Assembly: GCA_965227605.1 (NCBI GenBank)
Contig: OZ245745.1
Coordinates: 945,694-1,009,693, forward strand
DNA: 64,000 bases
Source: Phycisphaerales bacterium
GTDB lineage: Bacteria > Planctomycetota > Phycisphaerae > Phycisphaerales > UBA1924
Direction: 5' to 3'
Part shown: piece by piece, positions 1 through 64,000 of the stretch
How the letters are laid out: the number at the start of each line of letters is the position of its first letter
Position numbering within the stretch: position 1 is the first letter of the stretch
Program-made: the position numbers and the translations under genes
The notes under the pieces: generated by a model
The model's database searches: none
What the model was told of the DNA's origin: nothing
What the model saw: only the letters and a program-made list of their open reading frames with translations

Positions 1-1
1 C

Positions 2-1240
2 GCCGGCCTCCTCAAAACCCGCGAATCCGGCGGCCTCTACGACGCCTTCCGCCACCGCTGGGTCTTCCCCATCCGCGATCAGGTCGGACGTGTCGTCGCC
101 TTCGGCGGGCGCAAGCTCCGCGAAGAGGACGAACCCAAATACCTCAACTCGTCCGAAACCCCAATCTTCGACAAGTCCTCGACGTGCTACGGACTCCCCC
201 AGGCCACCAGCGCCATCCGCGAGTCCCGCCGCGCCGTCGTCGTCGAGGGCTACACCGACGTCATCGCCTGCCACCAGGCCGGCGAGCGCAACGTCGTCGC
301 CACCCTCGGCACCGCCCTCACCCCCAAGCACGCCCGCATCCTCCGCCGCCTCTGCGACGAGGTCGTCCTCGTCTTCGACGGGGACGACGCCGGCCAGCGC
401 GCCGCGGACCGCGCCCTCGAAATCTTCTTCGCCGAGCCCATCGACGTCCGCATCGCCGTCCTCCCGGGAGGCGCCGACCCCGCCGACCTCGTTTCGCAGG
501 AAGACGGCGCCGAGAAATGGCGCGACGCCATCGAGTCCGCCGCAGACGCCCTCGACTTCCGCTTCACCCGCATGGCCGCCCGCCTCGCCGCCATGACGCC
601 CACCGCCCGCCTCCGCGCTGTCGAAGAAGACATCGCCGCCCTCCGCGACCTCGGCCTCGCCAAGCTCTCCCCCATCCGCCGCAAGCACGTCGTCCGCCGC
701 CTCGCCCAGCTCGCCGGCGTCGACGAGGGCGCCGTCAGCCGCGCCTTCCAGTCCCTCCCCCCCCAACGCCGCACCACTGACGAGTCCGCCGCCCACGAAC
801 GCACCGAGCCCGCCGGCCCCGCTGAGCACCTCGCCGCCGCCCTCCTCGCTCACCCGCCGCTGCGCACCACCCTCCTCGAGGCCGACACATCCCGCCTCCT
901 CGCCGCGGCCGCATCGGACGCGCGGGCGCGCGCCATCGTTGAAGCTGCCCTCTCCACCGACCCCGACCGTGCGCTCAGAGACCTCGACAACCCCGACCAC
1001 CGCGCCGCCGCCGTCGCCTGGACCCGCGCCGCCGAACGCCTCTCAGAGGGCGACCCCGCCCGACTCAAAAAAATCGCCGAGGACTGCCTCGCCGCTCTCG
1101 CCCGCCTATCGTCCCCGCCCGCACAGAAATCAACCGACGCCGACACCGATCAAGACGCCGGCACCCTCGAACGCATCAACGCACTCCGCACCTTGGGCGG
1201 CAACCCAACCGCGCTCGCCGCCCCCGGTATCAACGACTAA
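2..1240 (+). CDS. dnaG: DNA primase DnaG, C-terminal part (5' end lies outside window)
   Basis: Translating in frame from nt 2 gives a TOPRIM motif ([16 protein letters not shown] ... [17 protein letters not shown]) continuous with ORF 572..1240. It is followed by rpoD, the classic dnaG-rpoD arrangement. Confidence 0.85.
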
Positions 1241-1320
1241 CCCCCGCGCCCAGCGCCCACCGGCGCTCGGCACGTTTCTCACCTCTCGTTCCCACGACAG
1301 CGCTCACTCCGGAGAACACC

Positions 1321-3192
<1,872 letters not shown>

Positions 3193-3220
3193 TTCCCCTG
3201 GCCAACTTCACCTGACCCGA

Positions 3221-3250
3221 AGCCCAGTCATTGCGATGGCTGGGCTTTTT
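3221..3250 (+). terminator. Rho-independent terminator after rpoD (14-bp stem AGCCCAGTCATTGC/GCGATGGCTGGGCT plus T-run)
   Basis: Near-perfect hairpin with 2 G-U pairs, followed by TTTTT, 30 nt after the rpoD stop. Its sequence is closely related to the hairpin at 15119..15149. Confidence 0.65.
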
Positions 3251-3323
3251 CAATCGTGATAGACACCGGCGCGCGAACCTCTATCCTGACTTCAGACTTC
3301 AACTCCAACCGCAGAAAGTACCC

Positions 3324-5771
3324 ATGCCCCTCCGCTACACCGCCAGAATCCTCAAGGTCCTCCAGCAGTACGAGGACGGTGAGGCCGACGTTTCGACTCT
3401 TTCCCGCGAGCTGGGCGTCCCGCGCGAGGACCTGCCAGTCCTGCGCGAGGCGATCGAGCAGCTCATCGAGGAAGGGCACCTGATCGCCACCGAGGAGGAC
3501 TGGGTGGCGCTGCCGCCTTTGGGCGATGAGATCGTCGGGGAGTTCCGCAAGAACCCGCGGGGGTTCGGGTTCATCGTGCCGGACCAGCCGCTGGCGCACG
3601 GGGATGTGTTCGTTCCGCCGGACGCCACCAGCGATGCGCTGACGGGTGATCGGGTGCGGGCGAAGGTCGTGACGAAGAAGCGTCGCGGCGAGATCGACCA
3701 CACGGGCGTGATCGTTGAGATCCTGGAGCGCAAGCAGTCGCACTTCACGGGCGAGCTGCAGAAGCAGGGCGGGACGTGGCTGGTCTACCCGGACGGGAAG
3801 TCGCTGACGGCGCCGATCAACATCGGCGACCCGACGATCAAGAACGCGCGGGCCGGCGACAAGGTGGTCTTCGAGATCCTGAGCTACCCCGAGGGGCACC
3901 ACCTGGGGGAGGGCGTGATCGTCGAGGTGCTGGGCGAGGCCGGGGCGCCGGACGTGGAGACGCAGGCGGTCATCGCGGCGTACAACCTTCCCGGTGAGTT
4001 CCCGGAGGAGTGCGTGCAGCAGGCGCGGGAGGCGGCGAAGGGGTTTGATGAGGATGTCGATCGGGCCGAGAAATCCGGCGGTTTCGAGGGGCGCGAGGAC
4101 TTGCGCGGCACACTGATTCTGACGATCGACCCGCCGGACGCGAAAGACTTTGACGACGCGCTGTCGCTTGAGAAGATCACGCTGAAGAACGGGCAGCCGG
4201 GGTATCGACTAGGCGTGCACATCGCGGACGTGTCGCACTTCATCCCGGTGGATTCACCGCTGGATGAGGAGGCGATGAAGCGGGGGAACTCGGTGTACCT
4301 GCCGCGCAAGGTGATCCCGATGCTGCCGGAGCTGCTCTCGAACGGCGTGTGCTCGTTGCGGGAGCGGGAGCCGCGGTACGCCAAGAGCGCGTTCATTGAT
4401 TACAACCAGAAGGGCGAGGTGCAGGCGCGGGCGTACGCCTCGACGGTGATCCACTCGGCGAAGCGGATGACGTATCTCGAGGCGCAGGCGATCATCGATG
4501 GTGATCTTGAGGAAGCAAAGAAGCACGCGCGGACGGATACGGAGCCGACGCCGGAGATCATCAAGAACCTGAAGGATCTGAACGCGCTGGCGAAGGCGAT
4601 TCATACGCGCCGGCGCAAGGCGGGGATGATCCATCTGGATCTGCCCGAGGTTGAACTGATCTACGACGACGAGGGGCGGGTGGTTGACGCCGAGCCGGAG
4701 GACGACGCCTGGACGCACACGCTGATCGAGATGTGCATGGTGGAGGCGAACGAGGCGGTGGCGGTGTTGTTCGAGCGGCTGGGCGTGCCGGCGATGCGGC
4801 GCACGCACCCGGACCCGGAGGTCGGGTCGTACGAGAACCTGCAGAAGTTTCTGAAGGCGGCGGGGTATTCGATCTCGAAGGAGCCGACGCGGCATGAGCT
4901 GCAGTCGCTGCTGGACTCGACGAAGGGGCGCCCCGAGGCGCCGGCGGTGCACTTTGCGGTGCTGCGCACGCTGACCAAGGCGGCGTACTCACCCGCGATG
5001 ATCGGGCACTTCGCGCTGGCGTCGGAGGCGTACTCGCACTTCACCAGCCCGATCCGGCGGTATTGCGATCTGACGATCCACCGCCAGCTCGCGGAATTCC
5101 TGCGCCTGACGGACAACGGGTCGGACGTACCGAACAATCATGAGGCGCTGTCAAAGCTCGGCGACCGGATGAACAAGTCGGGGGTGATGCCGGACGAGCA
5201 GGCGCTGTCGGAGATCGGGGCGCGGTGCAACCGCACGGAGGAGCAGGCGTCGGGCGCGGAGCGTGAGCTGCGGAACTTCTTGGTGATGCAGCTGCTGTCG
5301 GAGAAGATCGGCGAGGTGTTCCGCGGCGTGTGCACGGGCGTGACAAAGGCGGGCGTCTTCGTGCGGATCGACAAGTACCTCGTCGAGGGTTTGGTGAAGT
5401 CGGAGGATCTGCCGACGGGCGCCGACCAGCCCGGGCCCGGGCGATGGCGTCTGGACGATCGCACGGGGGCGCTTGTGGAAGAGCGAACGAAGCGGTCGTT
5501 CAGGCTCGGCGATCAGGTGCAGGTGACGGTGTCGCAGGTGAACCTGGCGGCGAAGCAGATGGAGCTGCTGATCCCGGAGGGCGAGGCGTCGAAGCGGGCG
5601 GGCGTGGGCAAGGCGCTGAAGCTCGGCTCCGAGGGCGGCGGGCTGGGGCACGCGGAGGGCGCGGGCTTCAGCGGGAAGACCGGCAAGCAGCGGCGCGACC
5701 AGCGCTCGAAGAGCCGCGACCGGCGGAAGAAGGATTACCGGCAGGAGCGGAAGGACGGGGGGAAGCGGTAG
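3324..5771 (+). CDS. rnr: Ribonuclease R (RNB-family 3'-5' exoribonuclease with S1 domain and basic C-terminal tail)
   Basis: RNB catalytic motif region (LTIDPPDAKDFDDALSLEK). C-terminal S1-like region (GEVFRGVCTGVTKAGVFVRID). Lys/Arg-rich tail. The start is moved to the ATG at 3324 (MPLRYT), because ORF 3231 begins inside the rpoD terminator. Confidence 0.9.
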   Translation: MPLRYTARILKVLQQYEDGEADVSTLSRELGVPREDLPVLREAIEQLIEEGHLIATEEDWVALPPLGDEIVGEFRKNPRGFGFIVPDQPLAHGDVFVPPDATSDALTGDRVRAKVVTKKRRGEIDHTGVIVEILERKQSHFTGELQKQGGTWLVYPDGKSLTAPINIGDPTIKNARAGDKVVFEILSYPEGHHLGEGVIVEVLGEAGAPDVETQAVIAAYNLPGEFPEECVQQAREAAKGFDEDVDRAEKSGGFEGREDLRGTLILTIDPPDAKDFDDALSLEKITLKNGQPGYRLGVHIADVSHFIPVDSPLDEEAMKRGNSVYLPRKVIPMLPELLSNGVCSLREREPRYAKSAFIDYNQKGEVQARAYASTVIHSAKRMTYLEAQAIIDGDLEEAKKHARTDTEPTPEIIKNLKDLNALAKAIHTRRRKAGMIHLDLPEVELIYDDEGRVVDAEPEDDAWTHTLIEMCMVEANEAVAVLFERLGVPAMRRTHPDPEVGSYENLQKFLKAAGYSISKEPTRHELQSLLDSTKGRPEAPAVHFAVLRTLTKAAYSPAMIGHFALASEAYSHFTSPIRRYCDLTIHRQLAEFLRLTDNGSDVPNNHEALSKLGDRMNKSGVMPDEQALSEIGARCNRTEEQASGAERELRNFLVMQLLSEKIGEVFRGVCTGVTKAGVFVRIDKYLVEGLVKSEDLPTGADQPGPGRWRLDDRTGALVEERTKRSFRLGDQVQVTVSQVNLAAKQMELLIPEGEASKRAGVGKALKLGSEGGGLGHAEGAGFSGKTGKQRRDQRSKSRDRRKKDYRQERKDGGKR

Positions 5772-5800
5772 GCTTCCGTGCAGCATTCGGGAGAGAGGCA

Positions 5801-7501
5801 ATGCGACGAGACGTGATGTGTGCTGTGGTGTCCGCGATGGTGTGCGCGAGCGCTGCGACGGCGGAAGAGTTCCGGATCGTCAGCCTCGATGAAACGCCGA
5901 CGCCGGAGCCCGGGCTGGTGGTGACGGACCACACGGCGTACGGCGGACCAGTGCTGGGGCTGTCCGGGGCGTCGTGCCAGGCGACGCTGGTGTTCCCGGG
6001 CATGTCGGGCTCGCGTCAGGCGGTTGTCTTTGGAGACGGGATCGCGCCGTTCGAGATCGCGATGCGCACGCGTGAGGGTGAGATGGGCGGGATGGATCCG
6101 GTGGGTGAGTACATCCACTCGCTTGATCCGGAGGCGCCTCTTACGACGGACTCGGGGCTGGTTGGGGCGATCGCCCGTATTGAGAACGCGCCGGATTTTT
6201 TCCGTCCCGCGGCGTTGCTGATTCATGATGCGCTCACGGGGGCGCGCGTTGAGGTGATGCGCCGCGGCGATATCCCGGTGAACGACACGCTCGAGGTGGA
6301 TGTGCAGACGGGTAATGACACGTTCTCGATCAACGGCGCCGGGCTGGCCGCGGCGTTTGTTGAGCTGGGGTTCGACGAGCAGCTCGAGGCGATCGTCAGT
6401 GGTGACGGTTCACCCGGCTCGCTGCGGGTGGTGGCGAAAGAGGGGGACGCGGCGGACGGCTCGGGCGCTTTTGACGACTTCTTCCCGCCGGCGATCAACG
6501 ACGCGGGGACGATCGCGTTCGCGGCGGAGCTGCAGGGCGCCGCGGGGGCGTTCGTGTTTCCGTGGGCCGTGTATCGGGAGGTCGGCGGGACGCTCGAAGA
6601 GGTGACGCGCGAGGGCGCGCTCGACCCGTTCGGGTTGGTGATCACGGATCTGGGTTTCACGACGCCGAGCCTGAACGCGGGCGGCGCGACGGCGTACTGG
6701 GCGCGTGTTGACCTGGGCGTCGACGGGATGCGGGTATCGCTTGTGTATGCCCCGGCGAGCGGGGCTCACACGCGGTTGGTGATTTCTGGCGATTCGGTCC
6801 CCGGGGTCGAGGGCGCGCTGTTTCGTTTGGTGAGCGGGCGGACGTACGCGATCAATGATGCCGGCCAGGTCGCGTTCAAGGGGCAGGTCAATCTGAACCC
6901 GGACGGCGCGCTGGATACGGTGAACGGGGTGTTCCGCGCCGACGGTGCGGGGGGCGCGATGCTCACGGTGGCGCTCGAGCGCGACCCGGCGCCAGGCGGC
7001 GGGACGCTGCGCACGATTTCAGATTACGCGCTGAACGCTTCGGGGCAGATCGCTTTTGAGGCGACGGTTGATATGCCGGACGGGTCGACGCCGCGCGCTG
7101 TTTTCTTCTACGACGACGATGAGGGGTTGCGCGAGATCGTGCGCGAGGGTGATGTGATTCTCGGCGGCGTGATCGAATTTCTGGAGTTCAGCGGGGCGGA
7201 TGTCGGCGTCAGGGTTGATGGTGTGCGCTCGGGGCTCAACGACAACGGTGAGGTGGCGTTCTGGTTCCGGCTTGATAGTTCGGAGGGGATCAGCGACCGC
7301 GAGGGTGTGGCGGTCTGGCCCGCGGGGGCGGTGAGTTGCCCGGCGGACCTCGACGGCGACGGGTCGGTCGGCGCGGGCGATCTCGCGGCGCTGCTGGCCT
7401 CGTGGGGTCAGGGCGGCACGGGCGATCTGGATTCGAGCGGCGAGACAGACGCGGCGGATCTGGCGGCGCTGCTCGCGGCGTGGGGCGCGTGCCCGGGCTG
7501 A
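5801..7501 (+). CDS. Secreted repeat protein with C-terminal dockerin-like domain
   Basis: Signal peptide MRRDVMCAVVSAMVCASAATA at the ATG at 5801. Tandem ~50-aa repeats ending in the motif N[DA][AS]G[TQE][IV]AF. C-terminal double EF-hand-like repeat DLDGDGSVGAGDLAALLASWG ... DLDSSGETDAADLAALLAAWG. The 5330..5800 part of the ORF overlaps rnr and is not coding. Confidence 0.6.
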   Translation: MRRDVMCAVVSAMVCASAATAEEFRIVSLDETPTPEPGLVVTDHTAYGGPVLGLSGASCQATLVFPGMSGSRQAVVFGDGIAPFEIAMRTREGEMGGMDPVGEYIHSLDPEAPLTTDSGLVGAIARIENAPDFFRPAALLIHDALTGARVEVMRRGDIPVNDTLEVDVQTGNDTFSINGAGLAAAFVELGFDEQLEAIVSGDGSPGSLRVVAKEGDAADGSGAFDDFFPPAINDAGTIAFAAELQGAAGAFVFPWAVYREVGGTLEEVTREGALDPFGLVITDLGFTTPSLNAGGATAYWARVDLGVDGMRVSLVYAPASGAHTRLVISGDSVPGVEGALFRLVSGRTYAINDAGQVAFKGQVNLNPDGALDTVNGVFRADGAGGAMLTVALERDPAPGGGTLRTISDYALNASGQIAFEATVDMPDGSTPRAVFFYDDDEGLREIVREGDVILGGVIEFLEFSGADVGVRVDGVRSGLNDNGEVAFWFRLDSSEGISDREGVAVWPAGAVSCPADLDGDGSVGAGDLAALLASWGQGGTGDLDSSGETDAADLAALLAAWGACPG

Positions 7502-7504
7502 GCG

Positions 7505-9550
7505 CTAGGCCCGCAGCTCGGCGCCGACGCCTTCTTTCAGCGCGCTGACGACGCTTTCGACCTGGGGGTCGACTTCTTCGTGGCGGAGGGTGCGGTTCGG
7601 GTCGCGGAACTTCATTCGGAACGTCACGGACTTCTGACCCTTGTCGAGGGGCTTGCCGCGGTAGACGCCGACGAAGTCGATGTGCTCGAGGAGCGCGGGG
7701 TCGGCGCTGCGGGTGAGGTGTTCGATCTCGCCCCAGGCGGTGGCTTCTTTCACGACGACGCTGAGGTCGCGTTCGATCGCGGGGAAGGCGGGGAGGTGCT
7801 CGGCTTTGCTCGCGGGCGGGTAGAGGTTGAGCAGGGCGTCCAAGTTCAGCTCGGCGGCGGCGAGGGGGACCTCGATGGGCCATTTTTTGCAGGCTTTTTT
7901 GTCGAGCAGGCCGAAGCAGCCGAGGACGTTTCCGTCGAGTGTGAGGCGCGCGAAGGCGTCTTCGCGGTAGGCGGTGCAGTAGGGGGCGTGGGGTTCGGCG
8001 GTGAGGTTGTGGCCTTCGCCGCCCAGGGTTTGGACGAGGGTGTCGATGGCGCCGCGGAGGGTGCGGGCGCCGGCCTGTTCGTCGGGGGCGTCGATGAGGA
8101 GCGTGACGTTGCGGTGCTCCATCGTTTCGCCCGACTCGGTTTCGGCGAAGACGGCGGCGGTCTCGAAGAGGCGGACGGCGCCGGGCTCGACGCCGGCGTT
8201 CTGGTTGACGAGGCGGCAATCGAGCAGGCTGGGCACGGCGGAGGGGCGGAGCGCGGGGGCTTCCTTGCGCCGGTTCTCGTCGACGGCCAGGGCGCGCAGG
8301 CCCGGCGGCATGAAGAGAGCGGCGTCGTCGCGCGTCGCGAAGCTGAAGGTGACGGTCTCGAAGAAGCCCATGCCGGTGAGGGCGTGGCCCAGGGCCTTGA
8401 GCGCGGACTCGCTGGTTTGCGGCGGCGCGGTGCGGGCGGGCATCTTCTCGTGGACGGGGATGGCGGCGAAGCCCTCGGCGCGGGCGACCTCTTCGATGAG
8501 GTCGATCTCGCGGGTCACGTCGTGACGGCGGTGGGGGGGCACGGCGCAGGTGAGCGCGCCCTCGGTGATCTGTGTTTCGAAGCCGAGACGGGTGAGGAGT
8601 TCGCCCATGCGCTCGGGGGTGAGTTCGATGCCGAGGATGGCGTTGCAGCGGGCGGCGCGGAGTGTGATGGTCGGCGCGCCCGCGAGCGGCGGGCCGACGG
8701 CGATGGCGCCTTCGACGAGCGTGCCGCCGGCGACCTCGACGATGAGCTGGGCGATGCGGTCCGCGGCGGCGTCGATCTGGGCGGGGTCGACGGTGCGCTC
8801 GAAGCGGTGGGAGGCGTCGGTGCGGAGGGTGTGGCGGCGGGCCGTCTCGCGGACGGTCGCGGGGTCCCAGGTGGCGGCTTCGAGGAGGACGTCGGTGGTG
8901 GCGTTGGTGACGCCGGAGTCGAGGCCGCCGATGACGCCGGCGAGGGAGCGGGCGCGCTCGGCATCAGCGACAACGACGTCGGCGGGATCGAGCTTGAGGT
9001 CGTGCTCGTCGAGGGTGGTGAGTTTCTCGCCCTTCTCGGCGGCGCGGATGACGAGGCGCTTCTCCGCGAGCGTGTTCAGATCGAAGACGTGCGAGGGTTG
9101 GCCCAGTTCCATGAGGGCGTAGTTGGTGACATCGACGACGTTGTTGATGGGGCGGAGGCCGATGGCTTCGAGGGCCTCGGCGAGCCACTTCGGGCTCGGG
9201 GCGACCTGCACGCCCTTGATGACGCGGGCGGTGAAGCGGGGGCAGAGGGCGTCGTCAACGAGCACCGACACGGCGGTTTCCTGCTCGACGGCTTTGCCGC
9301 TGGCGGCGGGGGCCTGGGGGATGACGAGCGTGCGCCCGGTGGCGGCGGCGATCTCGCGGGCGAGGCCGATGTGGGAGAGGGCGTCGCCGCGGTTGGAGGT
9401 GACCTCGACGTCGAGCTGGGTGTCGCCGGAGGGGAGTTCCACGCGTTCCTCGATGGGGAAACCGGCGTGGGTGAGAACCTGCTCGGCCTCGTCGGGCGAG
9501 CAGTCGGCGGGGTCGAGGTGCTTGTTGAGCCAGCGGACGGAGGTGATCAT
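7505..9550 (-). CDS. pheT: Phenylalanine--tRNA ligase beta subunit
   Basis: 681-aa ORF. The N-terminus MITSVRWLNKHLDP...SNRGDALSHIGLAREIAA matches the PheT B3/B4 and core domains by inspection. pheS is not adjacent. Confidence 0.85.
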   Translation of the reverse strand: MITSVRWLNKHLDPADCSPDEAEQVLTHAGFPIEERVELPSGDTQLDVEVTSNRGDALSHIGLAREIAAATGRTLVIPQAPAASGKAVEQETAVSVLVDDALCPRFTARVIKGVQVAPSPKWLAEALEAIGLRPINNVVDVTNYALMELGQPSHVFDLNTLAEKRLVIRAAEKGEKLTTLDEHDLKLDPADVVVADAERARSLAGVIGGLDSGVTNATTDVLLEAATWDPATVRETARRHTLRTDASHRFERTVDPAQIDAAADRIAQLIVEVAGGTLVEGAIAVGPPLAGAPTITLRAARCNAILGIELTPERMGELLTRLGFETQITEGALTCAVPPHRRHDVTREIDLIEEVARAEGFAAIPVHEKMPARTAPPQTSESALKALGHALTGMGFFETVTFSFATRDDAALFMPPGLRALAVDENRRKEAPALRPSAVPSLLDCRLVNQNAGVEPGAVRLFETAAVFAETESGETMEHRNVTLLIDAPDEQAGARTLRGAIDTLVQTLGGEGHNLTAEPHAPYCTAYREDAFARLTLDGNVLGCFGLLDKKACKKWPIEVPLAAAELNLDALLNLYPPASKAEHLPAFPAIERDLSVVVKEATAWGEIEHLTRSADPALLEHIDFVGVYRGKPLDKGQKSVTFRMKFRDPNRTLRHEEVDPQVESVVSALKEGVGAELRA

Positions 9551-9555
9551 GGGGG

Positions 9556-10985
9556 GAGGATAGCGAGAAATGCATCAGAAATGCTTCAGTAGGAACCATT
9601 TGCAAAAGCGATTCGAACCACAAGCTAAAACGCAAGGCGACAGTTAAAATTATTTAGTAGTCTTTGCAGCGTAGAGGTTTAAATAATATTGCACGCGTTC
9701 CACGATTTCATCGGCTTCGATAGAGTCATCCACTGCCTGAGTATTTTTTTCCGGTTTTAGCTGCATTCTTGTATAGACAGCTAGTAGTGGATCTGAAAAT
9801 GAGTAGCGTCCGCTAGCAGGGTCAAAGCGAACAAATGTACCTCGTTTGCTTGTTTGAAGTTCATTCAAATAATTGCTGAGGTTGCTTGCAGGATACTCTG
9901 GCGAATCTTTGTGTATAAGCTCAATTAGTTGGGCATGTGTTGCGCCTTCATCTGGCATCGAAGAAAGTGCTGTAAGAATTAAGCGTCCGTTATCATATTT
10001 TACTTCTCGATATCGGCGTATAGCTTTATCGTATCGTTTTTTGAGTGAATCTGATGATTCTCTTACGTATTCTCTGACGGCCTCGCTAAGGGAATCTTCT
10101 GAGACGGTGACTGTATCGTGCGCAGCGTGAGTGATTTCTGCGGCCCTGCATACGTTGAGAGCAATCTGGTGGCACACAGCGCCTAGGCCTGAAGAGTAAT
10201 CTATGATTCCTGAAATAACTTTGCTGGGCAAAATGATATTGAGGATTTTCTGACCTTGAGTTAGTATTTGGCCGAGTTCTTCATCGTCCATAAGGGGAAC
10301 ATGCACCTCACTAACTCTATTGGCAAGTTCTGGGTCATAATCAAGGATTTCTCGCGGGGAATCAGTTGCTCCAATGGCGATTACTTTTACTGTTGGATAA
10401 GCGCTGCTTTCGTCAACAAATACTTTTAGCGCTTGCGCTAGTTTTCCTTTGGCACCTCCAGATACTTTGTGAAAATCTTCAAGTACTAGGCACAAATCCT
10501 GTTCACCGAGCATCTGTGCTAGGCGCTGTGCAGTAAGTTGTGGTGGTACGAGTCTTTCGGCTGTTTCTGAGTTGCCGCTACTTATTCTGCTGTCGATAGT
10601 CGCACGGATAAAAGCATAGCTGGCTTGTACTGAAGCTGATTTACCTTGGCTATTTGATGCTGTTGCTGATGTTGTATAATATAAATTTAGCTGATCAAAA
10701 GCTTCAAGTAATACCTGTTCATATGTAGTGTCTTGTGTGCAGCGAACAGTCACATGGTTAGGGTACAGTTGGTGAAGCTTGTGGTAAATGAGCGAAGATT
10801 TGCCGGATCCCGACTGTCCGTATACTATCAATTGTTTTCCTGGGGTTTGTAGTGCATTGGTAATATCATTTTCTAAATCTGGTCGTTCGACAAAATTAAC
10901 TTTTGCATTTGTTCCTGGTGTAAAGACGTCATAGATAGAGTGAGGGGGTGTTGATGTAGGCATGGCTAAATATTGCAGCTTGCGC
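9556..10985. other. Low-GC (roughly 40%) compositional island, probable horizontally acquired insertion
   Basis: Abrupt drop in GC relative to flanking roughly 68% GC DNA. Carries a single gene (9650..10963). The island boundary lies inside the last codons of ruvB. Confidence 0.7.
9650..10963 (-). CDS. P-loop NTPase of unknown function (Walker A GQSGSGKS, Walker B LCLVLEDFH), foreign-composition gene
   Basis: 437-aa ORF. Walker A is LIVYGQSGSGKSSL (GxxGSGKS-type as in the FtsK/HerA/AAA-like classes). A hydrophobic-DE Walker B lies ~110 aa later. ~200-aa C-terminal domain with no recognisable motif. AT-rich codon usage unlike the neighbours. Confidence 0.7.
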   Translation of the reverse strand: MPTSTPPHSIYDVFTPGTNAKVNFVERPDLENDITNALQTPGKQLIVYGQSGSGKSSLIYHKLHQLYPNHVTVRCTQDTTYEQVLLEAFDQLNLYYTTSATASNSQGKSASVQASYAFIRATIDSRISSGNSETAERLVPPQLTAQRLAQMLGEQDLCLVLEDFHKVSGGAKGKLAQALKVFVDESSAYPTVKVIAIGATDSPREILDYDPELANRVSEVHVPLMDDEELGQILTQGQKILNIILPSKVISGIIDYSSGLGAVCHQIALNVCRAAEITHAAHDTVTVSEDSLSEAVREYVRESSDSLKKRYDKAIRRYREVKYDNGRLILTALSSMPDEGATHAQLIELIHKDSPEYPASNLSNYLNELQTSKRGTFVRFDPASGRYSFSDPLLAVYTRMQLKPEKNTQAVDDSIEADEIVERVQYYLNLYAAKTTK

Positions 10986-11958
10986 CGGCCTCCGTCAACT
11001 GCCGCCCACGCCGCGTCCGCGCCAGGAACCCAATTTGCAACAAAAACGGTTCCACCACGTCTTCCAGTGTGCCGGAGTCTTCGCCCATGGTGGCGGCGAT
11101 GGCTTCGAGGCCGACGGGGCCGCCGTCGTAGACGGTGGCGATGGCTTTGAGGTACTTGCGGTCGAGTTCGTCGAGGCCGAGGGGGTCGACGCCTTCTAAG
11201 GCGAGGGCTTCTTCGACGCAGGCGGTGGTGACGCGGCCGTCCATGCGTACCTGGGCGTAGTCGCGGACGCGCCTTAGGAGGCGGTTGGCGATGCGGGGGG
11301 TGCCGCGGGAGCGGGCGGCGATGAGGTCGAGGGCCGCGTCGTCGTCGATGGTCATGTCGAGGAGGCGGGCGGAGCGGGTGACGATGGTGAGGAGTTCTTC
11401 GGGTGAGTAGAAGGCGAGGTTGTGGGAGACGCCGAAGCGGGAGCGGAGGGGGGCGGAGACCATGCCCGCGCGGGTGGTGGCGCCGATGACGGTGAAGGGT
11501 TTGAGCTCGATGGAGACGGTGCGCCCGTGCATGCCTGAGTCGACGGTGATGTCGATGCGGTGGTCTTCCATGGCGGGGTAGATGAACTCTTCGACGGCGG
11601 GGGGCATGCGGTGGATCTCATCGATGAAGAGGAGGTCGGCGTTTTCGAGGCGTGTGAGGGCGCCGACGAGGTCGGCGCCGCGGGTGAGGGCGGGGCCGCT
11701 GGTGACGTGGGCGCGGGAGCCCATCTCGGCGGCGAGGACGTGGGCGAGTGTGGTCTTGCCGAGGCCGGGGGGCCCGTGGAGGAGGGTGTGCTCCATGGGT
11801 TCGGTGCGGGCGCGGGCGGCCTCGGCGGCGATGGAGAGGCGCTCGAGGAGCTCGGCCTGGCCCACGAAGTCGTCGAAGCGCTCGGGGCGGAGGGACCAGT
11901 TGACGCGTTCGTCGGTCTCGGAGACGGCGGCGGCGCTGATGATGCGTTCGGTGGCCAT
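10966..11958 (-). CDS. ruvB: Holliday junction branch migration helicase RuvB
   Basis: LLHGPPGLGKTTLAHVLAAEMG (Walker A) and LFIDEIHRMPPAVEEFIYPAMED (Walker B/sensor), typical RuvB. The start is set at MATERII (residue 24 of ORF 10966..12027). The last codons (ASCNI) are AT-rich and may derive from the adjacent insertion. Confidence 0.9.
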   Translation of the reverse strand: MATERIISAAAVSETDERVNWSLRPERFDDFVGQAELLERLSIAAEAARARTEPMEHTLLHGPPGLGKTTLAHVLAAEMGSRAHVTSGPALTRGADLVGALTRLENADLLFIDEIHRMPPAVEEFIYPAMEDHRIDITVDSGMHGRTVSIELKPFTVIGATTRAGMVSAPLRSRFGVSHNLAFYSPEELLTIVTRSARLLDMTIDDDAALDLIAARSRGTPRIANRLLRRVRDYAQVRMDGRVTTACVEEALALEGVDPLGLDELDRKYLKAIATVYDGGPVGLEAIAATMGEDSGTLEDVVEPFLLQIGFLARTRRGRQLTEAGASCNI

Positions 11959-12072
11959 GGTGTTGGATTGTATCGGGTGGGGGAGGGATGTTTGGGGAGT
12001 AGATGGGGTAGGTGGGGAGGCGGACACTGACAGCGAGCTGCCAGTGGCACCCTTGTGGGTTCGCTTGCTTTT

Positions 12073-12441
12073 TTAGTCCATCCAGACGTCGGTGACGGTG
12101 GCGCTGGCCATCTGGACGTAGAGGGTGCGGACGGTGCCGTTGGAGTTGTTGCGTGCGTGGAGGCGGTAGGAGCCGCCGACCATCTGGTAGCGGTACTTCC
12201 AGACTTCCTGGAGGGGGTCGTCGAGGGGTTCGACGTCGGTGGCGGGGCCGAGGACGGCTTCGAGCCAGTCGGCGGTGGTTTCGCCGGGCTTGATGCGGTC
12301 GATGGTTTTCTGGCCGACGAGTCGGGCGTCGGGGGGGAGGAAGCCGAAGCGTCGGTTGTTGGAGGATTTGCAGGCGGTGAGCGTCGCGCCGGCGATGGCG
12401 AGCGTGAGTGTGCAGGCGGTGATTTTGTAGGCGTGGCGCAT
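12073..12441 (-). CDS. Lipoprotein, BamE/SmpA-OmlA-like
   Basis: Signal peptide with lipobox LTAC. The mature region IKPGETTADWLEAVLGPAT...W.Y resembles the BamE fold pattern. Small (122 aa). Confidence 0.45.
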   Translation of the reverse strand: MRHAYKITACTLTLAIAGATLTACKSSNNRRFGFLPPDARLVGQKTIDRIKPGETTADWLEAVLGPATDVEPLDDPLQEVWKYRYQMVGGSYRLHARNNSNGTVRTLYVQMASATVTDVWMD

Positions 12442-12478
12442 CGTGACGATCTCCGGCGGGCGCGCAACACGCCCGTGG

Positions 12479-13057
12479 TCAATCGTCGGTTGGGGCGTCG
12501 GCGTTGCTGGAATCTTGCTGGAGCTGGGCGAAGAGGTGGTCGAGGCGGCGGAGGCGTTCGGCCTCGTGGCGCCAGGCGTTGGGGGCGGCGCTGGTGAGGG
12601 AGCGCGGGGCGGGTGGTTCGGCGGGGGCTTGGGCTTCGATGCGGTTGCTGACGCGGAGCGATGAGGTGTGGGGCGCGGGCGCGCCGGCGGCGCTCATGAG
12701 AGAGCGCGGGCCGCGGTTGAAGGTGGCGAGGAGGGAGTCGGACGGGGGGCCGATGGAGTAGATGGTTCCGGCGGGGGGGACGGCGAGGTCGCCGAAGCGG
12801 GTGGGGATGTACTCGGAGCGCTCGAAGAGAGCGTGGAGGGCGCCGTTGCGGCGCATGAGGACGCCTTCTGTTCCGGGGACGCGGTAGACGGTGTCGAAGG
12901 CGGCGGGCTGGCGGAGTTCGTGGTTGTACTGCTCGAGGGAGGTGGCGAGGGGGGAGACGTCTTCGTAGCCCTGTTCGATGCGCTCGAGGGCGGGGTCGCT
13001 TTGCGCGAGTGATGCGCTTGCGGCGAGGGCGGTCAGGATGAGTGCGGTGAAGCGCAT
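12479..13057 (-). CDS. Hypothetical secreted protein
   Basis: N-terminal signal peptide MRFTALILTALAASASLAQ. No recognisable motif. Same strand as tonB, directly downstream of it. Confidence 0.5.
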   Translation of the reverse strand: MRFTALILTALAASASLAQSDPALERIEQGYEDVSPLATSLEQYNHELRQPAAFDTVYRVPGTEGVLMRRNGALHALFERSEYIPTRFGDLAVPPAGTIYSIGPPSDSLLATFNRGPRSLMSAAGAPAPHTSSLRVSNRIEAQAPAEPPAPRSLTSAAPNAWRHEAERLRRLDHLFAQLQQDSSNADAPTDD

Positions 13058-13075
13058 GGCATGAGTATCGGCAGG

Positions 13076-13915
13076 TTAGAGGTGGACGATGATGCGCAGG
13101 CGGACCTTGACGGTTTCGTTCGGGGCGAGGGCGTCGATGCGCTGGCCGCGGGCGCGCCAGCGGTAGATGACGTCGAGGTAGGGGCGGTCGATGTCGGGGT
13201 TGCCGGAGGAAGCCAGTCGTTTGACAGCGTGAACGCCCCCGTCGGGGTTGAAAGCGATCTCGACGAAGAGGGGTTTGGGTCGTGCGGTGACGGCGGTGTA
13301 GGCGCTGAAGTCGGGGCCCTTGCGGGTGGTGAGGATTTCGAGGCCTTCGGCGGCGATGGGTTTGCCCCACTGGATTTTGATGGGCTCTTCGATGGAGAAG
13401 GCGTCGGACTCGCGCTCGGCGTTGCCGGGGTTGGGCGCGGGCTCGGGGGCGGGTTGGGCGGCGGCGGTTTCGGTTGGTTGGGGTTGTGGTTCGGGCTGGG
13501 GCTCTTCGGCGGGGACGTCGCTGGTGGTGAGGTCAATTTGCTGGAGGGCGCGGAGGGCGGCGCTAAGCGCGGTGGCGGCGGTTTGGCTGGCGGCTTCGGC
13601 GCGGCGGGTGAGCTGTTCGAAGGCGGCGCGGGTGGCGGGGCTGCCACCGCCGGTTTGCTGGGCGGCCTGCTCGAGGGTGGACTGGCGGGCCTGCTGTTCG
13701 ACGGGTTCCCGGAAGCCGATCCAGGTGATGGTGGGGGCGGCGGAGTCGCGGATGCCGAGGGGGGTGCGGTCGGCGGGTGGCGGGGGGATGGCGGCGGCTG
13801 AGGTGGTGTTTTCCCAAGCGATAGCGCCGACTGCCAGAGCGTGGAGAATCACGCTTAGCGCGGCTGCAACGGCGATTCTGGCCTCGAAACCGTGCTCGCG
13901 GTCGGGGTCCGGCAT
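13076..13915 (-). CDS. tonB: TonB family energy transducer
   Basis: N-terminal TM segment (IAVAAALSVILHALAVGAIAW). Central Pro/Glu/Gln-rich spacer (PEPQPQPTETAAAQPAPEPAPNPG). C-terminal ~90-aa TonB-C-like domain. Confidence 0.6.
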   Translation of the reverse strand: MPDPDREHGFEARIAVAAALSVILHALAVGAIAWENTTSAAAIPPPPADRTPLGIRDSAAPTITWIGFREPVEQQARQSTLEQAAQQTGGGSPATRAAFEQLTRRAEAASQTAATALSAALRALQQIDLTTSDVPAEEPQPEPQPQPTETAAAQPAPEPAPNPGNAERESDAFSIEEPIKIQWGKPIAAEGLEILTTRKGPDFSAYTAVTARPKPLFVEIAFNPDGGVHAVKRLASSGNPDIDRPYLDVIYRWRARGQRIDALAPNETVKVRLRIIVHL

Positions 13916-14031
13916 GTCCGGATGATAGGCTTGGGTGGAACAAACCGCAGCACGGACCCGTTGATGCTGTAGACGGACGAGACGAAACGACCGCGCGGAC
14001 GCCGCGCGACCACCCGAAAGGACCCTCCCAC

Positions 14032-15096
14032 ATGTTCAACACGATTCTTCCCGCCGCCGCTGTGATCTCGATGAGCGCGGCCGCCTTTGGCCAGACGCTC
14101 TCGCTGGGCGACGACATGCCCGCGATCGGCGAGGACGCCGTGTGGCTGCAGGGCAGCCCGGTGACGGACTGGGAGCCCGGGCAGGTGTATGTGATCGACT
14201 TCTGGGCGACGTGGTGCGGTCCCTGCATCAGCAGCATCCCGCACATCAACGAGCTGTCGAAGGAGTACGCCGACGAGGGCGTGAACGTGATCGGCATGGC
14301 CATCTGGCCCCGCCCCGGCATGACGCCCACGGGCGACTTTGTCGAGGAGAAGGGCGAGGACATGGGGTACCTGATCGCCGAGGACATCGACGGCAAGCTG
14401 GCCGAGCGCTACATGAGCGCGACCAACTCCAACGGCATCCCGACGATCATGATCGTGAACCGTGAAGGGCAGCTGGTCTGGAAGGGCCACCCGATGATGG
14501 GCTTCGACGAGGCGCTCGAGAGCGTGGTCGATGGGACGTTTGATATTCAGGACGCGATCCGGGCGCAGGAACTTGAGAAGCAGGCGGACGGGTTCCTGAT
14601 GGATGCGCAGAAGAGCGCCGGCGCGGGCGACTGGGACGGCGCGGTCAGCAAGCTCAAGAGCGTGGCGGCGATCGATGGCTACAACCAGGCGGCGTACTAC
14701 GGCATGGTGGCGTTCCAGGTGCAGGCGCAGGAAGGCCAGGGGAACAACCCCGAGGCGGCGTACGCGTACGGACGCGACCTGATGACTCGTTTCTCAGATG
14801 ACGAGATGATCTTCTCGTACATGGCGCAGTTCGTCGCTGAGGGTCCGATCGCCGAGGGTTCGCGCGACTTGGACTTTGCGTACAAGGCCGCAAAGCAGGG
14901 CGTGAAGAACGCCGGCGAGGGTGAGTTCTTCCCGTACGCGGCGCTGGGCAGCGTGTACCACGCGCAGGGCGCGTACGACAAGGCGATCGAGGTGCAGATG
15001 AAGGCGATCTCGATCGCGACCGCTGAGAACGAGCCCGAGGCGGTGAAGCAGCTCGAGGCGGCGCTTGACGAGTACAAGTCACACGCGACGAACTGA
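14032..15096 (+). CDS. Secreted thiol:disulfide oxidoreductase (TlpA/ResA-like thioredoxin fold) with C-terminal TPR-like helical domain
   Basis: Signal peptide. Thioredoxin active site FWATWCGPC. Alpha-helical repeat C-terminal half. Confidence 0.75.
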   Translation: MFNTILPAAAVISMSAAAFGQTLSLGDDMPAIGEDAVWLQGSPVTDWEPGQVYVIDFWATWCGPCISSIPHINELSKEYADEGVNVIGMAIWPRPGMTPTGDFVEEKGEDMGYLIAEDIDGKLAERYMSATNSNGIPTIMIVNREGQLVWKGHPMMGFDEALESVVDGTFDIQDAIRAQELEKQADGFLMDAQKSAGAGDWDGAVSKLKSVAAIDGYNQAAYYGMVAFQVQAQEGQGNNPEAAYAYGRDLMTRFSDDEMIFSYMAQFVAEGPIAEGSRDLDFAYKAAKQGVKNAGEGEFFPYAALGSVYHAQGAYDKAIEVQMKAISIATAENEPEAVKQLEAALDEYKSHATN

Positions 15097-15118
15097 TACG
15101 CACGCAAATGCGACATCA

Positions 15119-15149
15119 GAGCCCGGCCATTGCAATGGCTGGGCTTTTT
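15119..15149 (+). terminator. Rho-independent terminator (AGCCCGGCCATTGC/GCAATGGCTGGGCT plus T6)
   Basis: 14-bp stem with one G-U pair, followed by TTTTTT, 25 nt after the stop of 14032..15096. Sequence homolog of the rpoD terminator. Confidence 0.65.
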
Positions 15150-15161
15150 TCATGCGCGGGT

Positions 15162-15575
15162 TCAGTCTTCGGGGCGTCCGATGACGCCGACGTCTTTCAC
15201 GCCCGCGCCGGCGAGGGCGTCGAGGACTTGGAGCAGCGCGGCGCTGGGGGCCTCGGAGTCGGCGGCGACGAGGACGCGCTTGTCGCCCTGGGCGAGTTCG
15301 AGGACGCGGTCGGGGAGTTCGGCTTCGCTGACGGGCTCTGAGTTGACGCGGACGGAGCCGTCGGCGAGGACGGTGACGGCGACGACCTCGGCGCGGCTGG
15401 CGGGCTCGCCCGCGCTCACGGAGGGGAGGGTGATGTCGAGGGCGTCGGCGCGGACCATGAGGGCGACGGAGAAGATGAAGAAGGTGAGGAGGAGGAAGAC
15501 GACGTCGATGAGGGGCATGATCTCGAGGCGGGGCTCGCCCGGGTCGTCGTCCACGAGTCGTCTTCCGGCGGGCAT
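15162..15575 (-). CDS. exbD: Biopolymer transport protein ExbD/TolR
   Basis: 137 aa with ExbD topology (PLIDVVFLLLTFFIFSVALM TM followed by a periplasmic domain). Start taken at MPAGRR. ORF 15162..16352 is over-extended antisense to trpE. Confidence 0.75.
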   Translation of the reverse strand: MPAGRRLVDDDPGEPRLEIMPLIDVVFLLLTFFIFSVALMVRADALDITLPSVSAGEPASRAEVVAVTVLADGSVRVNSEPVSEAELPDRVLELAQGDKRVLVAADSEAPSAALLQVLDALAGAGVKDVGVIGRPED

Positions 15576-15614
15576 GGGCACACGATAGACGAGGGCGGCG
15601 GTAGGATCGCGCTC

Positions 15615-17189
15615 GTGCTGACGATCACGCGTGATGAGTTTGTGGAGCTGGCCCGGTCGGCGTCCGGGGAGCGGGCGGCGATCCCGGTGTGCGTGCGGCT
15701 TTTGAGCGATCAGCTGACGCCTGTGCTGGCCTACCGGCGGCTGGTGGCGGCGGACGAGCGGACGGCGCCGTCGTTTTTGCTGGAGTCGGTCGAGGGGGGG
15801 GAGACGCAGGGGCGGCATTCGATTCTTGGTGCGCGGCCGGCGGTGGAGGTGGTGGCGAAGGAGCGGCGCGTGAGCGTCGAGAACCACCGCACGGGGGAGC
15901 GCGAGACGCGGGATGTGGACGACCCGCTCGGGGTGGTGCGTGGTCTGACGGCGGGGGTGCGGTTTTTGAGGCCCGAGGGGTCGCGGCTGCCGGCGGCGCC
16001 GCTCGGGGGGTGGTTCGGCTACGCGGCGTACGACACGGTGCGGTACGCGGAGGGTGGGAAGCTGCCCTTCGCGAGCGCACCGGTGGATGACCGCGAGCTG
16101 CCTGATCTGCACTTTGCGCTGTACGACCGGGTGGCGGTGTTCGATCACGTTGAGAAAGTCGTGTACGCGGTGGTGGTGGCGACGGTCGAGCCCGGCGGGG
16201 ACGCTGGGACTGCTTTTGATGACGCGGCGCGCCGGGCGGAGTCGCTGGCGGCGGAGCTGGAAGCGCCCGGCGCGCCCTTGCCCAGCGGGCGTGTCGGGAG
16301 CGCGGCGGAGTACCCGGCGGAGATGGCATCGAACCTGACGCGCGGGGCGCACGCCGAGATGGTGGCGCGGGCGCAGGAGTACATCCGGGCGGGGGACATC
16401 TTCCAGGTGGTGCTCGGGCAGCGGTTTGAGAAGCGGAGCGCGGTGGATCCGTTTGAGACGTACAGAGCATTACGAGCGGTGAACCCGAGCCCGTACATGG
16501 TGTATCTGCAGGCGCGGGGGTGCATTCTGGCGGCGTCGAGCCCGGAGATTTTGTGCCGAGTGCGCAGCGGGGAGAACGGCGCGGTGGTGACGAACCGTCC
16601 GCTGGCGGGGACGCGTCGGCGCGGGTCGGACGCCAGTGAGGACGCGGCGCTTGAGGTTGAGCTTCTGGCTGATCCGAAGGAACGAGCTGAGCACGCGATG
16701 CTGGTTGATCTTGGGCGCAATGATGTGGGCAAGGTGGCACGGGCGGGGAGTGTGGCGACGCCGGCGCTCATGGAGATCGAGCGGTACAGCCACGTGATGC
16801 ACATCAGCTCGACGGTGACGGGGGCGTTGCGGGAGGGTCTGGATATGTGGGACGCGCTGCGGGCGGCGCTGCCTGTGGGGACGATCTCGGGGGCGCCGAA
16901 GATCCGAGCGATGCAGATCATCGACGAGTTGGAGCCGGTGCGGCGCGGGCCGTACGGCGGGGGTGTGGGGTACGCGTCGCTGGAGGGTGACATGGACATC
17001 GCGCTGACGCTGCGGACGATCGTGGTCCCGACGGCGATGCGCGAGGGGGGGGAGTGGGTGTATCACATCCAGGCGGCGGGGGGGATTGTGGCGGACTCGC
17101 AGGCCGGTCCGGAGTTTGAGGAGACGGTGAACAAGGCGGCGGCCTTGGCGCGGGCGGTGGAGCTGGCGGAGCGGGCGTTTTCGGTGTGA
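15615..17189 (+). CDS. trpE: Anthranilate synthase component I
   Basis: 524 aa. Chorismate-binding family motifs (LRTIVVPT...AGGGIVADSQ, GAPKIRAMQIIDELEP, RGPYGGGVGY). Confidence 0.9.
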   Translation: MLTITRDEFVELARSASGERAAIPVCVRLLSDQLTPVLAYRRLVAADERTAPSFLLESVEGGETQGRHSILGARPAVEVVAKERRVSVENHRTGERETRDVDDPLGVVRGLTAGVRFLRPEGSRLPAAPLGGWFGYAAYDTVRYAEGGKLPFASAPVDDRELPDLHFALYDRVAVFDHVEKVVYAVVVATVEPGGDAGTAFDDAARRAESLAAELEAPGAPLPSGRVGSAAEYPAEMASNLTRGAHAEMVARAQEYIRAGDIFQVVLGQRFEKRSAVDPFETYRALRAVNPSPYMVYLQARGCILAASSPEILCRVRSGENGAVVTNRPLAGTRRRGSDASEDAALEVELLADPKERAEHAMLVDLGRNDVGKVARAGSVATPALMEIERYSHVMHISSTVTGALREGLDMWDALRAALPVGTISGAPKIRAMQIIDELEPVRRGPYGGGVGYASLEGDMDIALTLRTIVVPTAMREGGEWVYHIQAAGGIVADSQAGPEFEETVNKAAALARAVELAERAFSV

Positions 17190-17219
17190 AACGCACCCTG
17201 GCGCGGGTATGATCGGGGC

Positions 17220-17564
17220 ATGAGCGACACCTCACTCCTGCCGATGCCCGCGACCGAAGAGAAGACCGAGCAGCCGTGGCTGTGGAACGTGGTGCTTCTC
17301 GATGATGACGAGCACTCGTATGAGTATGTGATCACGCTGGCGCAGGAGCTTTTCGCGCACCCTCTTGAGCGGGCGTTCCAGATCGCCCAGACGGTGGACA
17401 GCGAGGGGCGGGCGGTGTTGAAGACGACGCACCGGGAGCTGGCGGAATTGAAGCGGGAGCAGGTGATCGGGTTCGGGCGCGACTTGTTGGTGTCGTCCTC
17501 GACGGGGCCGATGCGGGTGGTGCTGGAGCCGGCGGAGTGTGATTCGGATGACGGCGAGGGGTGA
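17220..17564 (+). CDS. clpS: ATP-dependent Clp protease adaptor ClpS
   Basis: 114 aa. The core WNVVLLDDDEHSYEYVITLAQELF matches the ClpS signature (YxVxLxNDDxxxxxxVI). Confidence 0.85.
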   Translation: MSDTSLLPMPATEEKTEQPWLWNVVLLDDDEHSYEYVITLAQELFAHPLERAFQIAQTVDSEGRAVLKTTHRELAELKREQVIGFGRDLLVSSSTGPMRVVLEPAECDSDDGEG

Positions 17565-18473
17565 GTGACGCGGGCGCGGGTGGTCGTTGCTGAGCCGCTG
17601 CACCCGGCGGCGCTGGCGTGGCTGCGGGAGCGGGCGGAGGTTGTCGAGGGTGCATCAGACGAGGCGCTGCGCGGAGCCGATGGGCTGATCGTGCGGACGT
17701 ACACGCGGGTTGATTCGGCGCGGCTTGAGAAAGCGCCGGGCCTGCGGGTGGTTGGTCGCGCGGGGGTGGGGCTAGACAATGTTGATGTGGAGGCGTGCGC
17801 GGCGCGGTGTGTGCGGGTGGTGCATACGCCCGAGGCGAACACGGGGGCGGTGGTTGAGTATGTGCTTTCGGCGGTGCTGTCGGCGCTGCGGGCGATCGAG
17901 AGTGTGGGGGCGATGAGCGCAGAGGAGTGGGCGCGTGAGCGGGAGTCGGCGATCGCTGCGAAGGAATTGTCGGAGTGTGTGGTTGGGATCTGGGGGATGG
18001 GGCGGATCGGGAAAGCGGTGGCGGGGGCGTTTGGGCCGTTGGCGCGGGGGGTTGTGTACAACGATCTGCTTGAGATTCCTGAAGCCGATCGGTGCGGGGC
18101 GACGCCTGTTGCGGTGGATGAATTACTCGAACGCGCTGATGTGCTGACTCTTCATGTTGACGGGCGGGAAGCGAACCGAGGGCTGGTTGATGCGGCGGCG
18201 CTGGCGCAGATGAAGAAGGACGCCGTGCTGGTGAACGCAGCCCGGGGGATGGTGGTTGATTCGCACGCGCTGGCTGAGTTCCTGCGGGCGAACAGCGGGG
18301 CATGGGCGGTTTTGGATGTGCATGAAGTAGAGCCGATCGCGCAAGAGAATCCATTGTTGGGCTTGAAGAACGCGACGCTGACGGCGCACGTGGGCGCGGC
18401 GACGGCGCGGGCGAAAGAGGCGATGAGTTGGGTGGTGAAGGATGTGTGGAAAGAGCTTCAGGAGAAGGGGTAG
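17565..18473 (+). CDS. D-isomer-specific 2-hydroxyacid dehydrogenase family protein (NAD-binding)
   Basis: GxGxxG Rossmann (GIWGMGRIGKAV). Catalytic-domain motif VLVNAARGMVVD. The GTG start immediately follows the clpS stop, suggesting coupling. Confidence 0.75.
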   Translation: MTRARVVVAEPLHPAALAWLRERAEVVEGASDEALRGADGLIVRTYTRVDSARLEKAPGLRVVGRAGVGLDNVDVEACAARCVRVVHTPEANTGAVVEYVLSAVLSALRAIESVGAMSAEEWARERESAIAAKELSECVVGIWGMGRIGKAVAGAFGPLARGVVYNDLLEIPEADRCGATPVAVDELLERADVLTLHVDGREANRGLVDAAALAQMKKDAVLVNAARGMVVDSHALAEFLRANSGAWAVLDVHEVEPIAQENPLLGLKNATLTAHVGAATARAKEAMSWVVKDVWKELQEKG

Positions 18474-18520
18474 CCCCTCACCCCGGCCCTCTCGGCTGCT
18501 TTGGGTTTGGGGGAGAGGAA
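18473..18520. repeat. GC-rich palindromic intergenic repeat (core GCCCCTCACCCCGGCCCTCTC ... GGGAGAGG), copy 1
   Basis: Shares a 19/20-nt core with 44647..44684. Both copies sit in convergent intergenic gaps. Confidence 0.6.
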
Positions 18521-18537
18521 GGCAGAGGATGCACTGG

Positions 18538-19800
18538 TTAGGAGCAGGGGCCCCAGGTGGCGATGAGGATGGCGAGGTCGGCGGCGTTGGTGTCGCCGTC
18601 GCTGTTGAGGTCGGCGGGGCCGGCGGTTCCCCAGCTCGCTAAGAGCACGGCGAGGTCGGCGGCGTCGACGGTGTTGTTGCCGTCGAGGTCGCCCGCGCAT
18701 GGTGGGGGGTCGAGGTTGATGTCCCAGCCGATGAGGGAGAAGGCGAGGAGGTCGGCGTAGGTGGTGTAGCCGGGGTTGGCGCCTTGGCCCGGGCCGTTGG
18801 GGGAGGACGTGGTCGGGTCCATGACGCCGATGTTGGGTGTGATCTCGAGGAGTACGTCGTCCTTCCAGTGGCTGGCCTGGCGACCGTCGCCGAAGCGGCC
18901 GGTGGAGAAGCGGTAGGTGACATCGAGGGGCGCGGTGACGACGGCGTTGACCTGATCGAGGGCGGCCTCGACATCCTGGCGGGTTTCGCGGGCGACGGTT
19001 GCGTAATCGGCGAGGGTGGCGGGGTCGTTGGCGACGCCGCCGGTCCCGACGCGGAAGACGTCGAGGGCGGTGATGCTGTCGCCTGAGAAGCCGTCGGTGG
19101 AGCTGATGAAGCCGAGCATGTGGCCGATCTCGTGGACCATGACGTAGACGGTGTCGATGAAGCCTTCGGTGAGGCCATCGGAGGGGTCGTTGTCGAAATC
19201 GAAGTCGGTGTTGAAGACGATGGAGGCGTCGGCGAAGTCGGGGTCGGAGGTGTCGACGGGGAAGCCGAGGGCGCGGGCGCAGGCGGTGGTGAGTTCGATG
19301 CCGTCGAAGGAGGCGTCGGAGGTTGAGACGAAGCCGTCGTTGGTCTCGGCGTCGAGGTCCGGGTTGGGGAGGGCGTTGATCAATGTACTCTCGGCGGCGC
19401 CGGCGTCGGCGACGGCGGCGGCGCGGAAGTCGGCGTAGGGGACGTCGATGCGGTTGCTGGACGCGGCGCCGATGAAGCCCGCGTCCGAGACGAAGCCGAC
19501 GTCGATGAAGATGGTGACGTCGTCGCTGATCTGTGATTCCCAGACGTCGGCGGCGAGCTGGAGGGCGGCGACGAACTCGGCGTCGGCGGCGACGTCGGGG
19601 TCGAGGTTGTACTGGATGTCAAGACCGGCGCCGCGGGCGGGGTTTGCCCCGACACGGGTGAGCTCATTGCCCTGGAAGTGGTCGTGGATGAACTCGGCGA
19701 GATCGGGCGAGCAGCCGCTGGAACAGACGAAGGAGTCGTCAGCGAGAGCGGGGGCAGCTGCGAGCGCAGCGACAAGTGCGGCGGCGGTGCGGGTCGTCAT
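18538..19800 (-). CDS. Secreted zinc metallopeptidase-like protein (HEIGH motif) with C-terminal dockerin-like domain
   Basis: Signal peptide MTTRTAAALVAALAAAPALA. HExxH zinc site in VMVHEIGHMLGF. C-terminal DLDGNNTVDAADLAVLLASWG ... DLNSDGDTNAADLAILIATWG. Confidence 0.65.
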   Translation of the reverse strand: MTTRTAAALVAALAAAPALADDSFVCSSGCSPDLAEFIHDHFQGNELTRVGANPARGAGLDIQYNLDPDVAADAEFVAALQLAADVWESQISDDVTIFIDVGFVSDAGFIGAASSNRIDVPYADFRAAAVADAGAAESTLINALPNPDLDAETNDGFVSTSDASFDGIELTTACARALGFPVDTSDPDFADASIVFNTDFDFDNDPSDGLTEGFIDTVYVMVHEIGHMLGFISSTDGFSGDSITALDVFRVGTGGVANDPATLADYATVARETRQDVEAALDQVNAVVTAPLDVTYRFSTGRFGDGRQASHWKDDVLLEITPNIGVMDPTTSSPNGPGQGANPGYTTYADLLAFSLIGWDINLDPPPCAGDLDGNNTVDAADLAVLLASWGTAGPADLNSDGDTNAADLAILIATWGPCS

Positions 19801-19917
19801 GTCTGGTCCTCCACGATGGGGCGCGTCCGATAGGGAGCGCCGGCGACTCTGCCTTCAATCTACGCGAAAAACGGTGTCTGGCTGCATTTTTCTTTGATGT
19901 TGGCGTACGCTCATGGG

Positions 19918-20655
19918 ATGCCTGAGCTCTCGGTGAACATCGATCATGTGGCGACGCTGCGGAACGCGCGGATGGGTCACGAGCCAGACCCGCTGCGTGC
20001 GGCGCACGAGGTGGAGCTTGGCGGCGCGGACGGTGTGACGGTGCACCTGCGCGAGGACCGGCGGCACATCCGCGACGAGGACGTGCGCCGCCTTCGGGAC
20101 GCCGTGAACGTGCGGTTCAACCTGGAGATGGCGGCGACGGATGAGATGATGGCGATCGCGCTGGAGGTGAAGCCGCACTCGGTGATGCTGGTGCCGGAGG
20201 GGCGGCGGGAGGTGACGACCGAGGGCGGGCTGGATGTTGTGGGGCAGCGGGAATGGTTGCGTGAGGTGGTCGAGCGGTTCCGGGGGACGGGCTCGTTTGT
20301 GTCGGCTTTTATCGATGCGGAAGCCGCGCAGGTTGAGACGGCGGGGGAGCTAGGCTTTGATATCTGCGAGGTGCACACGGGGCCGTACGCGGCGCGGCAC
20401 CGGGAGTGCGGCGGGGATCTGCGGCAGGCGGCGCTGGCGGATGAGCTGGGGCGCGTGCGCGAGGCGGGGGAGCGGATCCGGGCGGCGGGGATGCGCTTCA
20501 ACGCGGGGCACGCGCTGAACTATCACAACGTGCGCCCCATCGCGGGGCTGGAGGGGGTGGAAGAGCTGCACATCGGGCACGCCGTGGTGTCGCGGGCGGT
20601 GTATACAGGGTTGCGGTGTGCGGTTCGGGAGATGCGGGATCTGATTGGGTATTGA
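19918..20655 (+). CDS. pdxJ: Pyridoxine 5'-phosphate synthase
   Basis: MPELSVNIDHVATLRNARMGHEPDPLRAAHEVELGGADGVTVHLREDRRHI matches the PdxJ N-terminus. Alternative upstream ATGs at 19894 and 19912. Confidence 0.85.
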   Translation: MPELSVNIDHVATLRNARMGHEPDPLRAAHEVELGGADGVTVHLREDRRHIRDEDVRRLRDAVNVRFNLEMAATDEMMAIALEVKPHSVMLVPEGRREVTTEGGLDVVGQREWLREVVERFRGTGSFVSAFIDAEAAQVETAGELGFDICEVHTGPYAARHRECGGDLRQAALADELGRVREAGERIRAAGMRFNAGHALNYHNVRPIAGLEGVEELHIGHAVVSRAVYTGLRCAVREMRDLIGY

Positions 20656-20808
20656 GTGGTTGCGCGCTGCTGATTGACGCCGGCATGTAATGTTTGGATT
20701 TTGTTTATTAGTCATACGGTCGTAAGCTATTGATATAAAGATATTTATTGGATGTTTAGGTTGTGTGAGTTTGGCTTGAAGGTTGGTTCTTGCTACACTT
20801 GCTGGACT

Positions 20809-22233
20809 ATGAGCAACGCAGCCGCCAAGACCGTTTCACGACGCCGGAGCCGACGCTCTGGGGGGTCGTCCAAGTCGCTTTCCTCCTTTGAAAATTACAC
20901 CGAAGCGCTGCGGTACCTGAAGTCGCTGACGAACGTGGAGACGACGCGGGCGCGCCGTTTGTCGTCGGAGATGCTGACGCTGGACCGGATGCGGGCGCTG
21001 CTCAAGAAGCTGGGGAACCCGCAGGACGAGTTCAAGAGCGTGCACGTCGCGGGGACGAAGGGGAAGGGCTCGACGTGCGTGATGCTGGAGACGGCGCTGC
21101 GGTCGTGCCGGTACACGGTGGGCTCGTTCACCAGCCCACACCTGATGGATGTGCGGGAGCGGATCCAGATCGATGGGCAGATGGTGTCGCACGCGGCGTT
21201 CACGGATCTGTTGCGGCAGGTGGTCGATGCGGCAGTGAAGCTGCCGGCGCGGATGGGGGCGCCCTCGTACTTCGAGGCACTTACGGCGATGGCGTTCCTG
21301 CGTTTCGCGGAGCAGGCGGTGGACCTTGCGGTGATCGAGACGGGGCTGGGCGGTCGCCTGGACTCGACGAACGTGATCACGCCGGAGGTATCGATCATCA
21401 CGGCGATCGGGTTGGATCACACGCAGCTTCTGGGCGAGACGGTGGAGGAGATCGCGCGGGAGAAAGCCGGCATCATGAAAAAGGGTGTGCCGACCATCAC
21501 GATCGATCAGTCCGAGGGTGTGGCGGCGGCGCTGGCGGAGGTCGCTGAGGAAGTTGGCGCCGAGCTGCGGGTGCTGGGGAAAGACATCGATTTCAGTTAT
21601 CGCTTTGAGGCGTCGCCCAAGCTGGGGCCGCACACCTGCGTGTGTCTGACGACGGAGCGGAGCTCGTTCGAGCACGTATCGGTGCCGCTGCCCGGCGAGC
21701 ATCAGGCGCTCAACTGCGGGCTGGCGCTGGCGGCTTTGGACCTGCTGCGCGAGCGCGGGTTCGAGCTGAAAGAGACGCCGATGATCGAGAGCCTAGAGGG
21801 GGTGGATCTGCCCGGGCGGATGGAGCAGGTGTCGACGGCGCCGCGGGTGCTGATCGATGGCGCCCACAACCCCGACAGCTTGAAGGCGCTGATGCGTTCG
21901 ATCGGGGCGCACGTGCCGTACGACTCGATGGTGGTGATCTTCGGGTGCGCTGAGGACAAGGACGTGGACGGGCTTTTGCGGGAGATCTCGCTGGGCGCGG
22001 ACAAGGTGGTCTTCACGCGGGCGAAGGGGAACCAGCGGGCCTGTGATCCCACGGAGCTGGCGAAACGGTTCGCTGAGGTGTCGGGGCGGATGAGCCAGAC
22101 GGCGGACTCGATCGCGGAGGCGGTGGAGACGGCGGAGCACGCGGTGGGCCGCGAGGATCTGATCTGCGTGACGGGGAGCTTCGTTCTGGCGGGCGAGGCG
22201 AAGAAGCATTTTTTGCGGGTCGCGGCGGGCTGA
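20809..22233 (+). CDS. folC: Bifunctional folylpolyglutamate synthase / dihydrofolate synthase
   Basis: Mur-ligase-type P-loop VHVAGTKGKGST and FolC-like downstream motifs. Start at ATG 20809 (MSNAAAKT) after an AT-rich upstream region. Confidence 0.8.
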   Translation: MSNAAAKTVSRRRSRRSGGSSKSLSSFENYTEALRYLKSLTNVETTRARRLSSEMLTLDRMRALLKKLGNPQDEFKSVHVAGTKGKGSTCVMLETALRSCRYTVGSFTSPHLMDVRERIQIDGQMVSHAAFTDLLRQVVDAAVKLPARMGAPSYFEALTAMAFLRFAEQAVDLAVIETGLGGRLDSTNVITPEVSIITAIGLDHTQLLGETVEEIAREKAGIMKKGVPTITIDQSEGVAAALAEVAEEVGAELRVLGKDIDFSYRFEASPKLGPHTCVCLTTERSSFEHVSVPLPGEHQALNCGLALAALDLLRERGFELKETPMIESLEGVDLPGRMEQVSTAPRVLIDGAHNPDSLKALMRSIGAHVPYDSMVVIFGCAEDKDVDGLLREISLGADKVVFTRAKGNQRACDPTELAKRFAEVSGRMSQTADSIAEAVETAEHAVGREDLICVTGSFVLAGEAKKHFLRVAAG

Positions 22234-22271
22234 GCGCGGACGGCTGAGGCGGTTGGGTACACTCCGGGGCT

Positions 22272-25238
22272 ATGGCTGAGACGGCATCTGGATCGGCGTC
22301 GGTTGGTTCTTCGCGCGACGAGCGGGCGGCGCGCCGGTACTCCGCGGCCCTCGCGAACGAGATCGAGCGCAAGTGGCAAGAGCGCTGGCAAGAGACGGGT
22401 GCGTTCGAGGCGCCGAACCCGTCGGGCGATCTGGCTGAGGGCTTCGGCGAGGTCGAGAGCGGTGCGAAGCTGTACGTGCTGGATATGTTCCCGTACCCCT
22501 CCGGGGTCGGTCTGCACGTCGGGCACCCGCTGGGGTACATCGCGACGGATATTTACGCGCGGTTCCACCGCATGGACGGGAAGAACGTGCTGCACGCGAT
22601 GGGGTACGACGCGTTCGGGTTGCCGGCGGAGCAGTACGCGGTGCAGACGGGGACGCACCCGCGGGTGCGCACGGAGGAGAACATCGCGAACATGCGCCGC
22701 CAGTTGCGGCGGCTCGGGCTCGGGCACGACGCGCGGCGGTCGGTGAGCACGACGGACGTTGATTTTTATCGCTGGACGCAGTGGATCTTTTTGCAGGTGT
22801 ACAACGCGTGGTTCGATGCGGAGGCGAACCGTGCACGGCCGATCTCGGAGCTTGTTGCGGAGTTCGAGAGCGGTGATCGCGCGCCGGTGAGCGAGGCGAA
22901 CCCGCACGACGCGTCGTGGGATTCCCTGAGCGACCGCGACCGTCGGCGCGTGGTGGACAGCTACCGCCTGGCGTACCTGGAAGAGGCGGCGGTGAACTGG
23001 TGCCCGCAGCTGGGGACGGTGCTGGCGAACGAGGAGGTCACGGCGGACGGGCGGAGCGAGCGCGGGAACTTCCCGGTGTACAAGCGTCCGCTCAAGCAGT
23101 GGATGATGCGGATTACGTCGTACGCGCAGCGGCTTTTGGATGATCTGGCGCAGGTGGACTGGCCCGAGGCGGTGAAGCTGATGCAGCGGAACTGGATCGG
23201 GCGGAGCGAGGGGGCGCTGGTTGATTTCGGAGTGACGACTTCGGCCGGCGAGGCGGAGATGATCCGCGTCTTCACGACGCGCCCGGACACGCTGTTCGGG
23301 GCGACGTACATGGTGCTGGCGCCGGAGCACCCGCTGGTGGATCGCATCGTGGCGAAGGACTGGCCCGCCAGCACACAGGCGGCGTGGAAGGGGCGGTTCC
23401 CGGGCGCGGGGGCGCTCGCGCCCAAGCAAGCAGTGGAGGCGTATCGGAGCTTCGCGGCGTCGCGGACGGATGTGCAGCGCCAGGCAGAGGAGAAGGACAA
23501 GACGGGGGTGTTTACCGGGGCGTTCGCGGTGAACCCGGTGAACGGGGAGCGCGTGCCGGTGTTTATCGCGGACTACGTGCTGATGGGGTACGGCACGGGG
23601 GCGATCATGGCGGTGCCGGCGCACGACGAACGTGACTTCGCGTTCGCGAAGCAGTTCGAGCTGTCCGTGATCCCGGTGTATGAGCCGGCGAGCGCGCCGG
23701 ACGGGAAAGACCTGGACGCGTTCCGCGCGAAGGTCGCCGCGGGCGAGGCGTGCTTCTCGGGTGAGGGCGCGGTGGTGAACTCCGGGCGGTTTGATGGGAT
23801 GGGCACGGCGGAGGCGAAGAAGGCCATCGTTGCGCAGCTGGAGAACGATCTGAGCGGGACGCACGCGGTGACGTTCAAGCTGCGGGACTGGCTGTTCTCG
23901 CGTCAGCGGTACTGGGGCGAGCCGTTCCCGATCGTGTACGACGCGGAGGGTTCGCCGCACGCCGTGCCGGAGTCGGAGCTGCCTGTTGAGCTGCCCGAGC
24001 TGGAGAACTTCCAGCCCGAATCATCGGATGACCCGGACGCGCCGCCGCGCCCGCCGCTGGGGCGGGCGAAGGAGTGGGCGACGGTTGAGCTCGATCTCGG
24101 CGACGGGGTGAAGAGGTACACGCGCGAGCTGAACACGATGCCGCAGTGGGCGGGGTCGTGCTGGTATTACCTGCGGTACCTGGATCCGAAGAACGAGGGC
24201 GCGTTTGTTGATCCGGCGGTCGAGCGGTATTGGATGGGTGATCGCGCGGGGGGCGTTGATCTGTACGTCGGCGGTGTGGAGCACGCGGTGCTGCACCTGC
24301 TCTACGCCCGGTTCTGGCACAAGGTGCTATTCGACCTCAACCACGTATCAACCGTCGAGCCTTTCCAGCGGCTGTACAACCAGGGGTACATCCAGGCGTT
24401 CGCGTACACGGACGAGCGCGGGGTGTATGTCGAGGCGGAAGAAGTTGTCGACGCCGACGGCAAGCGCGTCGGGCACGACCCTGGCGCCGAGGGGCCGTAC
24501 TTCTTTGAGGGGCGCGAGGTGTCGCGTGAGTACGGCAAGATGGGTAAGAGCCTGAAGAACGCCGTGGCGCCGGACGAGATCTGCGAGAGTTACGGCGCCG
24601 ACACGCTGCGGCTGTACGAGATGTACCTCGGGCCGCTGGACCAGTCGAAGCCGTGGAACACGGACGACATCATCGGCGTGCACCGGTTCCTGCAGCGGCT
24701 GTGGCGGAATCTCGTTGACGAGCAGACGGGCGCGCTGCGTGTGACGGACGAGGCGGCGGATGAGGAATCACGGCGCACGCTGCATAAAACGATCGCGGGT
24801 GTGCGCGAGGATATGGCTGTGCTGCGCTTCAACACGGCGATCGCCAAGCTGATCGAACTGAACAACGCGCTCACGAAGCTGGTGGCGAAGATCGGTTCGT
24901 GCCCGCGGGAGATCGCCGAGGCGCTGGCGCTGATGCTGGCCCCGCTGGCGCCGCATGTGGCGGAGGAGCTGTGGGAGCGGCTTGGTCACGAAGGCGGGCT
25001 GACGCGCGCGCCCTTCCCGGAAGCGGATGAGTCGCTGCTGGTGGCGGACACCGTGGAGATCGCGGTGCAGCTGGCGGGGAAGGTGAAGGCGCGGATTCAG
25101 GCGCCGGCGGACGCGGACGCCAAGGCGCTCGAAGCGTTCACGCTCGCTCACGAAGACGTGGCGGGTTTGCTCGAGGGCAAGACGGTGCGCAAGGTGATCG
25201 CGGTGCCCGGGCGGTTGGTGAACATCATCGTGAGCTGA
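22272..25238 (+). CDS. leuS: Leucine--tRNA ligase
   Basis: Class I HIGH motif ([16 protein letters not shown]) and KMSKS motif (KMGKSLKN). 988 aa. Confidence 0.95.
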
Positions 25239-25247
25239 GGATGCGGC

Positions 25248-26306
25248 TTAGCGTTGGGCGTTGCCCAAGCGGCCCTGGGTTTGTTTGTAGTCGCGCTCGG
25301 CGGCTTCGAGTTGGAACTCGATGCGTTTGATATCGCTCTGGATGCGCTGGAAGGCGCGGGAGCCGGGGTCTTCGGCGGCGAGCGAGGTGCGGAGGGCGCC
25401 GAGCTGAGTGCGCAGGTCGGGGATGAGCTTGCGGAGCTGCTGGACGCGGGCGAGATCGGCGCGGCGGATGCGGGTGAGGGCGTCTTTGCCCGCGTCGAGG
25501 CGGGCGAGGGCGGAGACGCTGCGCTGGGCGTCGCTGAGGGCCTGAGGTCGCCCGGCGGGCGGCATGGCGGGGGCGTCGGTGCGTTTGCGGAAGTTGGCGG
25601 TCCACGCGTTGGCGTCGGCTTGCGAGAGGGTGAGGGCGGCGGGCTCGGCGAGGCCGATGCGTCGGGCGCGGACGAGCCAGGCACCCTCGAGCCAGCGGGC
25701 ATCGGGCTGGGCGCCGACGTTGCGCAGGTCGGCGAAGGAGCGGGTCGGGACCTCGAGTTCGAGGCGCTGACCGCGGCGCAGGACGGTGATGTTGAGTGTC
25801 TCGCCCGGGTCGAGCGAGAGGATGACATGGCGGAGCGTGCTGACGCTCCCGGCGCGGGGGAGCCCGGCGAGGGTGACGCCCTGGGCTTCGACGGCGAGGT
25901 CGCCCGCTTCGAGGATGTCGTCGGCGGGGAAGCCGGGGACGGTGGCTTCGATGACGACACCCGGAACGGGGGCCGCGGCGGGCGGGTTGCCGAACTGCAC
26001 GCCTAGCCCGGCGCGGGGCGAGAGCAGGAAGCGCTGGCGGAGGGCCTCGCTGAGGCGGGAGCGCTGCTCGGGGGTGAGGGCGCTGGCGTCGATGTCTTTC
26101 TCGAAGGCGGCGGCGAGTTCTTCGGCGCGTTGGATGAGTTCGACGGTGGCGCGCTCGCGTTCGATGAGTTGCGGCGCGTCGAGCTGGGCGATGATGTCGC
26201 TCAGCGTTGGGGCGTCGCTCTCAGTCTGAGCGAAGGCGCTCGCGGCGCTCAGGAGGACGAGGGCTCCAGCGAGCTTCGCACAAGTTCGGAGTGCTCCGTG
26301 AGCCAT
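25248..26306 (-). CDS. Secreted PDZ-domain protein with C-terminal coiled coil
   Basis: Signal peptide MAHGALRTCAKLAGALVLLSAASAFAQ. PDZ-like segment GLGVQFGN...GVVIEATVPGFPADDILEAGDLAVEAQGVTL. Its start overlaps the 3' end of the upstream ORF by ~58 nt, so one of the two boundaries is uncertain. Confidence 0.5.
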   Translation of the reverse strand: MAHGALRTCAKLAGALVLLSAASAFAQTESDAPTLSDIIAQLDAPQLIERERATVELIQRAEELAAAFEKDIDASALTPEQRSRLSEALRQRFLLSPRAGLGVQFGNPPAAAPVPGVVIEATVPGFPADDILEAGDLAVEAQGVTLAGLPRAGSVSTLRHVILSLDPGETLNITVLRRGQRLELEVPTRSFADLRNVGAQPDARWLEGAWLVRARRIGLAEPAALTLSQADANAWTANFRKRTDAPAMPPAGRPQALSDAQRSVSALARLDAGKDALTRIRRADLARVQQLRKLIPDLRTQLGALRTSLAAEDPGSRAFQRIQSDIKRIEFQLEAAERDYKQTQGRLGNAQR

Positions 26307-27292
26307 GCGGCCTTTCTCTCGATCATCCTCAGGAAATCGGTCGCGTCGTGGCGACCGAAGGAGCCTGTCTCGGCGATGGGGCCGGCGGCCTCGGCGATGA
26401 GGGATTCGGCCATCAGCCAGGGGGCGACTTTGAGTTCCGAGTCGCTGAGTCGGCACCCCTCCACGCCATCATACCCGGAGAGGAACCAGGAGAGGCGCCT
26501 TAAATCAGGATCGTCGGCCCAGGCGTCGAGGTCGTCGCCGCCTCTGATAAGGCTGAATTGAAGGGCGCCGGAGGCGACGTCGGCGCAGCGTGCGTCGGTG
26601 TGGGCGGCGTCGTAGTCGAGTGCGGCGGCGACGTCGCCGTTCTTGAAGACAACGTTCCCGGGGTGCCAGTCGCCGTGGACGACCTGGCGGGGCCAGGCGG
26701 CGTAGCCGGCGGCCTCGACGCGCTCGATGGCGCTGCGGTAGAGGTCGAGCAGCGCTGCGCCGACGGCGCCCTGGTCTTCGGGGCGTTTGCTGATGCGCTG
26801 GAGGCGACGCACGACGCCGTCGGCGGCGTGGAAGCCGCGGGCGGGCGCCTCCGCGTCGGGTCGGAAGTCGGCGGTGAGGCGGTGGAGGATGGCGAGAGCG
26901 CGCCCGGCGGCGCGGGTTTCGCCCTCGGTCGCGGAGTAGGGATCGCCGGCGACGTACTCGAAGAGTTCGTAGAGGCGGTCGCTCAGCTGGAGGATGGAGT
27001 TGTTGTCGTCGCGCGTGCCGAGGAGGCGGGGCAGGGGGTAGCCGCGCGAGGCGAGGTGCAATTGCAGTTGGTGTGAGAAAGCGACGCGGGCCGGGTTGCT
27101 GCGGGCCTTGCCGCGGCGTTTGAAGAGGAGGACGCCTTTGGTGGTGCGGAGGAGAACTTTGGGGGCGTCGCCCGAGCCGCGTTTGACGGGGCGGATCTCT
27201 GAGATGACGCCGGTGTCGTAGTGGGAGAGGGCGATCGCGAGTTCGGCGGGGTCGAAGGCGGCGGGCGCGTTGTCGGCGGCGTGCTCGCTCAT
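26249..27292 (-). CDS. Phosphotransferase (APH/homoserine-kinase-II-like protein-kinase fold)
   Basis: Brenner/catalytic motif VVHGDWHPGNVVF and a DYD metal-binding motif. Start MSEHAAD, whose ATG overlaps the yicC stop (TGATG). Confidence 0.65.
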   Translation of the reverse strand: MSEHAADNAPAAFDPAELAIALSHYDTGVISEIRPVKRGSGDAPKVLLRTTKGVLLFKRRGKARSNPARVAFSHQLQLHLASRGYPLPRLLGTRDDNNSILQLSDRLYELFEYVAGDPYSATEGETRAAGRALAILHRLTADFRPDAEAPARGFHAADGVVRRLQRISKRPEDQGAVGAALLDLYRSAIERVEAAGYAAWPRQVVHGDWHPGNVVFKNGDVAAALDYDAAHTDARCADVASGALQFSLIRGGDDLDAWADDPDLRRLSWFLSGYDGVEGCRLSDSELKVAPWLMAESLIAEAAGPIAETGSFGRHDATDFLRMIERKAAWLTEHSELVRSSLEPSSS

Positions 27293-28182
27293 CACTCCAC
27301 GTTCTGGACCTGCTCTTTGATGCGGTCGATGGCGCCCTTGATCTCGACGATCTCGCGGGAGATGTCGGCGTCGTTGCACTTGCTGCCGATGGTGTTGGCC
27401 TCGCGGAGCATCTCCTGGGCGAGGAAGTCGAGGGTGCGCCCAACCGGCGCGTCGTCGGGGGAGCCGATGAGCTCACGGAACTGGGCGATGTGCCCGCTGA
27501 GACGCTGGAGTTCTTCGGCGATGTCGGAGCGTTCGGCGAAGACGGCGACTTCGCGTACGAGGTCGGCGGGTTCGACGGCGAGCTGGGCCTCTTCGAGCAT
27601 CTGTTCGAGGCGGGTGCTGAGGCGCTGGGCGTAGGCCTCGACGACGACTGGGGCGCGCTCGCTGATGCGGCCCAAGCGCTCGGCGATCACGTCGGCGAGC
27701 TGCTCGAGTTCGCTGAGGAGGATCGCGCCTTCCTTGCGCCGGCGCTCGATGAGCTGTTCGCTGGCGGTGTCAAGGAGGCGGTCGATGGCGCGGCGGGCGC
27801 GGGCGAGGCGCTGCTCGTCGTTGGTCGCGGGCTGGAGGACGCCGGGGAGACCCAGCAGGGAGCCGAGGTCGAAGGAGACGCTGCCGTTGGAGAGGCTGGG
27901 GGCGGAGCGGGCCTGCTCGATGTAGCGCTCGAGGGCCTCGTGGTTGATGGCCTGGGCGGCGTCGCCGGTGGTGTCGGAGCACTTGACGCTGAGGGTGACG
28001 GTGCCGCGGGTGAGGCGTTTGCGCAGGTTGGATTCGAGCTCTGCCTCGAGGCCCTGGAGGTCGTCGGGCAGGCGCAGGACGCTCTTGAAGTACTTGGCGT
28101 TGAGGCTGCGGAGTTCGACGAAGAACTGGGCGCCATCCTCGACGCCTGAGGCCTCGCCGAAGCCGGTCATGCTGCGGATCAT
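27292..28182 (-). CDS. yicC: YicC family stress-induced protein
   Basis: MIRSMTGFG N-terminus and length ~296 aa, typical of the YicC_N/DUF1732 family. Confidence 0.8.
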   Translation of the reverse strand: MIRSMTGFGEASGVEDGAQFFVELRSLNAKYFKSVLRLPDDLQGLEAELESNLRKRLTRGTVTLSVKCSDTTGDAAQAINHEALERYIEQARSAPSLSNGSVSFDLGSLLGLPGVLQPATNDEQRLARARRAIDRLLDTASEQLIERRRKEGAILLSELEQLADVIAERLGRISERAPVVVEAYAQRLSTRLEQMLEEAQLAVEPADLVREVAVFAERSDIAEELQRLSGHIAQFRELIGSPDDAPVGRTLDFLAQEMLREANTIGSKCNDADISREIVEIKGAIDRIKEQVQNVE

Positions 28183-28204
28183 GCTCGCTCCCCCACGGGC
28201 GAGG

Positions 28205-28639
28205 TCACTGGGGATCGTCCTCTGCGGTGGGCTCTTCGGAAGTGGGCTCGGGCGTGGTGTCGCCTTCGAGGGTCGGGGTTGAGTCGGCGGGGGAGGTGAC
28301 TGGGGCGTCCTCAACCGGAACGCCGGCGCCGGCGGGTTCTTCCGTGGTCTGAGCAGGGCCGGCGGCCGGGAGTGGGGTGGCCTCGGGCGGGCGGAGGGCG
28401 AAGTTCAGGCCGATGGCGATGCCCAGGAAGACGACGAAGACAACGATGGTGGAGATGGTGAGGGCGTCGCCGGTGCGGGCGCCGAAGGCGGATTGGCCGG
28501 AGCCCCCGCTGCCCGCGCCGAAGGCGCCGGAGAGGCCGCCGCCCTGCGGGCGCTGGATGAGCACGACGAGGATCATCGCGAGAGAGATGACGAGGAAGAG
28601 CACCACGAGAAGCGCGATGCCGATGCGGTCGTAGTCCAC
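28205..28639 (-). CDS. secG: Preprotein translocase subunit SecG
   Basis: Two TM helices flanking the Gly-rich loop VLIQRPQGGGLSGAFGAGSGG. Acidic, Pro-rich tail. Confidence 0.8.
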   Translation of the reverse strand: MDYDRIGIALLVVLFLVISLAMILVVLIQRPQGGGLSGAFGAGSGGSGQSAFGARTGDALTISTIVVFVVFLGIAIGLNFALRPPEATPLPAAGPAQTTEEPAGAGVPVEDAPVTSPADSTPTLEGDTTPEPTSEEPTAEDDPQ

Positions 28640-28657
28640 GGGTCGGTTCCTTCTGGG

Positions 28658-29440
<783 letters not shown>

Positions 29441-29512
29441 GGCGGGCTCCGGGAGGGGGTGAAATCGAGCCGAGCAGTATACCGCACTGGCTTTGCGAGC
29501 CGGGATTGGGGG

Positions 29513-29549
29513 TGAAAAAAAGCCCCGCCCGGTGGGAGCGGGCGGGGCG
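29513..29549 (-). terminator. Rho-independent terminator on minus strand (GCCCCGCCCGCTCCCACCGGGCGGGGC plus T8)
   Basis: Perfect GC hairpin followed by TTTTTTTT when read on the minus strand. Lies between mraZ and tpiA. Confidence 0.7.
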
Positions 29550-29920
29550 GTGGTCGTCCCGGCGTCGGTGGGGGACCGCCGGGGCTTGATCGCCCGCCCG
29601 GCTCCGAAAAGGGAGGGCGAGCCTGCGGGACTCGCGGGGGCGGAGCGCCTCCCGGTCGTCCCAAGTGTTCGGCGGGGCTGCTCACCCGGCCGAACGGTTC
29701 GGCGTGCGGCGCGTAAGCGCCCTTCGATGCGGCGGAGCGACCGATCCGTCGCGAGCGACGGGAAGGTCGCGGGCGCGTCCCTGCGCCCTGGCCAGCGCCG
29801 TCCGTGGACTAGCCGACCGATTCCCTTCGTTCTCCGCGGCACGCATCCGTTCCCCTCCGGTCGGCCGCCGTGCCGACGTTCGGGGGCTTCCCGAGAATCC
29901 CGCGTGCGCCCGCTAGGGCG

Positions 29921-30391
29921 TTACGCGCGTGAGTCGTTCTGCTGCGAGCGTTTGCGCTCGAGCTTCGCGGTGAGGCTCGGGAGCGCTTCCAGGCGTTCCC
30001 GCATGCTGCTGCGCCAGGCGGCGCGGTCCCGAATCTCCAGCCAGTCGCCCGCGCCCACCAAGGCCACTTCCGTCGGAAGGCCGACCAGCTCGAGGATGTC
30101 CTCCGGCAGACGCACCCGCCCCGCGGAGTCCATCTCCACGCGCCGCGCGAGCCCGAAGAGCGTCGTCAACAACTCCGCCTGATCCGGGTCGGGCGTCAGC
30201 GTCGAGGAGTACATCCGCGAGCGTTCCGTGAAGAACGTCTCCGTGTAGAGACGCAGCGAGCCGCCCGTCCAGGGCACCGCGTACCAGGCGTTCCCGTCGA
30301 CCTCCGGGCTCCAGCGCGAGCGGATGTCGGCCGGGACCGCGAGACGGTTCTTGGAGTCGATCGTGTGCTCGTAGCTGCCCGTGAAAAGCAC
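29921..30391 (-). CDS. mraZ: Transcriptional regulator MraZ
   Basis: MLFTGSYEHTIDSKNRLAVPADIR is the MraZ N-terminus. Two SpoVT/AbrB-like halves. Not followed by rsmH/ftsL/ftsI. Confidence 0.85.
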   Translation of the reverse strand: MLFTGSYEHTIDSKNRLAVPADIRSRWSPEVDGNAWYAVPWTGGSLRLYTETFFTERSRMYSSTLTPDPDQAELLTTLFGLARRVEMDSAGRVRLPEDILELVGLPTEVALVGAGDWLEIRDRAAWRSSMRERLEALPSLTAKLERKRSQQNDSRA

Positions 30392-30682
30392 TCATGCGTC
30401 CCCAAGCCCCCCGTTCGTGACGGTGATGGGAAACTAACCCACTCTCCCCCACAGTGCAACACAATTCATTCTTGCGGCCACATCTTGGCGGTTTTTTCTC
30501 CCAAATGATGATTCGATAATTATTTAGAGCACGCGAAAATTGTCCACGAGTTATCGACATGAAGCGTTTTCGTTCTCATCACGCGTGTGGGTAAGGGGAT
30601 GCATTCCTGTCGCAAATCGCTAGTCTGGAAACGAGAGAGCGCGAATCCCCGGTACGCGGGGTTCGTGGTGAGGAGAGAGAGC

Positions 30683-31207
30683 ATGAGCGTTGACGATCCG
30701 CTCGCGGGCCTTGAGCTCGGGATCTCGTCCGTGCGTCCGTTTGTGATGACCTCGGCGTTTGAGAACGACCGCTCGGCGATCCTTGTGGAGTGGTTGCAGC
30801 AGTGCGCGATGTCGCCGCCGATGGTGTGCGTCGCCGTGCGCAAGGGGCGTCCGATCGAGCCCATCATCCGGGACAGCCACGCGTTCGCGCTGTGCGAGAT
30901 CGCCGAGAGCGACCTCACGCTCGACCGCATGATCCGGCGCGCGTGCGAGCACGACGACGACATCCTGGAGTCACTGCCGTACGAGACGCTGCGCACGGGC
31001 TCGCCTTGCATCATGCGCGAGGGGCGGGTGTTCGACTGCGAGGTGATCCGCCACGTTGATTTCGAGGCGGACTACGAGCTGTACATCGCGCAGGTGCTCG
31101 AGGTGAAGCGCTACTCGGCCGAGGAGTGCGCGTCGAACCGCCACCCGCGCCACGCGCACCGACGGCGCGAGAGCGCGGTGACGGCCGAGGTGGCGACCGA
31201 GGCGTAG
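30683..31207 (+). CDS. Flavin reductase-like (FMN-binding split-barrel) domain protein
   Basis: ATG at 30683 preceded by GGAGAGAGAG. Flavin_Reduct-like core (ILVEWLQQCAMSPPMVCVAVRKG ... HAFALCEI). Confidence 0.55.
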   Translation: MSVDDPLAGLELGISSVRPFVMTSAFENDRSAILVEWLQQCAMSPPMVCVAVRKGRPIEPIIRDSHAFALCEIAESDLTLDRMIRRACEHDDDILESLPYETLRTGSPCIMREGRVFDCEVIRHVDFEADYELYIAQVLEVKRYSAEECASNRHPRHAHRRRESAVTAEVATEA

Positions 31208-31213
31208 GCGGGG

Positions 31214-32788
31214 TTATTGCTCCGAGGCTTCGGCGGAGCGCATCATCTGATCGAGCATCGTGCCGATGAGCGCGGTGGTCTCCGCATCGCCGCCGTTCTC
31301 TCCTGTGACCATCACCCGCGGCGTGATCTGCACGCCCTTCTCGCCGACGATCTTGAGCAGTTCGATCATCGCGGCGTTCCCGCGCCCGATCTGCTCGGCG
31401 ATCACGCGGAAGGCTTCGGCCTGGGCTTCGGCCTCGACGCGGATGCGCTCGGCCTGGGCCTGGGCGTCGATGATGCGTCGCTCCTTGTCGCGTTCGGCGA
31501 TCTGGACCTGGTACTGGGCGGTGGCGAGGCGCTTTTCTTCTTCGGCTTCCTGCTGGGTGCGGGTCAGCGCCTTGCGCTGCTCGGCGGCGCGCTGCTGCTC
31601 TTGGAAGGTGATCTGCTCCTGAGTGGCGATCTCGCGGTCGGTCTGTGTTTTAAGGAGCTCGCCGAGGGTGGCCTCGTTGCCGACGTCGCCGATGCGAACG
31701 GCGGTGACGCTGACGCCGAAGGGGCGCATCTGCTGGACAACCATGGCGAGCGATTGTGTTTCCTGCTGCGAGCGCTGCTGTACGTAGTCGAGGGCTTTGA
31801 CGCTCTCGGCGTTGTTGCGGAAGACGGATCGGACGACGGAGGTGAGGCGTTCCGTGAGGGGGGCTCCGTCGGTGCCGAAGTTGGCGACGACCAGCGGGGC
31901 GTCGCTCGGGCGGATCTCATACTCCACGCGCACATCGACGGGGAAAGTAAAGCCGTCGCTCGAGCGCACTTCGATCTCGCGCTGATCGGAGTTTGAGTTC
32001 AGGGACGCCGAGCCAGACCGCGAGCTTTCGGTGTAGCGCACAGTGCGCTGCGCTGTCGAGATGATCGTGACCTCGTAGGCCGAGGTGTTGAGGTAGTACT
32101 TGTCGGGCATATAGGGCGTGCTCCAGATGCCTCGCTCCCCGCGATCGACCAATTCGCCTGTGCCCGTGTCCGGCGGGAGCGCCCCGACGTTGGACTTGAT
32201 CACCGCGACGGTCGTCTTCTCGACATTCGTCAGCGAAACTTTCTCGACTTTGAAGAGCTTCGGGTTGAGGCGGTGCTTGCCCGGCTTGAGCACAGAGGTC
32301 TGAGGACCCTTGAAGCCTCCGCCGCTCGTCAGGAAGTGCTGGGCGTCGAGCATCATGCCGAACTCGCTCTCGTCCCACTCCGGCGCGAAGACGTGCCCGG
32401 TGGGCAGCGGGCGTCCGTCCGCGGCGGTGAGGAGGCCGACTTCGTTCTCGCCGATCTCAACGAGCTTGTGGATCTCGACGTCGAAGATCACGGGCCAGAG
32501 CCAGAAGTGCCAGCCGGGAGGCAGAGTGCTGGCCTGCGGGCCCATCTCGCCCTCGGTGGCGATGATCTTGCCCTCGGCGAGCTTTGAGCCCATGGCGTTC
32601 TTGATGACGACGCCGACCTCGTTCTCGCCCACGAAGCGGATGGAGCTGAGCGCGAAGAAGACAAAGAGCACAGCGAGAGCGCCGACGCCGACCAGGGCGC
32701 GCAGGCCGGCGCCCTTCACCTTCGGGAGGGTGGTCAGGATGGCGATGGCGGCGAAGAGGCCGAGGACGAGGAGGGCGGTAGAGGCCAT
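31214..32788 (-). CDS. SPFH/band-7 flotillin-like membrane protein
   Basis: N-terminal TM helices, SPFH domain, then a long EA-rich coiled coil (EQRKALTRTQQEAEEEKRLATAQYQVQIAERDKERR). Confidence 0.75.
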   Translation of the reverse strand: MASTALLVLGLFAAIAILTTLPKVKGAGLRALVGVGALAVLFVFFALSSIRFVGENEVGVVIKNAMGSKLAEGKIIATEGEMGPQASTLPPGWHFWLWPVIFDVEIHKLVEIGENEVGLLTAADGRPLPTGHVFAPEWDESEFGMMLDAQHFLTSGGGFKGPQTSVLKPGKHRLNPKLFKVEKVSLTNVEKTTVAVIKSNVGALPPDTGTGELVDRGERGIWSTPYMPDKYYLNTSAYEVTIISTAQRTVRYTESSRSGSASLNSNSDQREIEVRSSDGFTFPVDVRVEYEIRPSDAPLVVANFGTDGAPLTERLTSVVRSVFRNNAESVKALDYVQQRSQQETQSLAMVVQQMRPFGVSVTAVRIGDVGNEATLGELLKTQTDREIATQEQITFQEQQRAAEQRKALTRTQQEAEEEKRLATAQYQVQIAERDKERRIIDAQAQAERIRVEAEAQAEAFRVIAEQIGRGNAAMIELLKIVGEKGVQITPRVMVTGENGGDAETTALIGTMLDQMMRSAEASEQ

Positions 32789-32918
32789 GACTTCTGCTTC
32801 CTTTCGTGACGGCGCGGGAAGACGCCGGTCCCGTTTGTAGGGACGACGCGCCTCGCGGTGTCGCGTGGGGCGTGTCCAAAAAGTATCAGATACGACAGGT
32901 CAGCCGGCTGTTGTGGGA

Positions 32919-34154
32919 TCAGCCCCAGGCGGCCAGCAGTATGGCGAGATCGCCCGCGTCGGTGATGGTGTCGCCGTTGAGATCGGCCGCGGGTGTTCCC
33001 CACGCGGCGAGGAGGACGGCGAGGTCGCCCGCGCCGACGGATCCGTCGCCGTCGAAGTCGGCGGGGTCGGAGGCGTCGCAGAGGTTGAGGAGGGCGACGT
33101 TCTGCGAGGGGGTGCCGCTGGCTTTGTCGAAGCGCCCGGCAACGGCGAGGGCGCTGGTGGCGGGGTCGATGGCGATGGCTCGTGCCTCGGGGGCGCCGCC
33201 GTCGAGGGAGAGGCCGCCGGCGAGGATGGTCCACGCGGCGCCGTCCCAGGCGGCGATCGCGCCGGCTTCGCTTGGGCCGAAGTCGCCGGCGGCGAGGAGG
33301 GTGTCGCCTGAGCCGAGGTCGGCGATAAAGAGGTTGTAGACGGGGCCGCCGGGTCCGCTGGCGAGGGTTTGCCAGCCGGCGCCGGAGTTGACGGCGACGT
33401 TGGAAGTGAATTCGCCCGCGGCGTAGAGCGCGGGGCCGGCGCCGAGGTCCGCGGTCAGCACGGAGCGCACCGGGGCGTCGAAGCCGCCGGCGATGTCGTT
33501 CCAGCTGCCGGCGTCGAAGCGGGCAATGTTCTGGAGCTTGTCGCCACCGACGGCGAAGTCGAGATCTCCCGCGGCGACGAGGGCGCCTGTGGGATCGACG
33601 GCGAGATCGAAGACCTCACCGATGAGGCCCTGGCCGACCTGGTTCCATGCGGCGCCGTCCCAGCTCGCGACGGCGCGGGCGCTGTCGCCGCCGGTGAGCC
33701 AGAAGCCCCCGCCGGCGTAGAGGGTGTTGTCGAGAACGAGGAGGGCGTTGGCGGGGCGGTTAAAGCCGGCGCCGGCGGGCCCCCACGACCCGCCGAGCCG
33801 GCGTGCGACCATCGAAGGGAGTTCGGAGCCGATCTGCGTGAAGGCGCCGGCGATCCAGAGCGAGCCGTCGAAGAAGACCGTGTCGATGACGCGGGCGTTG
33901 ACGTCGGCGGCGAGCGAGGACCACGCGGCGCCGTCCCACTGCGCGACGCGCGAGGCGGGCGCTCCGGCGATGGAGGTGAAGACGCCGACGGCGACGAGCA
34001 CGTCGCCCGAGCCGAGGTCGGCGGTGGTGAGCGCGAGCACTTCGGCGGAGGCGCCGGGGTCGGCGACGCCGGTTTCCCAGGTGGGGTCGCAGTCACCGCC
34101 GGCCATCGCGGCGTAGCTCATGAACATGGTGGCGATAAACGACGAGCGGTCCAT
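32919..34154 (-). CDS. Repeat (WDGAAW-motif, propeller-like) protein with C-terminal dockerin-like domain
   Basis: Repeated [VA]xWDGAAWxxL units. C-terminal FDGDGSVGAGDLAVLLAAWG ... DLNGDTITDAGDLAILLAAWG. The N-terminus has no convincing signal peptide, so the start is uncertain. Confidence 0.5.
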   Translation of the reverse strand: MDRSSFIATMFMSYAAMAGGDCDPTWETGVADPGASAEVLALTTADLGSGDVLVAVGVFTSIAGAPASRVAQWDGAAWSSLAADVNARVIDTVFFDGSLWIAGAFTQIGSELPSMVARRLGGSWGPAGAGFNRPANALLVLDNTLYAGGGFWLTGGDSARAVASWDGAAWNQVGQGLIGEVFDLAVDPTGALVAAGDLDFAVGGDKLQNIARFDAGSWNDIAGGFDAPVRSVLTADLGAGPALYAAGEFTSNVAVNSGAGWQTLASGPGGPVYNLFIADLGSGDTLLAAGDFGPSEAGAIAAWDGAAWTILAGGLSLDGGAPEARAIAIDPATSALAVAGRFDKASGTPSQNVALLNLCDASDPADFDGDGSVGAGDLAVLLAAWGTPAADLNGDTITDAGDLAILLAAWG

Positions 34155-34211
34155 GACGCGAGGATACCGCGCGGGGGGCTGATCCGGCGAAGAAAATCCG
34201 ATTCACCGGCG

Positions 34212-36191
34212 TCAGGCGGGGGCGATGATTGGGGGCCAGTCGCGGACGGGCATGCCTTTGCGCGTGTCGCCTTTCGTTTTCGGCGTCGCGTCGAAAGCAA
34301 GGCGTCCCGGGCGTTTGTGGAGATCGCGTCCGGGGTCGCAGTTGGCGGTCCAGTGAAAGAGAGCGCTGTCGGCGTCGTGAACATCCACCTCTTCGCCGAC
34401 GAGGATCGTGAACCTGGGCGCGGGGGCGTCGTGCTCGAGCAGTCGCTCGATGACGGCGCTGTCGTTGTTCTCGGACGAGACGAAGAGCCAGCCGAAACCG
34501 AGTTCTTCAGGCAGCGCGGCGTCGCGCACGCCGGGGAGGGCGCGGATCTGATCGAGGAGCTGTGGCGCCGTCGCGCGTGTGGGGCGCTCGATGTCAGCGT
34601 TCTCTCCGCCGAGGGCGTCGGCTTCTTCGGGCCACGGGCGGGTGGCGTCGAAGCCGATCTTGGTCCCGGCGCCGAGCGCGGGGGCGGCGTGGTCGAGGAT
34701 GTCGAGCGGGCCCTTCACGAGTTCGATGTCGCGGTCGGGGTCGCAGTGCTCGCTGGCCGCGCGGAGGACGGCGAACTCGTCGTGAACATCGACGTCGTGA
34801 TCAACGACGAAGACGCACTTGGTCCAGGCCATCTGCCCGGCGCCCCAGACGCTGGCCATCATGCGCCGCGCCTGCAGCGGGTATTCCTTCTCAATCTGCA
34901 TGACCGCGCAGTTGTGGAAGGCGCCGAACATGGGGAGGTCGTAGTCGCGCACGTCGGGGGTGATCGTGCGTAGCAGCGGCAGGAACAAACGCTCCACACC
35001 CTTGCCCATCCAGTAATCCTCCTGCGGCGGCAGGCCGACGACGGTCGCGGGGAAGATCGGATCCTTGCGCATAGTGACGGCCGTCACTTCAAGGATCGGG
35101 TACCGGTCCGGCAGGGAGTAGAACCCGGTGTGATCGCCGAAGGGGCCCTCGAAGACTCCGCCGGGGCCGAGCGGGACAGCGTTGTGCGCGCGGGGGTCGT
35201 AGCCGGGGGGGCCGGCTTCGTTGCTGACGTAGCCCTCGATGATGATCTCGGCGTTGGCCGGCGCGCTGAGGGGGACGGTTGTGCAGGGGACCATTGGGAT
35301 GCCCTTGCCGTTTAGGAAGCCGGCGAAGAGGAGTTCGGAGATTCCCGGCGGGAGCGGGGCGATGGCGCTGAAGGGGAGGACGCTTTCGCCGCCCAGGGCG
35401 ATGGCGACGGGCATCTTCTTGCCGAGCTTTCTCCATGAGCGCCAGTGGCGGGCGCCGTCGTGATGCATGTGCCAGTGCATGGCGAGGCGGCGGCGCCCGA
35501 GGAGCTGGACGCGGTACATGCCGATGTTGTGGGACGCGGGTTTTTTTACTCCCGTGTCGTCGGCGTGGATGGTGTGGATGCCGGCGAAGGTGATGTAGCG
35601 GCCTTGGTAGTTGGCGTCGTTGATGAGATCGAGCTCTGGGATGCCGTGGTTAATGTCGGCGGGGTAGCCGACGGCGGCGAGGTCGCCGTCGAGGGGCCAG
35701 CACTTGATGATGGGGAGCTGGGTGAGATCGACGTTCTCGGCGAGGGTGACGGTTTCCTGGCAGGGGGCGCGGGAAACCGTGCGCGGCGGGATGCGGAAGA
35801 GGGGGGCGAACTTCTTAAACGCGGCCCAGAGTTCGCGGAGGGAGCGCGGGGGTTCTGGTTTGGTGAGTTCGGCGATGCGGTCGGCGAGGGCGTCCAGACC
35901 GTTGGTCGCGCCGATGGCCATTTCCAGGCGCGTGTAGCTGCCGAGGGCGTTGATGAGGACAGGGATGTCGGAGCCGGCGACGTTTTCGAAGAGGAGGGCC
36001 TTGCCGCCCAGGCGACAGCGGCGGGGGTCGTTTCGGAAGGAGGAGGCGGATGGTTCGCCGGGCGCTTTGCGTTTGGACTCGGCGTCGGCGCGGGCGGCGA
36101 TCTCGAGGAGGGGGCTGACGCGCTCGGGCACGCGCTCGAGCTGGCCCGCTGAGTCGAGGGCGCTGACGAACTCACGGAGCGAGGGGTACAT
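34212..36191 (-). CDS. UbiD-family (4-hydroxybenzoate/menaquinone-pathway) decarboxylase with C-terminal extension
   Basis: The N-terminus MYPSLREFVSALDSAGQL is typical of UbiD. Central conserved region matches the UbiD family. Start set at residue 85 of ORF 34212..36443. Confidence 0.7.
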   Translation of the reverse strand: MYPSLREFVSALDSAGQLERVPERVSPLLEIAARADAESKRKAPGEPSASSFRNDPRRCRLGGKALLFENVAGSDIPVLINALGSYTRLEMAIGATNGLDALADRIAELTKPEPPRSLRELWAAFKKFAPLFRIPPRTVSRAPCQETVTLAENVDLTQLPIIKCWPLDGDLAAVGYPADINHGIPELDLINDANYQGRYITFAGIHTIHADDTGVKKPASHNIGMYRVQLLGRRRLAMHWHMHHDGARHWRSWRKLGKKMPVAIALGGESVLPFSAIAPLPPGISELLFAGFLNGKGIPMVPCTTVPLSAPANAEIIIEGYVSNEAGPPGYDPRAHNAVPLGPGGVFEGPFGDHTGFYSLPDRYPILEVTAVTMRKDPIFPATVVGLPPQEDYWMGKGVERLFLPLLRTITPDVRDYDLPMFGAFHNCAVMQIEKEYPLQARRMMASVWGAGQMAWTKCVFVVDHDVDVHDEFAVLRAASEHCDPDRDIELVKGPLDILDHAAPALGAGTKIGFDATRPWPEEADALGGENADIERPTRATAPQLLDQIRALPGVRDAALPEELGFGWLFVSSENNDSAVIERLLEHDAPAPRFTILVGEEVDVHDADSALFHWTANCDPGRDLHKRPGRLAFDATPKTKGDTRKGMPVRDWPPIIAPA

Positions 36192-36228
36192 TGGTTTCGA
36201 TGGTAGAACGCTTGACGGGAGCGCGTCT

Positions 36229-37215
36229 GTGAACGCAGTGCTTGATCTTGATCGTGTCGAGAAGACGTACGGGCGGAAGGTGCGGGCGCTGCGCGGGGTG
36301 TCGCTGAGCGTTGAGCCGGGGCAGATCTTCGGGTTGCTCGGGCCGAACGGGGCGGGGAAGTCGACGCTGGTGAAGATCCTGCTGGGGATCGTGCGCCCGA
36401 CGAACTGCCATGGGACGATGCTTGGCGAGGCGGTGGGGCACAAGGCGACACTGGCGCGGGTGGGGTATTTGCCTGAGCACGTGCGCTTCCCGGAGCATCT
36501 GACGGGGACGCAGGCGCTGCACTACATCGGGCGGCTGCTGAACATGCCGAGGGGTGAGCGGAAGAAGCGGGCGGACGAGTTGCTGGAGCATGTCGGGTTG
36601 GAGAAGCGTGCGAACTCGCGTGTGGGGGGGTACTCGAAGGGGATGAAGCAGCGGCTGGGGATCGCCCAGGCGTTAATCGGTGATCCGGAGTTGGTGTTTC
36701 TCGACGAGCCTACGGACGGCGTGGACCCGATGGGGCGGCGGCACATCCGCGAGATGCTCATCCAGATGCGGGATAAGGGGAAGACGGTGGTGGTGAACTC
36801 GCATCTTTTAGGCGAGGTGGAGCTGGTGACGGACCGGGTGGCGATTCTGGTGAACGGGTTGGTGCGCAGGTTCGGTGCGATTGATGATCTGGCCGCGGGG
36901 CAGATCGGGTACACGGCAGAGTTCGAGGCGCACGCCACGCTTTCGAGCGCGGAGCTGATGGGCGGGTTGGTGAAAGAGACGGAGTCGGGGCTGCGGATGG
37001 CGGCAGGGGGCGAGCGGGTGGATGTTTCTGACGGGCGGATCAATGTGGAGACGCGGGACGCGAACGTGGTGCAGCCGGTGGTGGACGCGCTGCGGACGAG
37101 GGGGGTGGTGGTGCGATCGCTGAACTACGCGCGACCCTCGCTTGAGGATCTGTTCGTGGCGGCGGTGGAGGAATCGAACGCGACGGATGTAGCGGATGAA
37201 AAGGAGCGCCGGTGA
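36229..37215 (+). CDS. ABC transporter ATP-binding protein
   Basis: Walker A GPNGAGKST, signature YSKGMKQRLGIAQAL and Walker B LVFLDEPTDGVD. GTG start at 36229 or 36238. Confidence 0.85.
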   Translation: MNAVLDLDRVEKTYGRKVRALRGVSLSVEPGQIFGLLGPNGAGKSTLVKILLGIVRPTNCHGTMLGEAVGHKATLARVGYLPEHVRFPEHLTGTQALHYIGRLLNMPRGERKKRADELLEHVGLEKRANSRVGGYSKGMKQRLGIAQALIGDPELVFLDEPTDGVDPMGRRHIREMLIQMRDKGKTVVVNSHLLGEVELVTDRVAILVNGLVRRFGAIDDLAAGQIGYTAEFEAHATLSSAELMGGLVKETESGLRMAAGGERVDVSDGRINVETRDANVVQPVVDALRTRGVVVRSLNYARPSLEDLFVAAVEESNATDVADEKERR

Positions 37216-38384
37216 TGCTGACACAGACGATGGCGCTCTTTATTGATTCGTATCGGGAGCTGAGCGCGAAGAAGATTTTCTGGATCTCGATGGCGATCTC
37301 GGGGTTGATCGTGCTGGTGATCGCGGCGGTGGGGATCTCGGACGAGGGCAACCTGACGGTGCTGTGGTTTGAGACGTCGCTCCCGCTGGGCGATTTCATC
37401 GAGCGCGATGTGTTTTACAAGACCGTCTTCAGCACCCTGGGTTTCCGGATCTGGCTCGCGTGGGGCGCGACGATCCTGGCGCTTGCTTCGACGGCGGGCG
37501 TGTTTCCTGAGTTTCTTTCCAGCGGGTCGATCGATCTCACGCTTTCGAAGCCCATCGGGCGTGCGCGTCTGTTCTTGACCAAGTACGTCGCTTCGCTGCT
37601 CTTTGTTGCGCTGCAGGTGGGTGTGTTCAGCGTGATGGCGTTTCTCGTGATCGGCATCCGCGGGAGCGCGTGGGAGCCCGCGATCTTCTACTCGGTCCCG
37701 CTGGTGACGATTTTCTACAGCTACCTGTTTTGTGTGTGCGCGCTCTTTGGCGTCCTGACGCGCTCGGCGATCACGTCGTTGATCGCCACAGGCGTTTTCT
37801 GGTTTGTGGTGTTCGTAATCGGATCTGCGGAGACCACGCTTCTGTATTTCCGCACGTCTAACGATGTGCGTGTGCACAGCTACCAGACGAGCATCGCGTC
37901 GCTCGAGCGTCGTCAGTCGCGGCCGCTTGATGAGTCAGCGAGTTCGCTTGAGCGCGTGCAGAATTACCGCGACGAGACGGTTGCGGAACTGCGACTGCGC
38001 AACGCGAGGGCGAACCTGGAGTCGGCGCAGGCGGACGCCGAGGGCTTTGCGCTGTATCACCGCATCGCGTTCGGCGTCAAGACGTTGCTGCCGAAGACCA
38101 GCGAGACGCTCGACATGTTGGAGTACCGGCTGATCTCGATGTCGGACATGGATGGTGTGAGGTTCGCCGGCGACGAGTCTGATCCGCGCACTCTCTCCCC
38201 GCGTCTGACGGACGAGGGGGAACTTGATGACGAGCTGGTCGATGCGCAGGACACGCTTACGGCGCTGGAAACCGAAAACCGCCTGCGCTCGCGCTCGGCG
38301 TGGTGGATTCTCGGGACATCGCTGCTGTTTGAGGTTGGGGTTCTGGGGATCGCGGTGTGGCGGTTCCGGCGGCGGGATTTCTAA
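37212..38384 (+). CDS. ABC-2 type transporter permease with long hydrophilic C-terminal extension
   Basis: Overlaps the ATPase stop (ATGA). About 6 TM segments, followed by a ~160-aa charged coiled-coil tail and a final TM. Confidence 0.65.
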   Translation: MMLTQTMALFIDSYRELSAKKIFWISMAISGLIVLVIAAVGISDEGNLTVLWFETSLPLGDFIERDVFYKTVFSTLGFRIWLAWGATILALASTAGVFPEFLSSGSIDLTLSKPIGRARLFLTKYVASLLFVALQVGVFSVMAFLVIGIRGSAWEPAIFYSVPLVTIFYSYLFCVCALFGVLTRSAITSLIATGVFWFVVFVIGSAETTLLYFRTSNDVRVHSYQTSIASLERRQSRPLDESASSLERVQNYRDETVAELRLRNARANLESAQADAEGFALYHRIAFGVKTLLPKTSETLDMLEYRLISMSDMDGVRFAGDESDPRTLSPRLTDEGELDDELVDAQDTLTALETENRLRSRSAWWILGTSLLFEVGVLGIAVWRFRRRDF

Positions 38385-39218
38385 CTAGGCGCCCAGTTCT
38401 CGGCCTCGGTTGCGGGCGGCGGTGATGGCGTTGATCACGGCCTGCATGACGTTGTGGTCGTCGAGGGTGTTGGTCGCGGCGGCTGTTGTGCCGCCCTTGC
38501 TGGTGACGGCGGAGCGGAGGTCGGCGGGCGCTGTCTCGCGCTGGTTCTCAAGGAGGGCGGCGGCGCCGGTGATGACGGCGCGGACGGTTCGGTCGGCGTC
38601 GTTGGGGTCGATGCCGACTTCGATAGCGGCTTTGGTCATGGCCTCGGCGAGGTAGAAGAGGTAGGCGGGGCCGGAGCCGGCGACGGCGGTGAAGGCGTCG
38701 AAGAGTGATTCGTCGATGTCGATCACGTCGCTGACGGAAGTCATGAGGGCGCGGGCGAGGGCGTCGTCGCCTGGTTGCGCGCCGGCGCTCTGGGTGATGG
38801 CGCTGATTCCCTTGCCGATCTGGGCGGGGGTGTTGGGCATGACGCGGACGACGCGGGCCCAGTCGCCGAGGAGGCTGCGGACGCGTGCCCCTGTGGCGCC
38901 GGCGAGGATGCTAATGACGACGCGTGAGGATTCGCCCGCGGTGCGGGCGACGTCGGGCGCGGCTTCGGGGAGGATCTGGGGTTTGACGGCGAGGAGGATC
39001 TGGGTGTTTTCGCTGATGTGAGAGGCGAGGTCGGTGAAGCTGGGGGCGGTGTGGACGCCGGCTTTTGTGAAGACGGTTCGCTTGACCTCGTCGGGGTCGG
39101 CGACGACGATGTTTTGGCTCTCGATCGCCCCGGCGCGGATGGCGGCGAGGAGGATGGCTTGTGCCATGTTCCCGGCGGCGAGGACGGCGAGCTTCGCTGG
39201 CGTTTCGGCGTTGCTCAT
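38385..39218 (-). CDS. proC: Pyrroline-5-carboxylate reductase
   Basis: N-terminal Rossmann KLAVLAAGNMAQAIL and the ProC C-terminal dimerisation domain (GSGPAYLFYLAEAM). Only the last 278 codons of ORF 38385..40862 are real. Confidence 0.85.
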   Translation of the reverse strand: MSNAETPAKLAVLAAGNMAQAILLAAIRAGAIESQNIVVADPDEVKRTVFTKAGVHTAPSFTDLASHISENTQILLAVKPQILPEAAPDVARTAGESSRVVISILAGATGARVRSLLGDWARVVRVMPNTPAQIGKGISAITQSAGAQPGDDALARALMTSVSDVIDIDESLFDAFTAVAGSGPAYLFYLAEAMTKAAIEVGIDPNDADRTVRAVITGAAALLENQRETAPADLRSAVTSKGGTTAAATNTLDDHNVMQAVINAITAARNRGRELGA

Positions 39219-39229
39219 GAAAGGCTCCA

Positions 39230-40099
39230 GTGACCGACGGCGCAGCGGCAGAGATCGAAGAGACGGCGGAAAGCGCCCCGGTTTCGCGCGATCCGTGGGA
39301 GGTGGTGAAGATCGCGCGGCACCCGGAGCGGCCGCAGACGAGAGACTACATCGACCTGATCTTCCGTGATTTTTGCGAGCTGCACGGGGACCGTCGGTTC
39401 GGCGACGATCACGCGATCGTGTGCGGGTTTGCGCGGCTTCGTTCGATGAAGGTGATGCTGATCGGCCAGCACAAGGGGCGCGACACGAAGGAGCGGATCG
39501 CGTGCAACTTCGGGTGCGCGCACCCGGAGGGGTATCGCAAGGCGCTGGCGAAGATGCGTCTGGCGGAGAAGTACGGCGTGCCGATCGTGACGCTGGTGGA
39601 TACACCCGGCGCGTACCCGGGGCTGGGCGCGGAGCAGCGGGGGCAGGCGGAGGCGATCGCGGTGAACCTGCGTGAGATGTCGCGCTTGAAGACGCCGATC
39701 GTGAGTGTGGTGATCGGGGAGGGGGGCTCGGGTGGGGCGCTGGGGATCGCGGTGGCGGATCGCGTGGCGATGATGGAGAACTCGTGGTACTCGGTGATCT
39801 CGCCTGAGGGGTGCGCGGCGATCCTTTGGAAAGTGGCGAACGAGGAAACGAACACCGCGGCGGCGACGGCGCTGAACCTGCGGGCCGAGGACAACCTGAA
39901 GCACGGGATTGTCGATGATGTGATTGAGGAGCCCGAGGGCGGGGCGCACACGGATCACAAGGCGGCGGCGGAGAATCTGGAGAAGTGGCTGGTGGATCGG
40001 GTGCGCCGGCTGCAGCGGACGAAGCGGGAGACGCTGCCGGAGCGGCGTTACAAGCGGTTCCGGGGGTTGGGCTCGTACGCGGAAGCGCCTTCGGAGTAA
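39230..40099 (+). CDS. accA: Acetyl-CoA carboxylase carboxyltransferase subunit alpha
   Basis: [27 protein letters not shown] ... [23 protein letters not shown] ... GEGGSGGAL aligns with AccA throughout. GTG start only 11 nt from the divergent proC start. Confidence 0.85.
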
Positions 40100-40215
40100 G
40101 CGTTTCGGGCTTGCGGGCGGGGCTGGGTGGGAGTACAGTTCTCGGCCCTTGCCGCCCGGCGCGTGTGTCGTGATTGGGCGTATTTCGTGCTGTGGCAAGG
40201 CCTTGGAGGCCGTTC

Positions 40216-41094
40216 GTGGCCAAGCGCAAGACCACTTCGAAGAAGAAGACGGCGAAAAAGCCCGCAGGCAAAAAGGCGCCTGCGCGGAAGAAGAGCGCGT
40301 CCAAGAAGAAGACGACCAAGAAGGTCGCGACCAAGAAGGTCGCGAGCAAGAAGACCGGCGCGAAGAAATCGACGAGCCGGAAAAAGGCTGCTTCCAAGAA
40401 AGCGCCTGCGAAGAAGAAGGCAGCTTCGAAGAAGAAGGCTTCGACGACGAAGCGTACGACTACCAAGAAGAGCGCGAAGAAGCCGAGTTCGAAGAAAACG
40501 ACCAGCAAGAAATCACCTGCCAAGAAGACCAGTGCTGCTGGGAAGAAGGCGCCGGCGAAGAAGGGCGGCGCGTCGTCCAAGAAGGCTGATGACGCGAAGC
40601 TGAAAGAGGCACGGGCTGCGGCGTCACGGTTGGCGGCGCTGGCGGGGCTGCCTTCCGTGCAGTCGAACCAGATGGCCGAGCCTGCGGCGGAGAAGAAGAA
40701 GCGTCGTTTAACGAAATCGCCTCTCACGGCGGCGGCGCTGGAGAAGTTCCGCGAGCTGCTGCTTGAGAAGCGGCGCGAGGTGGCGGGGGACGTTTCGGCG
40801 ATCGAGGGCGAGGCGCTGAACCCGTCGCGCTCGGGGTCGCTTTCGTCGCTGCCGCAGCACATGGCGGATCAGGGGTCGGACGAGTTCGAGCAGACGCTGT
40901 CGCTCGGGATCGCGGCGACGCAGCGGAAGCTGCTGATTGAGATTGAGGCGGCGCTCGACCGGATTGATAACGGGGTCTATGGGATCTGCGAGATGACGGG
41001 GCGGGCGATCGCGAAGGCGCGGCTGGAGGCGACGCCGTGGTGTCGGTACAGCCTCGAGGGCGCGCAGATGGCGGACCGCGGGCTGACCCCGTGA
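40216..41094 (+). CDS. Fusion protein: histone-H1-like Lys/Ala-rich N-terminal domain + DksA/TraR-family C-terminal domain (degenerate 2-Cys zinc finger)
   Basis: ~130 aa of KKxxxKK repeats ([25 protein letters not shown]...). Then a coiled coil and [30 protein letters not shown], which resembles the DksA/TraR C4 finger with two Cys replaced. Probable GTG start at 40216, preceded by GGAGG. Confidence 0.65.
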
Positions 41095-41744
41095 GCGAGA
41101 CGGCGGCGGGACCGTCCCCGGCGCGGAGCGCGGGCGCGTGGGCCACGCTGCTCGGGGTGACGCTCTTCGGCGCGCTGATTGATCTGTTCAGTAAGTCGCT
41201 CGCGTTTGCGAGGATCGCGGACGCGCCGGTGCTGGTGTCGCGGGAGGCGGTGCTGGCGCACCCGCCCGAGCAGCTGAACGCGGCGCTGATCCCGGCGCAT
41301 GAGCCGGTGATGGTGATCCCGTATGTGCTCGAGTTTCGGTTGGTGCTGAACCCGGGCGCCGTGTTCGGGGTTGGCCCAGGGAAGCGGTGGTTCTTTGTGG
41401 GGTTCACGCTGCTGGCGGTGTGCGCGGCGCTGTGGATGTTCGCGAAGTGGACGACGGCGAAGGATCGGTGGTCGCACGCGGCGCTGGGGCTGGTTCTGGC
41501 GGGCGGCTTGGGGAACCTGTACGACCGGCTGGTGCACGGGTGCGTGCGGGATTTTCTGCACCCGCTGCCGAATGTTCAGTTGCCCTTCGGGATCACGTGG
41601 CCCGGCGGGGAGACTGAGGTGTGGCCGTGGGTGAGCAACGTGGCCGACGCGTGGCTTTTGATTGGGATCGGTATTTTGTTGGTGCGGGCGTGGGGCGGGG
41701 AGAAGAACGGCGGAGGTCAGCCCGCTGCAGAGGCGTCGGCCTGA
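41091..41744 (+). CDS. lspA: Lipoprotein signal peptidase (signal peptidase II)
   Basis: LspA motifs NPGAVFGVG, LGNLYDRL and VRDFLH. The GTG start overlaps the upstream stop (GTGA). Confidence 0.8.
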   Translation: MSETAAGPSPARSAGAWATLLGVTLFGALIDLFSKSLAFARIADAPVLVSREAVLAHPPEQLNAALIPAHEPVMVIPYVLEFRLVLNPGAVFGVGPGKRWFFVGFTLLAVCAALWMFAKWTTAKDRWSHAALGLVLAGGLGNLYDRLVHGCVRDFLHPLPNVQLPFGITWPGGETEVWPWVSNVADAWLLIGIGILLVRAWGGEKNGGGQPAAEASA

Positions 41745-42703
41745 GAGCGGATGCGTTCCCTGAGGGTGTCGAGCATGTCTCGGACCTCGGTGGCCATCCG
41801 CGAGTTGGGGAAGGCGTCGATGATCTGCTCGCCGACCTGGAGCGCTTCGCCCCAGGATTTGTCCTGCACGAGGAGCTTGAAGCGGACGCCGAGGTTGTCG
41901 CGGGCCTTTCCGATGACGCCGCGGGCGACCTCCTGGAACTGGGCGGCCTCGTCCTCGTCCAGGTAGTGGTCGAGTTCCTTGAGGAGGGTCATGGCCTGCT
42001 CGGTGTCTTCGCGCTGGGCGGCGTGGAGGAAGCGGCGCTCGAGATCGAGCTTGTAGCGGTTGTGGGCCTGATCGACTTTCTGGCGCAGGTTCTCGGTGCG
42101 GGGTGAGTCGGGGAAGAGGCGCTGGATGCGGGCGGCTTCCTCGGTGGCGGCGACCCACTCCTTGGATTCGATCTTGGATTCGAGGATGGAGAGGGCTTTG
42201 GAGACGCCTTCTTCGTAGGTCTCGGCGCGCCCGCGGTCGATGCGGACGCGGAACTCTTCGGCTTCCTGGCGGTAGCCGAAGCGCTCGGCGAGTTCCTTGA
42301 CGAGGATCATCGCGGCTTCCCAGTCGTGGTCGATGATGTCCTGCTCGATGGCCTTGCAGAGGAGGTCGCGTTCCTGCTTGCGGTGGATGACGCGCTTGGC
42401 GGCTTCGGAGAGGCCGCCCTCGTTGACCATCTCGTGGATGGCCTCGCTCATCTCGTGGACCTGGTCGGCGAGGTCGACCATGGAGCCGTCGTTCCCATCG
42501 GAGGTTCGCAGGCCGATGGGGGCGAGGGCGAGCGAGACGATGAGGCCGAGGAAGGCTTCGCCCCGGAACTGGGGGAGCATGACCATGACGACGAGGCAGC
42601 CGGCGACGAGGAGCAGGTAGAAGACGAGGAACTCCCAAGCCGGGGGCTGGATGCCGCCCTTGGTCGGGCGGGTGGTCTGGCGTCGGTCCAGGGTGTCGTT
42701 CAT
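41717..42703 (-). CDS. Hypothetical membrane protein with helical-repeat cytoplasmic domain
   Basis: One or two N-terminal TM helices (AWEFLVFYLLLVAGCLVVMVMLP), followed by an alpha-helical repeat region. No catalytic motif. Confidence 0.45.
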   Translation of the reverse strand: MNDTLDRRQTTRPTKGGIQPPAWEFLVFYLLLVAGCLVVMVMLPQFRGEAFLGLIVSLALAPIGLRTSDGNDGSMVDLADQVHEMSEAIHEMVNEGGLSEAAKRVIHRKQERDLLCKAIEQDIIDHDWEAAMILVKELAERFGYRQEAEEFRVRIDRGRAETYEEGVSKALSILESKIESKEWVAATEEAARIQRLFPDSPRTENLRQKVDQAHNRYKLDLERRFLHAAQREDTEQAMTLLKELDHYLDEDEAAQFQEVARGVIGKARDNLGVRFKLLVQDKSWGEALQVGEQIIDAFPNSRMATEVRDMLDTLRERIRSQADASAAG

Positions 42704-42744
42704 CGCCTGCTCCGTCGTGGCGGTTGGGGGAGGTTCTTGCCCCA

Positions 42745-43110
42745 TCATGTGCCGGGGGTGGGCTCTCCGCAATTGCGGCTGACCGGGGCGACGCAGAGGA
42801 AGCGGAGGCCCTGGCTCCCGGCCTGGAACTGGTGCTCGGCGTCCGCGGGGACGTAGAGGACGTCTCCGGGCCTGACGGGGTGGTCGCTGCCGCTGAGGTG
42901 GGCCTCGCCTGAGCCGTCCAGGATGAAGACCTCGTGCTCGTAGTCGTGGGAGTGGCGGGGGGTGTGGCCGCCCGGGGCGACCTTGAACTGGCGGGTAGCG
43001 AAGGTGGGGGCGCCGTCGTCGCGCCCGGCCATGACGCGCATGGCGACGCCCTCAGCGCCGTCCATGTCGACGGGGGTCATCTCCACGTCGTCGATGTTGC
43101 GGATAACCAT
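42745..43110 (-). CDS. Cupin domain protein
   Basis: 121 aa. Cupin motifs G(x)5HxH (PGGHTPRHSHDYEHEVFILDG) and PGDVLYVPADAEHQF. Confidence 0.7.
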   Translation of the reverse strand: MVIRNIDDVEMTPVDMDGAEGVAMRVMAGRDDGAPTFATRQFKVAPGGHTPRHSHDYEHEVFILDGSGEAHLSGSDHPVRPGDVLYVPADAEHQFQAGSQGLRFLCVAPVSRNCGEPTPGT

Positions 43111-43149
43111 CGGAGCGCTCCTTCGCGGGGGATCGCATCGTAGTTTAGC

Positions 43150-43830
43150 ATGGGATTCATGGCTGAATCTGCGCAAACGTCTTCGTTGAGCGAGTTGATC
43201 GAGGGGTACACGCTGGGGCCCTTTGCGACGAACTGTTACGTGGTTCGGGTGGCGGGGGGCGACGCCTGCTGGTTCGTGGACGCCAGCTGGGGGGCGGCGG
43301 CGCTGGTGGAGCGAGTGAAGGAACTCGGGTTGCGGCCGGAGAAGCTGCTGCTGACGCACGCGCACCCGGACCACATCGCGGGGGTGCCGGAGGTGAAAGG
43401 GGCGATGCCCGATCTGCCCGTGGCGATCCACGGGGCGGAGCGGGAGTGGCTGACGGACGCGACGAAGAACCTGAGCACGGCGCTCGGGGGCGAGGCGATC
43501 ACGGTCGGCGCGGCGGATGAGATTCTGGAAGACGGGCAAGCACTTTCGTTGGGTGAGACGGAGTGGGAGGTCTTGCACACGCCCGGGCACTCGCCGGGGG
43601 GTGTGTCGCTGTATTGCGCCGGGCTCGGCGTGGTGATCGCGGGGGACACGCTGTTCGCCGGGTCGATCGGGCGGTTTGATTTTCCGTCGAGCGACGAGGG
43701 CGCGCTCTTCGCGTCGATCCGCGAGAAGCTCTATGCGTTGCCCGACGAGACGGTGGTGCTGCCGGGGCACGGGGCGGCGACAACGGTCGGGCGGGAGAAG
43801 GCCTCGAACCCGTTTGTGCGCCCGCTATGA
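43150..43830 (+). CDS. MBL-fold metallo-hydrolase (glyoxalase II-like)
   Basis: HxHxDH motif (LLTHAHPDHIAG) plus downstream His/Asp ligands (HTPGHSPGG). Confidence 0.75.
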   Translation: MGFMAESAQTSSLSELIEGYTLGPFATNCYVVRVAGGDACWFVDASWGAAALVERVKELGLRPEKLLLTHAHPDHIAGVPEVKGAMPDLPVAIHGAEREWLTDATKNLSTALGGEAITVGAADEILEDGQALSLGETEWEVLHTPGHSPGGVSLYCAGLGVVIAGDTLFAGSIGRFDFPSSDEGALFASIREKLYALPDETVVLPGHGAATTVGREKASNPFVRPL

Positions 43831-44615
43831 AGACGCCGACGGACCGGTTCGCGCGGTTGCCGTCGTCGCTGGCGAAGCTGGCGAAGACGGTGCGGTTTGG
43901 AGATGTGCCGGCGCTCCTGGCGCACCCGGACTGGGAGACTCCCGCGCCGGTTGTGCTGTGGATGCACGGGCGCACGGTGCACAAGGAGCTGGACCCGGGG
44001 CGGTATCTGCGCTGGGTTCGGGCGGGGATCGCGGCGTGCGCGGTTGATCTGCCGGGGCACGGGGAGCGGTTCGATGCGGACATGCACAGCCCGGAGAACA
44101 CGCTGCATGTGGTGAAGCAGATGGTGGGGGAGATCGACGGGATTGTTGCGGCGCTGAGCGGGGATGGGTTTGGCGGCGTGTTCGATGCGGAACGGATGGG
44201 AATCGGCGGGATGAGCGCGGGCGGGATGGCGACGCTGCGCCGGCTTGGTGAGGCGCACCCGTTTGCGTGCGCGGCGGTGGAATCGACGGCGGGTGATTTC
44301 TCAAAGATGCCGAGTTATGTGGGGCGGTACCCGCAGGAATTGATCGATGAGCTGGATCCGATGAAGCGCATGGACGATCGGCGGGCGGTTCCGCTGCTGG
44401 CGCTGCATTCGGAGAAGGATGAGTGGGTTCCGGTTGAGGCGATACGGAATTTCATCGAGGGGTTATGTCCAAAGTATGAGGAAGCTGGCGAAGAGCTGAC
44501 ACTGCGGACGTGGCCTGAAACGGGGGCGCCGTATGAGCACGCGGGGTTCGGGAAGGTGGCGGCGGAGGCGAAGGATGCGCAGGTTGAGTTCTTCGAGCGG
44601 CACTTGTTGAAATAA
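43827..44615 (+). CDS. Alpha/beta hydrolase (dienelactone hydrolase / S9 peptidase-like)
   Basis: Nucleophile elbow GGMSAGG. Catalytic Asp/His candidates downstream. Overlaps the previous gene by 4 nt. Confidence 0.6.
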   Translation: MKTPTDRFARLPSSLAKLAKTVRFGDVPALLAHPDWETPAPVVLWMHGRTVHKELDPGRYLRWVRAGIAACAVDLPGHGERFDADMHSPENTLHVVKQMVGEIDGIVAALSGDGFGGVFDAERMGIGGMSAGGMATLRRLGEAHPFACAAVESTAGDFSKMPSYVGRYPQELIDELDPMKRMDDRRAVPLLALHSEKDEWVPVEAIRNFIEGLCPKYEEAGEELTLRTWPETGAPYEHAGFGKVAAEAKDAQVEFFERHLLK

Positions 44616-44619
44616 GGAT

Positions 44620-44640
44620 GCGAGCTGCGCTCGCGTTTTT
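44620..44640 (+). terminator. Rho-independent terminator (GCGAGC-TGC-GCTCGC plus T5)
   Basis: 6-bp GC stem with a 3-nt loop, followed by TTTTT, 5 nt after the stop of 43827..44615. Confidence 0.5.
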
Positions 44641-44646
44641 CTCTTT

Positions 44647-44684
44647 GCCCTCACCCCGGCCCTCTCCCCGGGGGAGAGGGAGGG
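44647..44684. repeat. GC-rich palindromic intergenic repeat (GCCCTCACCCCGGCCCTCTCCCCGGGGGAGAGGGAGGGG), copy 2
   Basis: Same core as 18473..18493. Forms a 9-10-bp hairpin CCTCTCCCC/GGGGAGAGG. Confidence 0.6.
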
Positions 44685-44696
44685 GAATTGGAAGCG

Positions 44697-45152
44697 CTAC
44701 GAGACCGGACTGAGCCAGTCGGGGAGCGGGGTCGGGCGGCCGGTGCGGTCGACGCAGGCGATGGTTGTGGTCGCTTCGGCGCAGAGGTCGGTGGCGGCGC
44801 CTTTCTCGTTGACGCGGAGGACTTCGTAGGCGTGGTCGATGCGGGCGCGGCCGCCGCCGGTGACGGTTGTTCTTATTTCGAGGTGGTCGTCGTAGCGGGC
44901 GGGGAGGCGGTAGCGGAGGGCGAGCTTGGTGACGACGAGGAGGACGCCGGCGCCTTCGAGCTGGGCGTAGGTGACGCCGGCTTCGCGGAGGAGTTCGGTG
45001 CGCCCGAGTTCGAGCCACGGCGCGTAGGAGGCGTGGTGGGCGACGCCCATGGGGTCGCACTCGGTGTAGCGCACGCGCAGGCGGTGGACGCCGGCGGTTG
45101 GGATCGCGCTCTTGGGGGCGATGGCGTTGGTGTCGGCGGGCTGGGGGGGCAT
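44697..45152 (-). CDS. Acyl-CoA thioesterase, 4HBT/YbgC-like hotdog fold
   Basis: HRLRVRYTECDPMGVAHHASY is a typical YbgC/4HBT N-terminal catalytic motif. 151 aa. Confidence 0.7.
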   Translation of the reverse strand: MPPQPADTNAIAPKSAIPTAGVHRLRVRYTECDPMGVAHHASYAPWLELGRTELLREAGVTYAQLEGAGVLLVVTKLALRYRLPARYDDHLEIRTTVTGGGRARIDHAYEVLRVNEKGAATDLCAEATTTIACVDRTGRPTPLPDWLSPVS

Positions 45153-45862
45153 CAGAAGTCGAAGTTGAAGCCGGCGTAGAGGCCGGCGATGGCGCCGTCG
45201 AACTCGAAGCCGTCGTCGTCGAGGTCGGTGCGGAGGAAGCGGTAACCGAACTGGGCGCCGAGCCAGGGCTCGGGCTGCCAGAGGACGCGGGCGGCGATGG
45301 ACCAGGCGGCGCTGTCGAGGCCGGCGCCGATGTCGGCGTTGATGTCGAAGGAGAAATCGTTGGGCAGCGTGACAGTGATGGTCGCGGCGGCGAGGGCTTC
45401 GACCCAGACGCTGTCTTCGCTGACGGTCATGCCGGCGTCGGGGATCTCGATGCGGAAGTCGGTGGCGCGGAGGCCGCCGCCGACGTCGAGGCGGAGGGAG
45501 ACTTCGTCGGAGAGCTCGCGCGACCAGACGCGTTTGGTGACGAGGCCCTCGAAGCTGGCGTAGTCGGCCTCGGAGTCGATGCCGTCGGTGGAGAAGACGA
45601 AGCCGGAGAGGTGGATGGTCCAGTCGTCGTTGGTGAAGGTGGCGCGGAGGGCGGGGGTGAGTTCGTTCTCGTCGAGATTGAAGTCATCGACTTCGAAGGA
45701 GCCGACGCCGGGGAGGGTGAGGTCGTCCTGGAGGGCGGGGCGCCAGAGGAGGAGTTCGGCGGAGGCGGACCATTTGTTGGTGGGGGGAGTGGGGTCGTCC
45801 TCGGGTTGGGCGAGGGCGAGGGTTGGGGTGAGGAGGAGGATGGTTGGGGTGAGGCGGGGCAT
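45152..45862 (-). CDS. Outer-membrane beta-barrel protein (signal peptide, C-terminal aromatic residue)
   Basis: Signal peptide MPRLTPTILLLTPTLALAQ. Alternating hydrophobic beta-strand pattern. Ends ...GLYAGFNFDF. Stop overlaps the start of the thioesterase gene. Confidence 0.55.
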   Translation of the reverse strand: MPRLTPTILLLTPTLALAQPEDDPTPPTNKWSASAELLLWRPALQDDLTLPGVGSFEVDDFNLDENELTPALRATFTNDDWTIHLSGFVFSTDGIDSEADYASFEGLVTKRVWSRELSDEVSLRLDVGGGLRATDFRIEIPDAGMTVSEDSVWVEALAAATITVTLPNDFSFDINADIGAGLDSAAWSIAARVLWQPEPWLGAQFGYRFLRTDLDDDGFEFDGAIAGLYAGFNFDF

Positions 45863-45910
45863 GTGGGGGAGGGTAGCGGGGTGGGGGGAGGCACGATGCG
45901 CCCTTCGGGC

Positions 45911-45950
45911 GGATCGTGGCACCCGGAATAGTGGATCGTGGCGTCCGGAT
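45911..45950. promoter_or_regulatory. Tandem direct repeat GGATCGTGGC(A/G)(C/T)CCGGA x2 (23-nt register) in divergent promoter region
   Basis: Two 17-nt copies with 2 mismatches, 6 nt apart. ~50-90 nt upstream of the OMP gene start and ~100 nt upstream of the REC gene. Candidate operator. Confidence 0.4.
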
Positions 45951-46043
45951 TTTCGTGACTGCCGAAATGGCGGGTTGGGCTTGGTGGTTGGTGGGTGTGA
46001 CAGCGTTTGTGGGTTGGATTTGGGGGTCGGGTGAGGGTGGGGG

Positions 46044-46598
46044 GTGGTCCGGGCTTTGCCATCTGATGAGGCGATGGTCGAGATCGAACCGCCCCATTCT
46101 GGTTCCGATTCCGGCGGCGCTCGCCGTGGGGGTCGGCTGAACCTTCTGCTGACCGACGGCGGGTGGCGCGAGGAGTCGTGGGCGGATCGTCTGCCGCGGC
46201 TTCTCGAGCCGATGGGCGTGCGTGCGGTGCGGGCGGGGTGCGGTCGTGAGGCCGCGGAGACCCTGCGGAAGACGCCCGTGCACGCTGCGGTGCTCGATCT
46301 GAGCTTGCCCTTGGACGCCCGCGTGCGTCGGGCGGCGGACGCGTCGAACCGCCTGGCGGTGCGTCTGAACGAGGGGGGCGTACGGCTTCTGGAGTATCTG
46401 GCCCGGCTGGAGCAGCGGCCGCCTTTGGTCGTGGTGCGTCAGCCGCGGAGCCAGCGGGAGGACCAGCGGGTGCTGGCCCTGGCGATGAAGCTGGGGGCGT
46501 TCGCGGTGGTGGACCGCCCGGTGGACCTTGAGGCGATGCTCCAGATCCTGTCGCGATTACTTGAGCGGCACTACCGCGGGCGTTGGCCCGGCGTTTGA
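46044..46598 (+). CDS. Single-domain response-regulator receiver (REC)-like protein
   Basis: CheY-like pattern: LNLLLTDGG (acidic pocket, partly degenerate), AAVLDLSLP (phospho-acceptor Asp position), conserved Lys in ALAMKLGAFAVVDRP. Start may be the ATG at 46074. Confidence 0.5.
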   Translation: MVRALPSDEAMVEIEPPHSGSDSGGARRGGRLNLLLTDGGWREESWADRLPRLLEPMGVRAVRAGCGREAAETLRKTPVHAAVLDLSLPLDARVRRAADASNRLAVRLNEGGVRLLEYLARLEQRPPLVVVRQPRSQREDQRVLALAMKLGAFAVVDRPVDLEAMLQILSRLLERHYRGRWPGV

Positions 46599-46680
46599 TT
46601 ACACACTGAACCACTCACACCACTTCAACCCCGGGGAGACCCGGGCCTGAACGATTCTGAGAACGAAGGAGACACTGAAC

Positions 46681-47007
46681 ATGGCGACGGCGACGAAATC
46701 GAAGAAGAAGATCACCACCAAGGTCCGCCCGCTGGGCGACAAGGTGCTCGTGCAGCGCGACGAGTCGGCGGAGGTGACCGAGTCGGGCATCTACCTGCCC
46801 GAGCAGGCCAAGGACAAGCCTAAGTCGGGCGTGATCGTGGCGGTGGGCGACGGCGCCCTCTCGACCGAGACGGGCGAGCGCACGCCCATGACCGTCAAGA
46901 AGGGCGATCGCGTGATCTTCGCCAGCTACGCCGGCACCGAGGTGAAGCTGGGTGACGACGAGCTGCTGATCATGAGCGAGGATGAAATCCTCGCGATTGT
47001 GGACTAA
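46681..47007 (+). CDS. groES: Co-chaperonin GroES
   Basis: 108 aa. VRPLGDKVLVQR ... GIYLPEQAKDKPKSGVIVAVGDG ... VKKGDRVIFASYAGTEVK is canonical GroES. RBS GAAGGAG. Confidence 0.95.
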   Translation: MATATKSKKKITTKVRPLGDKVLVQRDESAEVTESGIYLPEQAKDKPKSGVIVAVGDGALSTETGERTPMTVKKGDRVIFASYAGTEVKLGDDELLIMSEDEILAIVD

Positions 47008-47029
47008 TTACCAACCAAGCGGAGGCCAT

Positions 47030-47410
47030 ATGAGCACAGTCACAGAACATCATTCAATCACGGTTCCCATCTTTTCACGTCGATGGGGCCACGATGATAA
47101 CTGGACTTTCACAATGACCGACGAAGGGTGGGTAATCCAACTGGGTGCTCACACAGCACATGTCATCATTGAGCCCAAGGACGAAGTTCGTCCCAGCGAA
47201 ACGCTCTCAAAGTGGGCTAGAAATGACATGGTGACGCTTCCTGCTGGAACAACTGGATTTCTCGAGCATGTGTGGAGCCGTGCTCAGGAAGAAACGTTGT
47301 CTCGCGAACAGGTCAAGGCTGCGATCGAAGACATCGCGGAGTGGATTAACGCCACATCGAAGAGCAGGCCCAAGCGTGAAGAGGGTTTGTTTCACGAGTA
47401 CTTCGGTTAA
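47030..47410 (+). CDS. Hypothetical protein (126 aa), first gene of intra-groESL cassette
   Basis: ATG at 47030 preceded by GGAGG. No recognisable motif. Confidence 0.5.
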
Positions 47411-47412
47411 AC

Positions 47413-47616
47413 ATGACTTCCGACCAGCTCCGACAAGCGCTCGGCGAGCTCAACTCTGAGCGGGACGCCGAGTTTCATTTCGAGGGCGCTCCCCCGTGTC
47501 TGGTGCCTGGGGCGATCCTGATCCCTGACGAGGCGGACCATCTGGTCAAGGTTTCGGACGGGAAGCACGTCTACCTGATCGACGCGGAGCGCGTCGCCTG
47601 GGTCAAGATCGGGTAG
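47413..47616 (+). CDS. Hypothetical small protein (67 aa), second gene of intra-groESL cassette
   Basis: ATG 3 nt after the previous stop, suggesting coupled translation. No recognisable motif. Confidence 0.4.
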
Positions 47617-47698
47617 CCGCAAGATCGGTTGAGCGCACTTCGACACAAACACCAACACGCACATCAACGCACGACGAAACGATAAGGAACGAACGAAC

Positions 47699-49333
<1,635 letters not shown>

Positions 49334-49383
49334 GTCGAGAGCACAAAAAGTTCGGCCGCCTTTAACCGGGCGGTCGGGCATTC

Positions 49384-50217
49384 ATGGTCGTCCTTGACAA
49401 TCAGCGGGCGTTGAACGCAAGGCATCGTCGTGGCTATTGCTATCTTTGTGGCAAGCCATTTGAGCGCGAAGACATCACAAAGGACCATGCGCCTCCGATC
49501 AATCTCTTTGATCAAAATGATCGACAAAACGTTGTAATACTACCAGCTCATTTTAAATGTAACCAAGCAGCGTCATTCGACGATGAACGATCGATACAAT
49601 TACTAACTCCATATCTATGGGGTAACTCGATATCAAAAGATCGGCTACGCTTGAACTATCGCGCAGTTCACGACGAAAACACTCAACGGAATATAGGTGG
49701 AATCCGGGGAGCCGAACTTTACAGAGCTATATACCGTTGGATTCAAGGCTTTCATTGTCTGTTGTACGATGAATTTTTGCCACCACATCCAGTGACGAAG
49801 CATGCCATATCTTGCCCTCTGTATAGAGGTGTTGAACAAGAAGACGAGATGAAGATGCACGGACCTCAGCCTGCTCACCGTGTAATGGTTCGGCAATTAC
49901 GTATCAACAGACTGGCGTCGCGAGTGGATCGGATTGAAGCGTACAACGGTAAATTGAAGTATGAGTGCTGCTGGGTACGTATGGATGATGGGAGCCCAGC
50001 ATGTCTCTGGGGTATGCAAATATATGATTGGGAGAAGCTGACTCCTCAAGAATTTTTTCCTAAGCACGGCTGTGTCGGTTTTTATTTATCGTCTAATGGT
50101 AAGCCTGTGCGGGCAGAATGGTCTACGAGCGTGGAATACGATCATTCGTTGGATGATCTTTTACCCTTCGACTCTGCAGAGTCCCCTGCGACAGCGCCCC
50201 AGAATCCGACAGACTAA
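49384..50217 (+). CDS. HNH (His-Me finger) nuclease-domain protein with ~190-aa C-terminal domain of unknown function
   Basis: The N-terminus CYLCGKPFEREDITKDHAPPINLF ... ILPAHFKCNQ fits the CxxC / DH / H..CN HNH pattern. The rest is Cys/Trp-rich and unassignable. Confidence 0.6.
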   Translation: MVVLDNQRALNARHRRGYCYLCGKPFEREDITKDHAPPINLFDQNDRQNVVILPAHFKCNQAASFDDERSIQLLTPYLWGNSISKDRLRLNYRAVHDENTQRNIGGIRGAELYRAIYRWIQGFHCLLYDEFLPPHPVTKHAISCPLYRGVEQEDEMKMHGPQPAHRVMVRQLRINRLASRVDRIEAYNGKLKYECCWVRMDDGSPACLWGMQIYDWEKLTPQEFFPKHGCVGFYLSSNGKPVRAEWSTSVEYDHSLDDLLPFDSAESPATAPQNPTD

Positions 50218-50367
50218 GTGTAGTGCTGGTTGTGAATCTATTAGCGATTTGAAGGACTTTCCTGACAGCCGCTTCATTGTCGTCTACTTCTGAACTGCCG
50301 CAAACCCTTCAAGCGACTCTTCCAACGCATTGGCAAACTTCACGGCCTTCACGCTTACCCACAGCAC

Positions 50368-50399
50368 GAAAAAACCGGCCCCAATCACTCGGGGCCGGT
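50368..50399 (-). terminator. Rho-independent terminator for the PEP-CTERM gene (minus strand: CCGGCCCCGAGTGATTGGGGCCGG plus T7)
   Basis: 8-bp GC stem, followed by TTTTTTT on the minus strand, 20 nt after the stop of 50421..51167. Confidence 0.65.
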
Positions 50400-50420
50400 C
50401 GGGACAAGATTTCGTAATGA

Positions 50421-51167
50421 TCAGCGTCGGCGGCGGAACGCCCCCAGCCCTCCGGCCAGCAGGAGCGCTGCGCTGGGGGAAGGCACGATCTCGATGTCCT
50501 GGCTGAAGGTGAGGAAGCGGTTGGCTTCGGAGTCGATCCAGTCGATCGAGGCGAATGTGCCTGTGAAGATGTTCGAGACGATGGTCGGGTCGCCGGTGAG
50601 GTTTGGAACGGACGTCACCTCATCGACATCGCCAAGGATCGTGAACTGGCCGGCGAAGATCAGCCAAAGGCCTGTGTCGGGGTCCTGCATACCGTTCGGG
50701 CCGCCGGCGTGCCCGGGGTAGATGGTGGGGAGGCCCTTGTTTTCGGGCACGCCGGACCATGAGCCGTCCACGCCGTCACTGACGAACTCGAGGTCGGGGT
50801 TGGCCGAGGTCGTGGATGGGGCGGTGATCGGCCCGACGCTCACATAGCTGTCCCACTCGGAGGAGGGCACGGCCGGGAAGACGGCCGGGTTGATGTTTTG
50901 GGAGCTGTCGCCGCCGAACGGGTCCTGGTAGAGCTGCAGGCCGTTGCGCGTTCTGACGCTGTCGGTACCCGCGAACATGGTGAGCAGCGTGTTTTCCGGG
51001 TCATCGAAGGCGATGTAGAGGCGGGTGACGGTGGCGGCTTGGCCGATGGCGGCGGTCGCGGCGGCGTTCCAGGAGTCATCGGTGAGGAACACGCCGCCGC
51101 GGAAGTCGGCGGGGGCGGCGAGCGCGGGGAGCAACGCGACGGCGAGTGCGCATGGATAGCGTTTCAT
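50421..51167 (-). CDS. PEP-CTERM sorting-domain secreted protein
   Basis: Signal peptide MKRYPCALAVALLPALAAPA. The C-terminus VPSPSAALLLAGGLGAFRRRR is a PEP-like motif, then a TM helix, then an Arg cluster. Confidence 0.75.
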   Translation of the reverse strand: MKRYPCALAVALLPALAAPADFRGGVFLTDDSWNAAATAAIGQAATVTRLYIAFDDPENTLLTMFAGTDSVRTRNGLQLYQDPFGGDSSQNINPAVFPAVPSSEWDSYVSVGPITAPSTTSANPDLEFVSDGVDGSWSGVPENKGLPTIYPGHAGGPNGMQDPDTGLWLIFAGQFTILGDVDEVTSVPNLTGDPTIVSNIFTGTFASIDWIDSEANRFLTFSQDIEIVPSPSAALLLAGGLGAFRRRR

Positions 51168-51294
51168 GGGTTCTTCCCTCTCTGTGGGCGCCGTGAGGTT
51201 TGACGTGTTTCAGGGCGCGGTTGCGTTCGATACGGGTCGCAGCTGGTTACGGTTGCAGGGCTGGGGAACCTTTACAAGAGAGAAACAGGCGCGA

Positions 51295-51825
51295 TCAACG
51301 CGGTTTTTTGCGTGAGACAGCCTTCTTCTTTGTGGTTTTCTTCTTCGTGGTCGCCTTCTTCCGCGCCGGGCGCGGGGCTTCGAGCGAGCTCTCGTACGCC
51401 TTGATGAATTTCTTGACGGTCATCCGCTTGACGGTTTTGGCGATGACGTCGAGCGGGACGTCTTCCAGCTTCTTGAAGCGGACGCAGCTTTTGCCCATGT
51501 CGAGCTTGTGGCCGGTGTTCTTCCACGCCTCCTGGAAGCGTTCGACCTCGCCCTCGTCGCAGTAGAGGCAGAAGAGGTAGAGGGCCATGTGGTTCTTCTG
51601 GCTGGCGAGGCTGAGGAAGGGGAGGGGCTGTTTGGGGTTGCAGTGGTAGCCGGCGGGGTAGACGGAGTGGGGGATGGCGTAGCCGATCATGCCGTACTGG
51701 ATGACCTCCCTGACCTGGGGGTCGAGGTTGTCCTTGATGGCCTTGCGGATGGCTTTGATGGCTTTGCGGCGGTCGTCTGGGAGCTCTTTGAGGTACTCGC
51801 TGACGGTGGGGGCGGCGCTTTGCAT
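51295..51825 (-). CDS. DUF1801 (YdhG-like) domain protein with Lys-rich C-terminal tail
   Basis: YdhG/DUF1801-like core (QYGMIGYAIPHSVYPAGYHCNPKQPLPFLSLASQKNHMALYL). C-terminal KKATTKKKTTKKKAVSRKKPR. Confidence 0.55.
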   Translation of the reverse strand: MQSAAPTVSEYLKELPDDRRKAIKAIRKAIKDNLDPQVREVIQYGMIGYAIPHSVYPAGYHCNPKQPLPFLSLASQKNHMALYLFCLYCDEGEVERFQEAWKNTGHKLDMGKSCVRFKKLEDVPLDVIAKTVKRMTVKKFIKAYESSLEAPRPARKKATTKKKTTKKKAVSRKKPR

Positions 51826-52054
51826 GGAGGATCCTCCGGGGTGAGGGTACCGGCTAAGGGGTCATTGGCGGCACTTAGAGAATTTTGATAGGTATTTGAT
51901 TGGATAACTCGTGATTCGCAGCGGAAAATCTTTGGACGGTGGGGGGATATGGCAGTACGCTATGGGCTGACTCAGGAGGTGCATGCGCTCCGGGGGGACG
52001 GCCAAACGTGGCTGCCGAGGCGTGTGCTGAACACCAGAAAGAGAGAAACACGCA

Positions 52055-52762
52055 ATGAGCATCAAGACACTCGCCGGCCTTGCCGGCGTTGCTGCGTTCG
52101 CCGCTACGGCGACGGCGCAGTTCACGGCTTCCCAGTTCGCCCCGCGCGATCTGGACGAGCCCACCACGTCGCGCGGCGCTGCCGGCGACACGGCCTCGAC
52201 CGCGTTGACGGTCTTCGGTCCGACGATGTCGGGCTTCCTGGCCGGTCCGATCGATCACACGATCGGCTCTACCGAAACCTTCCCCGTCAACACCGCTGTT
52301 GATGTCACGTCGAGCGTTGTCGATAACGGCGACGGCACTCGCACGCTGACCATCAACTGGATGTCGAACAACGGCGCGGCTCTCTTCGGGCCCAACGCGT
52401 TTGGCACCGAGCCCATCACCACGCTCGGTTTCGAGCTTGGCGAGAACAACGCCGGTATGAACACCGTCGATCCCACCATGTACGCGGGCATCGCTGATCC
52501 GGACACGGAGCCGGACGGCGTGTTCGAGGCTGGCTTCGAGCTCCTCGACGCCAGCGGCGGCTCGCTCTTCTCGGGCAACTTCTTCGTCACTGACACCGGC
52601 ACCGGTTTCAGCGGCGTGACCTTCATCGGGGCCGGCGGCGCCGACCTCGGTAACTTCAACATCGGTGGCGGCACCGCGACCATCACCTACTTCATCCCGG
52701 CGCCCGGCGCCGCGGCGCTCTTCGGTCTCGGCGGTCTCGCCGCTGCCCGTCGTCGTCGCTAA
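52055..52762 (+). CDS. PEP-CTERM sorting-domain secreted protein
   Basis: Signal peptide. The C-terminus IPAPGAAALFGLGGLAAARRRR is a PEP-like motif, then a TM helix, then an Arg cluster. Unrelated N-terminal domain, Gly/Thr-rich. Confidence 0.75.
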   Translation: MSIKTLAGLAGVAAFAATATAQFTASQFAPRDLDEPTTSRGAAGDTASTALTVFGPTMSGFLAGPIDHTIGSTETFPVNTAVDVTSSVVDNGDGTRTLTINWMSNNGAALFGPNAFGTEPITTLGFELGENNAGMNTVDPTMYAGIADPDTEPDGVFEAGFELLDASGGSLFSGNFFVTDTGTGFSGVTFIGAGGADLGNFNIGGGTATITYFIPAPGAAALFGLGGLAAARRRR

Positions 52763-52830
52763 TCACCCGTTACTCACACACTCTCGTTTCTCGTTCGTAG
52801 AGACGCACTTCCTGCACGTTGCTCACCGCA

Positions 52831-52869
52831 CGACCCCTCAGGCCCCCCCTGGGGGGTCGTGTTCTTTTT
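52831..52869 (+). terminator. Rho-independent terminator (CGACCCCTCAGGCCCCCCCTGGGGGGTCG plus T5)
   Basis: GC hairpin followed by TTCTTTTT, ~70 nt after the stop of 52055..52762. Confidence 0.55.
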
Positions 52870-52948
52870 GGAGGCAGACGGCCGGTTGAATAACGCGGCA
52901 TCAGGCTCGGTTGATCCTCACGCCACACCGCTTGAAAGGAACCAAGCC

Positions 52949-53368
52949 ATGCGCACGACCGCTCGCCTCACAGGTTTCGTCGCTGTTTTCGCAGCAGTCT
53001 TTGCGTTCTTCGCAGCGCCCGCATTTGCCGCGGAGACGCTACATGAAGGGACGTGGACGAAGAAAAACTACAAAGCGTCGGGGACATGGAGCATCGTCGA
53101 AGAGGACGATGGTTCTCGTTTCGTCGTGCTTTCCGATGATTTCAAAACGAGGAACGCGCCTGACCTCAAGCTGTTCCTGTCGCCGCGGACCGTGGAGGAT
53201 CTCGAGAACGGGAACGCGACCTCCGGGTCGTTCTTCATCGCGGAGCTTAAGAAGAACAAGGGCGGGCAGCGGTACAAGCTTGATGACAGCGTTGATCTGA
53301 GCGAGTTCGAGTCGATCATCATCCACTGCGAGAAGTACACGAAGCTGTGGAGCGCCGCGGCGCTTTGA
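52949..53368 (+). CDS. DM13-domain secreted protein
   Basis: Signal peptide. ~140 aa. The pattern GTWS...FVVLSDDFKT...DLKLFLS...YKLDDSVDLSEFESIIIHCEKYTKLWSAAAL resembles the DM13 domain. Confidence 0.5.
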   Translation: MRTTARLTGFVAVFAAVFAFFAAPAFAAETLHEGTWTKKNYKASGTWSIVEEDDGSRFVVLSDDFKTRNAPDLKLFLSPRTVEDLENGNATSGSFFIAELKKNKGGQRYKLDDSVDLSEFESIIIHCEKYTKLWSAAAL

Positions 53369-53415
53369 GGCCCGTCTGATCGGAGCGTAGCCGCTGCGGG
53401 TATCGTGCCCGCTTC

Positions 53416-54936
53416 ATGAGCGACGCCCGCCCTCCTGACAATCTCAGCGACCGTCTTTTTCGGCAGCGTCCGGACCGCACGGCCCGGGCGCTGCTTGTGT
53501 TCCATGTGGTCGCTTGGACGCTTGTGCCGTGGGCGGTGAACGACGCGCTCCCGCTGGACACGATCGAGGCGCTGGCGTGGGGTCGGGAGTGGGAGCTGGG
53601 GTACAGCAAGCACCCGCCGTTGTCGGCCTGGGCGGCGGAGATCGCTGGTTGGTTCGCGGGGGGGGCGGACGTTGGGCTGTACGCGCTGAGCGCGTTGTGC
53701 ACGGCGGTCGGGCTGGCGGTCGTGTGGCGGTTGACGCGTGAGTTGCTGGGATCACAACGGGCTCTCCTGGCGCTGGTGCTGAGCGAGGGCGTGATTTATC
53801 ACGGGTTTACATCGCCTGAGTTCAATGTGAATGTGCTGCAGATCCCGCTGTGGGCCGGGGCGATGCTCGGGTACTGGAGAGGGCTGCGCACCGGGCGGCT
53901 TGGGTGGTGGGCGCTTTTGGGTGTGTGCATGGGGTTGGCCCTGCTGAGCAAATATTTGGCAGGGGCGCTGCTGGTCGCGATGGCGGTGGACACGCTGAAG
54001 CGCGAGCGGCGCGTGCTGGCGACAGCCGGGCCGTATGTGGCGGGGGCGCTGTGCATCGCGCTCTTCGCGCCGCACGCATCGTGGACGGTGGAGAACGAGT
54101 TTGTATCGCTGACTTACGGCGTGCGCCGCGCGGGGGGTGGTGAGCACGAGTGGTTGAATCATGCGGTCTACCCGGCGAAGTTTCTCGTCGCGCAGCTGGC
54201 GGCGATCGGGGCGTTGGTGTGGCTGCTCTTGGTATGGAAGCCGGCGCGGCGCGCAGCGGGCGATGAAGAGGCGCGTCCGAGATTGTTCCTTCTGACGATG
54301 ACGTTGGGTCCGATTGGGGCGCTTGTCGTGTTGTCGCTGGCGACTGGGTTCGAACTGCGTTCGATGTGGGCGACGCCGATGCTGCTGACGCTTGGGCCCT
54401 GCGCGATGGCGTGCCTGAGCGTGCGTTTCCCTGAGATCAAGAAGATCGACGGCCTGGTGTGGGCGTGTGTGATCGTGATGGCGCCGGTGCTGGCGTACGC
54501 GGGGACAAGCGCGCTGACGATGCGGTTCCGCGACAAACCCAAGCGGGTGAATTATCCGGGGGCGGCGATCGGCGCTGAGGTGACTCGCCTGTGGCGCGAA
54601 CGCGTGAGCGGTCCCCTGCCGATCGTGGTGGGCACGGAGTGGGACGCGGGCCTGATCGGGTGGTACAGCCCGGACCGCCCGAGCGTCTATATCCACGGGG
54701 ATCCGGTGCACGCGCAGTGGTTGGATGATGACGACGTGCATGAAGGCGGCGGTCTGATCGTGTGGGTGAAATCAACGCAGGCGGATGAGGCGGCGGACGA
54801 GTGGGCGGCGATGCCATTCGAGAGAGCTCGTTTCGGTGGTGAAGCACTCGGGGATGTAGTGGTCGGGTACCCCAGTGCGCCCGATAAGGCGGGTGTACGT
54901 TTCGGTGTGTGGTTCGTTCCTCCCGCGGGCGGGTAG
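53416..54936 (+). CDS. GT-C family glycosyltransferase (ArnT / PMT / GT39-GT83-like, integral membrane)
   Basis: Multiple TM helices. N-terminal loop with conserved acidic residues (DTIEALAWGREWELGYSKHPPL) typical of ArnT/PMT-type enzymes. Periplasmic C-terminal domain. Confidence 0.65.
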   Translation: MSDARPPDNLSDRLFRQRPDRTARALLVFHVVAWTLVPWAVNDALPLDTIEALAWGREWELGYSKHPPLSAWAAEIAGWFAGGADVGLYALSALCTAVGLAVVWRLTRELLGSQRALLALVLSEGVIYHGFTSPEFNVNVLQIPLWAGAMLGYWRGLRTGRLGWWALLGVCMGLALLSKYLAGALLVAMAVDTLKRERRVLATAGPYVAGALCIALFAPHASWTVENEFVSLTYGVRRAGGGEHEWLNHAVYPAKFLVAQLAAIGALVWLLLVWKPARRAAGDEEARPRLFLLTMTLGPIGALVVLSLATGFELRSMWATPMLLTLGPCAMACLSVRFPEIKKIDGLVWACVIVMAPVLAYAGTSALTMRFRDKPKRVNYPGAAIGAEVTRLWRERVSGPLPIVVGTEWDAGLIGWYSPDRPSVYIHGDPVHAQWLDDDDVHEGGGLIVWVKSTQADEAADEWAAMPFERARFGGEALGDVVVGYPSAPDKAGVRFGVWFVPPAGG

Positions 54937-54951
54937 GCGTACACTCTGCGG

Positions 54952-55956
54952 ATGGCGGGAACGACGACGATCACGCTGGTGGCGCCGGTGTACAACGAGC
55001 GCGAAAACGTCGCGGAGTTCGTGGCGCGGGCGTCGGCAGCGCTCGGGCAGTGCGAAGGCACGGCGTGGAACATCGTGCTGGTCGACGACGGCAGCGCCGA
55101 CGACACCGCGGAGCGCGTGCTGGCGCTGCGCGAGACGGAGCCGCGCCTGGGGCTCGTGCGCCTGTCGCGGAACTTCGGGCATCAGGCGGCGCTGAGCGCC
55201 GGGCTGGATGCGGCGGCGGGCGACGCGGTGATCCTGATCGACGCGGATCTTCAGGACCCGCCCGAGGTGATCCCGGAGCTGTACGAAGCATGGAAGAGCG
55301 GTGCGGAGGTCGTGCTGGCCCAGCGGCGCTCGCGCGAGGACCGCGGGGCTCGCGGGCTGGGCTTCCGCGCGTTCCACGCGTTCTTCCGGTTCGTGACCGA
55401 CTTCCCGATCCCGTCCGATACCGGCATCTTCGGTCTGCTCGACCGTCGCGCCGCCGATCAGCTCAGGAGGCTGAGCGAACGCAACCGTTTTCTACCGGGG
55501 TTGCGTTCGTGGATCGGCTTCGAGACGGCGACGGTTTTCTACGACCGCGCCGGTCGGGCCGCGGGCGAGCCCAAGCAGACGCTGCGTCGCCTGATCCGCT
55601 ACGCGATGGACGGCGTTCTGAGCTTTTCATACAAGCCGCTGCGGCTGATGACGTACGCCGGGGCGCTCGTCAGCCTCGCCGGGTTCTCGCTTGCGATCTA
55701 CTTTGTGACGAAGCGCCTGCTGGGCATCGAGACGGCGGATACCGGCTTCACCACGCTGGTCACGCTGATCCTCGGCCTCGGCGGCGTGCAGCTTCTGTCG
55801 CTTGGGTTGGTCGGCGAGTACATCGCACGTATCTACGACGAGGTGAAGAACCGCCCGCTGTACATCGTGAGCCGGACGCACGGGCTTGAGGAAGACTCGC
55901 CCGAGCCGACGGTGCTGGCGCGGGGCCCGAAGGCGTCGGTCGAATCGGGCGCATGA
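54952..55956 (+). CDS. GT2 family polyprenyl-phosphate glycosyltransferase (ArnC / DPM1-like)
   Basis: The N-terminus ITLVAPVYNEREN ... IVLVDDGSADDT ... ILIDADLQDPPE is a GT-A fold with a DxD motif. Two C-terminal TM helices. Confidence 0.75.
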   Translation: MAGTTTITLVAPVYNERENVAEFVARASAALGQCEGTAWNIVLVDDGSADDTAERVLALRETEPRLGLVRLSRNFGHQAALSAGLDAAAGDAVILIDADLQDPPEVIPELYEAWKSGAEVVLAQRRSREDRGARGLGFRAFHAFFRFVTDFPIPSDTGIFGLLDRRAADQLRRLSERNRFLPGLRSWIGFETATVFYDRAGRAAGEPKQTLRRLIRYAMDGVLSFSYKPLRLMTYAGALVSLAGFSLAIYFVTKRLLGIETADTGFTTLVTLILGLGGVQLLSLGLVGEYIARIYDEVKNRPLYIVSRTHGLEEDSPEPTVLARGPKASVESGA

Positions 55957-56038
55957 AAAAGCGCCCGCGTGGGCGGGCGCGTTGTATGGCTTTCAGACAC
56001 GACGCGCCTTCGGCGGATCGTGGCGCCCGGATTGTGAG

Positions 56039-56731
56039 TTACTCGGCGGCGCCGGAAACGACCGTGATGAGTTCAACATCGAAGACGAGCATCGCGTTGG
56101 GCGGGATGCCGGGGCGGCCCTGGCGTCCGTACGCGAGGTCGCCGGGGATGATGAGCTTGCGCTTCTCGCCCTCGCTCATCATGCCGACGCCTTCGGTCCA
56201 GCCGCGGATTACCTGGTTGAGCCCGAAGGTGGCGGTCTGCCCGCGATCGACGGAGCTGTCGAACTTGTTCCCGTCGAGGAAGTAGCCGGTGTAGTGGACC
56301 TCGACGCGGGAGGTGGGGCCGCCGGGCGTAGCGCCCGTGCCGGGCTCGATGATGTAGTACATCAGGCCCGAATCGGTGGTCTGCATCTGCTGATCTTTGA
56401 TCTCCCAGCCCGGGAAGCGCTCGAACGATTCAGTTTTCAGAATCGTGCCGTTGGTCGTGTTGACGGTCACTTCGTGACGCGAGGCGTTGGTGTACACCGA
56501 CACGATGGCTTGGGGGGGATCGGCCTGGATCATCAACTGAGCCGAGGAGGCCTCCCCGCCGGTTTCTTCCTCGGCGATCGCGACGCACTCTGCGAGAGAT
56601 CGCTCGCTCGAAGCGATCTTCTTGCACATCTCGGCGGGCTCGGGGGGCAGGGTGGTCAGGTCCATCTGGGCTCCGGTGGCGGCGGTGACGCCGAGCGTGA
56701 GGGCGGCGGAAAGCAGGGTGGTGAATCGCAT
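56039..56731 (-). CDS. FKBP-type peptidyl-prolyl cis-trans isomerase (secreted)
   Basis: Signal peptide MRFTTLLSAALTLGVTAATGA. FKBP core (VEVHYTGYFLDGNKFDSSVDRGQTATFGLNQVIRGWTEGVGMMSEGEKRKLIIPGDLAYG). Confidence 0.85.
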   Translation of the reverse strand: MRFTTLLSAALTLGVTAATGAQMDLTTLPPEPAEMCKKIASSERSLAECVAIAEEETGGEASSAQLMIQADPPQAIVSVYTNASRHEVTVNTTNGTILKTESFERFPGWEIKDQQMQTTDSGLMYYIIEPGTGATPGGPTSRVEVHYTGYFLDGNKFDSSVDRGQTATFGLNQVIRGWTEGVGMMSEGEKRKLIIPGDLAYGRQGRPGIPPNAMLVFDVELITVVSGAAE

Positions 56732-56833
56732 GGGAATCTCGTCCTCTCTGTGCGTGGGTTCTGGTTCGTGGGCAGGACAGGCTAGCGGACCCACCCGCCC
56801 CCGGCGCGTACACTCCGGGGAAGGAGGCGTGCG

Positions 56834-57298
56834 ATGACTCTGACGGTCTACCTGGGCGGTGAGATCCATTCGGATTGGCGAGATTCCATCATTTCCGGCG
56901 CGAAACAGGGCGGGCTGGACGTTGAGTTCACCTCCCCGGTGCTCGATCACAGCGCCAGCGATGACTGCGGGCCGGCGATTCTGGGGGCGCAGGACGACCC
57001 CTTCTGGCACGACCACACCAGCGCCAAGATCAACGCCATCCGCACGCGCACGGCGATCGAGGACGCAGATGTCGTGGTCATCCGCTTCGGCGAAAAGTAC
57101 AAGCAGTGGAACTCGGCGTTCGACGCGGGGCAGGCGGCGGCGCTGGGCACGCCGTTGATCACCCTGCACCCGCCGGAGCACCGCCACGCGCTCAAGGAGA
57201 TCGACGCGGCGGCGCTGGCGACGTGCGAACGCCCGGAGCAGGTGGTGGAGATTCTGCGGTATGTGCAGCGCGGGGAGCTGGCGGGGGTGAAGGCGTGA
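56834..57298 (+). CDS. YtoQ family protein (nucleoside 2-deoxyribosyltransferase-like fold)
   Basis: The N-terminus MTLTVYLGGEIHSDWRDSII and a length of ~150 aa fit the YtoQ family. Confidence 0.55.
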   Translation: MTLTVYLGGEIHSDWRDSIISGAKQGGLDVEFTSPVLDHSASDDCGPAILGAQDDPFWHDHTSAKINAIRTRTAIEDADVVVIRFGEKYKQWNSAFDAGQAAALGTPLITLHPPEHRHALKEIDAAALATCERPEQVVEILRYVQRGELAGVKA

Positions 57299-58260
57299 AG
57301 TTCTTTGTCGCGATGGTTGTGATGATGTCGTTGTCGTACGCGACTGTCGCGGAGGGACCATCTGTTGGGGTGCAACGGAGGGTGATGTCGAACCACACGC
57401 CGAATCAGGTTGTGGCGGTGTGGCGCGCTTGGCGTGGGCACGGGGCGAGTCTGAGAGCGAGTTTGCGGTCTGGTCTGGATCCTGATGTCACGCTGGAGAT
57501 TGAGACGCTCCTCGAAGAGTGGGAGATCCGATGTGAACCATCGCTCAGAGCGATGCATGCGTATCTGAGCGATGTGATGCTGGATAAGAGTTGGAGCCTC
57601 GTGGTAGATGTGGGCATGCGGGGCAGAGACGAACTGATTGAGAAGACAGAACGTGCGCTACACGGTGCAGGGCCTGTGCCTGACGTTCACTACTTCGCCG
57701 CGTTCGACCCGCGTTTCGATGAAAACCCCCTCGTTGAGATGAACGAAGGCGTGACACGCGAGTACTCGACCGACGGCTCGGGCGCCTCAGACGGGCTTAA
57801 GATCAGCCTGACGGCGCCGCTGAGCTGGTTGCCCGGGCACGCGCGGGGCGGCGGGATGGCGATGCGTCTGGTCAGCGAAGCTGGCGTCGGGCTGGCGTCT
57901 CTTTCGCTTGTCGTTGTTCCGCTTGCCGATGACGAAGCCACTCCTGGCCTCGTGGCGTTGATCGAGAAAATAACGTCTGATCCTGTTCGTGTTGCAGACA
58001 TGACCTTGCTGGGTGAGCCGGCGAAGGCGTGTGTGTTTTCTGACGAATCAACGGGGCGACGTGGCGCTTCAAGGTCGTTCAACAAGCACGTCCTGTGCGT
58101 GCTTGATCGGCGTGTCGTGAAGTTTGAATTCAGCGTCGCTGATCGCGCCCGTTCAGCGGAGCAGCTTCTTTCGATCGATGAACTCGAAACGGAACTCGAA
58201 CGTCTCGAACCGCTCTTCGACGAAATAGTCAAGCGGGCGAGCGTGGCGTCGGAGCCATAA
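57295..58260 (+). CDS. Hypothetical secreted protein
   Basis: GTG start overlapping the ytoQ-like stop (GTGA). N-terminal hydrophobic signal (VKFFVAMVVMMSLSYATVA). No recognisable motif. Confidence 0.4.
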   Translation: MKFFVAMVVMMSLSYATVAEGPSVGVQRRVMSNHTPNQVVAVWRAWRGHGASLRASLRSGLDPDVTLEIETLLEEWEIRCEPSLRAMHAYLSDVMLDKSWSLVVDVGMRGRDELIEKTERALHGAGPVPDVHYFAAFDPRFDENPLVEMNEGVTREYSTDGSGASDGLKISLTAPLSWLPGHARGGGMAMRLVSEAGVGLASLSLVVVPLADDEATPGLVALIEKITSDPVRVADMTLLGEPAKACVFSDESTGRRGASRSFNKHVLCVLDRRVVKFEFSVADRARSAEQLLSIDELETELERLEPLFDEIVKRASVASEP

Positions 58261-58714
58261 AGCCCGCCGCGGTGAGCACGGCGCGGAGGCCCTCGTCGTC
58301 GGATTCGTCGAAGGCGGCGACCTCGTGCGAGTCCACGTCGAGCATCGCCCACACGCCGCCGTCGTCGTTGACGAGGGGGATGACGATCTCTGATTTGTCC
58401 AGCGGGTCGCACTCGACGTAGTTGTCGCCGAGATCGGCGACGTCTTTCACGATCTGGGTGAGGCCGGTCTTGTACGCCGCGCCGCCGACGCCGTGCAGCG
58501 CGATGGGCGAGCAGGCGGGCTTGTCGCGCCGCGGGCCGAGGATGAGGCGCTCGTTCTCGGGGCGCGTTTCGTCGGCGAAGTAGAAGCCAACCCAATCGAT
58601 CCCCTGCTCGTGAAACGCGTCCCACAACGCGTCGGCGACGCGCTGCATGCGCGATTCGACGTCTCCGGAGAGGACACGGACGGATTCGACAACGGGCTGG
58701 TAATCTCGCTTCAT
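58229..58714 (-). CDS. GAF-domain free methionine-(R)-sulfoxide reductase (fRMsr/YebR-like)
   Basis: WVGFYF ... ILGPRRDKPACSPIALHGVGGAAYKTG ... YVECDPLDKSEIVIPLV matches the YebR pattern, including three Cys. 161 aa. Confidence 0.65.
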   Translation of the reverse strand: MKRDYQPVVESVRVLSGDVESRMQRVADALWDAFHEQGIDWVGFYFADETRPENERLILGPRRDKPACSPIALHGVGGAAYKTGLTQIVKDVADLGDNYVECDPLDKSEIVIPLVNDDGGVWAMLDVDSHEVAAFDESDDEGLRAVLTAAGFMAPTPRSPA

Positions 58715-59564
58715 GGGCGGAAGTGTAGACCAGCGGGTGGCGTCGGCGGTGGGGAGCGCGGTGGTCTCGTCGCGGTCGCTGGCGGGCGGGTGCGTGGGGG
58801 ATGTTTCGCTCGCGACACTCGCTGACGGGCGCGAGGTGGTGGTGAAAGCCGGGAGCGGGGCGAAGCTGGATATCGAGGGGTGGATGCTGCGTTGTCTAAG
58901 CGATCGGTCGGGCCTGCCCGTGCCGGGGGTGTTCATCAGCGAGGCGGACCTGCTGGTGATGGAGCGTGTGGAGGGGGAGACGGGGTGTCGCCCGGAAGCC
59001 GAGGCGCACGCGGCGGGGTTGCTTGCTGACTTACATGGCGTGACTGGCGACGCCTTCGGTCTCGAACGCGACACGTTGATCGGTGGGTTGGACCAACCGA
59101 ACACGCCGAGCCGATCGTGGATCGAGTTCTTCTGCGAGCATCGGCTTGTGCATATGGCGCGGCAGTGTGTGAGCGCTGGGCAGGCGGGTGAGAATCTGCT
59201 GAGGCGCGTGCGGGCGCTGGGTGAGCGGCTGCCCGATCTGATCGATGAGCCTGAGGCGCCGGCGCTTCTCCACGGCGATCTGTGGGGCGGGAATATCCTG
59301 AGCGCGGGCGATCGCGTGACGGGCTTCATCGACCCGGCGGTCTACTACGGGCACCCCGAGATCGAGCTGGCGTTCACCACGCTCTTCTCGACGTTCACGC
59401 CGGCGTTTTACGACGCGTATGGCGAACGCCGCCCGATCCGCGACGGGTTTTTCGAGCAGCGCCGCGACCTCTACAACCTCTACCCGCTGCTGGTGCACAC
59501 GCGTCTTTTTGGCGGGTCGTACCTGGGGCAGGCCGAGCGGACGCTGAGGCGCTTCGGGGTCTAA
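58713..59564 (+). CDS. Fructosamine/ketosamine-3-kinase family protein
   Basis: LLHGDLWGGNIL catalytic loop and IDPAVYYGHPEIELAF (FN3K/YniA signature). 283 aa. Its ATG overlaps the divergent fRMsr start codon. Confidence 0.75.
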   Translation: MGGSVDQRVASAVGSAVVSSRSLAGGCVGDVSLATLADGREVVVKAGSGAKLDIEGWMLRCLSDRSGLPVPGVFISEADLLVMERVEGETGCRPEAEAHAAGLLADLHGVTGDAFGLERDTLIGGLDQPNTPSRSWIEFFCEHRLVHMARQCVSAGQAGENLLRRVRALGERLPDLIDEPEAPALLHGDLWGGNILSAGDRVTGFIDPAVYYGHPEIELAFTTLFSTFTPAFYDAYGERRPIRDGFFEQRRDLYNLYPLLVHTRLFGGSYLGQAERTLRRFGV

Positions 59565-59573
59565 GCTGAGGTC

Positions 59574-60812
59574 ATGCAGCAGCGGGTGGTCATCGTGGGC
59601 GCGGGGATGATCGGGGCGGCGGTCGCGTTCGAGCTGTCGCGCCGCGGCGTCGGCGTGATCGTGCTTGACGCGAACGAGCCGGCGCGGGGGTGCTCGTTCG
59701 GGAACTCCGGCCTGATCGCGCCGGGGCATGCGCCGATGGCGGCGCCGGGGGTGTGCGAGCGGTATCTCGCGGAGCGCGACAACCCGGCTTCCGCGGGGCG
59801 GTTCGCGCCGATCGACGACCCGGCGCTCGAGCGCTGGATCGGAGCGTTCCGTGCGGCGTGCTCGCCCGGGGTGTACGCGCGGGGGATGGACGCGCTGAGC
59901 GGATTGGCTCACTTGGTGATGCCGGTGTTTCGTGAGTGGACGGAAGAACTCGGCAACAGCTACGACTTGCGCGAGAACGGGGCGCTCCTTGTCGCGTGCT
60001 CCGGAGCGACGTTTGATGCGCTCCGCGCCGAAGCCGACGAGTTGCGCGCTCGCGGCCTCCCTGCGGAGATTCTCAACGCTGACGAAACCCACGAGCGCGT
60101 GCCGGGGTTGACCGACGCTGTGCTCGGCGGTTTGTTCCACTCCGACTGGGCGACGATCGAGCCCTACCGCTTCGCGACGGCGGTGATGCGGGCAGCGCAG
60201 GAGCGCGGCGCCGAGGTCCGCAACAGCGCTCGCGTGGCGCGTGTCGATGAGGGCTTTGTTGAACTCGATTCCGGCGAGCGCGTCGAGGGCGACGCGGTGG
60301 TGATCGCGACCGGCGCCGACGCGCGTGAGCTGCTGGCGCCGTTGGGGGTCGATCTGCCGATGGCGTCGGCTCTCGGCTGGCATGCTGATCTGCGCTTGAA
60401 AAACGCAGTCGAGGCGGGTGTGGTGATCGCCGACCGTGAGGTGATCCTGACGCCGATGGAGGATCGTCTGCGTCTTTCCGGCTTGCTTGAGATCACGATG
60501 CGACCGAAGCGCGACGTGAATCGCGGGCGCATCGAGCAGCTTCTGCATGGGCCCGAGGGTGTGCTGCGTGGCATCACCGGCGAGGTCGTCAGCGAGTGGG
60601 TCGGGCGACGCCCGTGCCTGCCTGACGGGCTGCCCGCCATCGGCCTGGTTCCCGGACGCAAAAACGTCTACACCGCCACCGGCCATGCGCGCATGGGCCT
60701 GTCGCTCGGCCCGGCCACGGGGCGGCTGCTGGCGGAGATGATCTGCGGTGAAACGCCGAGTGCTCCGGTTGAGGCGTTCACACCGGCGCGGTTCGCGGCG
60801 CAGCGGGTGTAA
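59574..60812 (+). CDS. FAD-dependent oxidoreductase (D-amino-acid dehydrogenase DadA-like)
   Basis: N-terminal dinucleotide fold VVIVGAGMIGAAVAFEL. DAO-family length (412 aa) and C-terminal G-x-G-H motif region. Confidence 0.75.
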   Translation: MQQRVVIVGAGMIGAAVAFELSRRGVGVIVLDANEPARGCSFGNSGLIAPGHAPMAAPGVCERYLAERDNPASAGRFAPIDDPALERWIGAFRAACSPGVYARGMDALSGLAHLVMPVFREWTEELGNSYDLRENGALLVACSGATFDALRAEADELRARGLPAEILNADETHERVPGLTDAVLGGLFHSDWATIEPYRFATAVMRAAQERGAEVRNSARVARVDEGFVELDSGERVEGDAVVIATGADARELLAPLGVDLPMASALGWHADLRLKNAVEAGVVIADREVILTPMEDRLRLSGLLEITMRPKRDVNRGRIEQLLHGPEGVLRGITGEVVSEWVGRRPCLPDGLPAIGLVPGRKNVYTATGHARMGLSLGPATGRLLAEMICGETPSAPVEAFTPARFAAQRV

Positions 60813-60818
60813 GCGGAT

Positions 60819-61520
60819 TTACACGACCACCATCACTTCGCTCAGCGGTTTACGCTCTAGGGCTTTTCTGGGCACCTGGCACTCGTCCGCGGGGTAGCCG
60901 ACGGGGACGAGGAGGAAGGGGCGTTCGTTGGCGGGGCGGCCCAGGACCTCCTTGAGGAAGCCCATGGGGCTCGGGGTGTGGGTGAGGCTGGCGAGGCCGG
61001 CGTGGTGGATGGCGCTCAGCAGCATTCCCGCGGCGAGACCCACCGACTCGGTGTTGTAGTAGACCTGCGAGCCGTCGTCGCACTTGGCGAGCTTGAAGAC
61101 GACGATGAGCCACGGGGCGATTTCGAGGAACTCCTTGGTGGGGTCGGTGCCGAGGGGGGCGAGGTCGCGGAGCCATTCTTCGCTGGCGCGGCGTTCGTAG
61201 AACTCGCGTTCCTCTTCTTCGGCGGCGTGGCGGATCTTGCGTTTGACCTCGGCGTCCTGCACGCAGACGAAGCGCCAGGGCTGCTTGTTGGCGCCGGAGG
61301 GGGCGGTGGTGGCGGCGCGGACGATCCACTCGATGGTTTCGCGGGAGACGGGGCGGTCGGCGTACTCCCGGATGGTGCGCCGGCGGCGCATGACATCGTA
61401 GAAAGCGCGGGCGGCGAGCTCGGGCTCTTGCTCGGGCTCGTAGCGGTCGGTGAGGGGGACGTAGTCGGGCGCGGGCATGTCGAGCCCGCGCGGCATGGAG
61501 TCGTGGTTGGGATCAGCCAT
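60819..61520 (-). CDS. Nitroreductase-family protein
   Basis: RRTIREYADRPVSRETIEWIVRAATTAPSGANKQPWRFVCVQD is a typical nitroreductase FMN-binding N-terminus. Confidence 0.7.
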   Translation of the reverse strand: MADPNHDSMPRGLDMPAPDYVPLTDRYEPEQEPELAARAFYDVMRRRRTIREYADRPVSRETIEWIVRAATTAPSGANKQPWRFVCVQDAEVKRKIRHAAEEEEREFYERRASEEWLRDLAPLGTDPTKEFLEIAPWLIVVFKLAKCDDGSQVYYNTESVGLAAGMLLSAIHHAGLASLTHTPSPMGFLKEVLGRPANERPFLLVPVGYPADECQVPRKALERKPLSEVMVVV

Positions 61521-62280
61521 CGTCTTCGGTTCCATCCTCGGGCACGGGGGCGCGGGCGGCCTGCTCTGAACGCACAACAGCCTCCGCCAGATCTTTCATG
61601 GAGGTGAACATCCAATGCGGCCTGATATTCCCGGGAGTTTCGGGCGTGGCGCCCCCCGGCTTGCCCTGCCGGCGGTCGATCCAGCAGGTGGCGATGCCGA
61701 GGCCCGAGGCCGGGGCGATGTCGTGGTGCAGGCTCTGGGCGACGTGCAGGTGCTCCTGCGGTTTGGCGCCCAGTTCGGCGACGGTCTCCAGCGTGCGCCG
61801 GAACATCTTGACGTTGGGCTTGTAGGCGCCGACGTCCTCGGCGGTGACGAGGCCGTCGAGTTCGACTCCCAGGCGCGGGGCGGCGTCTGCGAAGCTCGCG
61901 CGGTCTACGTTCGAGACGACGATCAGCTTCGCGCGGGTCTGGAGCTCGGCGAGAGCCGCGGGGGTGTCGTCGAAGGCCGGCCAATCGGCGACGGAGTTTG
62001 CGAGAGCTTCGGCGTCGTCCTTTGTGGATTCCGCGTCGAGGTCATCGGCGATGCGGGCCATCACGCCGCGGAGGATGTCGCTGTAGAGGGCGCTGGGGTT
62101 GGCGGTTTCCTCGGCGCTCTCGGCGCGGGCGAAGGCGGCGAGGAGCGCGTCGTTGTTCGCATCTACTTCGGCTCGCTTGGCCCACGGGCGGAGGACGTTC
62201 AGGATGCCGGTTTCCCAGTCGATCAGGGTGCCGAAGCAGTCGAAGGTGATCGCTTTGTATTCGTGCAGCGGGCGCTTCAT
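61513..62280 (-). CDS. HAD superfamily hydrolase (haloacid dehalogenase type II-like)
   Basis: Motif I ITFDCFGTLIDWE (DxFGTL). HAD motif II/III region (VSNVD ... GAYKPN). Overlaps both neighbouring genes. Confidence 0.75.
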   Translation of the reverse strand: MKRPLHEYKAITFDCFGTLIDWETGILNVLRPWAKRAEVDANNDALLAAFARAESAEETANPSALYSDILRGVMARIADDLDAESTKDDAEALANSVADWPAFDDTPAALAELQTRAKLIVVSNVDRASFADAAPRLGVELDGLVTAEDVGAYKPNVKMFRRTLETVAELGAKPQEHLHVAQSLHHDIAPASGLGIATCWIDRRQGKPGGATPETPGNIRPHWMFTSMKDLAEAVVRSEQAARAPVPEDGTEDDG

Positions 62281-62723
62281 GCGCCATCCTCCGCGAGGGA
62301 GGTGCGCATCTTGATCTCGCCAGAGAGGGTGCGGTGCACGGGGCACTTGTCGGCGATTTCGAGCAGGCGGTTGCGCTGCTCGCTCGAAAGGTCATCGCCA
62401 AGGAGCGTCAGCTCGCACTCGATGACGTGGACGTAGCCCTCGCCGCTCTCGCAGTCTTCGCAATCCTTGGCGTGGACGCGCTCTTGTTTAAGCGCGACAG
62501 AGACGCCGTCGAGCGGCCACTCTTTGCGGTCGGCGTACATGCGGAGGGTGATCGCTTTGCAGGCGCCGAGGGAAGCGAGGAGAAGCTCGTAGGGGTTGGC
62601 GCCTTTGTCGGCGCCGCCGAGTGAGGATGGCTCGTCGGCGGTGAGGTGGTGGCGACCGCCCGCGGCGATGGCGGTGGTGTAGGGCGTCCGCCCGATAGTC
62701 GTGATGACGCTCGCGCCTTCCAT
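62277..62723 (-). CDS. OsmC/Ohr family peroxiredoxin-like protein
   Basis: GANPYELLLASLGACKAITLRMYA ... DKCPVHRTL carries the two conserved Cys of the OsmC family. Confidence 0.75.
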   Translation of the reverse strand: MEGASVITTIGRTPYTTAIAAGGRHHLTADEPSSLGGADKGANPYELLLASLGACKAITLRMYADRKEWPLDGVSVALKQERVHAKDCEDCESGEGYVHVIECELTLLGDDLSSEQRNRLLEIADKCPVHRTLSGEIKMRTSLAEDGA

Positions 62724-62852
62724 CCCGCCAGCATAACCGGACGCCGATCGGGCCCCGCGTTCGGCGCGGGGCGGTCCGGTGGTAGGCTTGCGGGGCTGGG
62801 CGCGGGAGGTCATGCAGGCGTGGGGAGCGAGGAGCCGACAAGCCGGAAGCCG

Positions 62853-63845
62853 CGGACGGGCGTGTTCTACGCGTTCCTCGGGCTGTGGTACGCGGCGTGG
62901 GCGGGGATCGTATTCGCCGGCGGGCACGTGCAGACGGCGCTGGATCACTGGCCCATCGCGGTGGCGATGGCCATCGGCTCGTACTTCGCGGGGTCGACGC
63001 CGATGGGCGGTGGGACGATCGGCTTCCCGGTGCTGGTGCTGATCCTGGGCGAGAGCGCGGCGCTGGGGCGGGACTTCAGCCTGGCGGTGCAGTCGATTGG
63101 GATGACGTCGGCGGCGGTGTTCATCCTCGCGAGCCGTCGCCCTCTGGAGCGCACGCTGCTCTTGTGGACGCTGGTGGGCGTGACGATCGCGACGCCGCTG
63201 GGGGCTGCGTTCGTCGCCGGGCGCGTTGGGGACGTGTGGATCAAGATGATCTTCGCGGTGATCTGGTGCAGTTTCGGGATTCTGCACTTCATCAAGATGC
63301 GCGAGATCGTGAGCGCCCACGGTGTGACGCGGACGACGACCGCGTTCGATCGTGAGATCGGGCTGGTGGTGGGCGTGATCGGCGGGCTGCTGGCGGCGGT
63401 GGTGGGTGTGGGCGTGGATATGGTTTTGTACGCCGTGCTGGTGCTGCTGTACCGGGCGGATCTGAAGGCAGCGATCCCGACGTCGGTGGTGGCGATGGCG
63501 TACGCGAGCGTGGTGGGTGTGGTTTCACACGGGGCGCTGGGGAGGCTGGACCCGGCGGTCTTCGGGCACTGGATCGCGGCGGCGCCGGTGGTGGCGCTGG
63601 GCGCGCCGCTGGGGGCGCTGGTGGTGCACTACCTGCCGCGGGCGCCGACGCTGGTGGTGGTGTCAGGGCTGTGCGTGTTGCAGTACGTGTGGATGCTGGC
63701 GCGGACGAAGCCGACGGGGGCGGTGCTGGTCTTCGCGGTGGTTGGCGTTGTGGTCTTCAACGCGCTGTTTCATGTGATGTACGTGCGCGGGAAGCGACTG
63801 CACGACGCGCGGGGGGAGATGGGGTTGGAGGAGCTAGCGTCCTAG
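62853..63845 (+). CDS. TauE/SafE (DUF81) family sulfite-exporter-like membrane protein
   Basis: 8 predicted TM helices. Gly-rich motifs [15 protein letters not shown] and the repeat [12 protein letters not shown] are typical of TauE/SafE. Start uncertain (GTG ~62853; the ORF extends to 62646). Confidence 0.65.
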
Positions 63846-64000
63846 CAGACGCGCGGCTTCGTCCACGTCTTTATCACCGCGTCCTGAGCAGTTGATAACA
63901 AGCGTTTGGTCGTCGCGCATCGTGCCGGCGATTTTGATAGCCGCGGAGACGGCGTGGGCGGTTTCGAGGGCGGGGATGATGCCTTCAAGCTCAGCGAGCG
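63834..64000 (-). CDS. trpB: Tryptophan synthase beta chain, C-terminal fragment (gene continues beyond window)
   Basis: Minus-strand translation ...[54 protein letters not shown] matches the TrpB C-terminus ([22 protein letters not shown]). Confidence 0.8.

What the first reader, a model, noticed from the sequence alone, without database searches (positions are those of the whole stretch)
7318..7501. Shared dockerin-like C-terminal module on three unrelated secreted proteins
Genes 5801..7501 (+), 18538..19800 (-) and 32919..34154 (-) end in near-identical ~55-aa modules. Each consists of two EF-hand-like repeats, DLDGDGSVGAGDLAALLASWG ... DL(N/D)SDG(E/D)T(D/N)AADLAALLAAWG, with a preceding Cys and often a terminal Cys. 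The N-terminal domains are unrelated: an NDAGxxAF repeat protein, an HEIGH zinc peptidase, and a WDGAAW-repeat propeller-like protein. This looks like a family-wide cell-surface anchoring or sorting module distinct from the PEP-CTERM tags also present in the window.
Basis: seen in the sequence. Interest (0 to 1): 0.5.

Follow-up and report, generated by a model that had tools for sequence, protein, structure and literature searches.

The report
Cysteine-clamped dockerin tails in a Phycisphaerales genome

Summary
Genes 5801..7501(+), 18538..19800(-) and 32919..34154(-) each end in a 54-56-aa module of two 21-residue repeats. These six repeats are the only ones in all six frames of the window. 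The N-terminal domains are unrelated.

The modules are less alike than "near-identical": 58-69% at the protein level and 61-72% at the DNA level.

The module is a dockerin. A family profile hits solved dockerins (2y3n_B, E=9.6e-8). An AlphaFold model (pLDDT 87) superposes on that dockerin (TM 0.74-0.80, rmsd 1.1 A).

It is a short-linker subtype, usually closed by a covarying Cys pair (CPxD...WGxC). It is a sister of NCBIfam's "GC-type dockerin" (NF041540). The three window copies score just below the Pfam and NCBIfam cut-offs.

The subtype is very common in Phycisphaerales, with at least 24 copies in one MAG and 30,505 representative proteins in the large library. It is almost always at the extreme C-terminus of proteins with signal peptides.

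Orthologues of the metalloprotease carry PEP-CTERM or T9SS tails in the same slot, which fits a surface-retention role.

No cohesin partner was found. Published counts give 25-42 dockerins against 0-1 cohesins per genome.

Verdict: new members of a known kind, of low to moderate interest.

The parts
5801..7501 (+). Gene 1, 566 aa. It has a signal-peptide-like N-terminus, five NxxGxxAF repeats (TIGR05002 / DUF7453) and a C-terminal dockerin-like module.
   Evidence: The identical 566-aa protein is in the representative library (P0169).
5801..5863 (+). Probable Sec signal peptide of gene 1 (MRRDVMCAVVSAMVCASAATA|EEF).
   Evidence: Read from the sequence. This is an inference; no signal-peptide predictor was available.
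7331..7498 (+). Gene 1 dockerin-like module (VSCPADLDGDG...AAWGACPG). Repeats lie at 7346..7408 and 7424..7486. The flanking cysteines are C513 and C564.
   Evidence: Pfam Dockerin_1 scores 15.0 bits and NF041540 16.7 bits, both below cut-off. The AlphaFold model of this tail has pLDDT 87.1.
18538..19800 (-). Gene 2, 420 aa. It has a signal peptide, an NF038122-family zinc metalloprotease domain (HEIGH at residue 223) and a C-terminal dockerin-like module.
   Evidence: (NF038122 196.4 bits). The exact protein is on an ENA metagenome contig and on a 2.76-Mb NCBI contig.
19741..19800 (-). Probable Sec signal peptide of gene 2 (MTTRTAAALVAALAAAPALA|DDS).
   Evidence: Read from the sequence; an inference.
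18541..18708 (-). Gene 2 dockerin-like module (PPPCAGDLDGNN...ATWGPCS). Repeats lie at 18628..18690 and 18550..18612. The flanking cysteines are C368 and C419.
   Evidence: Pfam Dockerin_1 scores 20.5 bits against a cut-off of 22.9.
32919..34154 (-). Gene 3, 411 aa. It has a weak signal-peptide-like N-terminus, a beta-propeller-like domain with WDGAAW repeats and a C-terminal dockerin-like module.
   Evidence: (Rax2 26.7 bits, DUF5122; both below cut-off). A relative in locus L026 has a clear signal peptide followed by GDCTPAW.
34101..34154 (-). Possible signal peptide of gene 3 (MDRSSFIATMFMSYAAMA|GGD); atypical.
   Evidence: Read from the sequence and by analogy with the L026 homologue; an inference.
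32922..33083 (-). Gene 3 dockerin-like module (LCDASDPADFDGDG...LAAWG-stop). Repeats lie at 32997..33059 and 32922..32984. There is no terminal Cys.
   Evidence: Pfam Dockerin_1 scores 16.8 bits and NF041540 21.4 bits, both below cut-off.

Best explanation
The three tails are bacterial dockerin modules of a Phycisphaerales-specific subtype. Each has two F-hand (EF-hand-like) calcium-binding loops, and each loop is followed by a helix reading DLAxLLAAWG. The linker between the repeats is unusually short, usually 5-7 residues. In most members a cysteine just before the first loop and a cysteine just after the second helix probably form a disulfide that ties the two ends of the module together.

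Proposed mechanism:
1. The proteins are exported by the Sec pathway through their N-terminal signal peptides (inferred).
2. The module folds on binding two Ca2+ ions and is locked by the disulfide in the oxidising periplasm or exterior (inferred).
3. Its small, hydrophobic helix face (Ala/Ser at positions 10, 14 and 18 of each repeat) docks non-covalently onto a common partner on the cell surface or in an extracellular complex.
4. This retains diverse enzymes and adhesin-like proteins, including the metalloprotease, the NxxGxxAF-repeat protein and the propeller protein.

The module thus plays the architectural role that PEP-CTERM or T9SS C-terminal domains play in other lineages. The partner, whether cohesin-like or not, is unidentified.

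Shown here: homology, fold, position in the protein, abundance, Cys covariation and anchor swapping. Inferred: Ca2+ binding, the disulfide, docking and localisation.
For: Sequence features. Loop positions 1, 3, 5 and 12 are D, D/N, D/S/N and D in 89-100% of 111 modules. Position 6 is Gly and position 8 is Val/Ile/Thr.

Homology. A profile of 118 modules hits solved dockerins across both repeats: 2y3n_B at E=9.6e-8, plus 4fl4, 5lxv, 6kg9, 2ccl, 1ohz, 2vn6 and 1daq.

Fold. The AlphaFold2 model has pLDDT 87.1 and two helices. Its best PDB match is the 2y3n_B dockerin (TM 0.74/0.80, rmsd 1.1 A, probability 1.00). The other good matches are all dockerins, while calmodulin matches reach only TM 0.27.

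Position. 108 of 115 module-bearing ORFs in 80 genome loci end within 6 residues of the module.

Export. 73 of 93 complete ORFs pass a crude signal-peptide test, and more look convincing by eye.

Passengers are diverse: FG-GAP, RCC1, PL14, beta-lactamase, PAD, EEP, BNR and others.

The Cys pair co-occurs: both present in 72, neither in 28, discordant in 8; Fisher p=1.7e-17. Dockerin termini are known to touch in an "intramolecular clasp" (PMC3821032).

Anchor swapping. NF038122 metalloprotease orthologues end, immediately after the same LIGWD motif, in this module, in the NF041540 GCP-type dockerin, in PEP-CTERM or in a T9SS CTD. Gene 1's domain is curated as "choice-of-anchor" and also matches a MYXO-CTERM-anchored family.

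Common binding surface. Within one MAG (24 paralogues) helix positions 10, 14, 15, 18 and 19 of both repeats are much more uniform than across genomes. Loop position 7 and the linker are equally variable in both sets.

Literature. Phycisphaerae (Nemodlikiaceae) MAGs carry 25-42 dockerins each, and a cohesin/dockerin peptidase complex, the "planctosome", has been proposed (PMC6461901).
Against: No partner was found:
- There was no cohesin among ten secreted or unknown window proteins.
- There was no recurrent neighbour family among 107 ORFs flanking such genes in other genomes.
- The published dbCAN counts show 0-1 cohesins against 25-42 dockerins per genome.

Each of the three tails scores below the curated Pfam and NCBIfam cut-offs.

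Foldseek E-values are weak (0.078 at best) because the domain is tiny.

The Cys covariation and the within-MAG uniformity are not corrected for phylogeny. Gene 3 lacks the terminal Cys.

Localisation, Ca2+ binding and retention of the module in the mature protein are all untested. How these proteins would cross the outer membrane is also unknown.
Confidence: 0.6

Rival explanations
1. The tail is a folded C-terminal secretion or sorting signal, analogous to the T9SS C-terminal domain. A dedicated outer-membrane export or attachment machine would recognise it and possibly remove it, so it would not be a permanent docking domain.
For: The tail is at the extreme C-terminus in 108 of 115 cases. 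It occupies exactly the slot of PEP-CTERM and T9SS CTD sorting signals in orthologous metalloproteases. NCBI curators class such passengers as "choice-of-anchor". There are far more dockerins than cohesins per genome.
Against: Many secreted proteins consist of 2-9 tandem copies, and some copies are internal (7 of 115 ORFs). That is not expected of a terminal sorting signal. The fold and the Ca2+ loops are those of bona fide docking modules. No conserved cleavage motif precedes the module, and no dedicated machinery gene is linked to it.
Confidence: 0.15
2. The module is a dockerin by descent but does not bind a cohesin-like protein. Instead it binds a non-protein envelope component (glycan or S-layer sugar) or substrate in a Ca2+-dependent way. 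Alternatively it serves only as a Ca2+-triggered folding or stabilising cap.
For: Cohesins are nearly absent from published counts and none was found here. The exposed helix face is made of small Ala/Ser/Gly residues rather than the polar or charged recognition pairs of cellulosomal dockerins.
Against: No dockerin is known to work this way (own knowledge, not tested here). The genome-specific uniformity of the helix face is what a shared protein receptor predicts. A mere stabilising cap would not need to sit on so many unrelated passengers.
Confidence: 0.13
3. The modules bind each other (dockerin to dockerin). The secreted proteins made only of tandem modules would then act as scaffolds that gather single-module enzymes, giving a cohesin-free assembly system.
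For: 81 of the 149 best-scoring representatives are at least 50% module sequence. Several of those read are a signal peptide followed only by tandem Cys-flanked modules (P0122, P0125, P0129, P0133). At least one of these poly-module proteins (P0135) is from Phycisphaerales MAGs. Cohesins are scarce.
Against: This is purely circumstantial, and no interaction test was possible. Ranking by summed score enriches for multi-copy proteins. Multi-dockerin proteins could equally cross-link cohesin-bearing partners.
Confidence: 0.1
4. The resemblance is chance, low-complexity Ala/Leu/Asp/Gly-rich sequence in a 66% GC genome, or a recent local duplication without function.
For: The composition is biased towards A, L, D and G. 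Individual Pfam and NCBIfam scores are below their cut-offs.
Against: Six repeats occur only at three C-termini, in frame. DNA identity is only 61-72% while protein motifs are conserved. Thousands of homologues keep the position-specific Ca2+-ligand pattern. The structure prediction is confident.
Confidence: 0.02

Closest known systems
NCBIfam NF041540, "GC-type dockerin domain-anchored protein" (dockerin_GC)
   Same: Both sit at the extreme C-terminus of Sec-exported proteins of Planctomycetota/Phycisphaerae. Both have two dockerin-like repeats, a Cys before the first loop and a terminal Gly-(x)-Cys(-Pro). Both are found on orthologues of the same NF038122 metalloprotease.
   Different: The window type has DLAxLLAAWG helices and a shorter module. 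It scores only 15.8-23.8 bits on NF041540 against a cut-off of 29. The sister type, with aromatic helices such as LSDFSFYLSLW...GCP, scores 35-60 bits. Gene 2 gave no NF041540 hit at all, and gene 3 lacks the terminal Cys.
Cellulosomal type I dockerins (Pfam PF00404; e.g. PDB 2y3n_B, 1ohz_B, 2vn6_B)
   Same: They share the duplicated ~22-residue F-hand repeat with Ca2+ ligands at positions 1, 3, 5, 9 and 12. They share the two-helix fold, near-symmetry of the two repeats and the usual C-terminal placement on enzymes.
   Different: The inter-repeat linker is about 6-7 residues shorter. The helix face is Ala/Ser/Leu rather than Ser-Thr / Lys-Arg. A Cys pair stands in place of the non-covalent "intramolecular clasp". 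The passengers are not cellulases. A cohesin partner was not found and is rare in this lineage. The tails score below the Pfam gathering score.
"Planctosome" hypothesis for Phycisphaerae Nemodlikiaceae (Andrei et al. 2019, PMC6461901)
   Same: It concerns the same lineage-level phenomenon: tens of dockerin-bearing secreted proteins per genome, including zinc metallopeptidases, proposed to dock on a surface complex.
   Different: That model rests on domain annotation of one MAG with a cohesin-bearing anchor and adaptor. Here no cohesin was seen. The metalloprotease is NF038122-family rather than M12B/M14. Neither the model nor this case has been tested experimentally.
PEP-CTERM/exosortase and T9SS C-terminal sorting domains
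   Same: They occupy the same architectural slot on orthologous passenger domains. They are used on many unrelated secreted proteins of one genome. PEP-CTERM-like tails coexist with the dockerin tails in this window.
   Different: PEP-CTERM is a motif plus a membrane helix plus a basic cluster, and it is processed by exosortase. The T9SS CTD is a beta-sandwich that is cleaved off. This module is a soluble two-helix Ca2+-binding domain with no membrane segment.

Membership tests
Dockerin (Pfam PF00404 Dockerin_1) | Two tandem ~22-residue F-hand repeats with Ca2+-ligand residues at loop positions 1, 3, 5, 9 and 12, with Asp at position 12. | tested here: met
   All six repeats fit D-x-[DN]-x-[DSN]-G-x-[VT]-x-x-x-D. 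Across 111 modules D1 is 96-99%, position 3 is D/N in 89-93%, position 5 is D/S/N in 96-97% and D12 is 99-100%.
Dockerin (Pfam PF00404 Dockerin_1) | Score at or above the Pfam gathering threshold (22.9 bits). | tested here: not met
   The scores are 15.0, 20.5 and 16.8 bits. However, 31 of 65 close relatives hit at E<=1e-3, and most database relatives carry a precomputed PF00404 hit.
Dockerin (Pfam PF00404 Dockerin_1) | Profile-level homology to experimentally solved dockerins across both repeats. | tested here: met
   The 118-sequence profile hits 2y3n_B at E=9.6e-8, 4fl4_A at 7.7e-6, 5lxv_B at 1.4e-5 and 6kg9_A at 1.6e-5, plus 2ccl, 1ohz, 2vn6 and 1daq.
Dockerin (Pfam PF00404 Dockerin_1) | Dockerin fold: two loop-helix motifs packed antiparallel. 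| tested here: met
   The AF2 model has pLDDT 87.1 and helices at residues 24-32 and 50-58. Foldseek's best match is 2y3n_B (TM 0.74/0.80, rmsd 1.1 A), and ranks 2-5 are all dockerins.
Dockerin (Pfam PF00404 Dockerin_1) | Ca2+-dependent binding to a cohesin module. | not testable with these tools
   There was no cohesin in ten candidate window proteins and no recurrent neighbour family at related loci. Published counts give 0-1 cohesins per Nemodlikiaceae MAG. The rest of the source genome could not be scanned.
NCBIfam NF041540 GC-type dockerin | HMM score at or above the curated cut-off (29 bits). | tested here: not met
   Gene 1 scores 16.7 bits, gene 3 scores 21.4 bits and gene 2 gave no hit at E<=1. 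WG-type tails of orthologues score 15.8-23.8 bits, while GCP-type tails score 35-60 bits.
NCBIfam NF041540 GC-type dockerin | Module at the extreme C-terminus of a secreted protein. | tested here: met
   The modules end 0-4 residues before the stop in the window and within 6 residues in 108 of 115 relatives. The N-termini look like signal peptides.
NCBIfam NF041540 GC-type dockerin | Flanking cysteines with a terminal Gly-(x)-Cys. This reading of "GC-type" is my inference from member sequences, not from the curators' text. | tested here: inconclusive
   The feature is present in gene 1 (SCPAD...WGACPG) and gene 2 (PCAGD...WGPCS) and absent at the C-terminus of gene 3. In the wider family the counts are both 72, neither 28 and discordant 8.
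Canonical EF-hand pair (calmodulin-like) | Helix-loop-helix with an entering helix, Glu at loop position 12 and the four-helix EF-hand pair fold. | tested here: not met
   Position 12 is Asp in 99-100% of modules. Only two helices are predicted. Calmodulin structures match with TM 0.27 and rmsd about 10 A, although the sequence profile touches calmodulin at about E=1e-4.
PEP-CTERM sorting signal (TIGR02595) | PEP motif, hydrophobic membrane helix and a basic C-terminal cluster. | tested here: not met
   None of the three tails has these elements, and NCBIfam gave no PEP_CTERM hit. Such tails occur on other window genes and on distant orthologues of gene 2.
T9SS C-terminal domain (PF18962) | An ~80-residue beta-sandwich C-terminal domain. 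| tested here: not met
   The predicted structure is helical and there is no Pfam hit. PF18962 is found only on distant orthologues of gene 2.

The most novel reading that the evidence does not exclude
Phycisphaerales may run a cohesin-independent docking system. In it, disulfide-clamped, short-linker dockerins on tens of secreted enzymes per genome would bind a non-cohesin receptor. That receptor could be the secreted "poly-dockerin" proteins made only of tandem modules, through dockerin-dockerin contacts. This would be a new way for a Gram-negative-type cell to build an extracellular multi-enzyme assembly.
Probability: 0.2. Interest if true: 0.6.

Novelty: new member of a known kind. Interest (0 to 1): 0.25.

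Why it matters
Practically, it shows that three proteins which standard annotation would leave without a C-terminal domain call belong to the dockerin-tagged exoproteome of a Phycisphaerales bacterium. Both Pfam and NCBIfam score the tails below their cut-offs. A dedicated HMM for the "LLAAWG / CPxD...WGxC" subtype would recover many such proteins.

Biologically, it restates an open question rather than answering it. What do the tens of dockerins per planctomycete genome dock onto when cohesins are scarce or absent?

Three observations give concrete handles for an experiment: the covarying Cys clamp, the genome-specific helix face and the poly-dockerin proteins. The module itself is a known kind.

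Tried and rejected
- Cohesin in the window. A Pfam scan of ten secreted or unannotated window proteins found no cohesin, only redoxin-TPR, PMT_2, YicC and PDZ.
- Conserved neighbour or partner. 107 ORFs flanking module genes in other genomes share no recurrent family. The most frequent is N_methyl in 4 of 107. Single-member hits were not listed, so one cohesin cannot be excluded.
- Neighbourhood of a poly-module protein (P0135). It holds housekeeping genes plus an FG-GAP protein and is uninformative.
- Naming the source genome. Gene 1 and gene 3 products are not on record as called genes.
- Literature search for "GC-type dockerin": no papers. No paper in the searchable library describes a natural disulfide clasp in dockerins.
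- tRNA and Rfam scans of the window found nothing.
- Rejected: an EF-hand/calmodulin-type domain, because of Asp12, two helices and TM 0.27.
- Rejected: RTX/T1SS-type Ca2+ repeats, because the proteins have N-terminal signal peptides and no GGxGxD nonapeptides (read from the sequence).
- Rejected: recent duplication, because DNA identity is only 61-72%.
- The Cys-Cys distance in the model could not be measured, because coordinates are not returned.
Full report
**Observation**

Each ends in a 54-56-residue module of two 21-residue repeats of the form D-[LF]-[DN]-x-x-x-x-[VT]-x-[AG]-x-D-L-A-x-L-[LI]-A-x-W-G.

A pattern scan of all 973 six-frame segments of the window found exactly six such repeats. 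They lie two per gene and end 0-4 residues before the stop codon. An HMM made from the three tails found nothing else in the window; the next best hit had E=0.18.

The tails share 24 invariant columns. They are 58-69% identical in protein and 61-72% in DNA. So they are conserved paralogous modules, not "near-identical" recent copies.

The N-terminal parts show no mutual similarity (best E=0.22) and fall into different families:
- Gene 1 has TIGR05002 "choice-of-anchor" NxxGxxAF repeats / DUF7453, with five NxxGxxA[FY] motifs.
- Gene 2 is an NF038122 metalloprotease with HEIGH.
- Gene 3 has a weak Rax2/DUF5122-like propeller with WDGAAW repeats.

All three begin with signal-peptide-like segments. 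Gene 3's is atypical, but a homologue has a clear one.

**What it is**

Individually the tails hit Pfam Dockerin_1 at 15.0-20.5 bits (cut-off 22.9). Two of the three (genes 1 and 3; gene 2 gave no hit) also hit NCBIfam NF041540, "GC-type dockerin domain-anchored protein", at 16.7 and 21.4 bits (cut-off 29). All of these hits are sub-threshold.

Family-level evidence settles the homology:
- A profile of 118 modules (the three tails plus database relatives) hits solved dockerins over both repeats. These include 2y3n_B at E=9.6e-8 and 4fl4, 5lxv, 6kg9, 2ccl, 1ohz, 2vn6 and 1daq. Calmodulin appears only at about 1e-4.
- AlphaFold2 with that alignment gives a confident model (pLDDT 87.1, pTM 0.71) with two helices.
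- The model's best PDB match is the Bacteroides cellulosolvens dockerin 2y3n_B (TM 0.74/0.80, rmsd 1.1 A over 53 columns, probability 1.00). All other good matches are dockerins, and calmodulin matches have TM 0.27.
- In 111 aligned modules the Ca2+-ligand positions are conserved as in dockerin F-hands: D1 96-99%, D/N3 89-93%, D/S/N5 96-97%, G6 86-95%, V/I/T8 and D12 99-100%.

Two features distinguish the subtype:
- The stretch between the Trp of helix 1 and the first Asp of loop 2 is only 5-7 residues in 93 of 108 modules. That is about 6-7 residues shorter than in solved dockerins (alignments).
- There is a Cys three residues before loop 1 and a Cys two residues after the final Trp-Gly, giving the consensus CPADL...AAWGxCP.

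The two cysteines co-occur strongly: both in 72, neither in 28 and one only in 8 (Fisher p=1.7e-17, not phylogenetically corrected). Dockerin termini are known to contact each other in a stabilising "intramolecular clasp" (PMC3821032). A disulfide version is therefore the natural reading. That paper does not mention one, and my searches found no paper describing one.

Genes 1 and 2 have the pair (C513/C564 and C368/C419). Gene 3 has only an upstream Cys.

**Relation to the curated GC-type dockerin**

Orthologues of the gene 2 metalloprotease end either in the window's "WG" type or in a sister type with aromatic helices and a terminal GCP, for example ...LSDFSFYLSLW...GCP.

The sister type scores 35-60 bits on NF041540. 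WG-type tails score 15.8-23.8 bits. The window modules are therefore a sister subtype of the curated family. They share its position and Cys architecture but fall outside its threshold.

**Distribution**

The module profile finds 30,505 representative proteins (50%-identity clusters) at E<=1e-3 and 3,038 at E<=1e-10. It finds 562 proteins in the word-indexed search. Several of those are named "Dockerin type domain" or "GC-type dockerin domain-anchored protein" by their sources, and most carry a precomputed PF00404 hit.

The best 80 are almost all from Phycisphaerales, Phycisphaeraceae or Planctomycetota MAGs, mostly freshwater. One MAG, LOGT_bin.0086, contributes 18 of those 80 loci and at least 24 module-bearing ORFs.

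In these loci 108 of 115 module ORFs end within 6 residues of the module. 73 of 93 complete ORFs pass a crude signal-peptide test.

Passengers are very diverse: NxxGxxAF, FG-GAP, RCC1, polysaccharide lyase 14, beta-lactamase, peptidyl-arginine deiminase, EEP nuclease/phosphatase, di-haem oxidoreductase, BNR and others.

The closest orthologue of gene 2 (76-77% identity) is in that same Phycisphaeraceae MAG. The exact protein lies on a 2.76-Mb NCBI contig. So the window comes from a Phycisphaerales-like bacterium.

**Function and mechanism**

The NF038122 catalytic domain ends in a conserved LIGWD motif. Directly after it, different lineages attach one of the following:
- the WG dockerin
- the GCP dockerin
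- a PEP-CTERM signal
- a T9SS C-terminal domain (PF18962, with PF13860)
- another ~190-residue domain

Gene 1's repeat domain is curated as "choice-of-anchor" and also matches a MYXO-CTERM-anchored family. The dockerin tail thus fills the slot of known surface-sorting or anchoring signals.

Within the single MAG, helix positions 10, 14, 15, 18 and 19 of both repeats are nearly uniform (Ser/Ala, Ala, Ile/Val, Ala, Ala; entropy 0-1.5 bits). Across other genomes the same positions have entropy 0.55-2.75 bits. Loop position 7 and the linker are equally variable in both sets. This fits all paralogues of a genome docking on one common partner through a symmetric, small-residue helix face, although shared ancestry is only partly controlled for.

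The most likely mechanism is therefore Sec export, then Ca2+-dependent folding locked by the disulfide, then non-covalent docking on a shared surface or extracellular partner. Only the sequence, fold, position and distribution parts of this are shown. Ca2+ binding, the disulfide, docking and localisation are inferred.

**The missing partner**

- No cohesin was found among ten secreted or unknown window proteins.
- The three genes are scattered among housekeeping genes: RNase R and pheT beside gene 1, pdxJ and a 2-hydroxyacid dehydrogenase beside gene 2, and a UbiD-like gene beside gene 3.
- 107 ORFs flanking module genes elsewhere share no recurrent family.

Andrei et al. (2019) counted 25-42 dockerins but 0-1 cohesins in the larger Nemodlikiaceae (Phycisphaerae) MAGs. 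From one MAG they proposed a cohesin/dockerin peptidase complex, the "planctosome". The phenomenon is thus already in the literature, and the partner remains an open question.

**Rival explanations**

The rivals are a cleaved sorting signal, binding to a non-protein envelope component, and dockerin-dockerin assembly on "poly-dockerin" proteins. The last is prompted by a side observation. 81 of the 149 best-scoring representatives are at least half module sequence, and several of those read consist of a signal peptide followed only by 3-7 tandem Cys-flanked modules. At least one poly-module protein (P0135, nine modules) is from Phycisphaerales MAGs. Chance or low complexity is excluded.

**Verdict**

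The module is a dockerin of a subtype that is abundant and already noticed in Phycisphaerae, and it is a sister of a curated NCBIfam family. I rate it as new members of a known kind, with low to moderate interest. The modest new points are the covarying Cys clamp, the short linker, the genome-specific helix face and the fact that these copies escape both curated thresholds.

Noticed in passing
window 9650..10963 (-), inside the low-GC island at about 9.5-11 kb: A single 437-aa P-loop NTPase gene (Walker A GQSGSGKS) sits in a 44-57% GC island within a 66% GC genome, between pheT and a ruvB-like gene. It matches Pfam AAA_16/nSTAND1. It also matches, nearly full-length, the PADLOC candidate defence family PDC-S59 (E=6e-32). 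It is probably a horizontally acquired single-gene defence candidate.
   Followed up: partly
window 1..4000: GC skew flips from strongly negative (-0.29 to -0.16 over 1-3000) to positive (+0.04, rising to +0.2 to +0.35) and then stays positive, apart from two near-zero or slightly negative 1-kb bins at ~30 and ~52 kb, to the end of the window, independent of gene strand. The cumulative skew minimum near 3 kb could mark a replication origin region.
   Followed up: no
proteins P0122, P0125, P0129, P0133, P0135 (not in the window); loci L082/L083 8001..9293: These are secreted proteins made almost entirely of 3-9 tandem Cys-flanked dockerin-like modules ("poly-dockerins"). 81 of the 149 top representatives are at least 50% module sequence. 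P0135 is from Phycisphaerales MAGs, and its neighbours are uninformative.
   Followed up: partly
proteins P0270-P0389 (homologues of window gene 18538..19800): The NF038122 metalloprotease domain is fused, right after a conserved LIGWD motif, to at least five alternative C-termini in different lineages. These are the WG dockerin, the GCP (NF041540) dockerin, PEP-CTERM, a T9SS CTD and an unassigned ~190-aa domain ending ...RNDDEQFKAKGP.
   Followed up: partly
window 50421..51167 (-) and 52055..52762 (+): Two small secreted proteins end in tripartite PEP-CTERM-like tails (VPSP / IPAP, a hydrophobic stretch, then RRRR). They score below the TIGR02595 cut-off. The second just reaches TIGR03382 GC_trans_RRR (15.9 against 15.85). 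So the genome uses at least two kinds of C-terminal tag.
   Followed up: partly
window 14032..15096 (+): A secreted redoxin/thioredoxin-fold protein with C-terminal TPR repeats. It could be a periplasmic thiol-disulfide oxidoreductase, which may bear on disulfide formation in exported proteins, but no link was tested.
   Followed up: no
window 47008..47698 and 49334..50420: An unusually long (~690 bp) lower-GC spacer separates groES (46681..47007) from groEL (47699..49333). A second lower-GC stretch (0.54-0.59) lies downstream of groEL. There is no Rfam or tRNA hit in either.
   Followed up: no
loci L003, L008, L080 (CAYMSD01), L035, L053 (JASGCF01), L072 (CAMBUI01): Some MAGs carrying typical Phycisphaerales-type module genes are labelled Klebsiella, Limnohabitans or Kuenenia in their record titles. 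These are probably mislabelled or contaminated bins.
   Followed up: no

What the first reader, a model, noticed from the sequence alone, without database searches (positions are those of the whole stretch)
9556..10990. Low-GC island carrying a solitary P-loop ATPase, inserted flush against (and possibly into) the 3' end of ruvB
A ~1.4-kb block of roughly 40% GC sits inside a genome of roughly 68% GC. It encodes one 437-aa protein with a GxxGSGKS Walker A (LIVYGQSGSGKSSL), a Walker B ~110 aa later, and a ~200-aa C-terminal domain I cannot place. Its start codon lies 2 nt after the ruvB stop on the same strand. The last five codons of ruvB (ASCNI) are themselves AT-rich, so the insertion may have replaced the native ruvB C-terminus. 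Solitary foreign ATPases of this type are often components, or remnants, of defence or mobile-element systems. Being co-transcribed with ruvB is unusual.
Basis: partly seen in the sequence, partly recalled or inferred. Interest (0 to 1): 0.72.

Follow-up and report, generated by a model that had tools for sequence, protein, structure and literature searches.

The report
Foreign defence-candidate ATPase beside ruvB
One recently acquired foreign gene, encoding a stand-alone STAND/ORC-like ATPase from an untested candidate anti-phage family, has been spliced between ruvB and pheT of a Phycisphaeraceae genome, at a junction where related genomes carry other, unrelated foreign genes.

Summary
Window 9553-10981 has 43% GC against 66.6 +/- 3.1% elsewhere (z = -7.7). 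It holds one intact 437-aa ORF (9650-10963, minus strand; GC3 0.33 vs 0.83-0.92 in neighbours) whose ATG lies 2 nt after the ruvB stop.

Seven related loci show that the native order is ruvB, Cdd1-like gene (opposite strand), pheT, with a native RuvB tail ...TEAGA-AHA(AG)*. The window swapped that tail for SCNI*, and lost the Cdd1-like gene and the whole pheT upstream region. Three relatives carry different, unrelated lower-GC single-ORF inserts that start at the same ruvB nucleotide, so this junction is a recurrent hotspot.

The protein matches PADLOC candidate PDC-S59 over its full length (6e-32) and Pfam AAA_16/nSTAND1. A confident model shows an AAA+ core, lid and winged helix, closest to the archaeal ATPases PABY2304/SSO1545 and to Orc1/Cdc6. 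Close relatives add C-terminal TIR, HEAT, TPR or FGE-sulfatase domains. Remote relatives sit in the P2 phage gpA-gpQ defence hotspot and beside DISARM-like and TIR genes.

The best reading is a single-gene candidate defence cassette, probably transcribed by read-through from ruvB. Its function is untested. It is a new member of a known kind, of moderate interest. The repeated precise junction is the unexplained part.

The parts
9553..10981 (.). Foreign low-GC segment (1429 bp) that replaces the native ruvB tail, the spacer, the Cdd1-like gene and the pheT upstream region
   Evidence: Homology to relative L002 ends at 10982 and resumes at 9552. The same left breakpoint is seen against L096, L098, L100, L101 and L102. 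GC 0.431, z = -7.7.
9650..10963 (-). 437-aa stand-alone STAND/ORC-like AAA+ NTPase gene (PADLOC PDC-S59-like candidate defence gene)
10796..10819 (-). Walker A / P-loop codons (residues 49-56, GQSGSGKS)
   Evidence: G49, G54 and K55 are invariant in the 38-sequence alignment.
10469..10492 (-). Walker-B-like strand and motif (residues 158-165, CLVLEDFH)
   Evidence: E162, D163, F164 and H165 are invariant. The strand E158-162 appears in the model.
9758..9991 (-). C-terminal winged-helix domain (residues 325-402)
   Evidence: Model secondary structure is H325-334, H343-353, H359-369, E378-381, E386-389, H392-402. Conserved YDNxRLIL ... YPxxN ... FxDP. Full-length fold matches to ATPase+WH proteins 2qen, 2fna and Cdc6/Orc1.
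10966..10980 (-). Foreign-encoded replacement tail of RuvB (S-C-N-I-stop)
   Evidence: Relatives with native-GC DNA downstream end ...TEAGA-AHA* or -AHAAG*. The window ends -SCNI*.
10966..11958 (-). ruvB (330 aa), left anchor of the hotspot
   Evidence: Pfam RuvB_N 3e-66, AAA_lid_4, RuvB_C. PDB RuvB 6e-102. Start at 11958 per the gene call in L001 and the orthologues.
9553..9649 (-). 97-nt low-GC spacer between the ATPase stop and the pheT start; replaces the native pheT upstream region
   Evidence: GC 0.44. No terminator-like site on the minus strand. Fold no better than shuffles, z = 0.19. Only 2 nt upstream of the pheT ATG are shared with L002.
7505..9550 (-). pheT (681 aa), right anchor; now directly downstream of the foreign gene
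   Evidence: 79% aa identity to L002 pheT. Syntenic in L002 and L102.
10969..10998 (-). Promoter-like consensus match straddling the junction (-35 TTGACG in ruvB, -10 AATATT in the insert); weak evidence only
   Evidence: Consensus scan found 4 sites against 1.7 +/- 1.2 expected. The organism's promoter type is unknown.

Best explanation
Window 9553-10981 is a recently acquired single-gene accessory cassette, not yet adjusted to the host's base composition. It sits in a recurrently rewritten hotspot at the 3' end of ruvB in a Phycisphaeraceae lineage.

Shown. About 0.5-0.6 kb of native DNA was replaced by 1.43 kb of ~43% GC DNA carrying one intact gene. The lost native DNA comprised the last 3-5 ruvB codons, a ~145-nt spacer, a Cdd1-like gene on the opposite strand, and the pheT upstream region. 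The size of the loss is estimated from relatives.

Shown at the level of sequence, fold and family. The gene encodes a stand-alone P-loop NTPase with a STAND/ORC-like architecture: an AAA+ core with a helical insertion between strands 2 and 3, then a helical lid, a winged helix and a variable C-terminal helix. It belongs to a large, patchily distributed family that PADLOC lists as the untested single-gene phage-defence candidate PDC-S59.

Inferred function. It is most likely an anti-phage or anti-mobile-element immunity gene. The protein probably acts as a nucleotide-dependent switch. On sensing an invader, it would bind ATP and oligomerise. This may happen on DNA, through the insertion and the winged helix, as its nearest structural relatives Orc1/Cdc6, TnsC and MuB do. 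The result would be blocked invader replication or arrested growth of the infected cell. Relatives that carry C-terminal TIR, HEAT, TPR or FGE-sulfatase domains suggest that the core is the regulatory engine of an NLR-like system.

Inferred expression. No promoter space precedes the ATG and no terminator follows the gene. It is probably transcribed by read-through from the ruvB operon, and pheT probably now depends on transcription through, or from within, the insert.
For: Foreignness and recency:
- GC z = -7.7, and GC3 0.33 against ~0.9 in neighbours.
- The gene is absent from syntenic relatives.
- The nearest homologue anywhere is 49% identical.

Hotspot:
- L100 is an empty site: ruvB, ~145 nt, Cdd1-like (-), pheT start.
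- The window, L002, L096 and L102 carry mutually unrelated lower-GC single-ORF inserts that begin at the same ruvB nucleotide.

Family:
- PDC-S59 6e-32 over the full length. A core PDC-S59 member on a Shewanella conjugative plasmid scores 221 bits.
- 422 cluster representatives at E<=1e-30, mostly 420-480 aa.
- All 40 invariant family residues are retained in the window's protein.

Fold:
- pLDDT 87.8.

Conflict-system signals:
- Close relatives are fused to TIR (2.6e-17), FGE-sulfatase (7e-42), HEAT, TPR, or a second NACHT-like NTPase.
- A remote relative combines the NTPase with TIR and sits next to caspase-family and TIR genes.
- A remote full-length relative (hhalign 99.4%) lies in the P2 gpA-gpQ hotspot. 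That locus is a documented defence hotspot (PMC9122126).
- Homologues lie next to a helicase/DUF1998/PLD (DISARM-like) trio with Schlafen and IS110 genes, next to TIR, HNH and integrase genes, and next to DUF87, SACS-like and nuclease genes.
- The gene has lower GC than its flanks in 7 of 7 loci.
- PDC candidates were derived from genes embedded in BREX, DISARM and type I RM loci. 4 of 8 other PADLOC candidates protected E. coli.

Expression:
- The ATG is 2 nt after the ruvB stop. No minus-strand terminator was found and the spacer is unstructured.
Against: - No member of this family has been tested. PDC-S59 is explicitly an untested candidate.
- The window's protein has neither an effector nor a sensor domain, so the output activity is unknown.
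- Three of six homologue contexts examined are plain housekeeping neighbourhoods.
- The other cargos at this hotspot have no defence annotation.
- No relatives were recovered from IMG/VR with the family motifs. Only one distant hit was found among 50,697 phage records.
- The DNA-binding and oligomerisation steps rest on fold analogy only.
- Transcription was not measured, and planctomycete promoters are not covered by the scan.
Confidence: 0.55

Rival explanations
1. The gene is the last surviving piece of a larger integrative or transposable element that used the ruvB 3' end as its attachment site. On this view the ATPase was an element-maintenance or target-selection protein of the TniB/TnsC/MuB/IstB type. 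A later deletion removed the recombinase and everything up to the pheT start codon.
For: - The left junction is precise and recurrent at one ruvB nucleotide in four genomes.
- The right junction is flush with the ATG of an essential gene, as expected if a deletion was stopped by selection.
- Two remote relatives give weak Pfam TniB hits, 2e-5.
Against: - No transposase, integrase, terminal inverted repeats or att-like direct repeats are present.
- The replacement ruvB tails are unrelated to the native tail, unlike att-site duplications.
- The family is solitary, with no recurrent recombinase partner, in all contexts examined.
- The window's own protein has no TniB hit.
- Family fusions are to TIR, HEAT, TPR and FGE-sulfatase domains, not to transposition modules.
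Confidence: 0.12
2. It is an accessory cellular regulator rather than an immunity gene. It would be an ORC/Cdc6- or MalT-like ATP-dependent DNA-binding switch that controls replication, chromosome handling or transcription of some host process.
For: - Best fold matches include the Orc1/Cdc6 initiators and MalT.
- It has a winged-helix C-terminus.
- Several homologues sit among housekeeping genes.
- The nearest solved structures, 2qen and 2fna, have no known function.
Against: - Distribution is patchy and the gene is compositionally foreign in 7 of 7 hosts.
- It is absent from the closest relatives.
- The TIGR02928 orc1/cdc6 score is 17 bits against a cut-off of 181.
- TIR fusions and phage-hotspot, DISARM-like and TIR neighbourhoods point to conflict systems.
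Confidence: 0.13
3. It is a functionally inert passenger. The gene arrived by an illegitimate recombination event and persists only because it now lies between ruvB and the essential pheT, so that a clean deletion would damage pheT expression.
For: - The native pheT upstream region, including the divergent Cdd1-like gene, is gone. Only foreign DNA precedes pheT.
- There is no own promoter space for the ATPase gene.
- The other cargos at the hotspot have no recognisable function.
Against: - The ORF is intact and full length, and it retains every invariant residue of a family under clear purifying selection.
- The same sequence occurs in two records without disruption.
Confidence: 0.1
4. It is an assembly or binning artefact, meaning a chimeric join of a low-GC contig into a high-GC genome.
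For: The GC step is abrupt, and the data are metagenome-derived.
Against: - Both junctions fall within a few nucleotides of gene ends, and the reading frames remain usable.
- The arrangement is identical in a 2.76-Mb NCBI contig and in an ENA contig.
- Three relatives show analogous inserts at the same nucleotide.
Confidence: 0.02

Closest known systems
PADLOC phage defence candidate PDC-S59 (single-gene candidate from Payne et al., bioRxiv 10.1101/2024.01.29.577857)
   Same: The HMM matches over the full length (E = 6e-32; 90% of the profile, 87% of the protein). The protein has the same size and the same stand-alone architecture. A core member (221 bits) sits on a conjugative plasmid.
   Different: The window's clade is a divergent branch, scoring 70-114 bits against 221 for a core member and about 22-25% identical to RefSeq members. 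The candidate itself has never been tested and no mechanism has been proposed.
STAND / NLR-like NTPases of bacterial conflict systems (Pfam nSTAND1, AAA_16; Avs-type defence proteins)
   Same: - A P-loop core, helical domain and winged-helix module.
- Pfam AAA_16 (38.2 bits, cut-off 32.6) and nSTAND1 (29.2 bits, cut-off 27.1).
- Walker B of the hhhhEDxH type, a GAxDxxR segment after strand 4, and a GL(A/P) motif in the lid. Reading these as STAND-type motifs is my own knowledge.
- Close relatives carry TIR, HEAT, TPR or FGE-sulfatase extensions.
Archaeal AAA+ ATPases PABY2304 (PDB 2qen) and SSO1545 (2fna), Pfam ATPase_2 (PF01637)
   Different: Sequence identity is only 15%. The Pfam ATPase_2 score of 20.1 bits is below the 33.2 cut-off. 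These proteins have no assigned function, so the match gives the architecture but not the activity.
Orc1/Cdc6 replication initiators and the related DNA-bound AAA+ switches TnsC and MuB
   Different: It fails the orc1/cdc6 family model (17 bits against 181). There is no origin or transposase context. Bacterial, patchy and foreign distribution argues against a replication role.
Variable hotspots between conserved genes that collect defence genes (P2 gpA-gpQ locus, Rousset et al. 2022, PMC9122126; core defence hotspots of Pseudomonas, PMC10250203)
   Same: Conserved flanking genes, with different unrelated cargo in related genomes at the same junction and an empty site in one relative. A remote family member sits in the P2 hotspot itself.
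   Different: The cargo here is one co-oriented ORF per genome, with no promoter space. The left junction lies inside the coding end of ruvB at one and the same nucleotide. Only one of the four cargos has any defence annotation.

Membership tests
PADLOC PDC-S59 | Significant, near-full-length match to the PDC-S59 HMM (the only formal criterion for a single-gene PADLOC candidate) | tested here: met
   E = 6e-32, 109 bits, protein 21-399 against profile 17-401/428. Four family members also match.
PADLOC PDC-S59 | Occurrence embedded in or next to known defence systems (the basis on which PDCs were nominated) | tested here: inconclusive
   Not the case in the window, where the neighbours are ruvB and pheT. 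It holds for some homologues: a DISARM-like trio with Schlafen, TIR and HNH genes, and the P2 hotspot for a remote relative. Three other contexts are housekeeping.
PADLOC PDC-S59 | Demonstrated anti-phage activity | not testable with these tools
   No experiment appears in the literature held.
STAND NTPases | P-loop NTPase with Walker A and Walker B | tested here: met
   GQSGSGKS (49-56) and CLVLEDFH (158-165). G49, G54, K55, E162 and D163 are invariant in 38 sequences.
STAND NTPases | NTPase followed by a helical domain and a winged-helix domain (NOD module) | tested here: met
STAND NTPases | Match to a curated STAND family model above its threshold | tested here: met
   Pfam AAA_16 38.2 bits (cut-off 32.6) and nSTAND1 29.2 bits (cut-off 27.1). 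The second is marginal.
STAND NTPases | Additional effector and/or repeat sensor domains in the same polypeptide | tested here: not met
   The window's protein ends after one variable helix (412-436), with no other domain. Close relatives do carry TIR, HEAT, TPR or FGE-sulfatase domains.
Orc1/Cdc6 initiators | Match to the orc1/cdc6 family model | tested here: not met
   TIGR02928 scores 17 bits against a cut-off of 181.3. The PDB profile search finds only the ORC5 P-loop, E = 0.002.
Orc1/Cdc6 initiators | AAA+ core, lid and C-terminal winged-helix fold | tested here: met
Transposition AAA+ helpers (TniB/TnsC/MuB/IstB) | Genetic linkage to a transposase and transposon ends | tested here: not met
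   No transposase ORF or terminal repeats in or next to the island. No recurrent transposase appears next to homologues.
Pfam ATPase_2 (PF01637; PABY2304/SSO1545) | Pfam model above the gathering threshold | tested here: not met
Site-specific integrative element at a gene 3' end | Recombinase gene plus att-type direct repeats that duplicate the target's 3' end | tested here: not met
   No recombinase and no flanking direct repeats. The replacement tails SCNI, NSAGA, QYAKQ and SFPHL are unrelated to the native AHA(AG).
Integron gene cassette | attC-type imperfect inverted repeat with a GTTRRRY core at cassette boundaries, and an intI gene nearby | tested here: not met
   The junction sequences lack the core. 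The four inserts share no end motif. No structured element lies in the 3' spacer. The absence of intI in the whole genome could not be tested.

The most novel reading that the evidence does not exclude
The 3' end of ruvB in this Phycisphaeraceae clade may be a site-specific capture point for promoterless single-gene cassettes. Four unrelated foreign ORFs in four genomes are joined at the same nucleotide, co-oriented with ruvB, and each rewrites the last RuvB codons. On this reading they are expressed from the host operon. That would be integron-like in logic, but without a recognisable integrase, attC site or repeats. In the window, the captured cassette would be a minimal, core-only NLR/STAND-type ATPase that confers immunity on its own, without a fused effector or sensor.
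Probability: 0.12. Interest if true: 0.72.

Novelty: new member of a known kind. Interest (0 to 1): 0.42.

Why it matters
The finding gives a clean natural example of how a single candidate immunity gene enters a streamlined, high-GC planctomycete genome. The gene has no mobility genes of its own. It is wedged into a housekeeping operon, rewrites the end of ruvB, and replaces the upstream region of the essential pheT.

It also places an abundant environmental clade within an untested PADLOC candidate family: about 420 cluster representatives at E<=1e-30. Its close relatives show NLR-style domain shuffling (TIR, HEAT, TPR, FGE-sulfatase). That makes the stand-alone core a good, small target for testing how a minimal STAND/ORC-like ATPase could act in defence.

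The repeated use of one ruvB nucleotide as a junction by unrelated cargos is unexplained. If it reflects a dedicated mechanism, it would be a new route of gene capture.

Tried and rejected
- Flanking direct or inverted repeats at 9553/10981: only chance-level matches. The one flanking pair (13 nt, 85%, 9531-9543 / 10989-11001) lies in coding DNA and is not conserved in L002.
- tRNA, tmRNA and Rfam families as integration targets: none in the whole window.
- Remnant of the native ruvB tail on the far side of the insert: none in any frame.
- More distant ruvB loci (80 metagenome loci, 58-73% identical): none has pheT or the small lipoprotein gene nearby. They could not serve as empty sites, but they did reveal the longer ancestral RuvB tail.
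- IMG/VR scan with the family alignment: no relatives.
- BFVD fold search: only generic clamp-loader AAA+ similarity.
- PDB sequence profile search: only P-loop-level hits.
- NCBIfam: no family above threshold, including all named anti-phage ATPase models.
- Pfam and PADLOC on the alternative cargos of L002, L096 and L102: no hits except a sub-threshold MORN_2 repeat. The hotspot therefore cannot be called a defence hotspot.
- Shared end motifs or k-mers among the four inserts: none.
- Integron attC core: absent.
- Terminator in the ATPase-pheT spacer: none.
- Literature search for PDC-S59: no paper text and no supplement of the source paper names it.
- Functional link between the ATPase and RuvB: rejected, because none of six homologue contexts contains ruvB.
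Full report
**1. The observation.** The minus strand of window 7.5-14 kb carries a co-directional run of genes: a TonB-like ORF (13076-13915), a 192-aa ORF, a small lipoprotein ORF (12073-12441), ruvB, a 437-aa ORF (9650-10963) and pheT (7505-9550). GC in 300-nt windows falls from 0.68-0.74 to 0.39-0.47 between about 9560 and 10990 and then returns. The segment 9553-10981 has GC 0.431. All other windows of the same size in the 64 kb average 0.666 +/- 0.031, with a minimum of 0.518, giving z = -7.7. The ORF's third-position GC is 0.33, against 0.83-0.92 in the five neighbouring genes. The ruvB stop (TAG, 10968-10966) is followed by CC and then by the ATG of the 437-aa ORF. The same 13 kb is 100% identical in an ENA contig, and the protein is also recorded on a 2.76-Mb NCBI contig. 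One correction: ruvB most likely starts at the ATG at 11958 and encodes 330 aa.

**2. What was there before.** The only species-level genome with a close PheT (79% identical) is an uncultured Phycisphaeraceae MAG (locus L002). It is collinear with the window on both sides. Homology stops at window 10982, 14 nt upstream of the ruvB stop codon, and resumes at 9552, 2 nt before the pheT ATG. A RuvB search found seven further proteins that are 85-92% identical, and contigs could be read for five of them.

The resulting junctions:
- L100 is an empty site. ruvB ends ...TDAGA-AHAAG*, followed by ~145 nt of native GC, a Cdd1-family gene on the opposite strand, and the beginning of pheT at the contig end.
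- L098/L099 also have a native tail (...TEAGA-AHA*) and native-GC DNA, but different downstream genes (CpeT-like, holB).
- L101 has native-GC DNA and another arrangement.
- L002 and L102 keep Cdd1-like and pheT, but each has a lower-GC block directly after ruvB (0.50-0.56 over 0.8 kb, and 0.42-0.55 over 0.5 kb).
- L096 has DNA of 0.33-0.47 GC after ruvB and ends 433 nt later.

The native order in this subclade is therefore ruvB, Cdd1-like (-), pheT. The window has lost the native RuvB tail codons, the spacer, the Cdd1-like gene and the whole pheT upstream region, and has gained 1.43 kb of foreign DNA.

**3. The RuvB C-terminus.** The native tail AHA(AG) is replaced by SCNI, encoded by the foreign DNA. 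The RuvB winged-helix domain is otherwise intact: Pfam RuvB_C covers positions 2-68 of 72, and alignment to solved RuvB structures runs to residue 323-324 of 330. More distant Phycisphaerae RuvB proteins continue for 12-30 residues (xHLG ... LF). That longer tail was already lost in the ancestor of this clade, so the ATPase insertion did not cause that loss.

**4. A recurrent junction.** The window, L002, L096 and L102 all diverge from the native sequence at the same column, right after ...ACG GAG GCx GGx GCx. The four inserts share no k-mer of 12 or more, no end motif and no repeats. Each carries one ORF in the ruvB orientation, starting between 14 nt before and 72 nt after the new ruvB stop: the 437-aa ATPase, a 237-aa ORF, an ORF of at least 149 aa, and a 147-aa ORF. 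If left breakpoints were independent and uniform over the ~160 nt that can be replaced in the empty site, three further hits within +/-1 nt would be very unlikely, on the order of 1e-5. That figure is my own rough estimate and assumes independence. There is no integrase, no att-type duplication and no attC core, and I cannot explain the precision. Homologous exchange between strains can move such alleles but cannot create them. This is the most unusual aspect of the locus.

**5. The protein.** PADLOC's PDC-S59 model matches over the full length (E = 6e-32). Pfam gives AAA_16, AAA_22 and, marginally, nSTAND1. PHROG 6841, of unknown function, matches at 2e-28. No NCBIfam model comes near its threshold.

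The family is large but patchy. The word-indexed search found 393 hits, the nearest 49% identical, from Phycisphaerae, Dormibacteria, Dehalococcoidia and many unnamed metagenome contigs. A profile search of 1.84 billion representatives found 422 at E<=1e-30 and about 2000 at E<=1e-10, mostly 420-480 aa. The alignment shows about 40 invariant positions across 400 residues, all of them present in the window's protein.

**6. Evidence bearing on function.** PDC systems are 145 untested candidates, nominated because family members are embedded in BREX, DISARM or type I RM loci. PDC-S59 appears in no paper text and in no supplement of the source paper. In one study, 4 of 8 other PADLOC candidates protected E. 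coli, which I use as a rough prior.

Independent support found here:
- Close relatives, with the whole 400-aa module at E<=1e-100, carry C-terminal TIR, FGE-sulfatase, HEAT or TPR domains, or a second NACHT-like NTPase. This is NLR-style combinatorics.
- A remote relative on a Curtobacterium plasmid has the NTPase plus TIR and sits next to caspase-family and TIR genes.
- A remote full-length relative (hhalign probability 99.4%) lies between gpA/Tum and the portal gene of a P2-type phage genome. That is the hotspot Rousset et al. describe as a reservoir of anti-phage systems (PMC9122126).
- A Gordonia phage relative lies between the tail genes and the integrase.
- Homologues in metagenomes lie next to a helicase/DUF1998/PLD trio with Schlafen and IS110 genes, next to TIR, HNH and integrase genes, and next to DUF87, SACS-like and nuclease genes.
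- The gene has lower GC than its flanks in 7 of 7 loci.

Against this, three contexts are plain housekeeping, and the protein has no effector domain.

**7. Most likely mechanism.** Shown: the gene is a recently acquired, intact, stand-alone STAND/ORC-like NTPase gene in a recurrent hotspot. Inferred: it is an immunity gene whose product is a nucleotide-dependent switch. The switch would oligomerise on sensing an invader, possibly on DNA through the insertion and the winged helix, as Orc1/Cdc6, TnsC and MuB do, and would block invader replication or arrest the cell. The output step is unknown. I put about 0.55 on the defence role and much less on the mechanistic details.

Expression: no promoter space precedes the ATG. 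No terminator-like site or stable hairpin lies between the gene and pheT. A promoter-like match straddles the junction (10998-10969), and another lies in the 3' end of the gene (9711-9683). Co-transcription of ruvB, the ATPase gene and pheT is therefore plausible but not shown.

**8. Rivals.**
- Remnant of a larger integrative or transposable element, about 0.12. This is favoured by the precise junction, but there is no recombinase, no repeats and no transposase partner anywhere in the family.
- A cellular ORC/MalT-like regulator, about 0.13.
- An inert passenger locked in place by pheT, about 0.10.
- An assembly artefact, about 0.02.

**9. Novelty and score.** The gene is a divergent new member of a catalogued but untested candidate defence family. 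Single foreign defence-type genes in variable spots between core genes are common, so the core finding is a solid but ordinary one. What raises the interest somewhat is the four-fold identical junction inside ruvB with unrelated, co-oriented single-ORF cargos, together with the minimal, core-only form of an NLR-like ATPase. Overall interest is 0.42.

Noticed in passing
window 49300-50400 (ORF 49384-50217, + strand): A second single-ORF low-GC block (GC 0.45-0.50, GC3 0.44) lies 50 nt downstream of groEL (47699-49333, Cpn60 3e-76) on the same strand. The 277-aa ORF has no Pfam or PADLOC hit, but it shows a CxxC...DH...HxxCN pattern that looks HNH-like by eye. GroEL's C-terminus is intact and a hairpin follows its stop codon, so the junction differs from the ruvB one.
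   Followed up: partly
L003-L082 (RuvB C-termini); window 10966-10990: Nearly all Phycisphaerae and planctomycete RuvB orthologues (58-74% identical) carry a 12-30 residue C-terminal extension, xHLG(L/V) followed by a linker and ending in (Q)xxLF. By eye this resembles a beta-clamp-binding motif. The extension is absent from the whole clade with RuvB >=85% identical to the window, which ends ...TEAGA plus 3-9 residues.
   Followed up: partly
L096 8979-9429 and L097 (same sample, ERR1739693): Two assemblies of the same run both break 433 nt after ruvB, inside a 33-47% GC insert. This fits strain heterogeneity or low coverage at the hotspot. The partial ORF there (at least 149 aa) overlaps the new ruvB tail in another frame and has no Pfam hit.
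   Followed up: partly
L092 (CP074296.1, Salmonella 'plasmid' pCFSAN006171_2): This 30-kb circular record filed as a plasmid is a P2-type phage genome. It encodes CII, replication endonuclease, Tum, portal, terminase, capsid and holin genes. Its gpA-gpQ hotspot holds a 405-aa ATP-binding protein that is remotely but fully homologous to the window's ATPase.
   Followed up: yes
L002 6855-7568 and L102 ~1774-2217: The alternative cargos at the same ruvB junction both begin with a hydrophobic, signal-peptide-like N-terminus. They are the 237-aa ORF in L002 and the 147-aa ORF in L102, the latter with a sub-threshold MORN_2 repeat. These look like secreted or membrane proteins rather than ATPases.
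   Followed up: partly
window 10966-12027: The mechanical ORF list extends ruvB to a GTG at 12027 (353 aa). The gene call in the identical ENA contig and all orthologues start at the ATG at 11958 (MATERIIS..., 330 aa).
   Followed up: yes
window 9531-9543 / 10989-11001: A 13-nt imperfect inverted pair (CAGCGGACGGAGG / CCTCCGTCAACTG) brackets the island about 9 nt outside each junction, within the pheT and ruvB coding sequence. The pheT arm is not conserved in L002, so I regard it as chance.
   Followed up: partly

Follow-up and report, generated by a model that had tools for sequence, protein, structure and literature searches.

The window analysed here, a stretch of 64,000 nt, carries on its plus strand a gene (40216..41094, stop included) for a protein of 292 amino acids in which a histone-like, lysine-rich N-terminal tail precedes a C-terminal domain of the DksA/TraR family, an arrangement that resembles that of Streptomyces DdbA. 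This description draws on a single open reading frame, profile matches, an AlphaFold model and Foldseek searches with that model. The gene lies between accA, encoding the alpha subunit of acetyl-CoA carboxylase carboxyltransferase (39230..40099, plus strand; Pfam ACCA E 2.7e-123), and lspA, encoding lipoprotein signal peptidase II (41091..41744, stop included, plus strand; Peptidase_A8 E 4.6e-27, TIGR00077 E 6.5e-15).

Gene and Reading Frame

The open reading frame runs without interruption from the GTG at 40216 to the TGA at 41092–41094, and an identical protein of 292 amino acids is deposited in NCBI/ENA (P0001). This GTG is favoured over an upstream TTG at 40174 because a Shine–Dalgarno-like GGAGG motif, read from the sequence at 40205..40209 (plus strand), lies 6 nt 5' of it. 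The VAKRK N-terminus that results also begins the closest relatives, L001 and L002, the former from an uncultured Phycisphaeraceae MAG (90% identity). The in-frame GC3 of the gene is 0.80, which matches the coding expectation at a genome GC content of 66%. There is an internal Met at residue 164; the sequence before its ATG was not seen to hold a comparable ribosome-binding site.

A preliminary description of this DNA had treated the tail and the finger region as parts of one protein, and the fusion is indeed in frame, with no frameshift, in all 77 uncut related loci; these loci, together with the GC3 value, rule out a frameshift or two-gene reading of the tail and the DksA domain. A scan for consensus promoters found no match, and Rfam and tRNA scans of the entire window were both empty. 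Terminator-like matches on the minus strand at 40250–40525 were rejected as artefacts that stem from the Lys codons, which read as CTTCTT runs on that strand.

The Lysine-Rich Tail

Residues 1–123 (40216..40584, plus strand) make up a polycationic tail rich in Lys, Ala, Ser and Thr, delimited by composition and by the AlphaFold model. It contains 49 Lys and 4 Arg residues and not a single Asp or Glu, with a net charge of +53 and a pI of 12, and is built of about 22 short units, each ending in KK(K); the long N-terminus of KK repeats in the preliminary description is thereby placed at residues 1–123. Given the mean Lys content of 3.2% in neighbouring genes, such a composition has a chance probability of about 6e-40. 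The Lys codons of the tail are mostly AAG (42, versus 7 AAA). AlphaFold predicts residues 1–120 to be disordered, the tail having a pLDDT of about 47–59 and lacking secondary structure.

Part of the tail is encoded by a 15-nt tandem repeat, corresponding to a pentapeptide, that is present in 4.5 copies at 40288..40354 (plus strand; Tandem Repeats Finder, 80% matches), which is consistent with growth of the tail via repeat slippage. Identity between L001 and the window protein is 53% in the tail, where indels also occur, as against 86% in the remainder; judged from such alignments, the composition of the tail is kept while its sequence and length drift. The label of H1- or AlgP-like that had been given to this region fits the Lys/Ala-rich composition and is not borne out by the HC2 profile (PF07382), which scores 30.6 bits, under its cut-off of 40; the Burkholderia H1-like model NF038053 likewise scores 33.3, under its cut-off of 80. 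As far as sequence comparison goes, the H1-likeness of the tail is compositional, and these sub-cut-off matches are driven by composition.

A short Lys-rich tail is also found at the end of an unrelated protein in the window, a DUF1801 protein (51295–51825, minus strand), and because of this second example Lys-rich tails may be in more general use in this genome.

Following the tail, residues 122–142 (40579..40641, plus strand) are predicted by AlphaFold to form a conserved helix (pLDDT 75–91). Its motif, [RK][LF]AAxAGL, occurs in 38 of the 80 related loci, and a second subclade has RKPLIPSGP in its place. Written as RLAALAGLP, the motif is put by MAFFT alongside ILAIAGVEP of the E. coli DksA N-terminus, a possible homology by alignment placement.

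The DksA Domain: Family and Fold

The proposal that the C-terminal part belongs to the DksA/TraR group finds strong backing in both profile and structure matches (Pfam, NCBIfam, a family profile against the PDB, and Foldseek). Pfam zf-dskA_traR (PF01258) matches residues 254–281 with 27.6 bits, above its cut-off of 24.9, and DksA_N (PF21157) covers residues 175–250 with 19.6, below its cut-off of 27; NCBIfam matches of this part include yteA (E 4e-20) and DksA_like (E 2e-14). A profile of the family searched against the PDB finds Chlamydia trachomatis DksA (6ptg, E 1.9e-26) as the best among solved structures, followed by Pseudomonas aeruginosa DksA2 (4ijj, E 5e-20) and E. coli DksA (1tjl, E 1e-17), and the DksA chains are matched across the entire domain. 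The AlphaFold model shows a confident coiled coil and a C-terminal globule; in a Foldseek search of this model against the PDB the top eight matches are all DksA, including the RNAP-bound 7khi and 5vsw, with 4ijj at the head (TM 0.76, rmsd 2.5 Å). These matches assign the C-terminal part to the DksA/TraR family. It does not score as DksA in the strict sense, since all three NCBIfam equivalogs of the ppGpp cofactor remain well under their curated cut-offs (TIGR02420, 50.8 vs 115.5; NF033459, 53.8 vs 105; NF008045, 26.7 vs 289).

The coiled coil is formed by helices 172–201 and 219–252 (40729..40971, plus strand; pLDDT mostly >90, DksA_N) and aligns with those of 6ptg, 4ijj and 1tjl. Its tip, residues 213–222 (40852..40881, plus strand), is marked out by conservation: H215, A217, D218, G220 and D222 are each at least 90% conserved among 53 family members, and the motif HMADxG(S/T)D is near-invariant in this clade. 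A phmmer alignment with 1tjl, which includes a one-residue insertion, shows D74 kept as D218, A76 replaced by G220 and D71 by Q214, so that on this alignment the first tip aspartate of E. coli DksA does not appear to be conserved.

Three residues of E. coli DksA, R91, K98 and K139, reportedly form ppGpp site 2 together with RNAP, a finding credited to Ross et al. in 2016. In the window protein they correspond to T, E and A, L95 alone being kept, on one pairwise alignment of ~23% identity that makes the correspondence approximate. Furthermore, a survey of PVC genomes found no RelA/SpoT homologue, a statement that rests on one planctomycete genome from 2011 (PMC3153485). Because the site-2 residues are not conserved and RelA/SpoT are reported missing in PVC bacteria, the factor probably works without ppGpp.

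A Finger Without Zinc

The finger (40987..41061, plus strand; Pfam and family alignment) is a degenerate DksA/TraR finger of the C1 type, with the arrangement C258-E-M-T-x17-S279-L-E-G282. Only the first of the canonical zinc-ligand cysteines survives, and it is invariant in the family; the second is replaced by Thr, the third by Ser and the fourth by Gly. In the preliminary description two of the four cysteines were counted as replaced, with CEMT and CRYS as the two halves of the site, and on this point it has to be corrected to three. Alignment with four-Cys planctomycete relatives identifies S279-L-E-G282 as the second half-site, at a spacing of exactly 17 residues from C258-E-M-T, and this spacing and the family alignment rule out a two-Cys CEMT...CRYS site. 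Cys276, the cysteine of CRYS, is off-register, sitting three residues before the canonical site; it is Ala in most relatives and recurs in the closest ones only (P0002; L001 and L002). The finger thus corresponds, save for Gly instead of Ala at the last position, to the C1 motif defined for a zinc-free type of DksA (PMC9126822). Zinc-free C1 and C2 DksA proteins of Rhodobacter and P. aeruginosa act on RNAP (reviewed in PMC9126822).

Distribution Among Relatives

A genome-contig scan with an alignment of eight sequences yielded 80 related loci at the species level, of which 77 are uncut; the scan patterns are clade-specific, and the counts speak for Phycisphaerae alone. The question of whether relatives carry the K-rich extension is answered in the affirmative, as an in-frame Lys-rich tract of 68–245 amino acids is present in 77/77 uncut Phycisphaerales/Planctomycetota loci, mostly in accA-dksA-lspA synteny. 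Among the closest assessable representatives of metagenomic clusters at 50% identity, 117 of 137 are tailed and none has four cysteines. Some homologues are annotated as short proteins that start just past the tail, such as P0005 (165 aa) and P0012 (151 aa); the locus of P0005 (L014) contains a Lys tract of 154 amino acids in frame. Many database entries of the family are truncated at internal starts and miss the tail. On this sampling of sequences, a tailed DksA is the norm in Phycisphaerales and no peculiarity of one genome. Literature searches found no paper describing a tailed DksA in Planctomycetota.

Linkage to lspA

The stop codon of the dksA-like gene and a candidate start codon of lspA share a GTGA overlap (41091..41094, plus strand), with GTG at 41091–41093 and TGA at 41092–41094, exactly as first described for this locus. 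Of 75 related loci, 36 have an in-frame NTGA overlap start, and in several of these the overlap is the sole upstream candidate. Another GTG in the same frame, at 41037, has a GGAGG in front of it; it is less likely to be the start of lspA, several relatives having only the -4 start, and both the GGAGG and this GTG are best seen as by-products, because the DksA gene, in encoding its conserved RLEAxPW, forces the motif. GTG 41091 is therefore the candidate start judged more likely, and the two genes are probably translationally coupled.

An association of DksA/TraR genes with lspA had been put forward as a known arrangement, and the comparative data agree: lspA follows directly in 75/80 Phycisphaerales loci, and such neighbours also occur in C. 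trachomatis, where an nrdR-dksA-lspA transcript has been described (PMC9126822), and in Streptomyces coelicolor, where SCO2075 (ddbA) and lsp (SCO2074) are numbered consecutively (PMC3643593, PMC4941574). The linkage is also present in three distant planctomycete relatives. Four-Cys planctomycete relatives without a tail are likewise found directly upstream of lspA, from which it follows that the association with lspA is ancient and that the tail is lineage-specific. On the other side, accA precedes the dksA-like gene in about 70 of the 80 loci, and the 116-nt gap between the two genes in the window holds no terminator-like site on the plus strand.

Comparison With Known Systems

The closest parallel is DdbA, for which orthologues were reported by its authors in streptomycetes only (PMC3643593; Aldridge et al., 2013). 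Its N-terminal H1-like domain alone shifts DNA in EMSA and binds and condenses DNA, nucleoid condensation and supercoiling are altered in the Streptomyces ddbA mutant, and overexpression of ddbA suppresses a relA phenotype; the authors proposed that DdbA couples DNA conformation to the regulation of RNAP (PMC3643593). Both proteins combine, in one polypeptide, a basic N-terminal region containing Lys-rich pentapeptide repeats with a following DksA-like domain; the length of the basic region also varies between DdbA orthologues, and ddbA is adjacent to lspA by gene number. However, in DdbA the zinc finger retains all four cysteines and both tip aspartates are present, whereas the window protein has only the first Cys and the equivalent of D74; the basic region of DdbA has 93 residues compared with 123 here, and DdbA is actinobacterial whereas the present protein is from a planctomycete. 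Streptomyces, moreover, makes ppGpp, in contrast to PVC bacteria, which reportedly lack RelA/SpoT homologues. Planctomycetes supply the nearest relatives without a tail, and these share the lspA linkage; for this reason the Phycisphaerales fusion probably arose independently of DdbA.

C. trachomatis DksA (6PTG; PMC9126822), also from the PVC superphylum, retains only the first Cys and binds no zinc, has an HxADQG(S/T)D tip, and is encoded directly upstream of lspA. It differs in having no Lys-rich tail, Hc1 and Hc2 being encoded by separate genes, and in its upstream neighbour, nrdR instead of accA. This C1-DksA did not complement an E. coli dksA mutant (PMC9126822). P. aeruginosa DksA2 (4IJJ), the best structural match, shares the DksA fold, with no zinc finger; it is of the C2 type, has no basic tail, and serves during zinc starvation as a paralogue of a canonical DksA, instead of being the only copy linked to lspA. 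E. coli DksA (1TJL; RNAP complexes 5VSW and 7KHI) shares the fold and the residues equivalent to D74 and L95, and differs in its four-Cys zinc finger, the lack of a polycationic tail and the site-2 residues R91/K98/K139. E. coli dksA is not known to be linked to lspA.

The tail itself resembles the H1 C-terminal domain, Hc2 (HctB), AlgP and the tails of mycobacterial HupB and Streptomyces HupS in its short repeats rich in Lys, Ala, Pro, Ser and Thr, its strong positive charge, and a length that varies via repeat copy number. These proteins are, however, stand-alone or fused to HU and are not joined to an RNAP-binding factor. Myxococcus xanthus CarD follows a comparable design logic, combining an RNAP-binding module with a eukaryote-like basic DNA-binding tail, though its RNAP-binding fold is unrelated and its tail, an AT-hook type, lies at the C-terminus. 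It binds the RNAP beta subunit, not the secondary channel. The two parts of CarD are an RNAP-interacting CarD_TRCF domain and an HMGA-like basic DNA-binding tail (PMC2919716).

Proposed Mode of Action and Alternatives

We favour, with moderate confidence, the reading that the protein is a two-part factor of the DdbA type, composed of a DNA-tethering tail and a zinc-independent DksA domain. By homology, the C-terminal 125–130 residues would dock as a zinc-independent DksA domain on the rim of the RNAP secondary channel, with the coiled coil inserted towards the active site and the HMADxG(S/T)D tip in the role of the E. coli DxxDxA motif, D218 standing for D74. The disordered polycation of 123 residues would bind DNA without sequence specificity, would hold the factor on the nucleoid and would probably contribute to DNA compaction; as the tail is expected to exit the globular domain outside the secondary channel, it could contact DNA near the polymerase. 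The dksA-like gene would be co-transcribed with lspA and probably translationally coupled to it, in keeping with an old linkage. Binding of RNAP by the C-terminal domain and of DNA by the tail are both suggested by analogy, and the disorder of the tail is an AlphaFold prediction. Because the C1-DksA of C. trachomatis failed to complement E. coli, we take secondary-channel activity in the PVC lineage as an assumption.

The same failure of complementation would also fit the possibility that the protein is mainly a structural nucleoid protein, a counterpart of Hc1/Hc2, in which the DksA domain has ceased to regulate RNAP and is a dimerisation or scaffold module or has some other role. In length and basicity the tail equals dedicated histone-like proteins, and it gives the weak HC2 and Burkholderia H1-like matches; the DksA domain has lost its zinc site and appears to conserve neither D71 nor the ppGpp site-2 residues. 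However, the domain is much better kept than the tail (86% vs 53% identity with L001), the near-invariance of the HMADxG(S/T)D tip among 53 members points to selection for a function of the tip, and zinc-free C1/C2 DksA proteins elsewhere are functional on RNAP (PMC9126822), so that we consider a mainly structural role improbable.

Another possibility is that the tail binds a different polyanion, such as polyphosphate granules, RNA or ribosomes, and localises or sequesters the DksA domain according to energy or phosphate state. The composition of the tail is specific to no single polyanion, Lys-rich tails also bind RNA and polyphosphate, and the DUF1801 protein would fit with such tails being a general device in this genome; in addition, AlgP has been tied to how polyphosphate granules are spaced in P. 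aeruginosa (PMC9239181). Nevertheless, in DdbA, the closest architecture to have been characterised, a domain of this type binds and condenses DNA in vitro and has an effect on nucleoid compaction in vivo, and no polyphosphate genes adjoin the locus, and a polyanion other than DNA as the main target therefore likewise appears improbable. Finally, it is scarcely credible that the fusion is an artefact of annotation or assembly, the Lys tract being a separate small histone-like gene or a non-coding repeat with DksA starting internally, as the short annotations (P0005, P0012) and Met 164 might suggest, given that no stop separates the tract from the domain in 77/77 uncut loci, those of the "short" proteins included, that the GC3 is 0.80, that GGAGG stands 6 nt before the GTG, that VAKRK is shared with L001 and L002, and that the internal ATG has no comparable noted ribosome-binding site.

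Returning to the two-part factor, a bolder version can be put forward that we regard as doubtful, in which the lspA-linked DksA of Phycisphaerales, and probably of the class Phycisphaerae more generally, turned zinc-free, ppGpp-independent and histone-tailed independently of DdbA, with tethering replacing alarmone control in a superphylum that reportedly lacks RelA/SpoT and the protein acting as a major chromatin protein. Tethering through the fast-evolving tail would then set how much DksA reaches RNAP. If true, the solution would be one reached by convergence, and it would offer a tractable model of how chromosome compaction is coupled to secondary-channel regulation.

Implications

For Streptomyces DdbA, the concept of tethering a DksA-like factor to DNA is already in the literature and has in part been tested (PMC3643593), and the Phycisphaerales protein, routinely annotated as TraR/DksA family, is a new example that extends this earlier work. 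It takes the combination of histone tail and DksA beyond one genus and makes it the standard lspA-linked form in an order of Planctomycetota. The Phycisphaerales version also amounts to a natural experiment, in which zinc is absent and ppGpp probably so. Overall, two distant phyla have apparently tailed the same lspA-linked DksA paralogue, which suggests that tethering to DNA offers a real advantage.

Gene and Lysine-Rich Tail

The gene for the histone-tailed DksA-family protein lies in a single plus-strand open reading frame that extends from TTG 40174 to the TGA at 41092-41094, in a window with a GC content of 66%. GTG 40216 is the likely start codon, because a GGAGG motif stands 6 nt upstream, the deposited copy (P0001) is identical to the 292-aa product that begins there, and the protein shares the N-terminus VAKRK with its two closest relatives. 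The Lys-rich N-terminal domain proposed in the preliminary description is borne out: residues 1-123 comprise about 22 short units, each ending in KK or KKK, and contain 49 Lys and 4 Arg but neither Asp nor Glu (net charge +53, pI 12.0). Against the background of seven neighbouring genes, in which Lys averages 3.2%, this composition has P ~6e-40. An in-frame GC3 of 0.80 indicates that the tract is read in the coding frame; part of it consists of a 15-nt tandem repeat, which gives a pentapeptide repeat. The tail is 53% identical, with indels, to that of the related locus L001, versus 86% for the remainder of the protein, and it is retained in composition and not in sequence or length.

On the minus strand, an 825-aa open frame (38385-40862) extends from proC across the antisense strands of accA, the plus-strand upstream neighbour, and the Lys-rich tract; over the latter it is Phe/Leu-rich, as read from CTTCTT. 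Beyond its 3' part, which is proC (about 38385-39200, minus strand), a real gene by Pfam, this frame is a high-GC shadow ORF and a potential source of misannotation.

Spread of the Fusion

Scanning a single genome for each GTDB species gave 80 loci, and all those named to taxon belong to Planctomycetota, mostly to Phycisphaerales or Phycisphaeraceae. The K-rich extension is present in all 77 loci with complete upstream sequence, in frame with the DksA domain and with no intervening stop (68-245 aa, median 143), which disposes of the earlier concern that a frameshift might separate two genes. In addition, when 1.84 billion cluster representatives were searched with a profile, 1,142 clusters matched at E <= 1e-30; among the best matches listed, tails were scored in the 137 representatives with a locatable tip motif, and 117 of these are extended at the N-terminus by at least 40 aa, with Lys making up at least 15% of the extension. 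From these comparisons, the fusion is evidently not peculiar to this genome and is the norm for this bacterial order.

Many database homologues, including P0005, P0012, P0014, P0019, P0024, and others, are annotated at 130-170 aa and start just past the tail. P0005, for example, is annotated at 165 aa, and a Lys-rich tract of 154 aa is in frame at its locus (L014) without a stop. Since every upstream-complete locus has such a tract, several of these short entries are start-site miscalls; gene callers seem to cut the family short at internal starts, perhaps misled by the atypical look of the low-GC Lys tract.

Tail and DksA domain are joined by a conserved motif at residues 122-142 (40579-40641), which occurs across Phycisphaerales in two mutually exclusive forms: the helix form AAAx[RK]LAAxAGLxP[VI], as in the window, and GxxxRKPLIPSGP (loci L001-L080). 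MAFFT tentatively aligns the helix form with the N-terminal SILAIAGVEPY of E. coli DksA, and the motif may act as a docking peptide.

Within the 64-kb window there is one further Lys-dense tract, the short Lys-rich C-terminal tail (...RKKATTKKKTTKKKAVSRKKPR) of a 176-aa DUF1801-domain protein (51295-51825, minus strand; Pfam E 2.8e-14). Polycationic tails may have been appended repeatedly in this genome.

DksA Domain and Zinc Site

An HHpred-type comparison bears out the assignment of the C-terminal region to the DksA/TraR family, as profile matches, an AlphaFold2 model, and Foldseek agree. Pfam zf-dskA_traR covers residues 254-281 and exceeds its curated cut-off (27.6 versus 24.9 bits), DksA_N matches residues 175-250 under its cut-off, and the NCBIfam models yteA (E 4e-20), DksA_like (2e-14), and dksA (2e-13) match far under their equivalog cut-offs. 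In a PDB search, a profile built from 41 family members found DksA of C. trachomatis (6ptg, E 1.9e-26), P. aeruginosa DksA2 (4ijj, 5e-20), E. coli DksA (1tjl, 1e-17), and A. tumefaciens 2kq9 (8.5e-15), and matched TraR weakly. The AlphaFold2 model, computed from a 53-sequence alignment, has a disordered region at residues 1-120 (pLDDT about 47-59), a helix at 122-142 (pLDDT 75-91), and a confident coiled coil (172-201 and 219-252) followed by a small C-terminal globule; the top eight Foldseek matches in the PDB are DksA structures only, RNAP-bound DksA among them.

The full CxxC-x17-CxxC is present in distant planctomycete relatives of 124-136 aa, and in register with these the protein reads C258-E-M-T-x17-S279-L-E-G282. 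The preliminary observation is real, and its reading as a tailed DksA-type protein is supported, except for the count of two replaced Cys in the degenerate zinc site: only the first ligand survives. Four-Cys proteins number none among the 137 representatives assessed from the best matches listed. DksA of C. trachomatis belongs to the same one-Cys class (C1) and is without metal (PMC9126822).

Cys276 of "CRYS" was rejected as a zinc ligand, being off register against the aligned four-Cys relatives: it lies three residues ahead of the third ligand position, and most relatives carry Ala in its place. This extra Cys (41041-41043) is restricted among aligned relatives to the window protein, P0002, L001, and L002, and might form a redox-sensitive pair with Cys258.

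Linkage to lspA

As had been described, the stop codon is overlapped at 41091-41094 (GTGA) by a GTG in the lspA frame, and lspA itself is unambiguous (Peptidase_A8, E 4.6e-27). It lies directly 3' in 75 of the 80 loci, with accA 5' in about 70. The gene immediately 3' is lspA in distant relatives too, namely the tail-less four-Cys proteins P0062 and P0064 (124-125 aa) and P0052, a C2-type protein of 232 aa that comes from a different Phycisphaerae lineage and bears an Arg/Lys-rich extension; the dksA-lspA linkage is therefore ancestral and the tail a lineage-specific addition.

In 36 of the 75 loci lspA has an in-frame NTGA start that overlaps by 4 nt, 22 further loci have a start within 30 nt, and several offer no candidate upstream of conserved LspA sequence other than the -4 start. 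Co-transcription is very likely, and translational coupling is plausible. An alternative GTG at 41037, in frame with lspA and 54 nt 5' of the GTGA start, could allow an extended LspA isoform or be a mere by-product. Because this GTG and its GGAGG (41024-41039) fall within conserved RLEAxPW codons of the DksA gene, which produce an equivalent start at -58 to -64 in many of the related loci, they are taken to be incidental.

A convergent 351-aa gene (41717-42772, minus strand) overlaps the lspA 3' end by 28 nt. Its only Pfam match is weak and YfiO/TPR-like (E 1e-4), and it is conserved at the corresponding place in about 25 of the 80 loci.

Possible Mechanism and Known Systems

The tip motif (residues 213-222, family form HMADxG(S/T)D) is nearly invariant within the family, and phmmer aligns D218, G220, and Gln214 with E. 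coli D74, A76, and D71, respectively. At the positions aligned with R91, K98, and K139, which form ppGpp site 2 in E. coli DksA, the protein has T, E, and A; L95 is kept. The survey of Atkinson et al., which included only one planctomycete, found no RelA/SpoT homologue in the sampled PVC genomes (PMC3153485). Together, these features suggest ppGpp-independent action.

In the proposed mechanism, the C-terminal domain would bind the rim of the RNAP secondary channel with its coiled coil inserted and D218 in the role of E. coli D74, the ppGpp cofactor being presumably uninvolved. The disordered polycationic tail would bind DNA non-specifically and hold the factor on the nucleoid; it may add to compaction and may contact DNA near the polymerase. 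It is unlikely that the protein is mainly a structural nucleoid component whose DksA domain no longer has a regulatory role, and less likely again that the tail's ligand is polyphosphate or RNA, as proposed for AlgP. An annotation artefact is contradicted by the comparative data and hardly credible.

The same tail and DksA architecture was described in 2013 for DdbA (SCO2075) of Streptomyces coelicolor, for which the authors found orthologues in streptomycetes alone, varying in basic-region length (PMC3643593). Its N-terminal domain by itself shifts DNA in EMSA, nucleoid condensation and supercoiling responses are changed in the ddbA mutant, and overexpression suppresses a relA phenotype (PMC3643593). 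The S. coelicolor lsp gene is SCO2074, adjoining ddbA in number and on the same cosmid (PMC4941574), and C. trachomatis dksA lies within an nrdR-dksA-lspA transcript (PMC9126822). Compared with the published description of DdbA, which is of the C4 class and has a D71 equivalent, the window protein is C1 and lacks that residue; its closest tail-less relatives are planctomycete, and its superphylum is reported to be without ppGpp synthetases. Given these four differences, this DdbA-like protein probably arose independently.

No account of tailed DksA proteins from Planctomycetota turned up in the literature searched. Overall, the concept of a tailed DksA protein is already published, and the novelty here lies in its occurrence in a new phylum and in a zinc-free type.

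Follow-up and report, generated by a model that had tools for sequence, protein, structure and literature searches.

The groES and groEL genes form one of the most conserved two-gene operons of bacteria, in which the two genes are normally adjacent. To our knowledge, no conserved third member of this operon is known, and the searched literature yielded no description, for Planctomycetes or Phycisphaera, of a gene that separates groES from groEL. A second described system that bears on the locus reported here is Vch_cass3 (PDB 3FY6), a Vibrio cholerae integron cassette protein with a novel dimeric alpha+beta fold, which is the founding member of its family (PMC3548836).

In the window, by which we mean the whole 64-kb stretch of DNA that was analysed, groES and groEL are separated by 691 nt that hold two intact ORFs on the same strand, here called ORF1 and ORF2. 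An earlier note on this DNA had described the gap, the coordinates of both ORFs, the GGAGG ribosome-binding site (RBS) of the first and a separate RBS for groEL, all of which were borne out; the RBS of groEL is of the AAGGAA type. The features of the locus are as follows.

46044..46598, plus strand: receiver-like (response-regulator-like) gene, 184 aa, directly upstream of groES; weak Response_reg match
46681..47007, plus strand: groES (Cpn10), 108 aa; Pfam Cpn10 E 2.6e-33, GC3 0.93
47005-47007, plus strand: groES stop codon TAA
47008..47412, plus strand: putatively foreign inserted segment, 405 nt, GC ~0.51 (or perhaps 47008-47410, should the 'AC' spacer be native)
47021..47025, plus strand: GGAGG RBS of ORF1, read from the sequence, lying within the insert 4 nt 5' of the ATG
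47030..47410, plus strand: ORF1, 126 aa, a short stand-alone member of PF21648 (M1E1E6-like / Vch_cass3 'integron cassette protein'), probably horizontally acquired
47413..47616, plus strand: ORF2, 67 aa, an apparently native acidic small protein with a predicted Sm/Hfq-like beta-barrel
47617..47698, plus strand: ORF2-groEL spacer, CA-rich, carrying the groEL RBS AAGGAA
47699..49333, plus strand: groEL (Cpn60), 544 aa; Pfam Cpn60_TCP1 E 3.2e-76

We propose, with a probability of about 0.85, that this arrangement is explained by a native three-gene operon, of which ORF2 is the middle member, into which a single foreign insertion brought ORF1. The two ORFs differ in composition. ORF1 has a GC content of 0.51 and a GC3 of 0.55, while ORF2 is host-like (GC 0.64, GC3 0.82) and groES and groEL both have a GC3 of 0.93. 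Because the dip is limited to ORF1, the low-GC stretch amounts to ~405 nt (47008-47412) and one gene; the lower-GC segment of ~690 nt described in the earlier note thus holds for ORF1 and not for ORF2. ORF2 begins 2 nt past the stop codon of ORF1. Scanning of the plus strand from 46681 to 49333 found no terminator-like site, and with none to separate groES from groEL, transcription of the operon probably includes ORF1. No sigma-70-like site was found on the plus strand inside the operon by a scan whose coverage leaves out planctomycete promoters. On sequence grounds, both ORF1 and ORF2 would be translated and co-transcribed with the chaperonin genes. A search for Rfam-type RNA elements across 45500-50500 returned only a gyrA RNA match at chance level (E=1), and the ORF2-groEL spacer in particular has neither an Rfam match nor a plus-strand terminator-like site. 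A 16-nt imperfect tandem duplication (47604-47619 / 47620-47635; CAAGATCGGGTAGCCG / CAAGATCGGTTGAGCG) runs from the end of ORF2, stop codon included, into this spacer; it is missing from the two close relatives L002 and L001 and explains part of the greater length of the spacer in the window.

The position of ORF2 was followed through 80 groES loci from species-representative genomes, all of them Phycisphaerales, Phycisphaeraceae or Planctomycetota MAGs, which were found with the window GroES at identities of 59-87%. By tblastn, an ORF2 homolog of 67-82 aa and 48-99% identity separates groES from groEL in 75 of the 80 loci, or 75 of 79 informative ones, one locus ending right after groES. Ascertainment through groES was avoided by a look-up based on ORF2 itself, in which all 11 places had the order Cpn10, ORF2 homolog, Cpn60; the place between the chaperonin genes, on the same strand, is therefore kept across the lineage in both samples (75/79 groES loci and 11 ORF2-ascertained loci). 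Four loci are without ORF2, two of them empty between groES and groEL and two with a different small gene in its place, so ORF2 is not indispensable. The adjacency of groES and groEL that the earlier note took as the norm does not describe this lineage, whose members have groES-ORF2-groEL.

ORF2 is also under strong purifying selection, with 17 synonymous codon differences and 1 nonsynonymous difference from its counterpart in L002. A profile search of 5.8 billion proteins yielded ~1,279 clusters for the family; wherever a cluster bears a name, it is "hypothetical protein", and Pfam domains are absent throughout. The family alignment has 10 invariant residues, among them R7, R17 and K46, and its consensus begins MTxDQLRQALxELNGERDA. 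Given the conserved place in relatives and the codon differences from L002, ORF2 is best read as a native, selected member of a groES-X-groEL operon and, by the same sequence comparisons, as an old, vertically inherited one. The normal chaperonin operon of the lineage would accordingly consist of three genes, namely groES, an acidic protein of 67-82 aa (ORF2) and groEL. In the four closest relatives (L002, L001, L093 and L094, with 85-89% nucleotide identity over ORF2-groEL), the gaps between groES and ORF2 are 7, 11, -1 (a TGATG overlap) and 5 nt, respectively. The junction in these four genomes is, to judge from this spacing, translationally coupled, and coupling of ORF2 to groES (stop and start -1 to +11 nt apart) would be the usual state. 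The groEL proteins of L001 and L002 are 91-94% identical to that of the window by tblastn. Upstream of groES, a homolog of the receiver-like gene is present in 80/80 relatives (tblastn); its Response_reg match is weak (Pfam, E 8.8e-5, residues 111-169), a terminator-like hairpin stands at its end (46577-46590), and its product could be a regulator of the groESL operon. One record among those collected is of a different nature: L081 (CP070897.1, 'Leptolyngbya sp. 7M', 6073703-6083936) places a Phycisphaerae-type groES-ORF2-groEL segment within a cyanobacterial chromosome record, with Cpn10 fused to an RNA_pol_L fragment and Cpn60 truncated to 310 aa, and looks like a chimeric assembly or contamination. 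A contig look-up with the exact sequences of ORF1 and ORF2 found no record.

What ORF2 might do was approached through its predicted structure. The AlphaFold (AF2) model, computed for a single chain from an alignment built from database hits, is confident (pLDDT 89.5, pTM 0.72) and has an N-terminal helix followed by five strongly bent antiparallel strands, as would be expected of an Sm fold. Structural comparison placed it closest to Sm-like proteins, Hfq and WYL domains, and many of the top hits were Hfq structures. At the level of sequence, the ORF2 family has no match in Pfam, NCBIfam or the PDB, and a search of PDB sequences with the family profile came back empty. Links of ORF2 to the Pfam families CedA, FlbD, DUF3107 and YajR_YAM were considered and rejected, these matches being sub-threshold and scattered; with 74 queries, the best of them (E 0.0025) is not significant.

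The predicted fold raises the alternative that ORF2 is an Hfq-like RNA chaperone or regulator acting on groESL mRNA or on stress RNAs, and not on the chaperonin. The many Hfq structures among the best matches and the invariance of R7, R17 and K46 speak for this view. However, none of the 74 family members matches the Hfq, LSM or WYL Pfam models (Hfq and LSM at E<=1), and alignment of ORF2 with E. coli Hfq by hhalign gave a probability of 0.1%. Furthermore, the family is acidic (median pI 5.5; 4.7 for the window protein), which is weakly against general RNA binding, and its invariant residues cluster in an acidic P-D-E-x-D-H ... K-x-T-D-G segment and not at Sm1/Sm2-type motifs, so that the sequence signature of Sm proteins was not found. 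Its acidity and lack of Sm/Hfq motifs make it improbable that ORF2 is an RNA-binding Hfq of the classical kind, and we regard an Hfq-like, RNA-binding role, the chief alternative for ORF2, as rather doubtful. Our call, based on the model, is that ORF2 is a predicted Sm-like small barrel of a new family, distinct from Hfq.

From the fixed position of ORF2, its coupling to groES and the lack of internal terminator-like sites, the best hypothesis is a role tied to the chaperonin or the heat-shock response. Most likely, ORF2 acts with the chaperonin or is co-regulated with it; it might be, for instance, an accessory factor that forms rings, or a binding protein induced by stress. Rings of 6 or 7 subunits are common among Sm-like proteins, and both GroES and GroEL are heptamers, so that an accessory factor in the shape of a ring would be an appealing possibility. 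The ORF2 family is thus a concrete candidate for a new chaperonin-associated or heat-shock-co-regulated factor, and we found no description in the searched literature of a three-gene groESL of the Phycisphaerae with an unannotated third gene.

ORF1 presents a different picture. When the window is aligned with the same four closest relatives (MAFFT, blastn), the alignments stop at 47007, the groES stop codon, and restart at 47413, the ATG of ORF2. In one genome, then, 405 nt of foreign DNA carrying ORF1 and its own Shine-Dalgarno sequence would have been inserted exactly into the groES-ORF2 junction. ORF1 is absent from all 80 groES loci by tblastn, and also from two further relatives whose ORF2 is at least 90% identical; it forms a singleton cluster, seen on one 2.76-Mb contig, and a word-indexed search returned only its self-match. 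The insert (47008-47412) is not flanked by direct or inverted repeats. Its two junctions have in common only a 3-nt TAA, contributed on the left by the groES stop and on the right by the ORF1 stop, which is followed by AC-ATG; this shared TAA is too short to be meaningful on its own.

The family to which ORF1 belongs could be identified with confidence. ORF1 matches Pfam PF21648 at 54.5 bits against a cutoff of 27, over model positions 2-102 of 104, and matches PDB 3FY6 at an E value of 1e-9. It shares the two-layer alpha+beta fold of this solved member and, in an alignment of 34 members, keeps the family residues S-x-RWGHxD (RW-G-H-x-D), ND, W82, W105 and P114. No more than 166 relatives emerged when 1.84 billion representatives were searched exhaustively with HMMER, and the best of these is 39% identical. 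Contigs hosting the family range in GC from 0.25 to 0.68, and seven are viral, with the gene lying among PHROG-positive phage genes; other loci belong to variable regions or closely follow housekeeping operons. None of 37 other loci of the family is near groES, groEL or an ORF2 homolog, which, with the phage, variable and defence contexts, identifies ORF1 as mobile cargo. In a metagenome scan that used a tighter alignment than the 34-member family alignment, 14 loci were recovered; restriction and defence genes predominate among their neighbours, which include HsdS (5), HsdR (3), GmrSD (3), DarT and DUF4411-PIN/IrrE. Since relatives occur in integron cassettes, phages and restriction-modification or defence islands, a role for ORF1 in phage-host conflict is plausible and our best guess.

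The defence-island association of PF21648 belongs mostly to a long, two-gene form of the family and not to the short stand-alone form represented by ORF1, which is without both the N-terminal extension and the partner gene. In the long form, to which many of these relatives belong, the gene for a PF21648 protein of ~218 aa, with an N-terminal domain of ~105 aa, is followed by that for a conserved partner of ~225 aa (range ~215-237 aa) that is 37-76% identical between loci and has no Pfam match. The module often lies between hsdS and hsdR of Type I restriction-modification (R-M) loci, and on viral contigs too. Its occurrences are:

L102:3671-5037: long-form PF21648 module
L103:3671-4975: long-form PF21648 module
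L105:3656-5017: long-form PF21648 module
L114:3671-5002: long-form PF21648 module
L108:3668-5510: long-form PF21648 module
L084:4902-6400: long-form PF21648 module
L099:3617-4980: long-form PF21648 module

PADLOC 2.0 contains neither the long-form protein nor its partner, and has no model for ORF1; the long-form module is a candidate for an uncatalogued defence-island module. Two further observations concern TIR domains. In P0177, an ORF1 relative of 369 aa, a sub-threshold PF21648-like region (17.2 bits; cutoff 27) is joined in one chain to a TIR_2 domain at the C-terminus (E 1.7e-22), and in L087 a separate TIR_2 gene lies ~2 kb from a PF21648 gene.

As to the route of entry, ORF1 would have come from a mobile source by illegitimate, non-integron recombination; the most economical reading is a microhomology-mediated or non-homologous insertion that kept ORF1 tight against ORF2. 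The founder of the family being a V. cholerae integron cassette protein, one may ask instead whether ORF1 is a true integron cassette that an integron integrase put into a secondary (non-attI) site. The insert consists of one promoterless ORF and has the size of a cassette, and a GTTAAAC heptamer, which fits the GTTRRRY core, stands exactly at its right boundary (47406-47412). Such cores, however, occur in the window at chance frequency (70 observed against 65 expected), within which this one falls, and the left boundary does not read TTRRRY. The attC-like imperfect palindrome of a cassette is also missing. Folding of 47290-47415 and 47335-47415 on either strand gave z scores of -0.06 to -0.88 relative to shuffles, single-stranded folding of the ORF2 region on both strands produced no attC-like hairpin, and an inverted-repeat search found no attC-type repeat at the insert. 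Moreover, the insert is located inside groESL and not in an integron array beside intI/attI, and tblastn with an IntI1 query found no IntI-like gene in the window at E<1. We therefore consider a literal integron cassette improbable and retain illegitimate insertion as the preferred route.

ORF1 is carried by one genome only, so neither gain nor artefact is directly observed; the gene might instead have been present in the ancestor of the clade and been lost by every relative sampled, or an assembly chimera might have produced the insert. Ancestry would, however, require many losses, each precisely restoring a coupled junction, and would have to accommodate both a GC3 (0.55) far from host values and the fact that no homolog is closer than 39-41% identity, the nearest occurring in unrelated contexts. 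Against a chimera stand the clean, in-frame junctions, the functional-looking RBS, the 2-nt spacing to ORF2 and the 2.76-Mb contig. We judge both versions highly improbable.

The weakest reading, that ORF1 and ORF2 together form one mobile toxin-antitoxin or immunity cassette set between an adjacent groES and groEL, draws on the 2 nt between the ORF1 stop and the ORF2 start, on the small sizes of both and on the lower GC of ORF1, but can be set aside as scarcely credible, given that ORF2 occurs without ORF1 in 75/80 relatives and in all ORF2-ascertained contexts, that its codon usage is host-like, that it is under purifying selection, that an ORF2 homolog adjoins ORF1 relatives in 0/37 loci and that no toxin-antitoxin or defence model matches. 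Searches of ORF1, ORF2 and an HNH-like ORF described below against Pfam, NCBIfam, PADLOC and PHROGs returned only PF21648 and weak HNH matches. Because ORF2 is without ORF1 in every relative, the two co-occur nowhere else, and all 37 ORF1-relative loci being without ORF2, the pairing was rejected; ORF1 and ORF2 do not, we infer, form a functional pair. The coupled toxin-antitoxin or immunity module that the earlier note had suggested is thereby abandoned, whereas its other suggestion, an integrated cassette, survives for ORF1 alone, which is absent from relatives, has foreign codon usage and belongs to a mobile family; it fails for ORF2, and for ORF1 in the literal sense of an integron cassette. 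Likewise, the observation which that note had named as telling against it, that relatives would keep these genes in the operon with codon usage of the native kind, was made for ORF2 and not for ORF1. For genome annotation, an appealing toxin-antitoxin call is thus corrected.

Small additional genes between groES and groEL were also found in relatives of the window genome, and fall into the following groups.

L050:6390-6614, between groES and ORF2: 75-aa "MERGP...IWLDASHVS" family
L064:6416-6640, between groES and ORF2: same "MERGP" family
L069:1192-1419, between groES and ORF2: same "MERGP" family
L078:6344-6571, replacing ORF2: same "MERGP" family
L080:6347-6574, replacing ORF2: same "MERGP" family
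L006:6438-6692, between groES and ORF2: member of an 84-aa pair, 70% identical to each other
L015:6387-6641, between groES and ORF2: second member of the 84-aa pair
L004:6343-6588, between groES and ORF2: single ORF
L020:6325-6564, between groES and ORF2: single ORF
L065:1520-1840, between groES and ORF2: single ORF
L046:6574-6870, between ORF2 and groEL: member of a related pair of 90-98 aa
L077:6656-6928, between ORF2 and groEL: second member of the 90-98 aa pair

The five proteins of the first family (~75 aa, 'MERGP...NGI-I-T-QN-IWLDASHVS') are 61-82% identical to one another. None of the slot ORFs of relatives has a Pfam match, and some are lower in GC than the host contig. The possibility that they are diverged ORF2 paralogs was tried and dropped, homology not being demonstrable at hhalign probabilities of 0.7%, 10.8% and 0.3%. 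In L014, the ORF2-groEL spacer (3672-3905) is 234 nt long, with a GC of 0.43 in a contig of GC 0.67 and no credible ORF, and may be what is left of another insertion, or else a non-coding element. By these sequence comparisons, the groES-groEL interval appears to behave as a variable slot for small foreign or lineage-specific genes, a repeated use of which we found no description in the searched literature.

A broader reading would make the ORF2 family a class-wide third component of the Phycisphaerae chaperonin system, Sm-like, possibly ring-forming and co-produced with GroES and GroEL, and the interval a privileged landing pad for small accessory genes. We offer this only tentatively, as a proposal with the odds against it. 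If it were true, the genes in the landing pad (the PF21648 gene, the 'MERGP' family and others) would ride on stress-induced expression.

Other genes of foreign appearance were noted in the window. A 277-aa ORF (49384-50217, plus strand) starts 50 nt past the groEL stop codon, is of strongly foreign composition (GC 0.47, GC3 0.44), forms a singleton cluster and has weak N-terminal matches to HNH endonucleases (Pfam E ~0.004-0.008; PHROG HNH families E 7e-5); it is found in 0/80 relatives. With ORF1 and this HNH-like ORF, two separate foreign genes touch the groESL operon of this genome. Downstream of groEL the close relatives differ, and synteny with L002 resumes only at 51339. Farther away, a low-GC island at 9650-10963 on the minus strand (GC 0.43, GC3 0.33) holds the gene for a STAND/AAA_16-type NTPase of 437 aa (Pfam AAA_16 E 2.7e-9, nSTAND1 E 1e-6), which looks like a further horizontally acquired gene, possibly of the defence type.

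Compared with known systems, the locus combines familiar and unfamiliar traits. With the canonical bicistronic groESL it shares the order and orientation of the genes, and no terminator-like site was detected here within the operon; it differs in that this lineage has a third conserved gene between both chaperonin genes in ~95% of informative loci, and an additional small gene in the slot in ~15% of loci (13/80, 2 of them replacing ORF2). Sm, LSm and Hfq barrels, including the Sm-like XC5848 and WYL domains, have in common with the ORF2 model the helix and five bent strands, yet the identity of 6-17% amounts to no sequence-level relationship, and ORF2 is acidic and carries a different conserved motif. 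ORF1 is only ~25-30% identical to Vch_cass3 and, unlike the latter, is without an integron array or attC and lies inside a planctomycete housekeeping chaperonin operon; the family name of PF21648 conveys no mechanism for it. The nearest parallel to ORF1 in its manner of residence is provided by accessory genes of the 'moron' type, or defence genes, that reside in operons of the host or of Type I R-M systems. Like these, it is one foreign ORF that brings its own RBS and stands where transcription of the host operon is usable, and its closest relatives with known context are found in Type I R-M loci, beside GmrSD, DarT or PIN genes, or in phages. In contrast to such genes, ORF1 stands without a prophage, recombinase, defence partner or defence-model match, and its case bears on how mobile cargo exploits strong housekeeping promoters.
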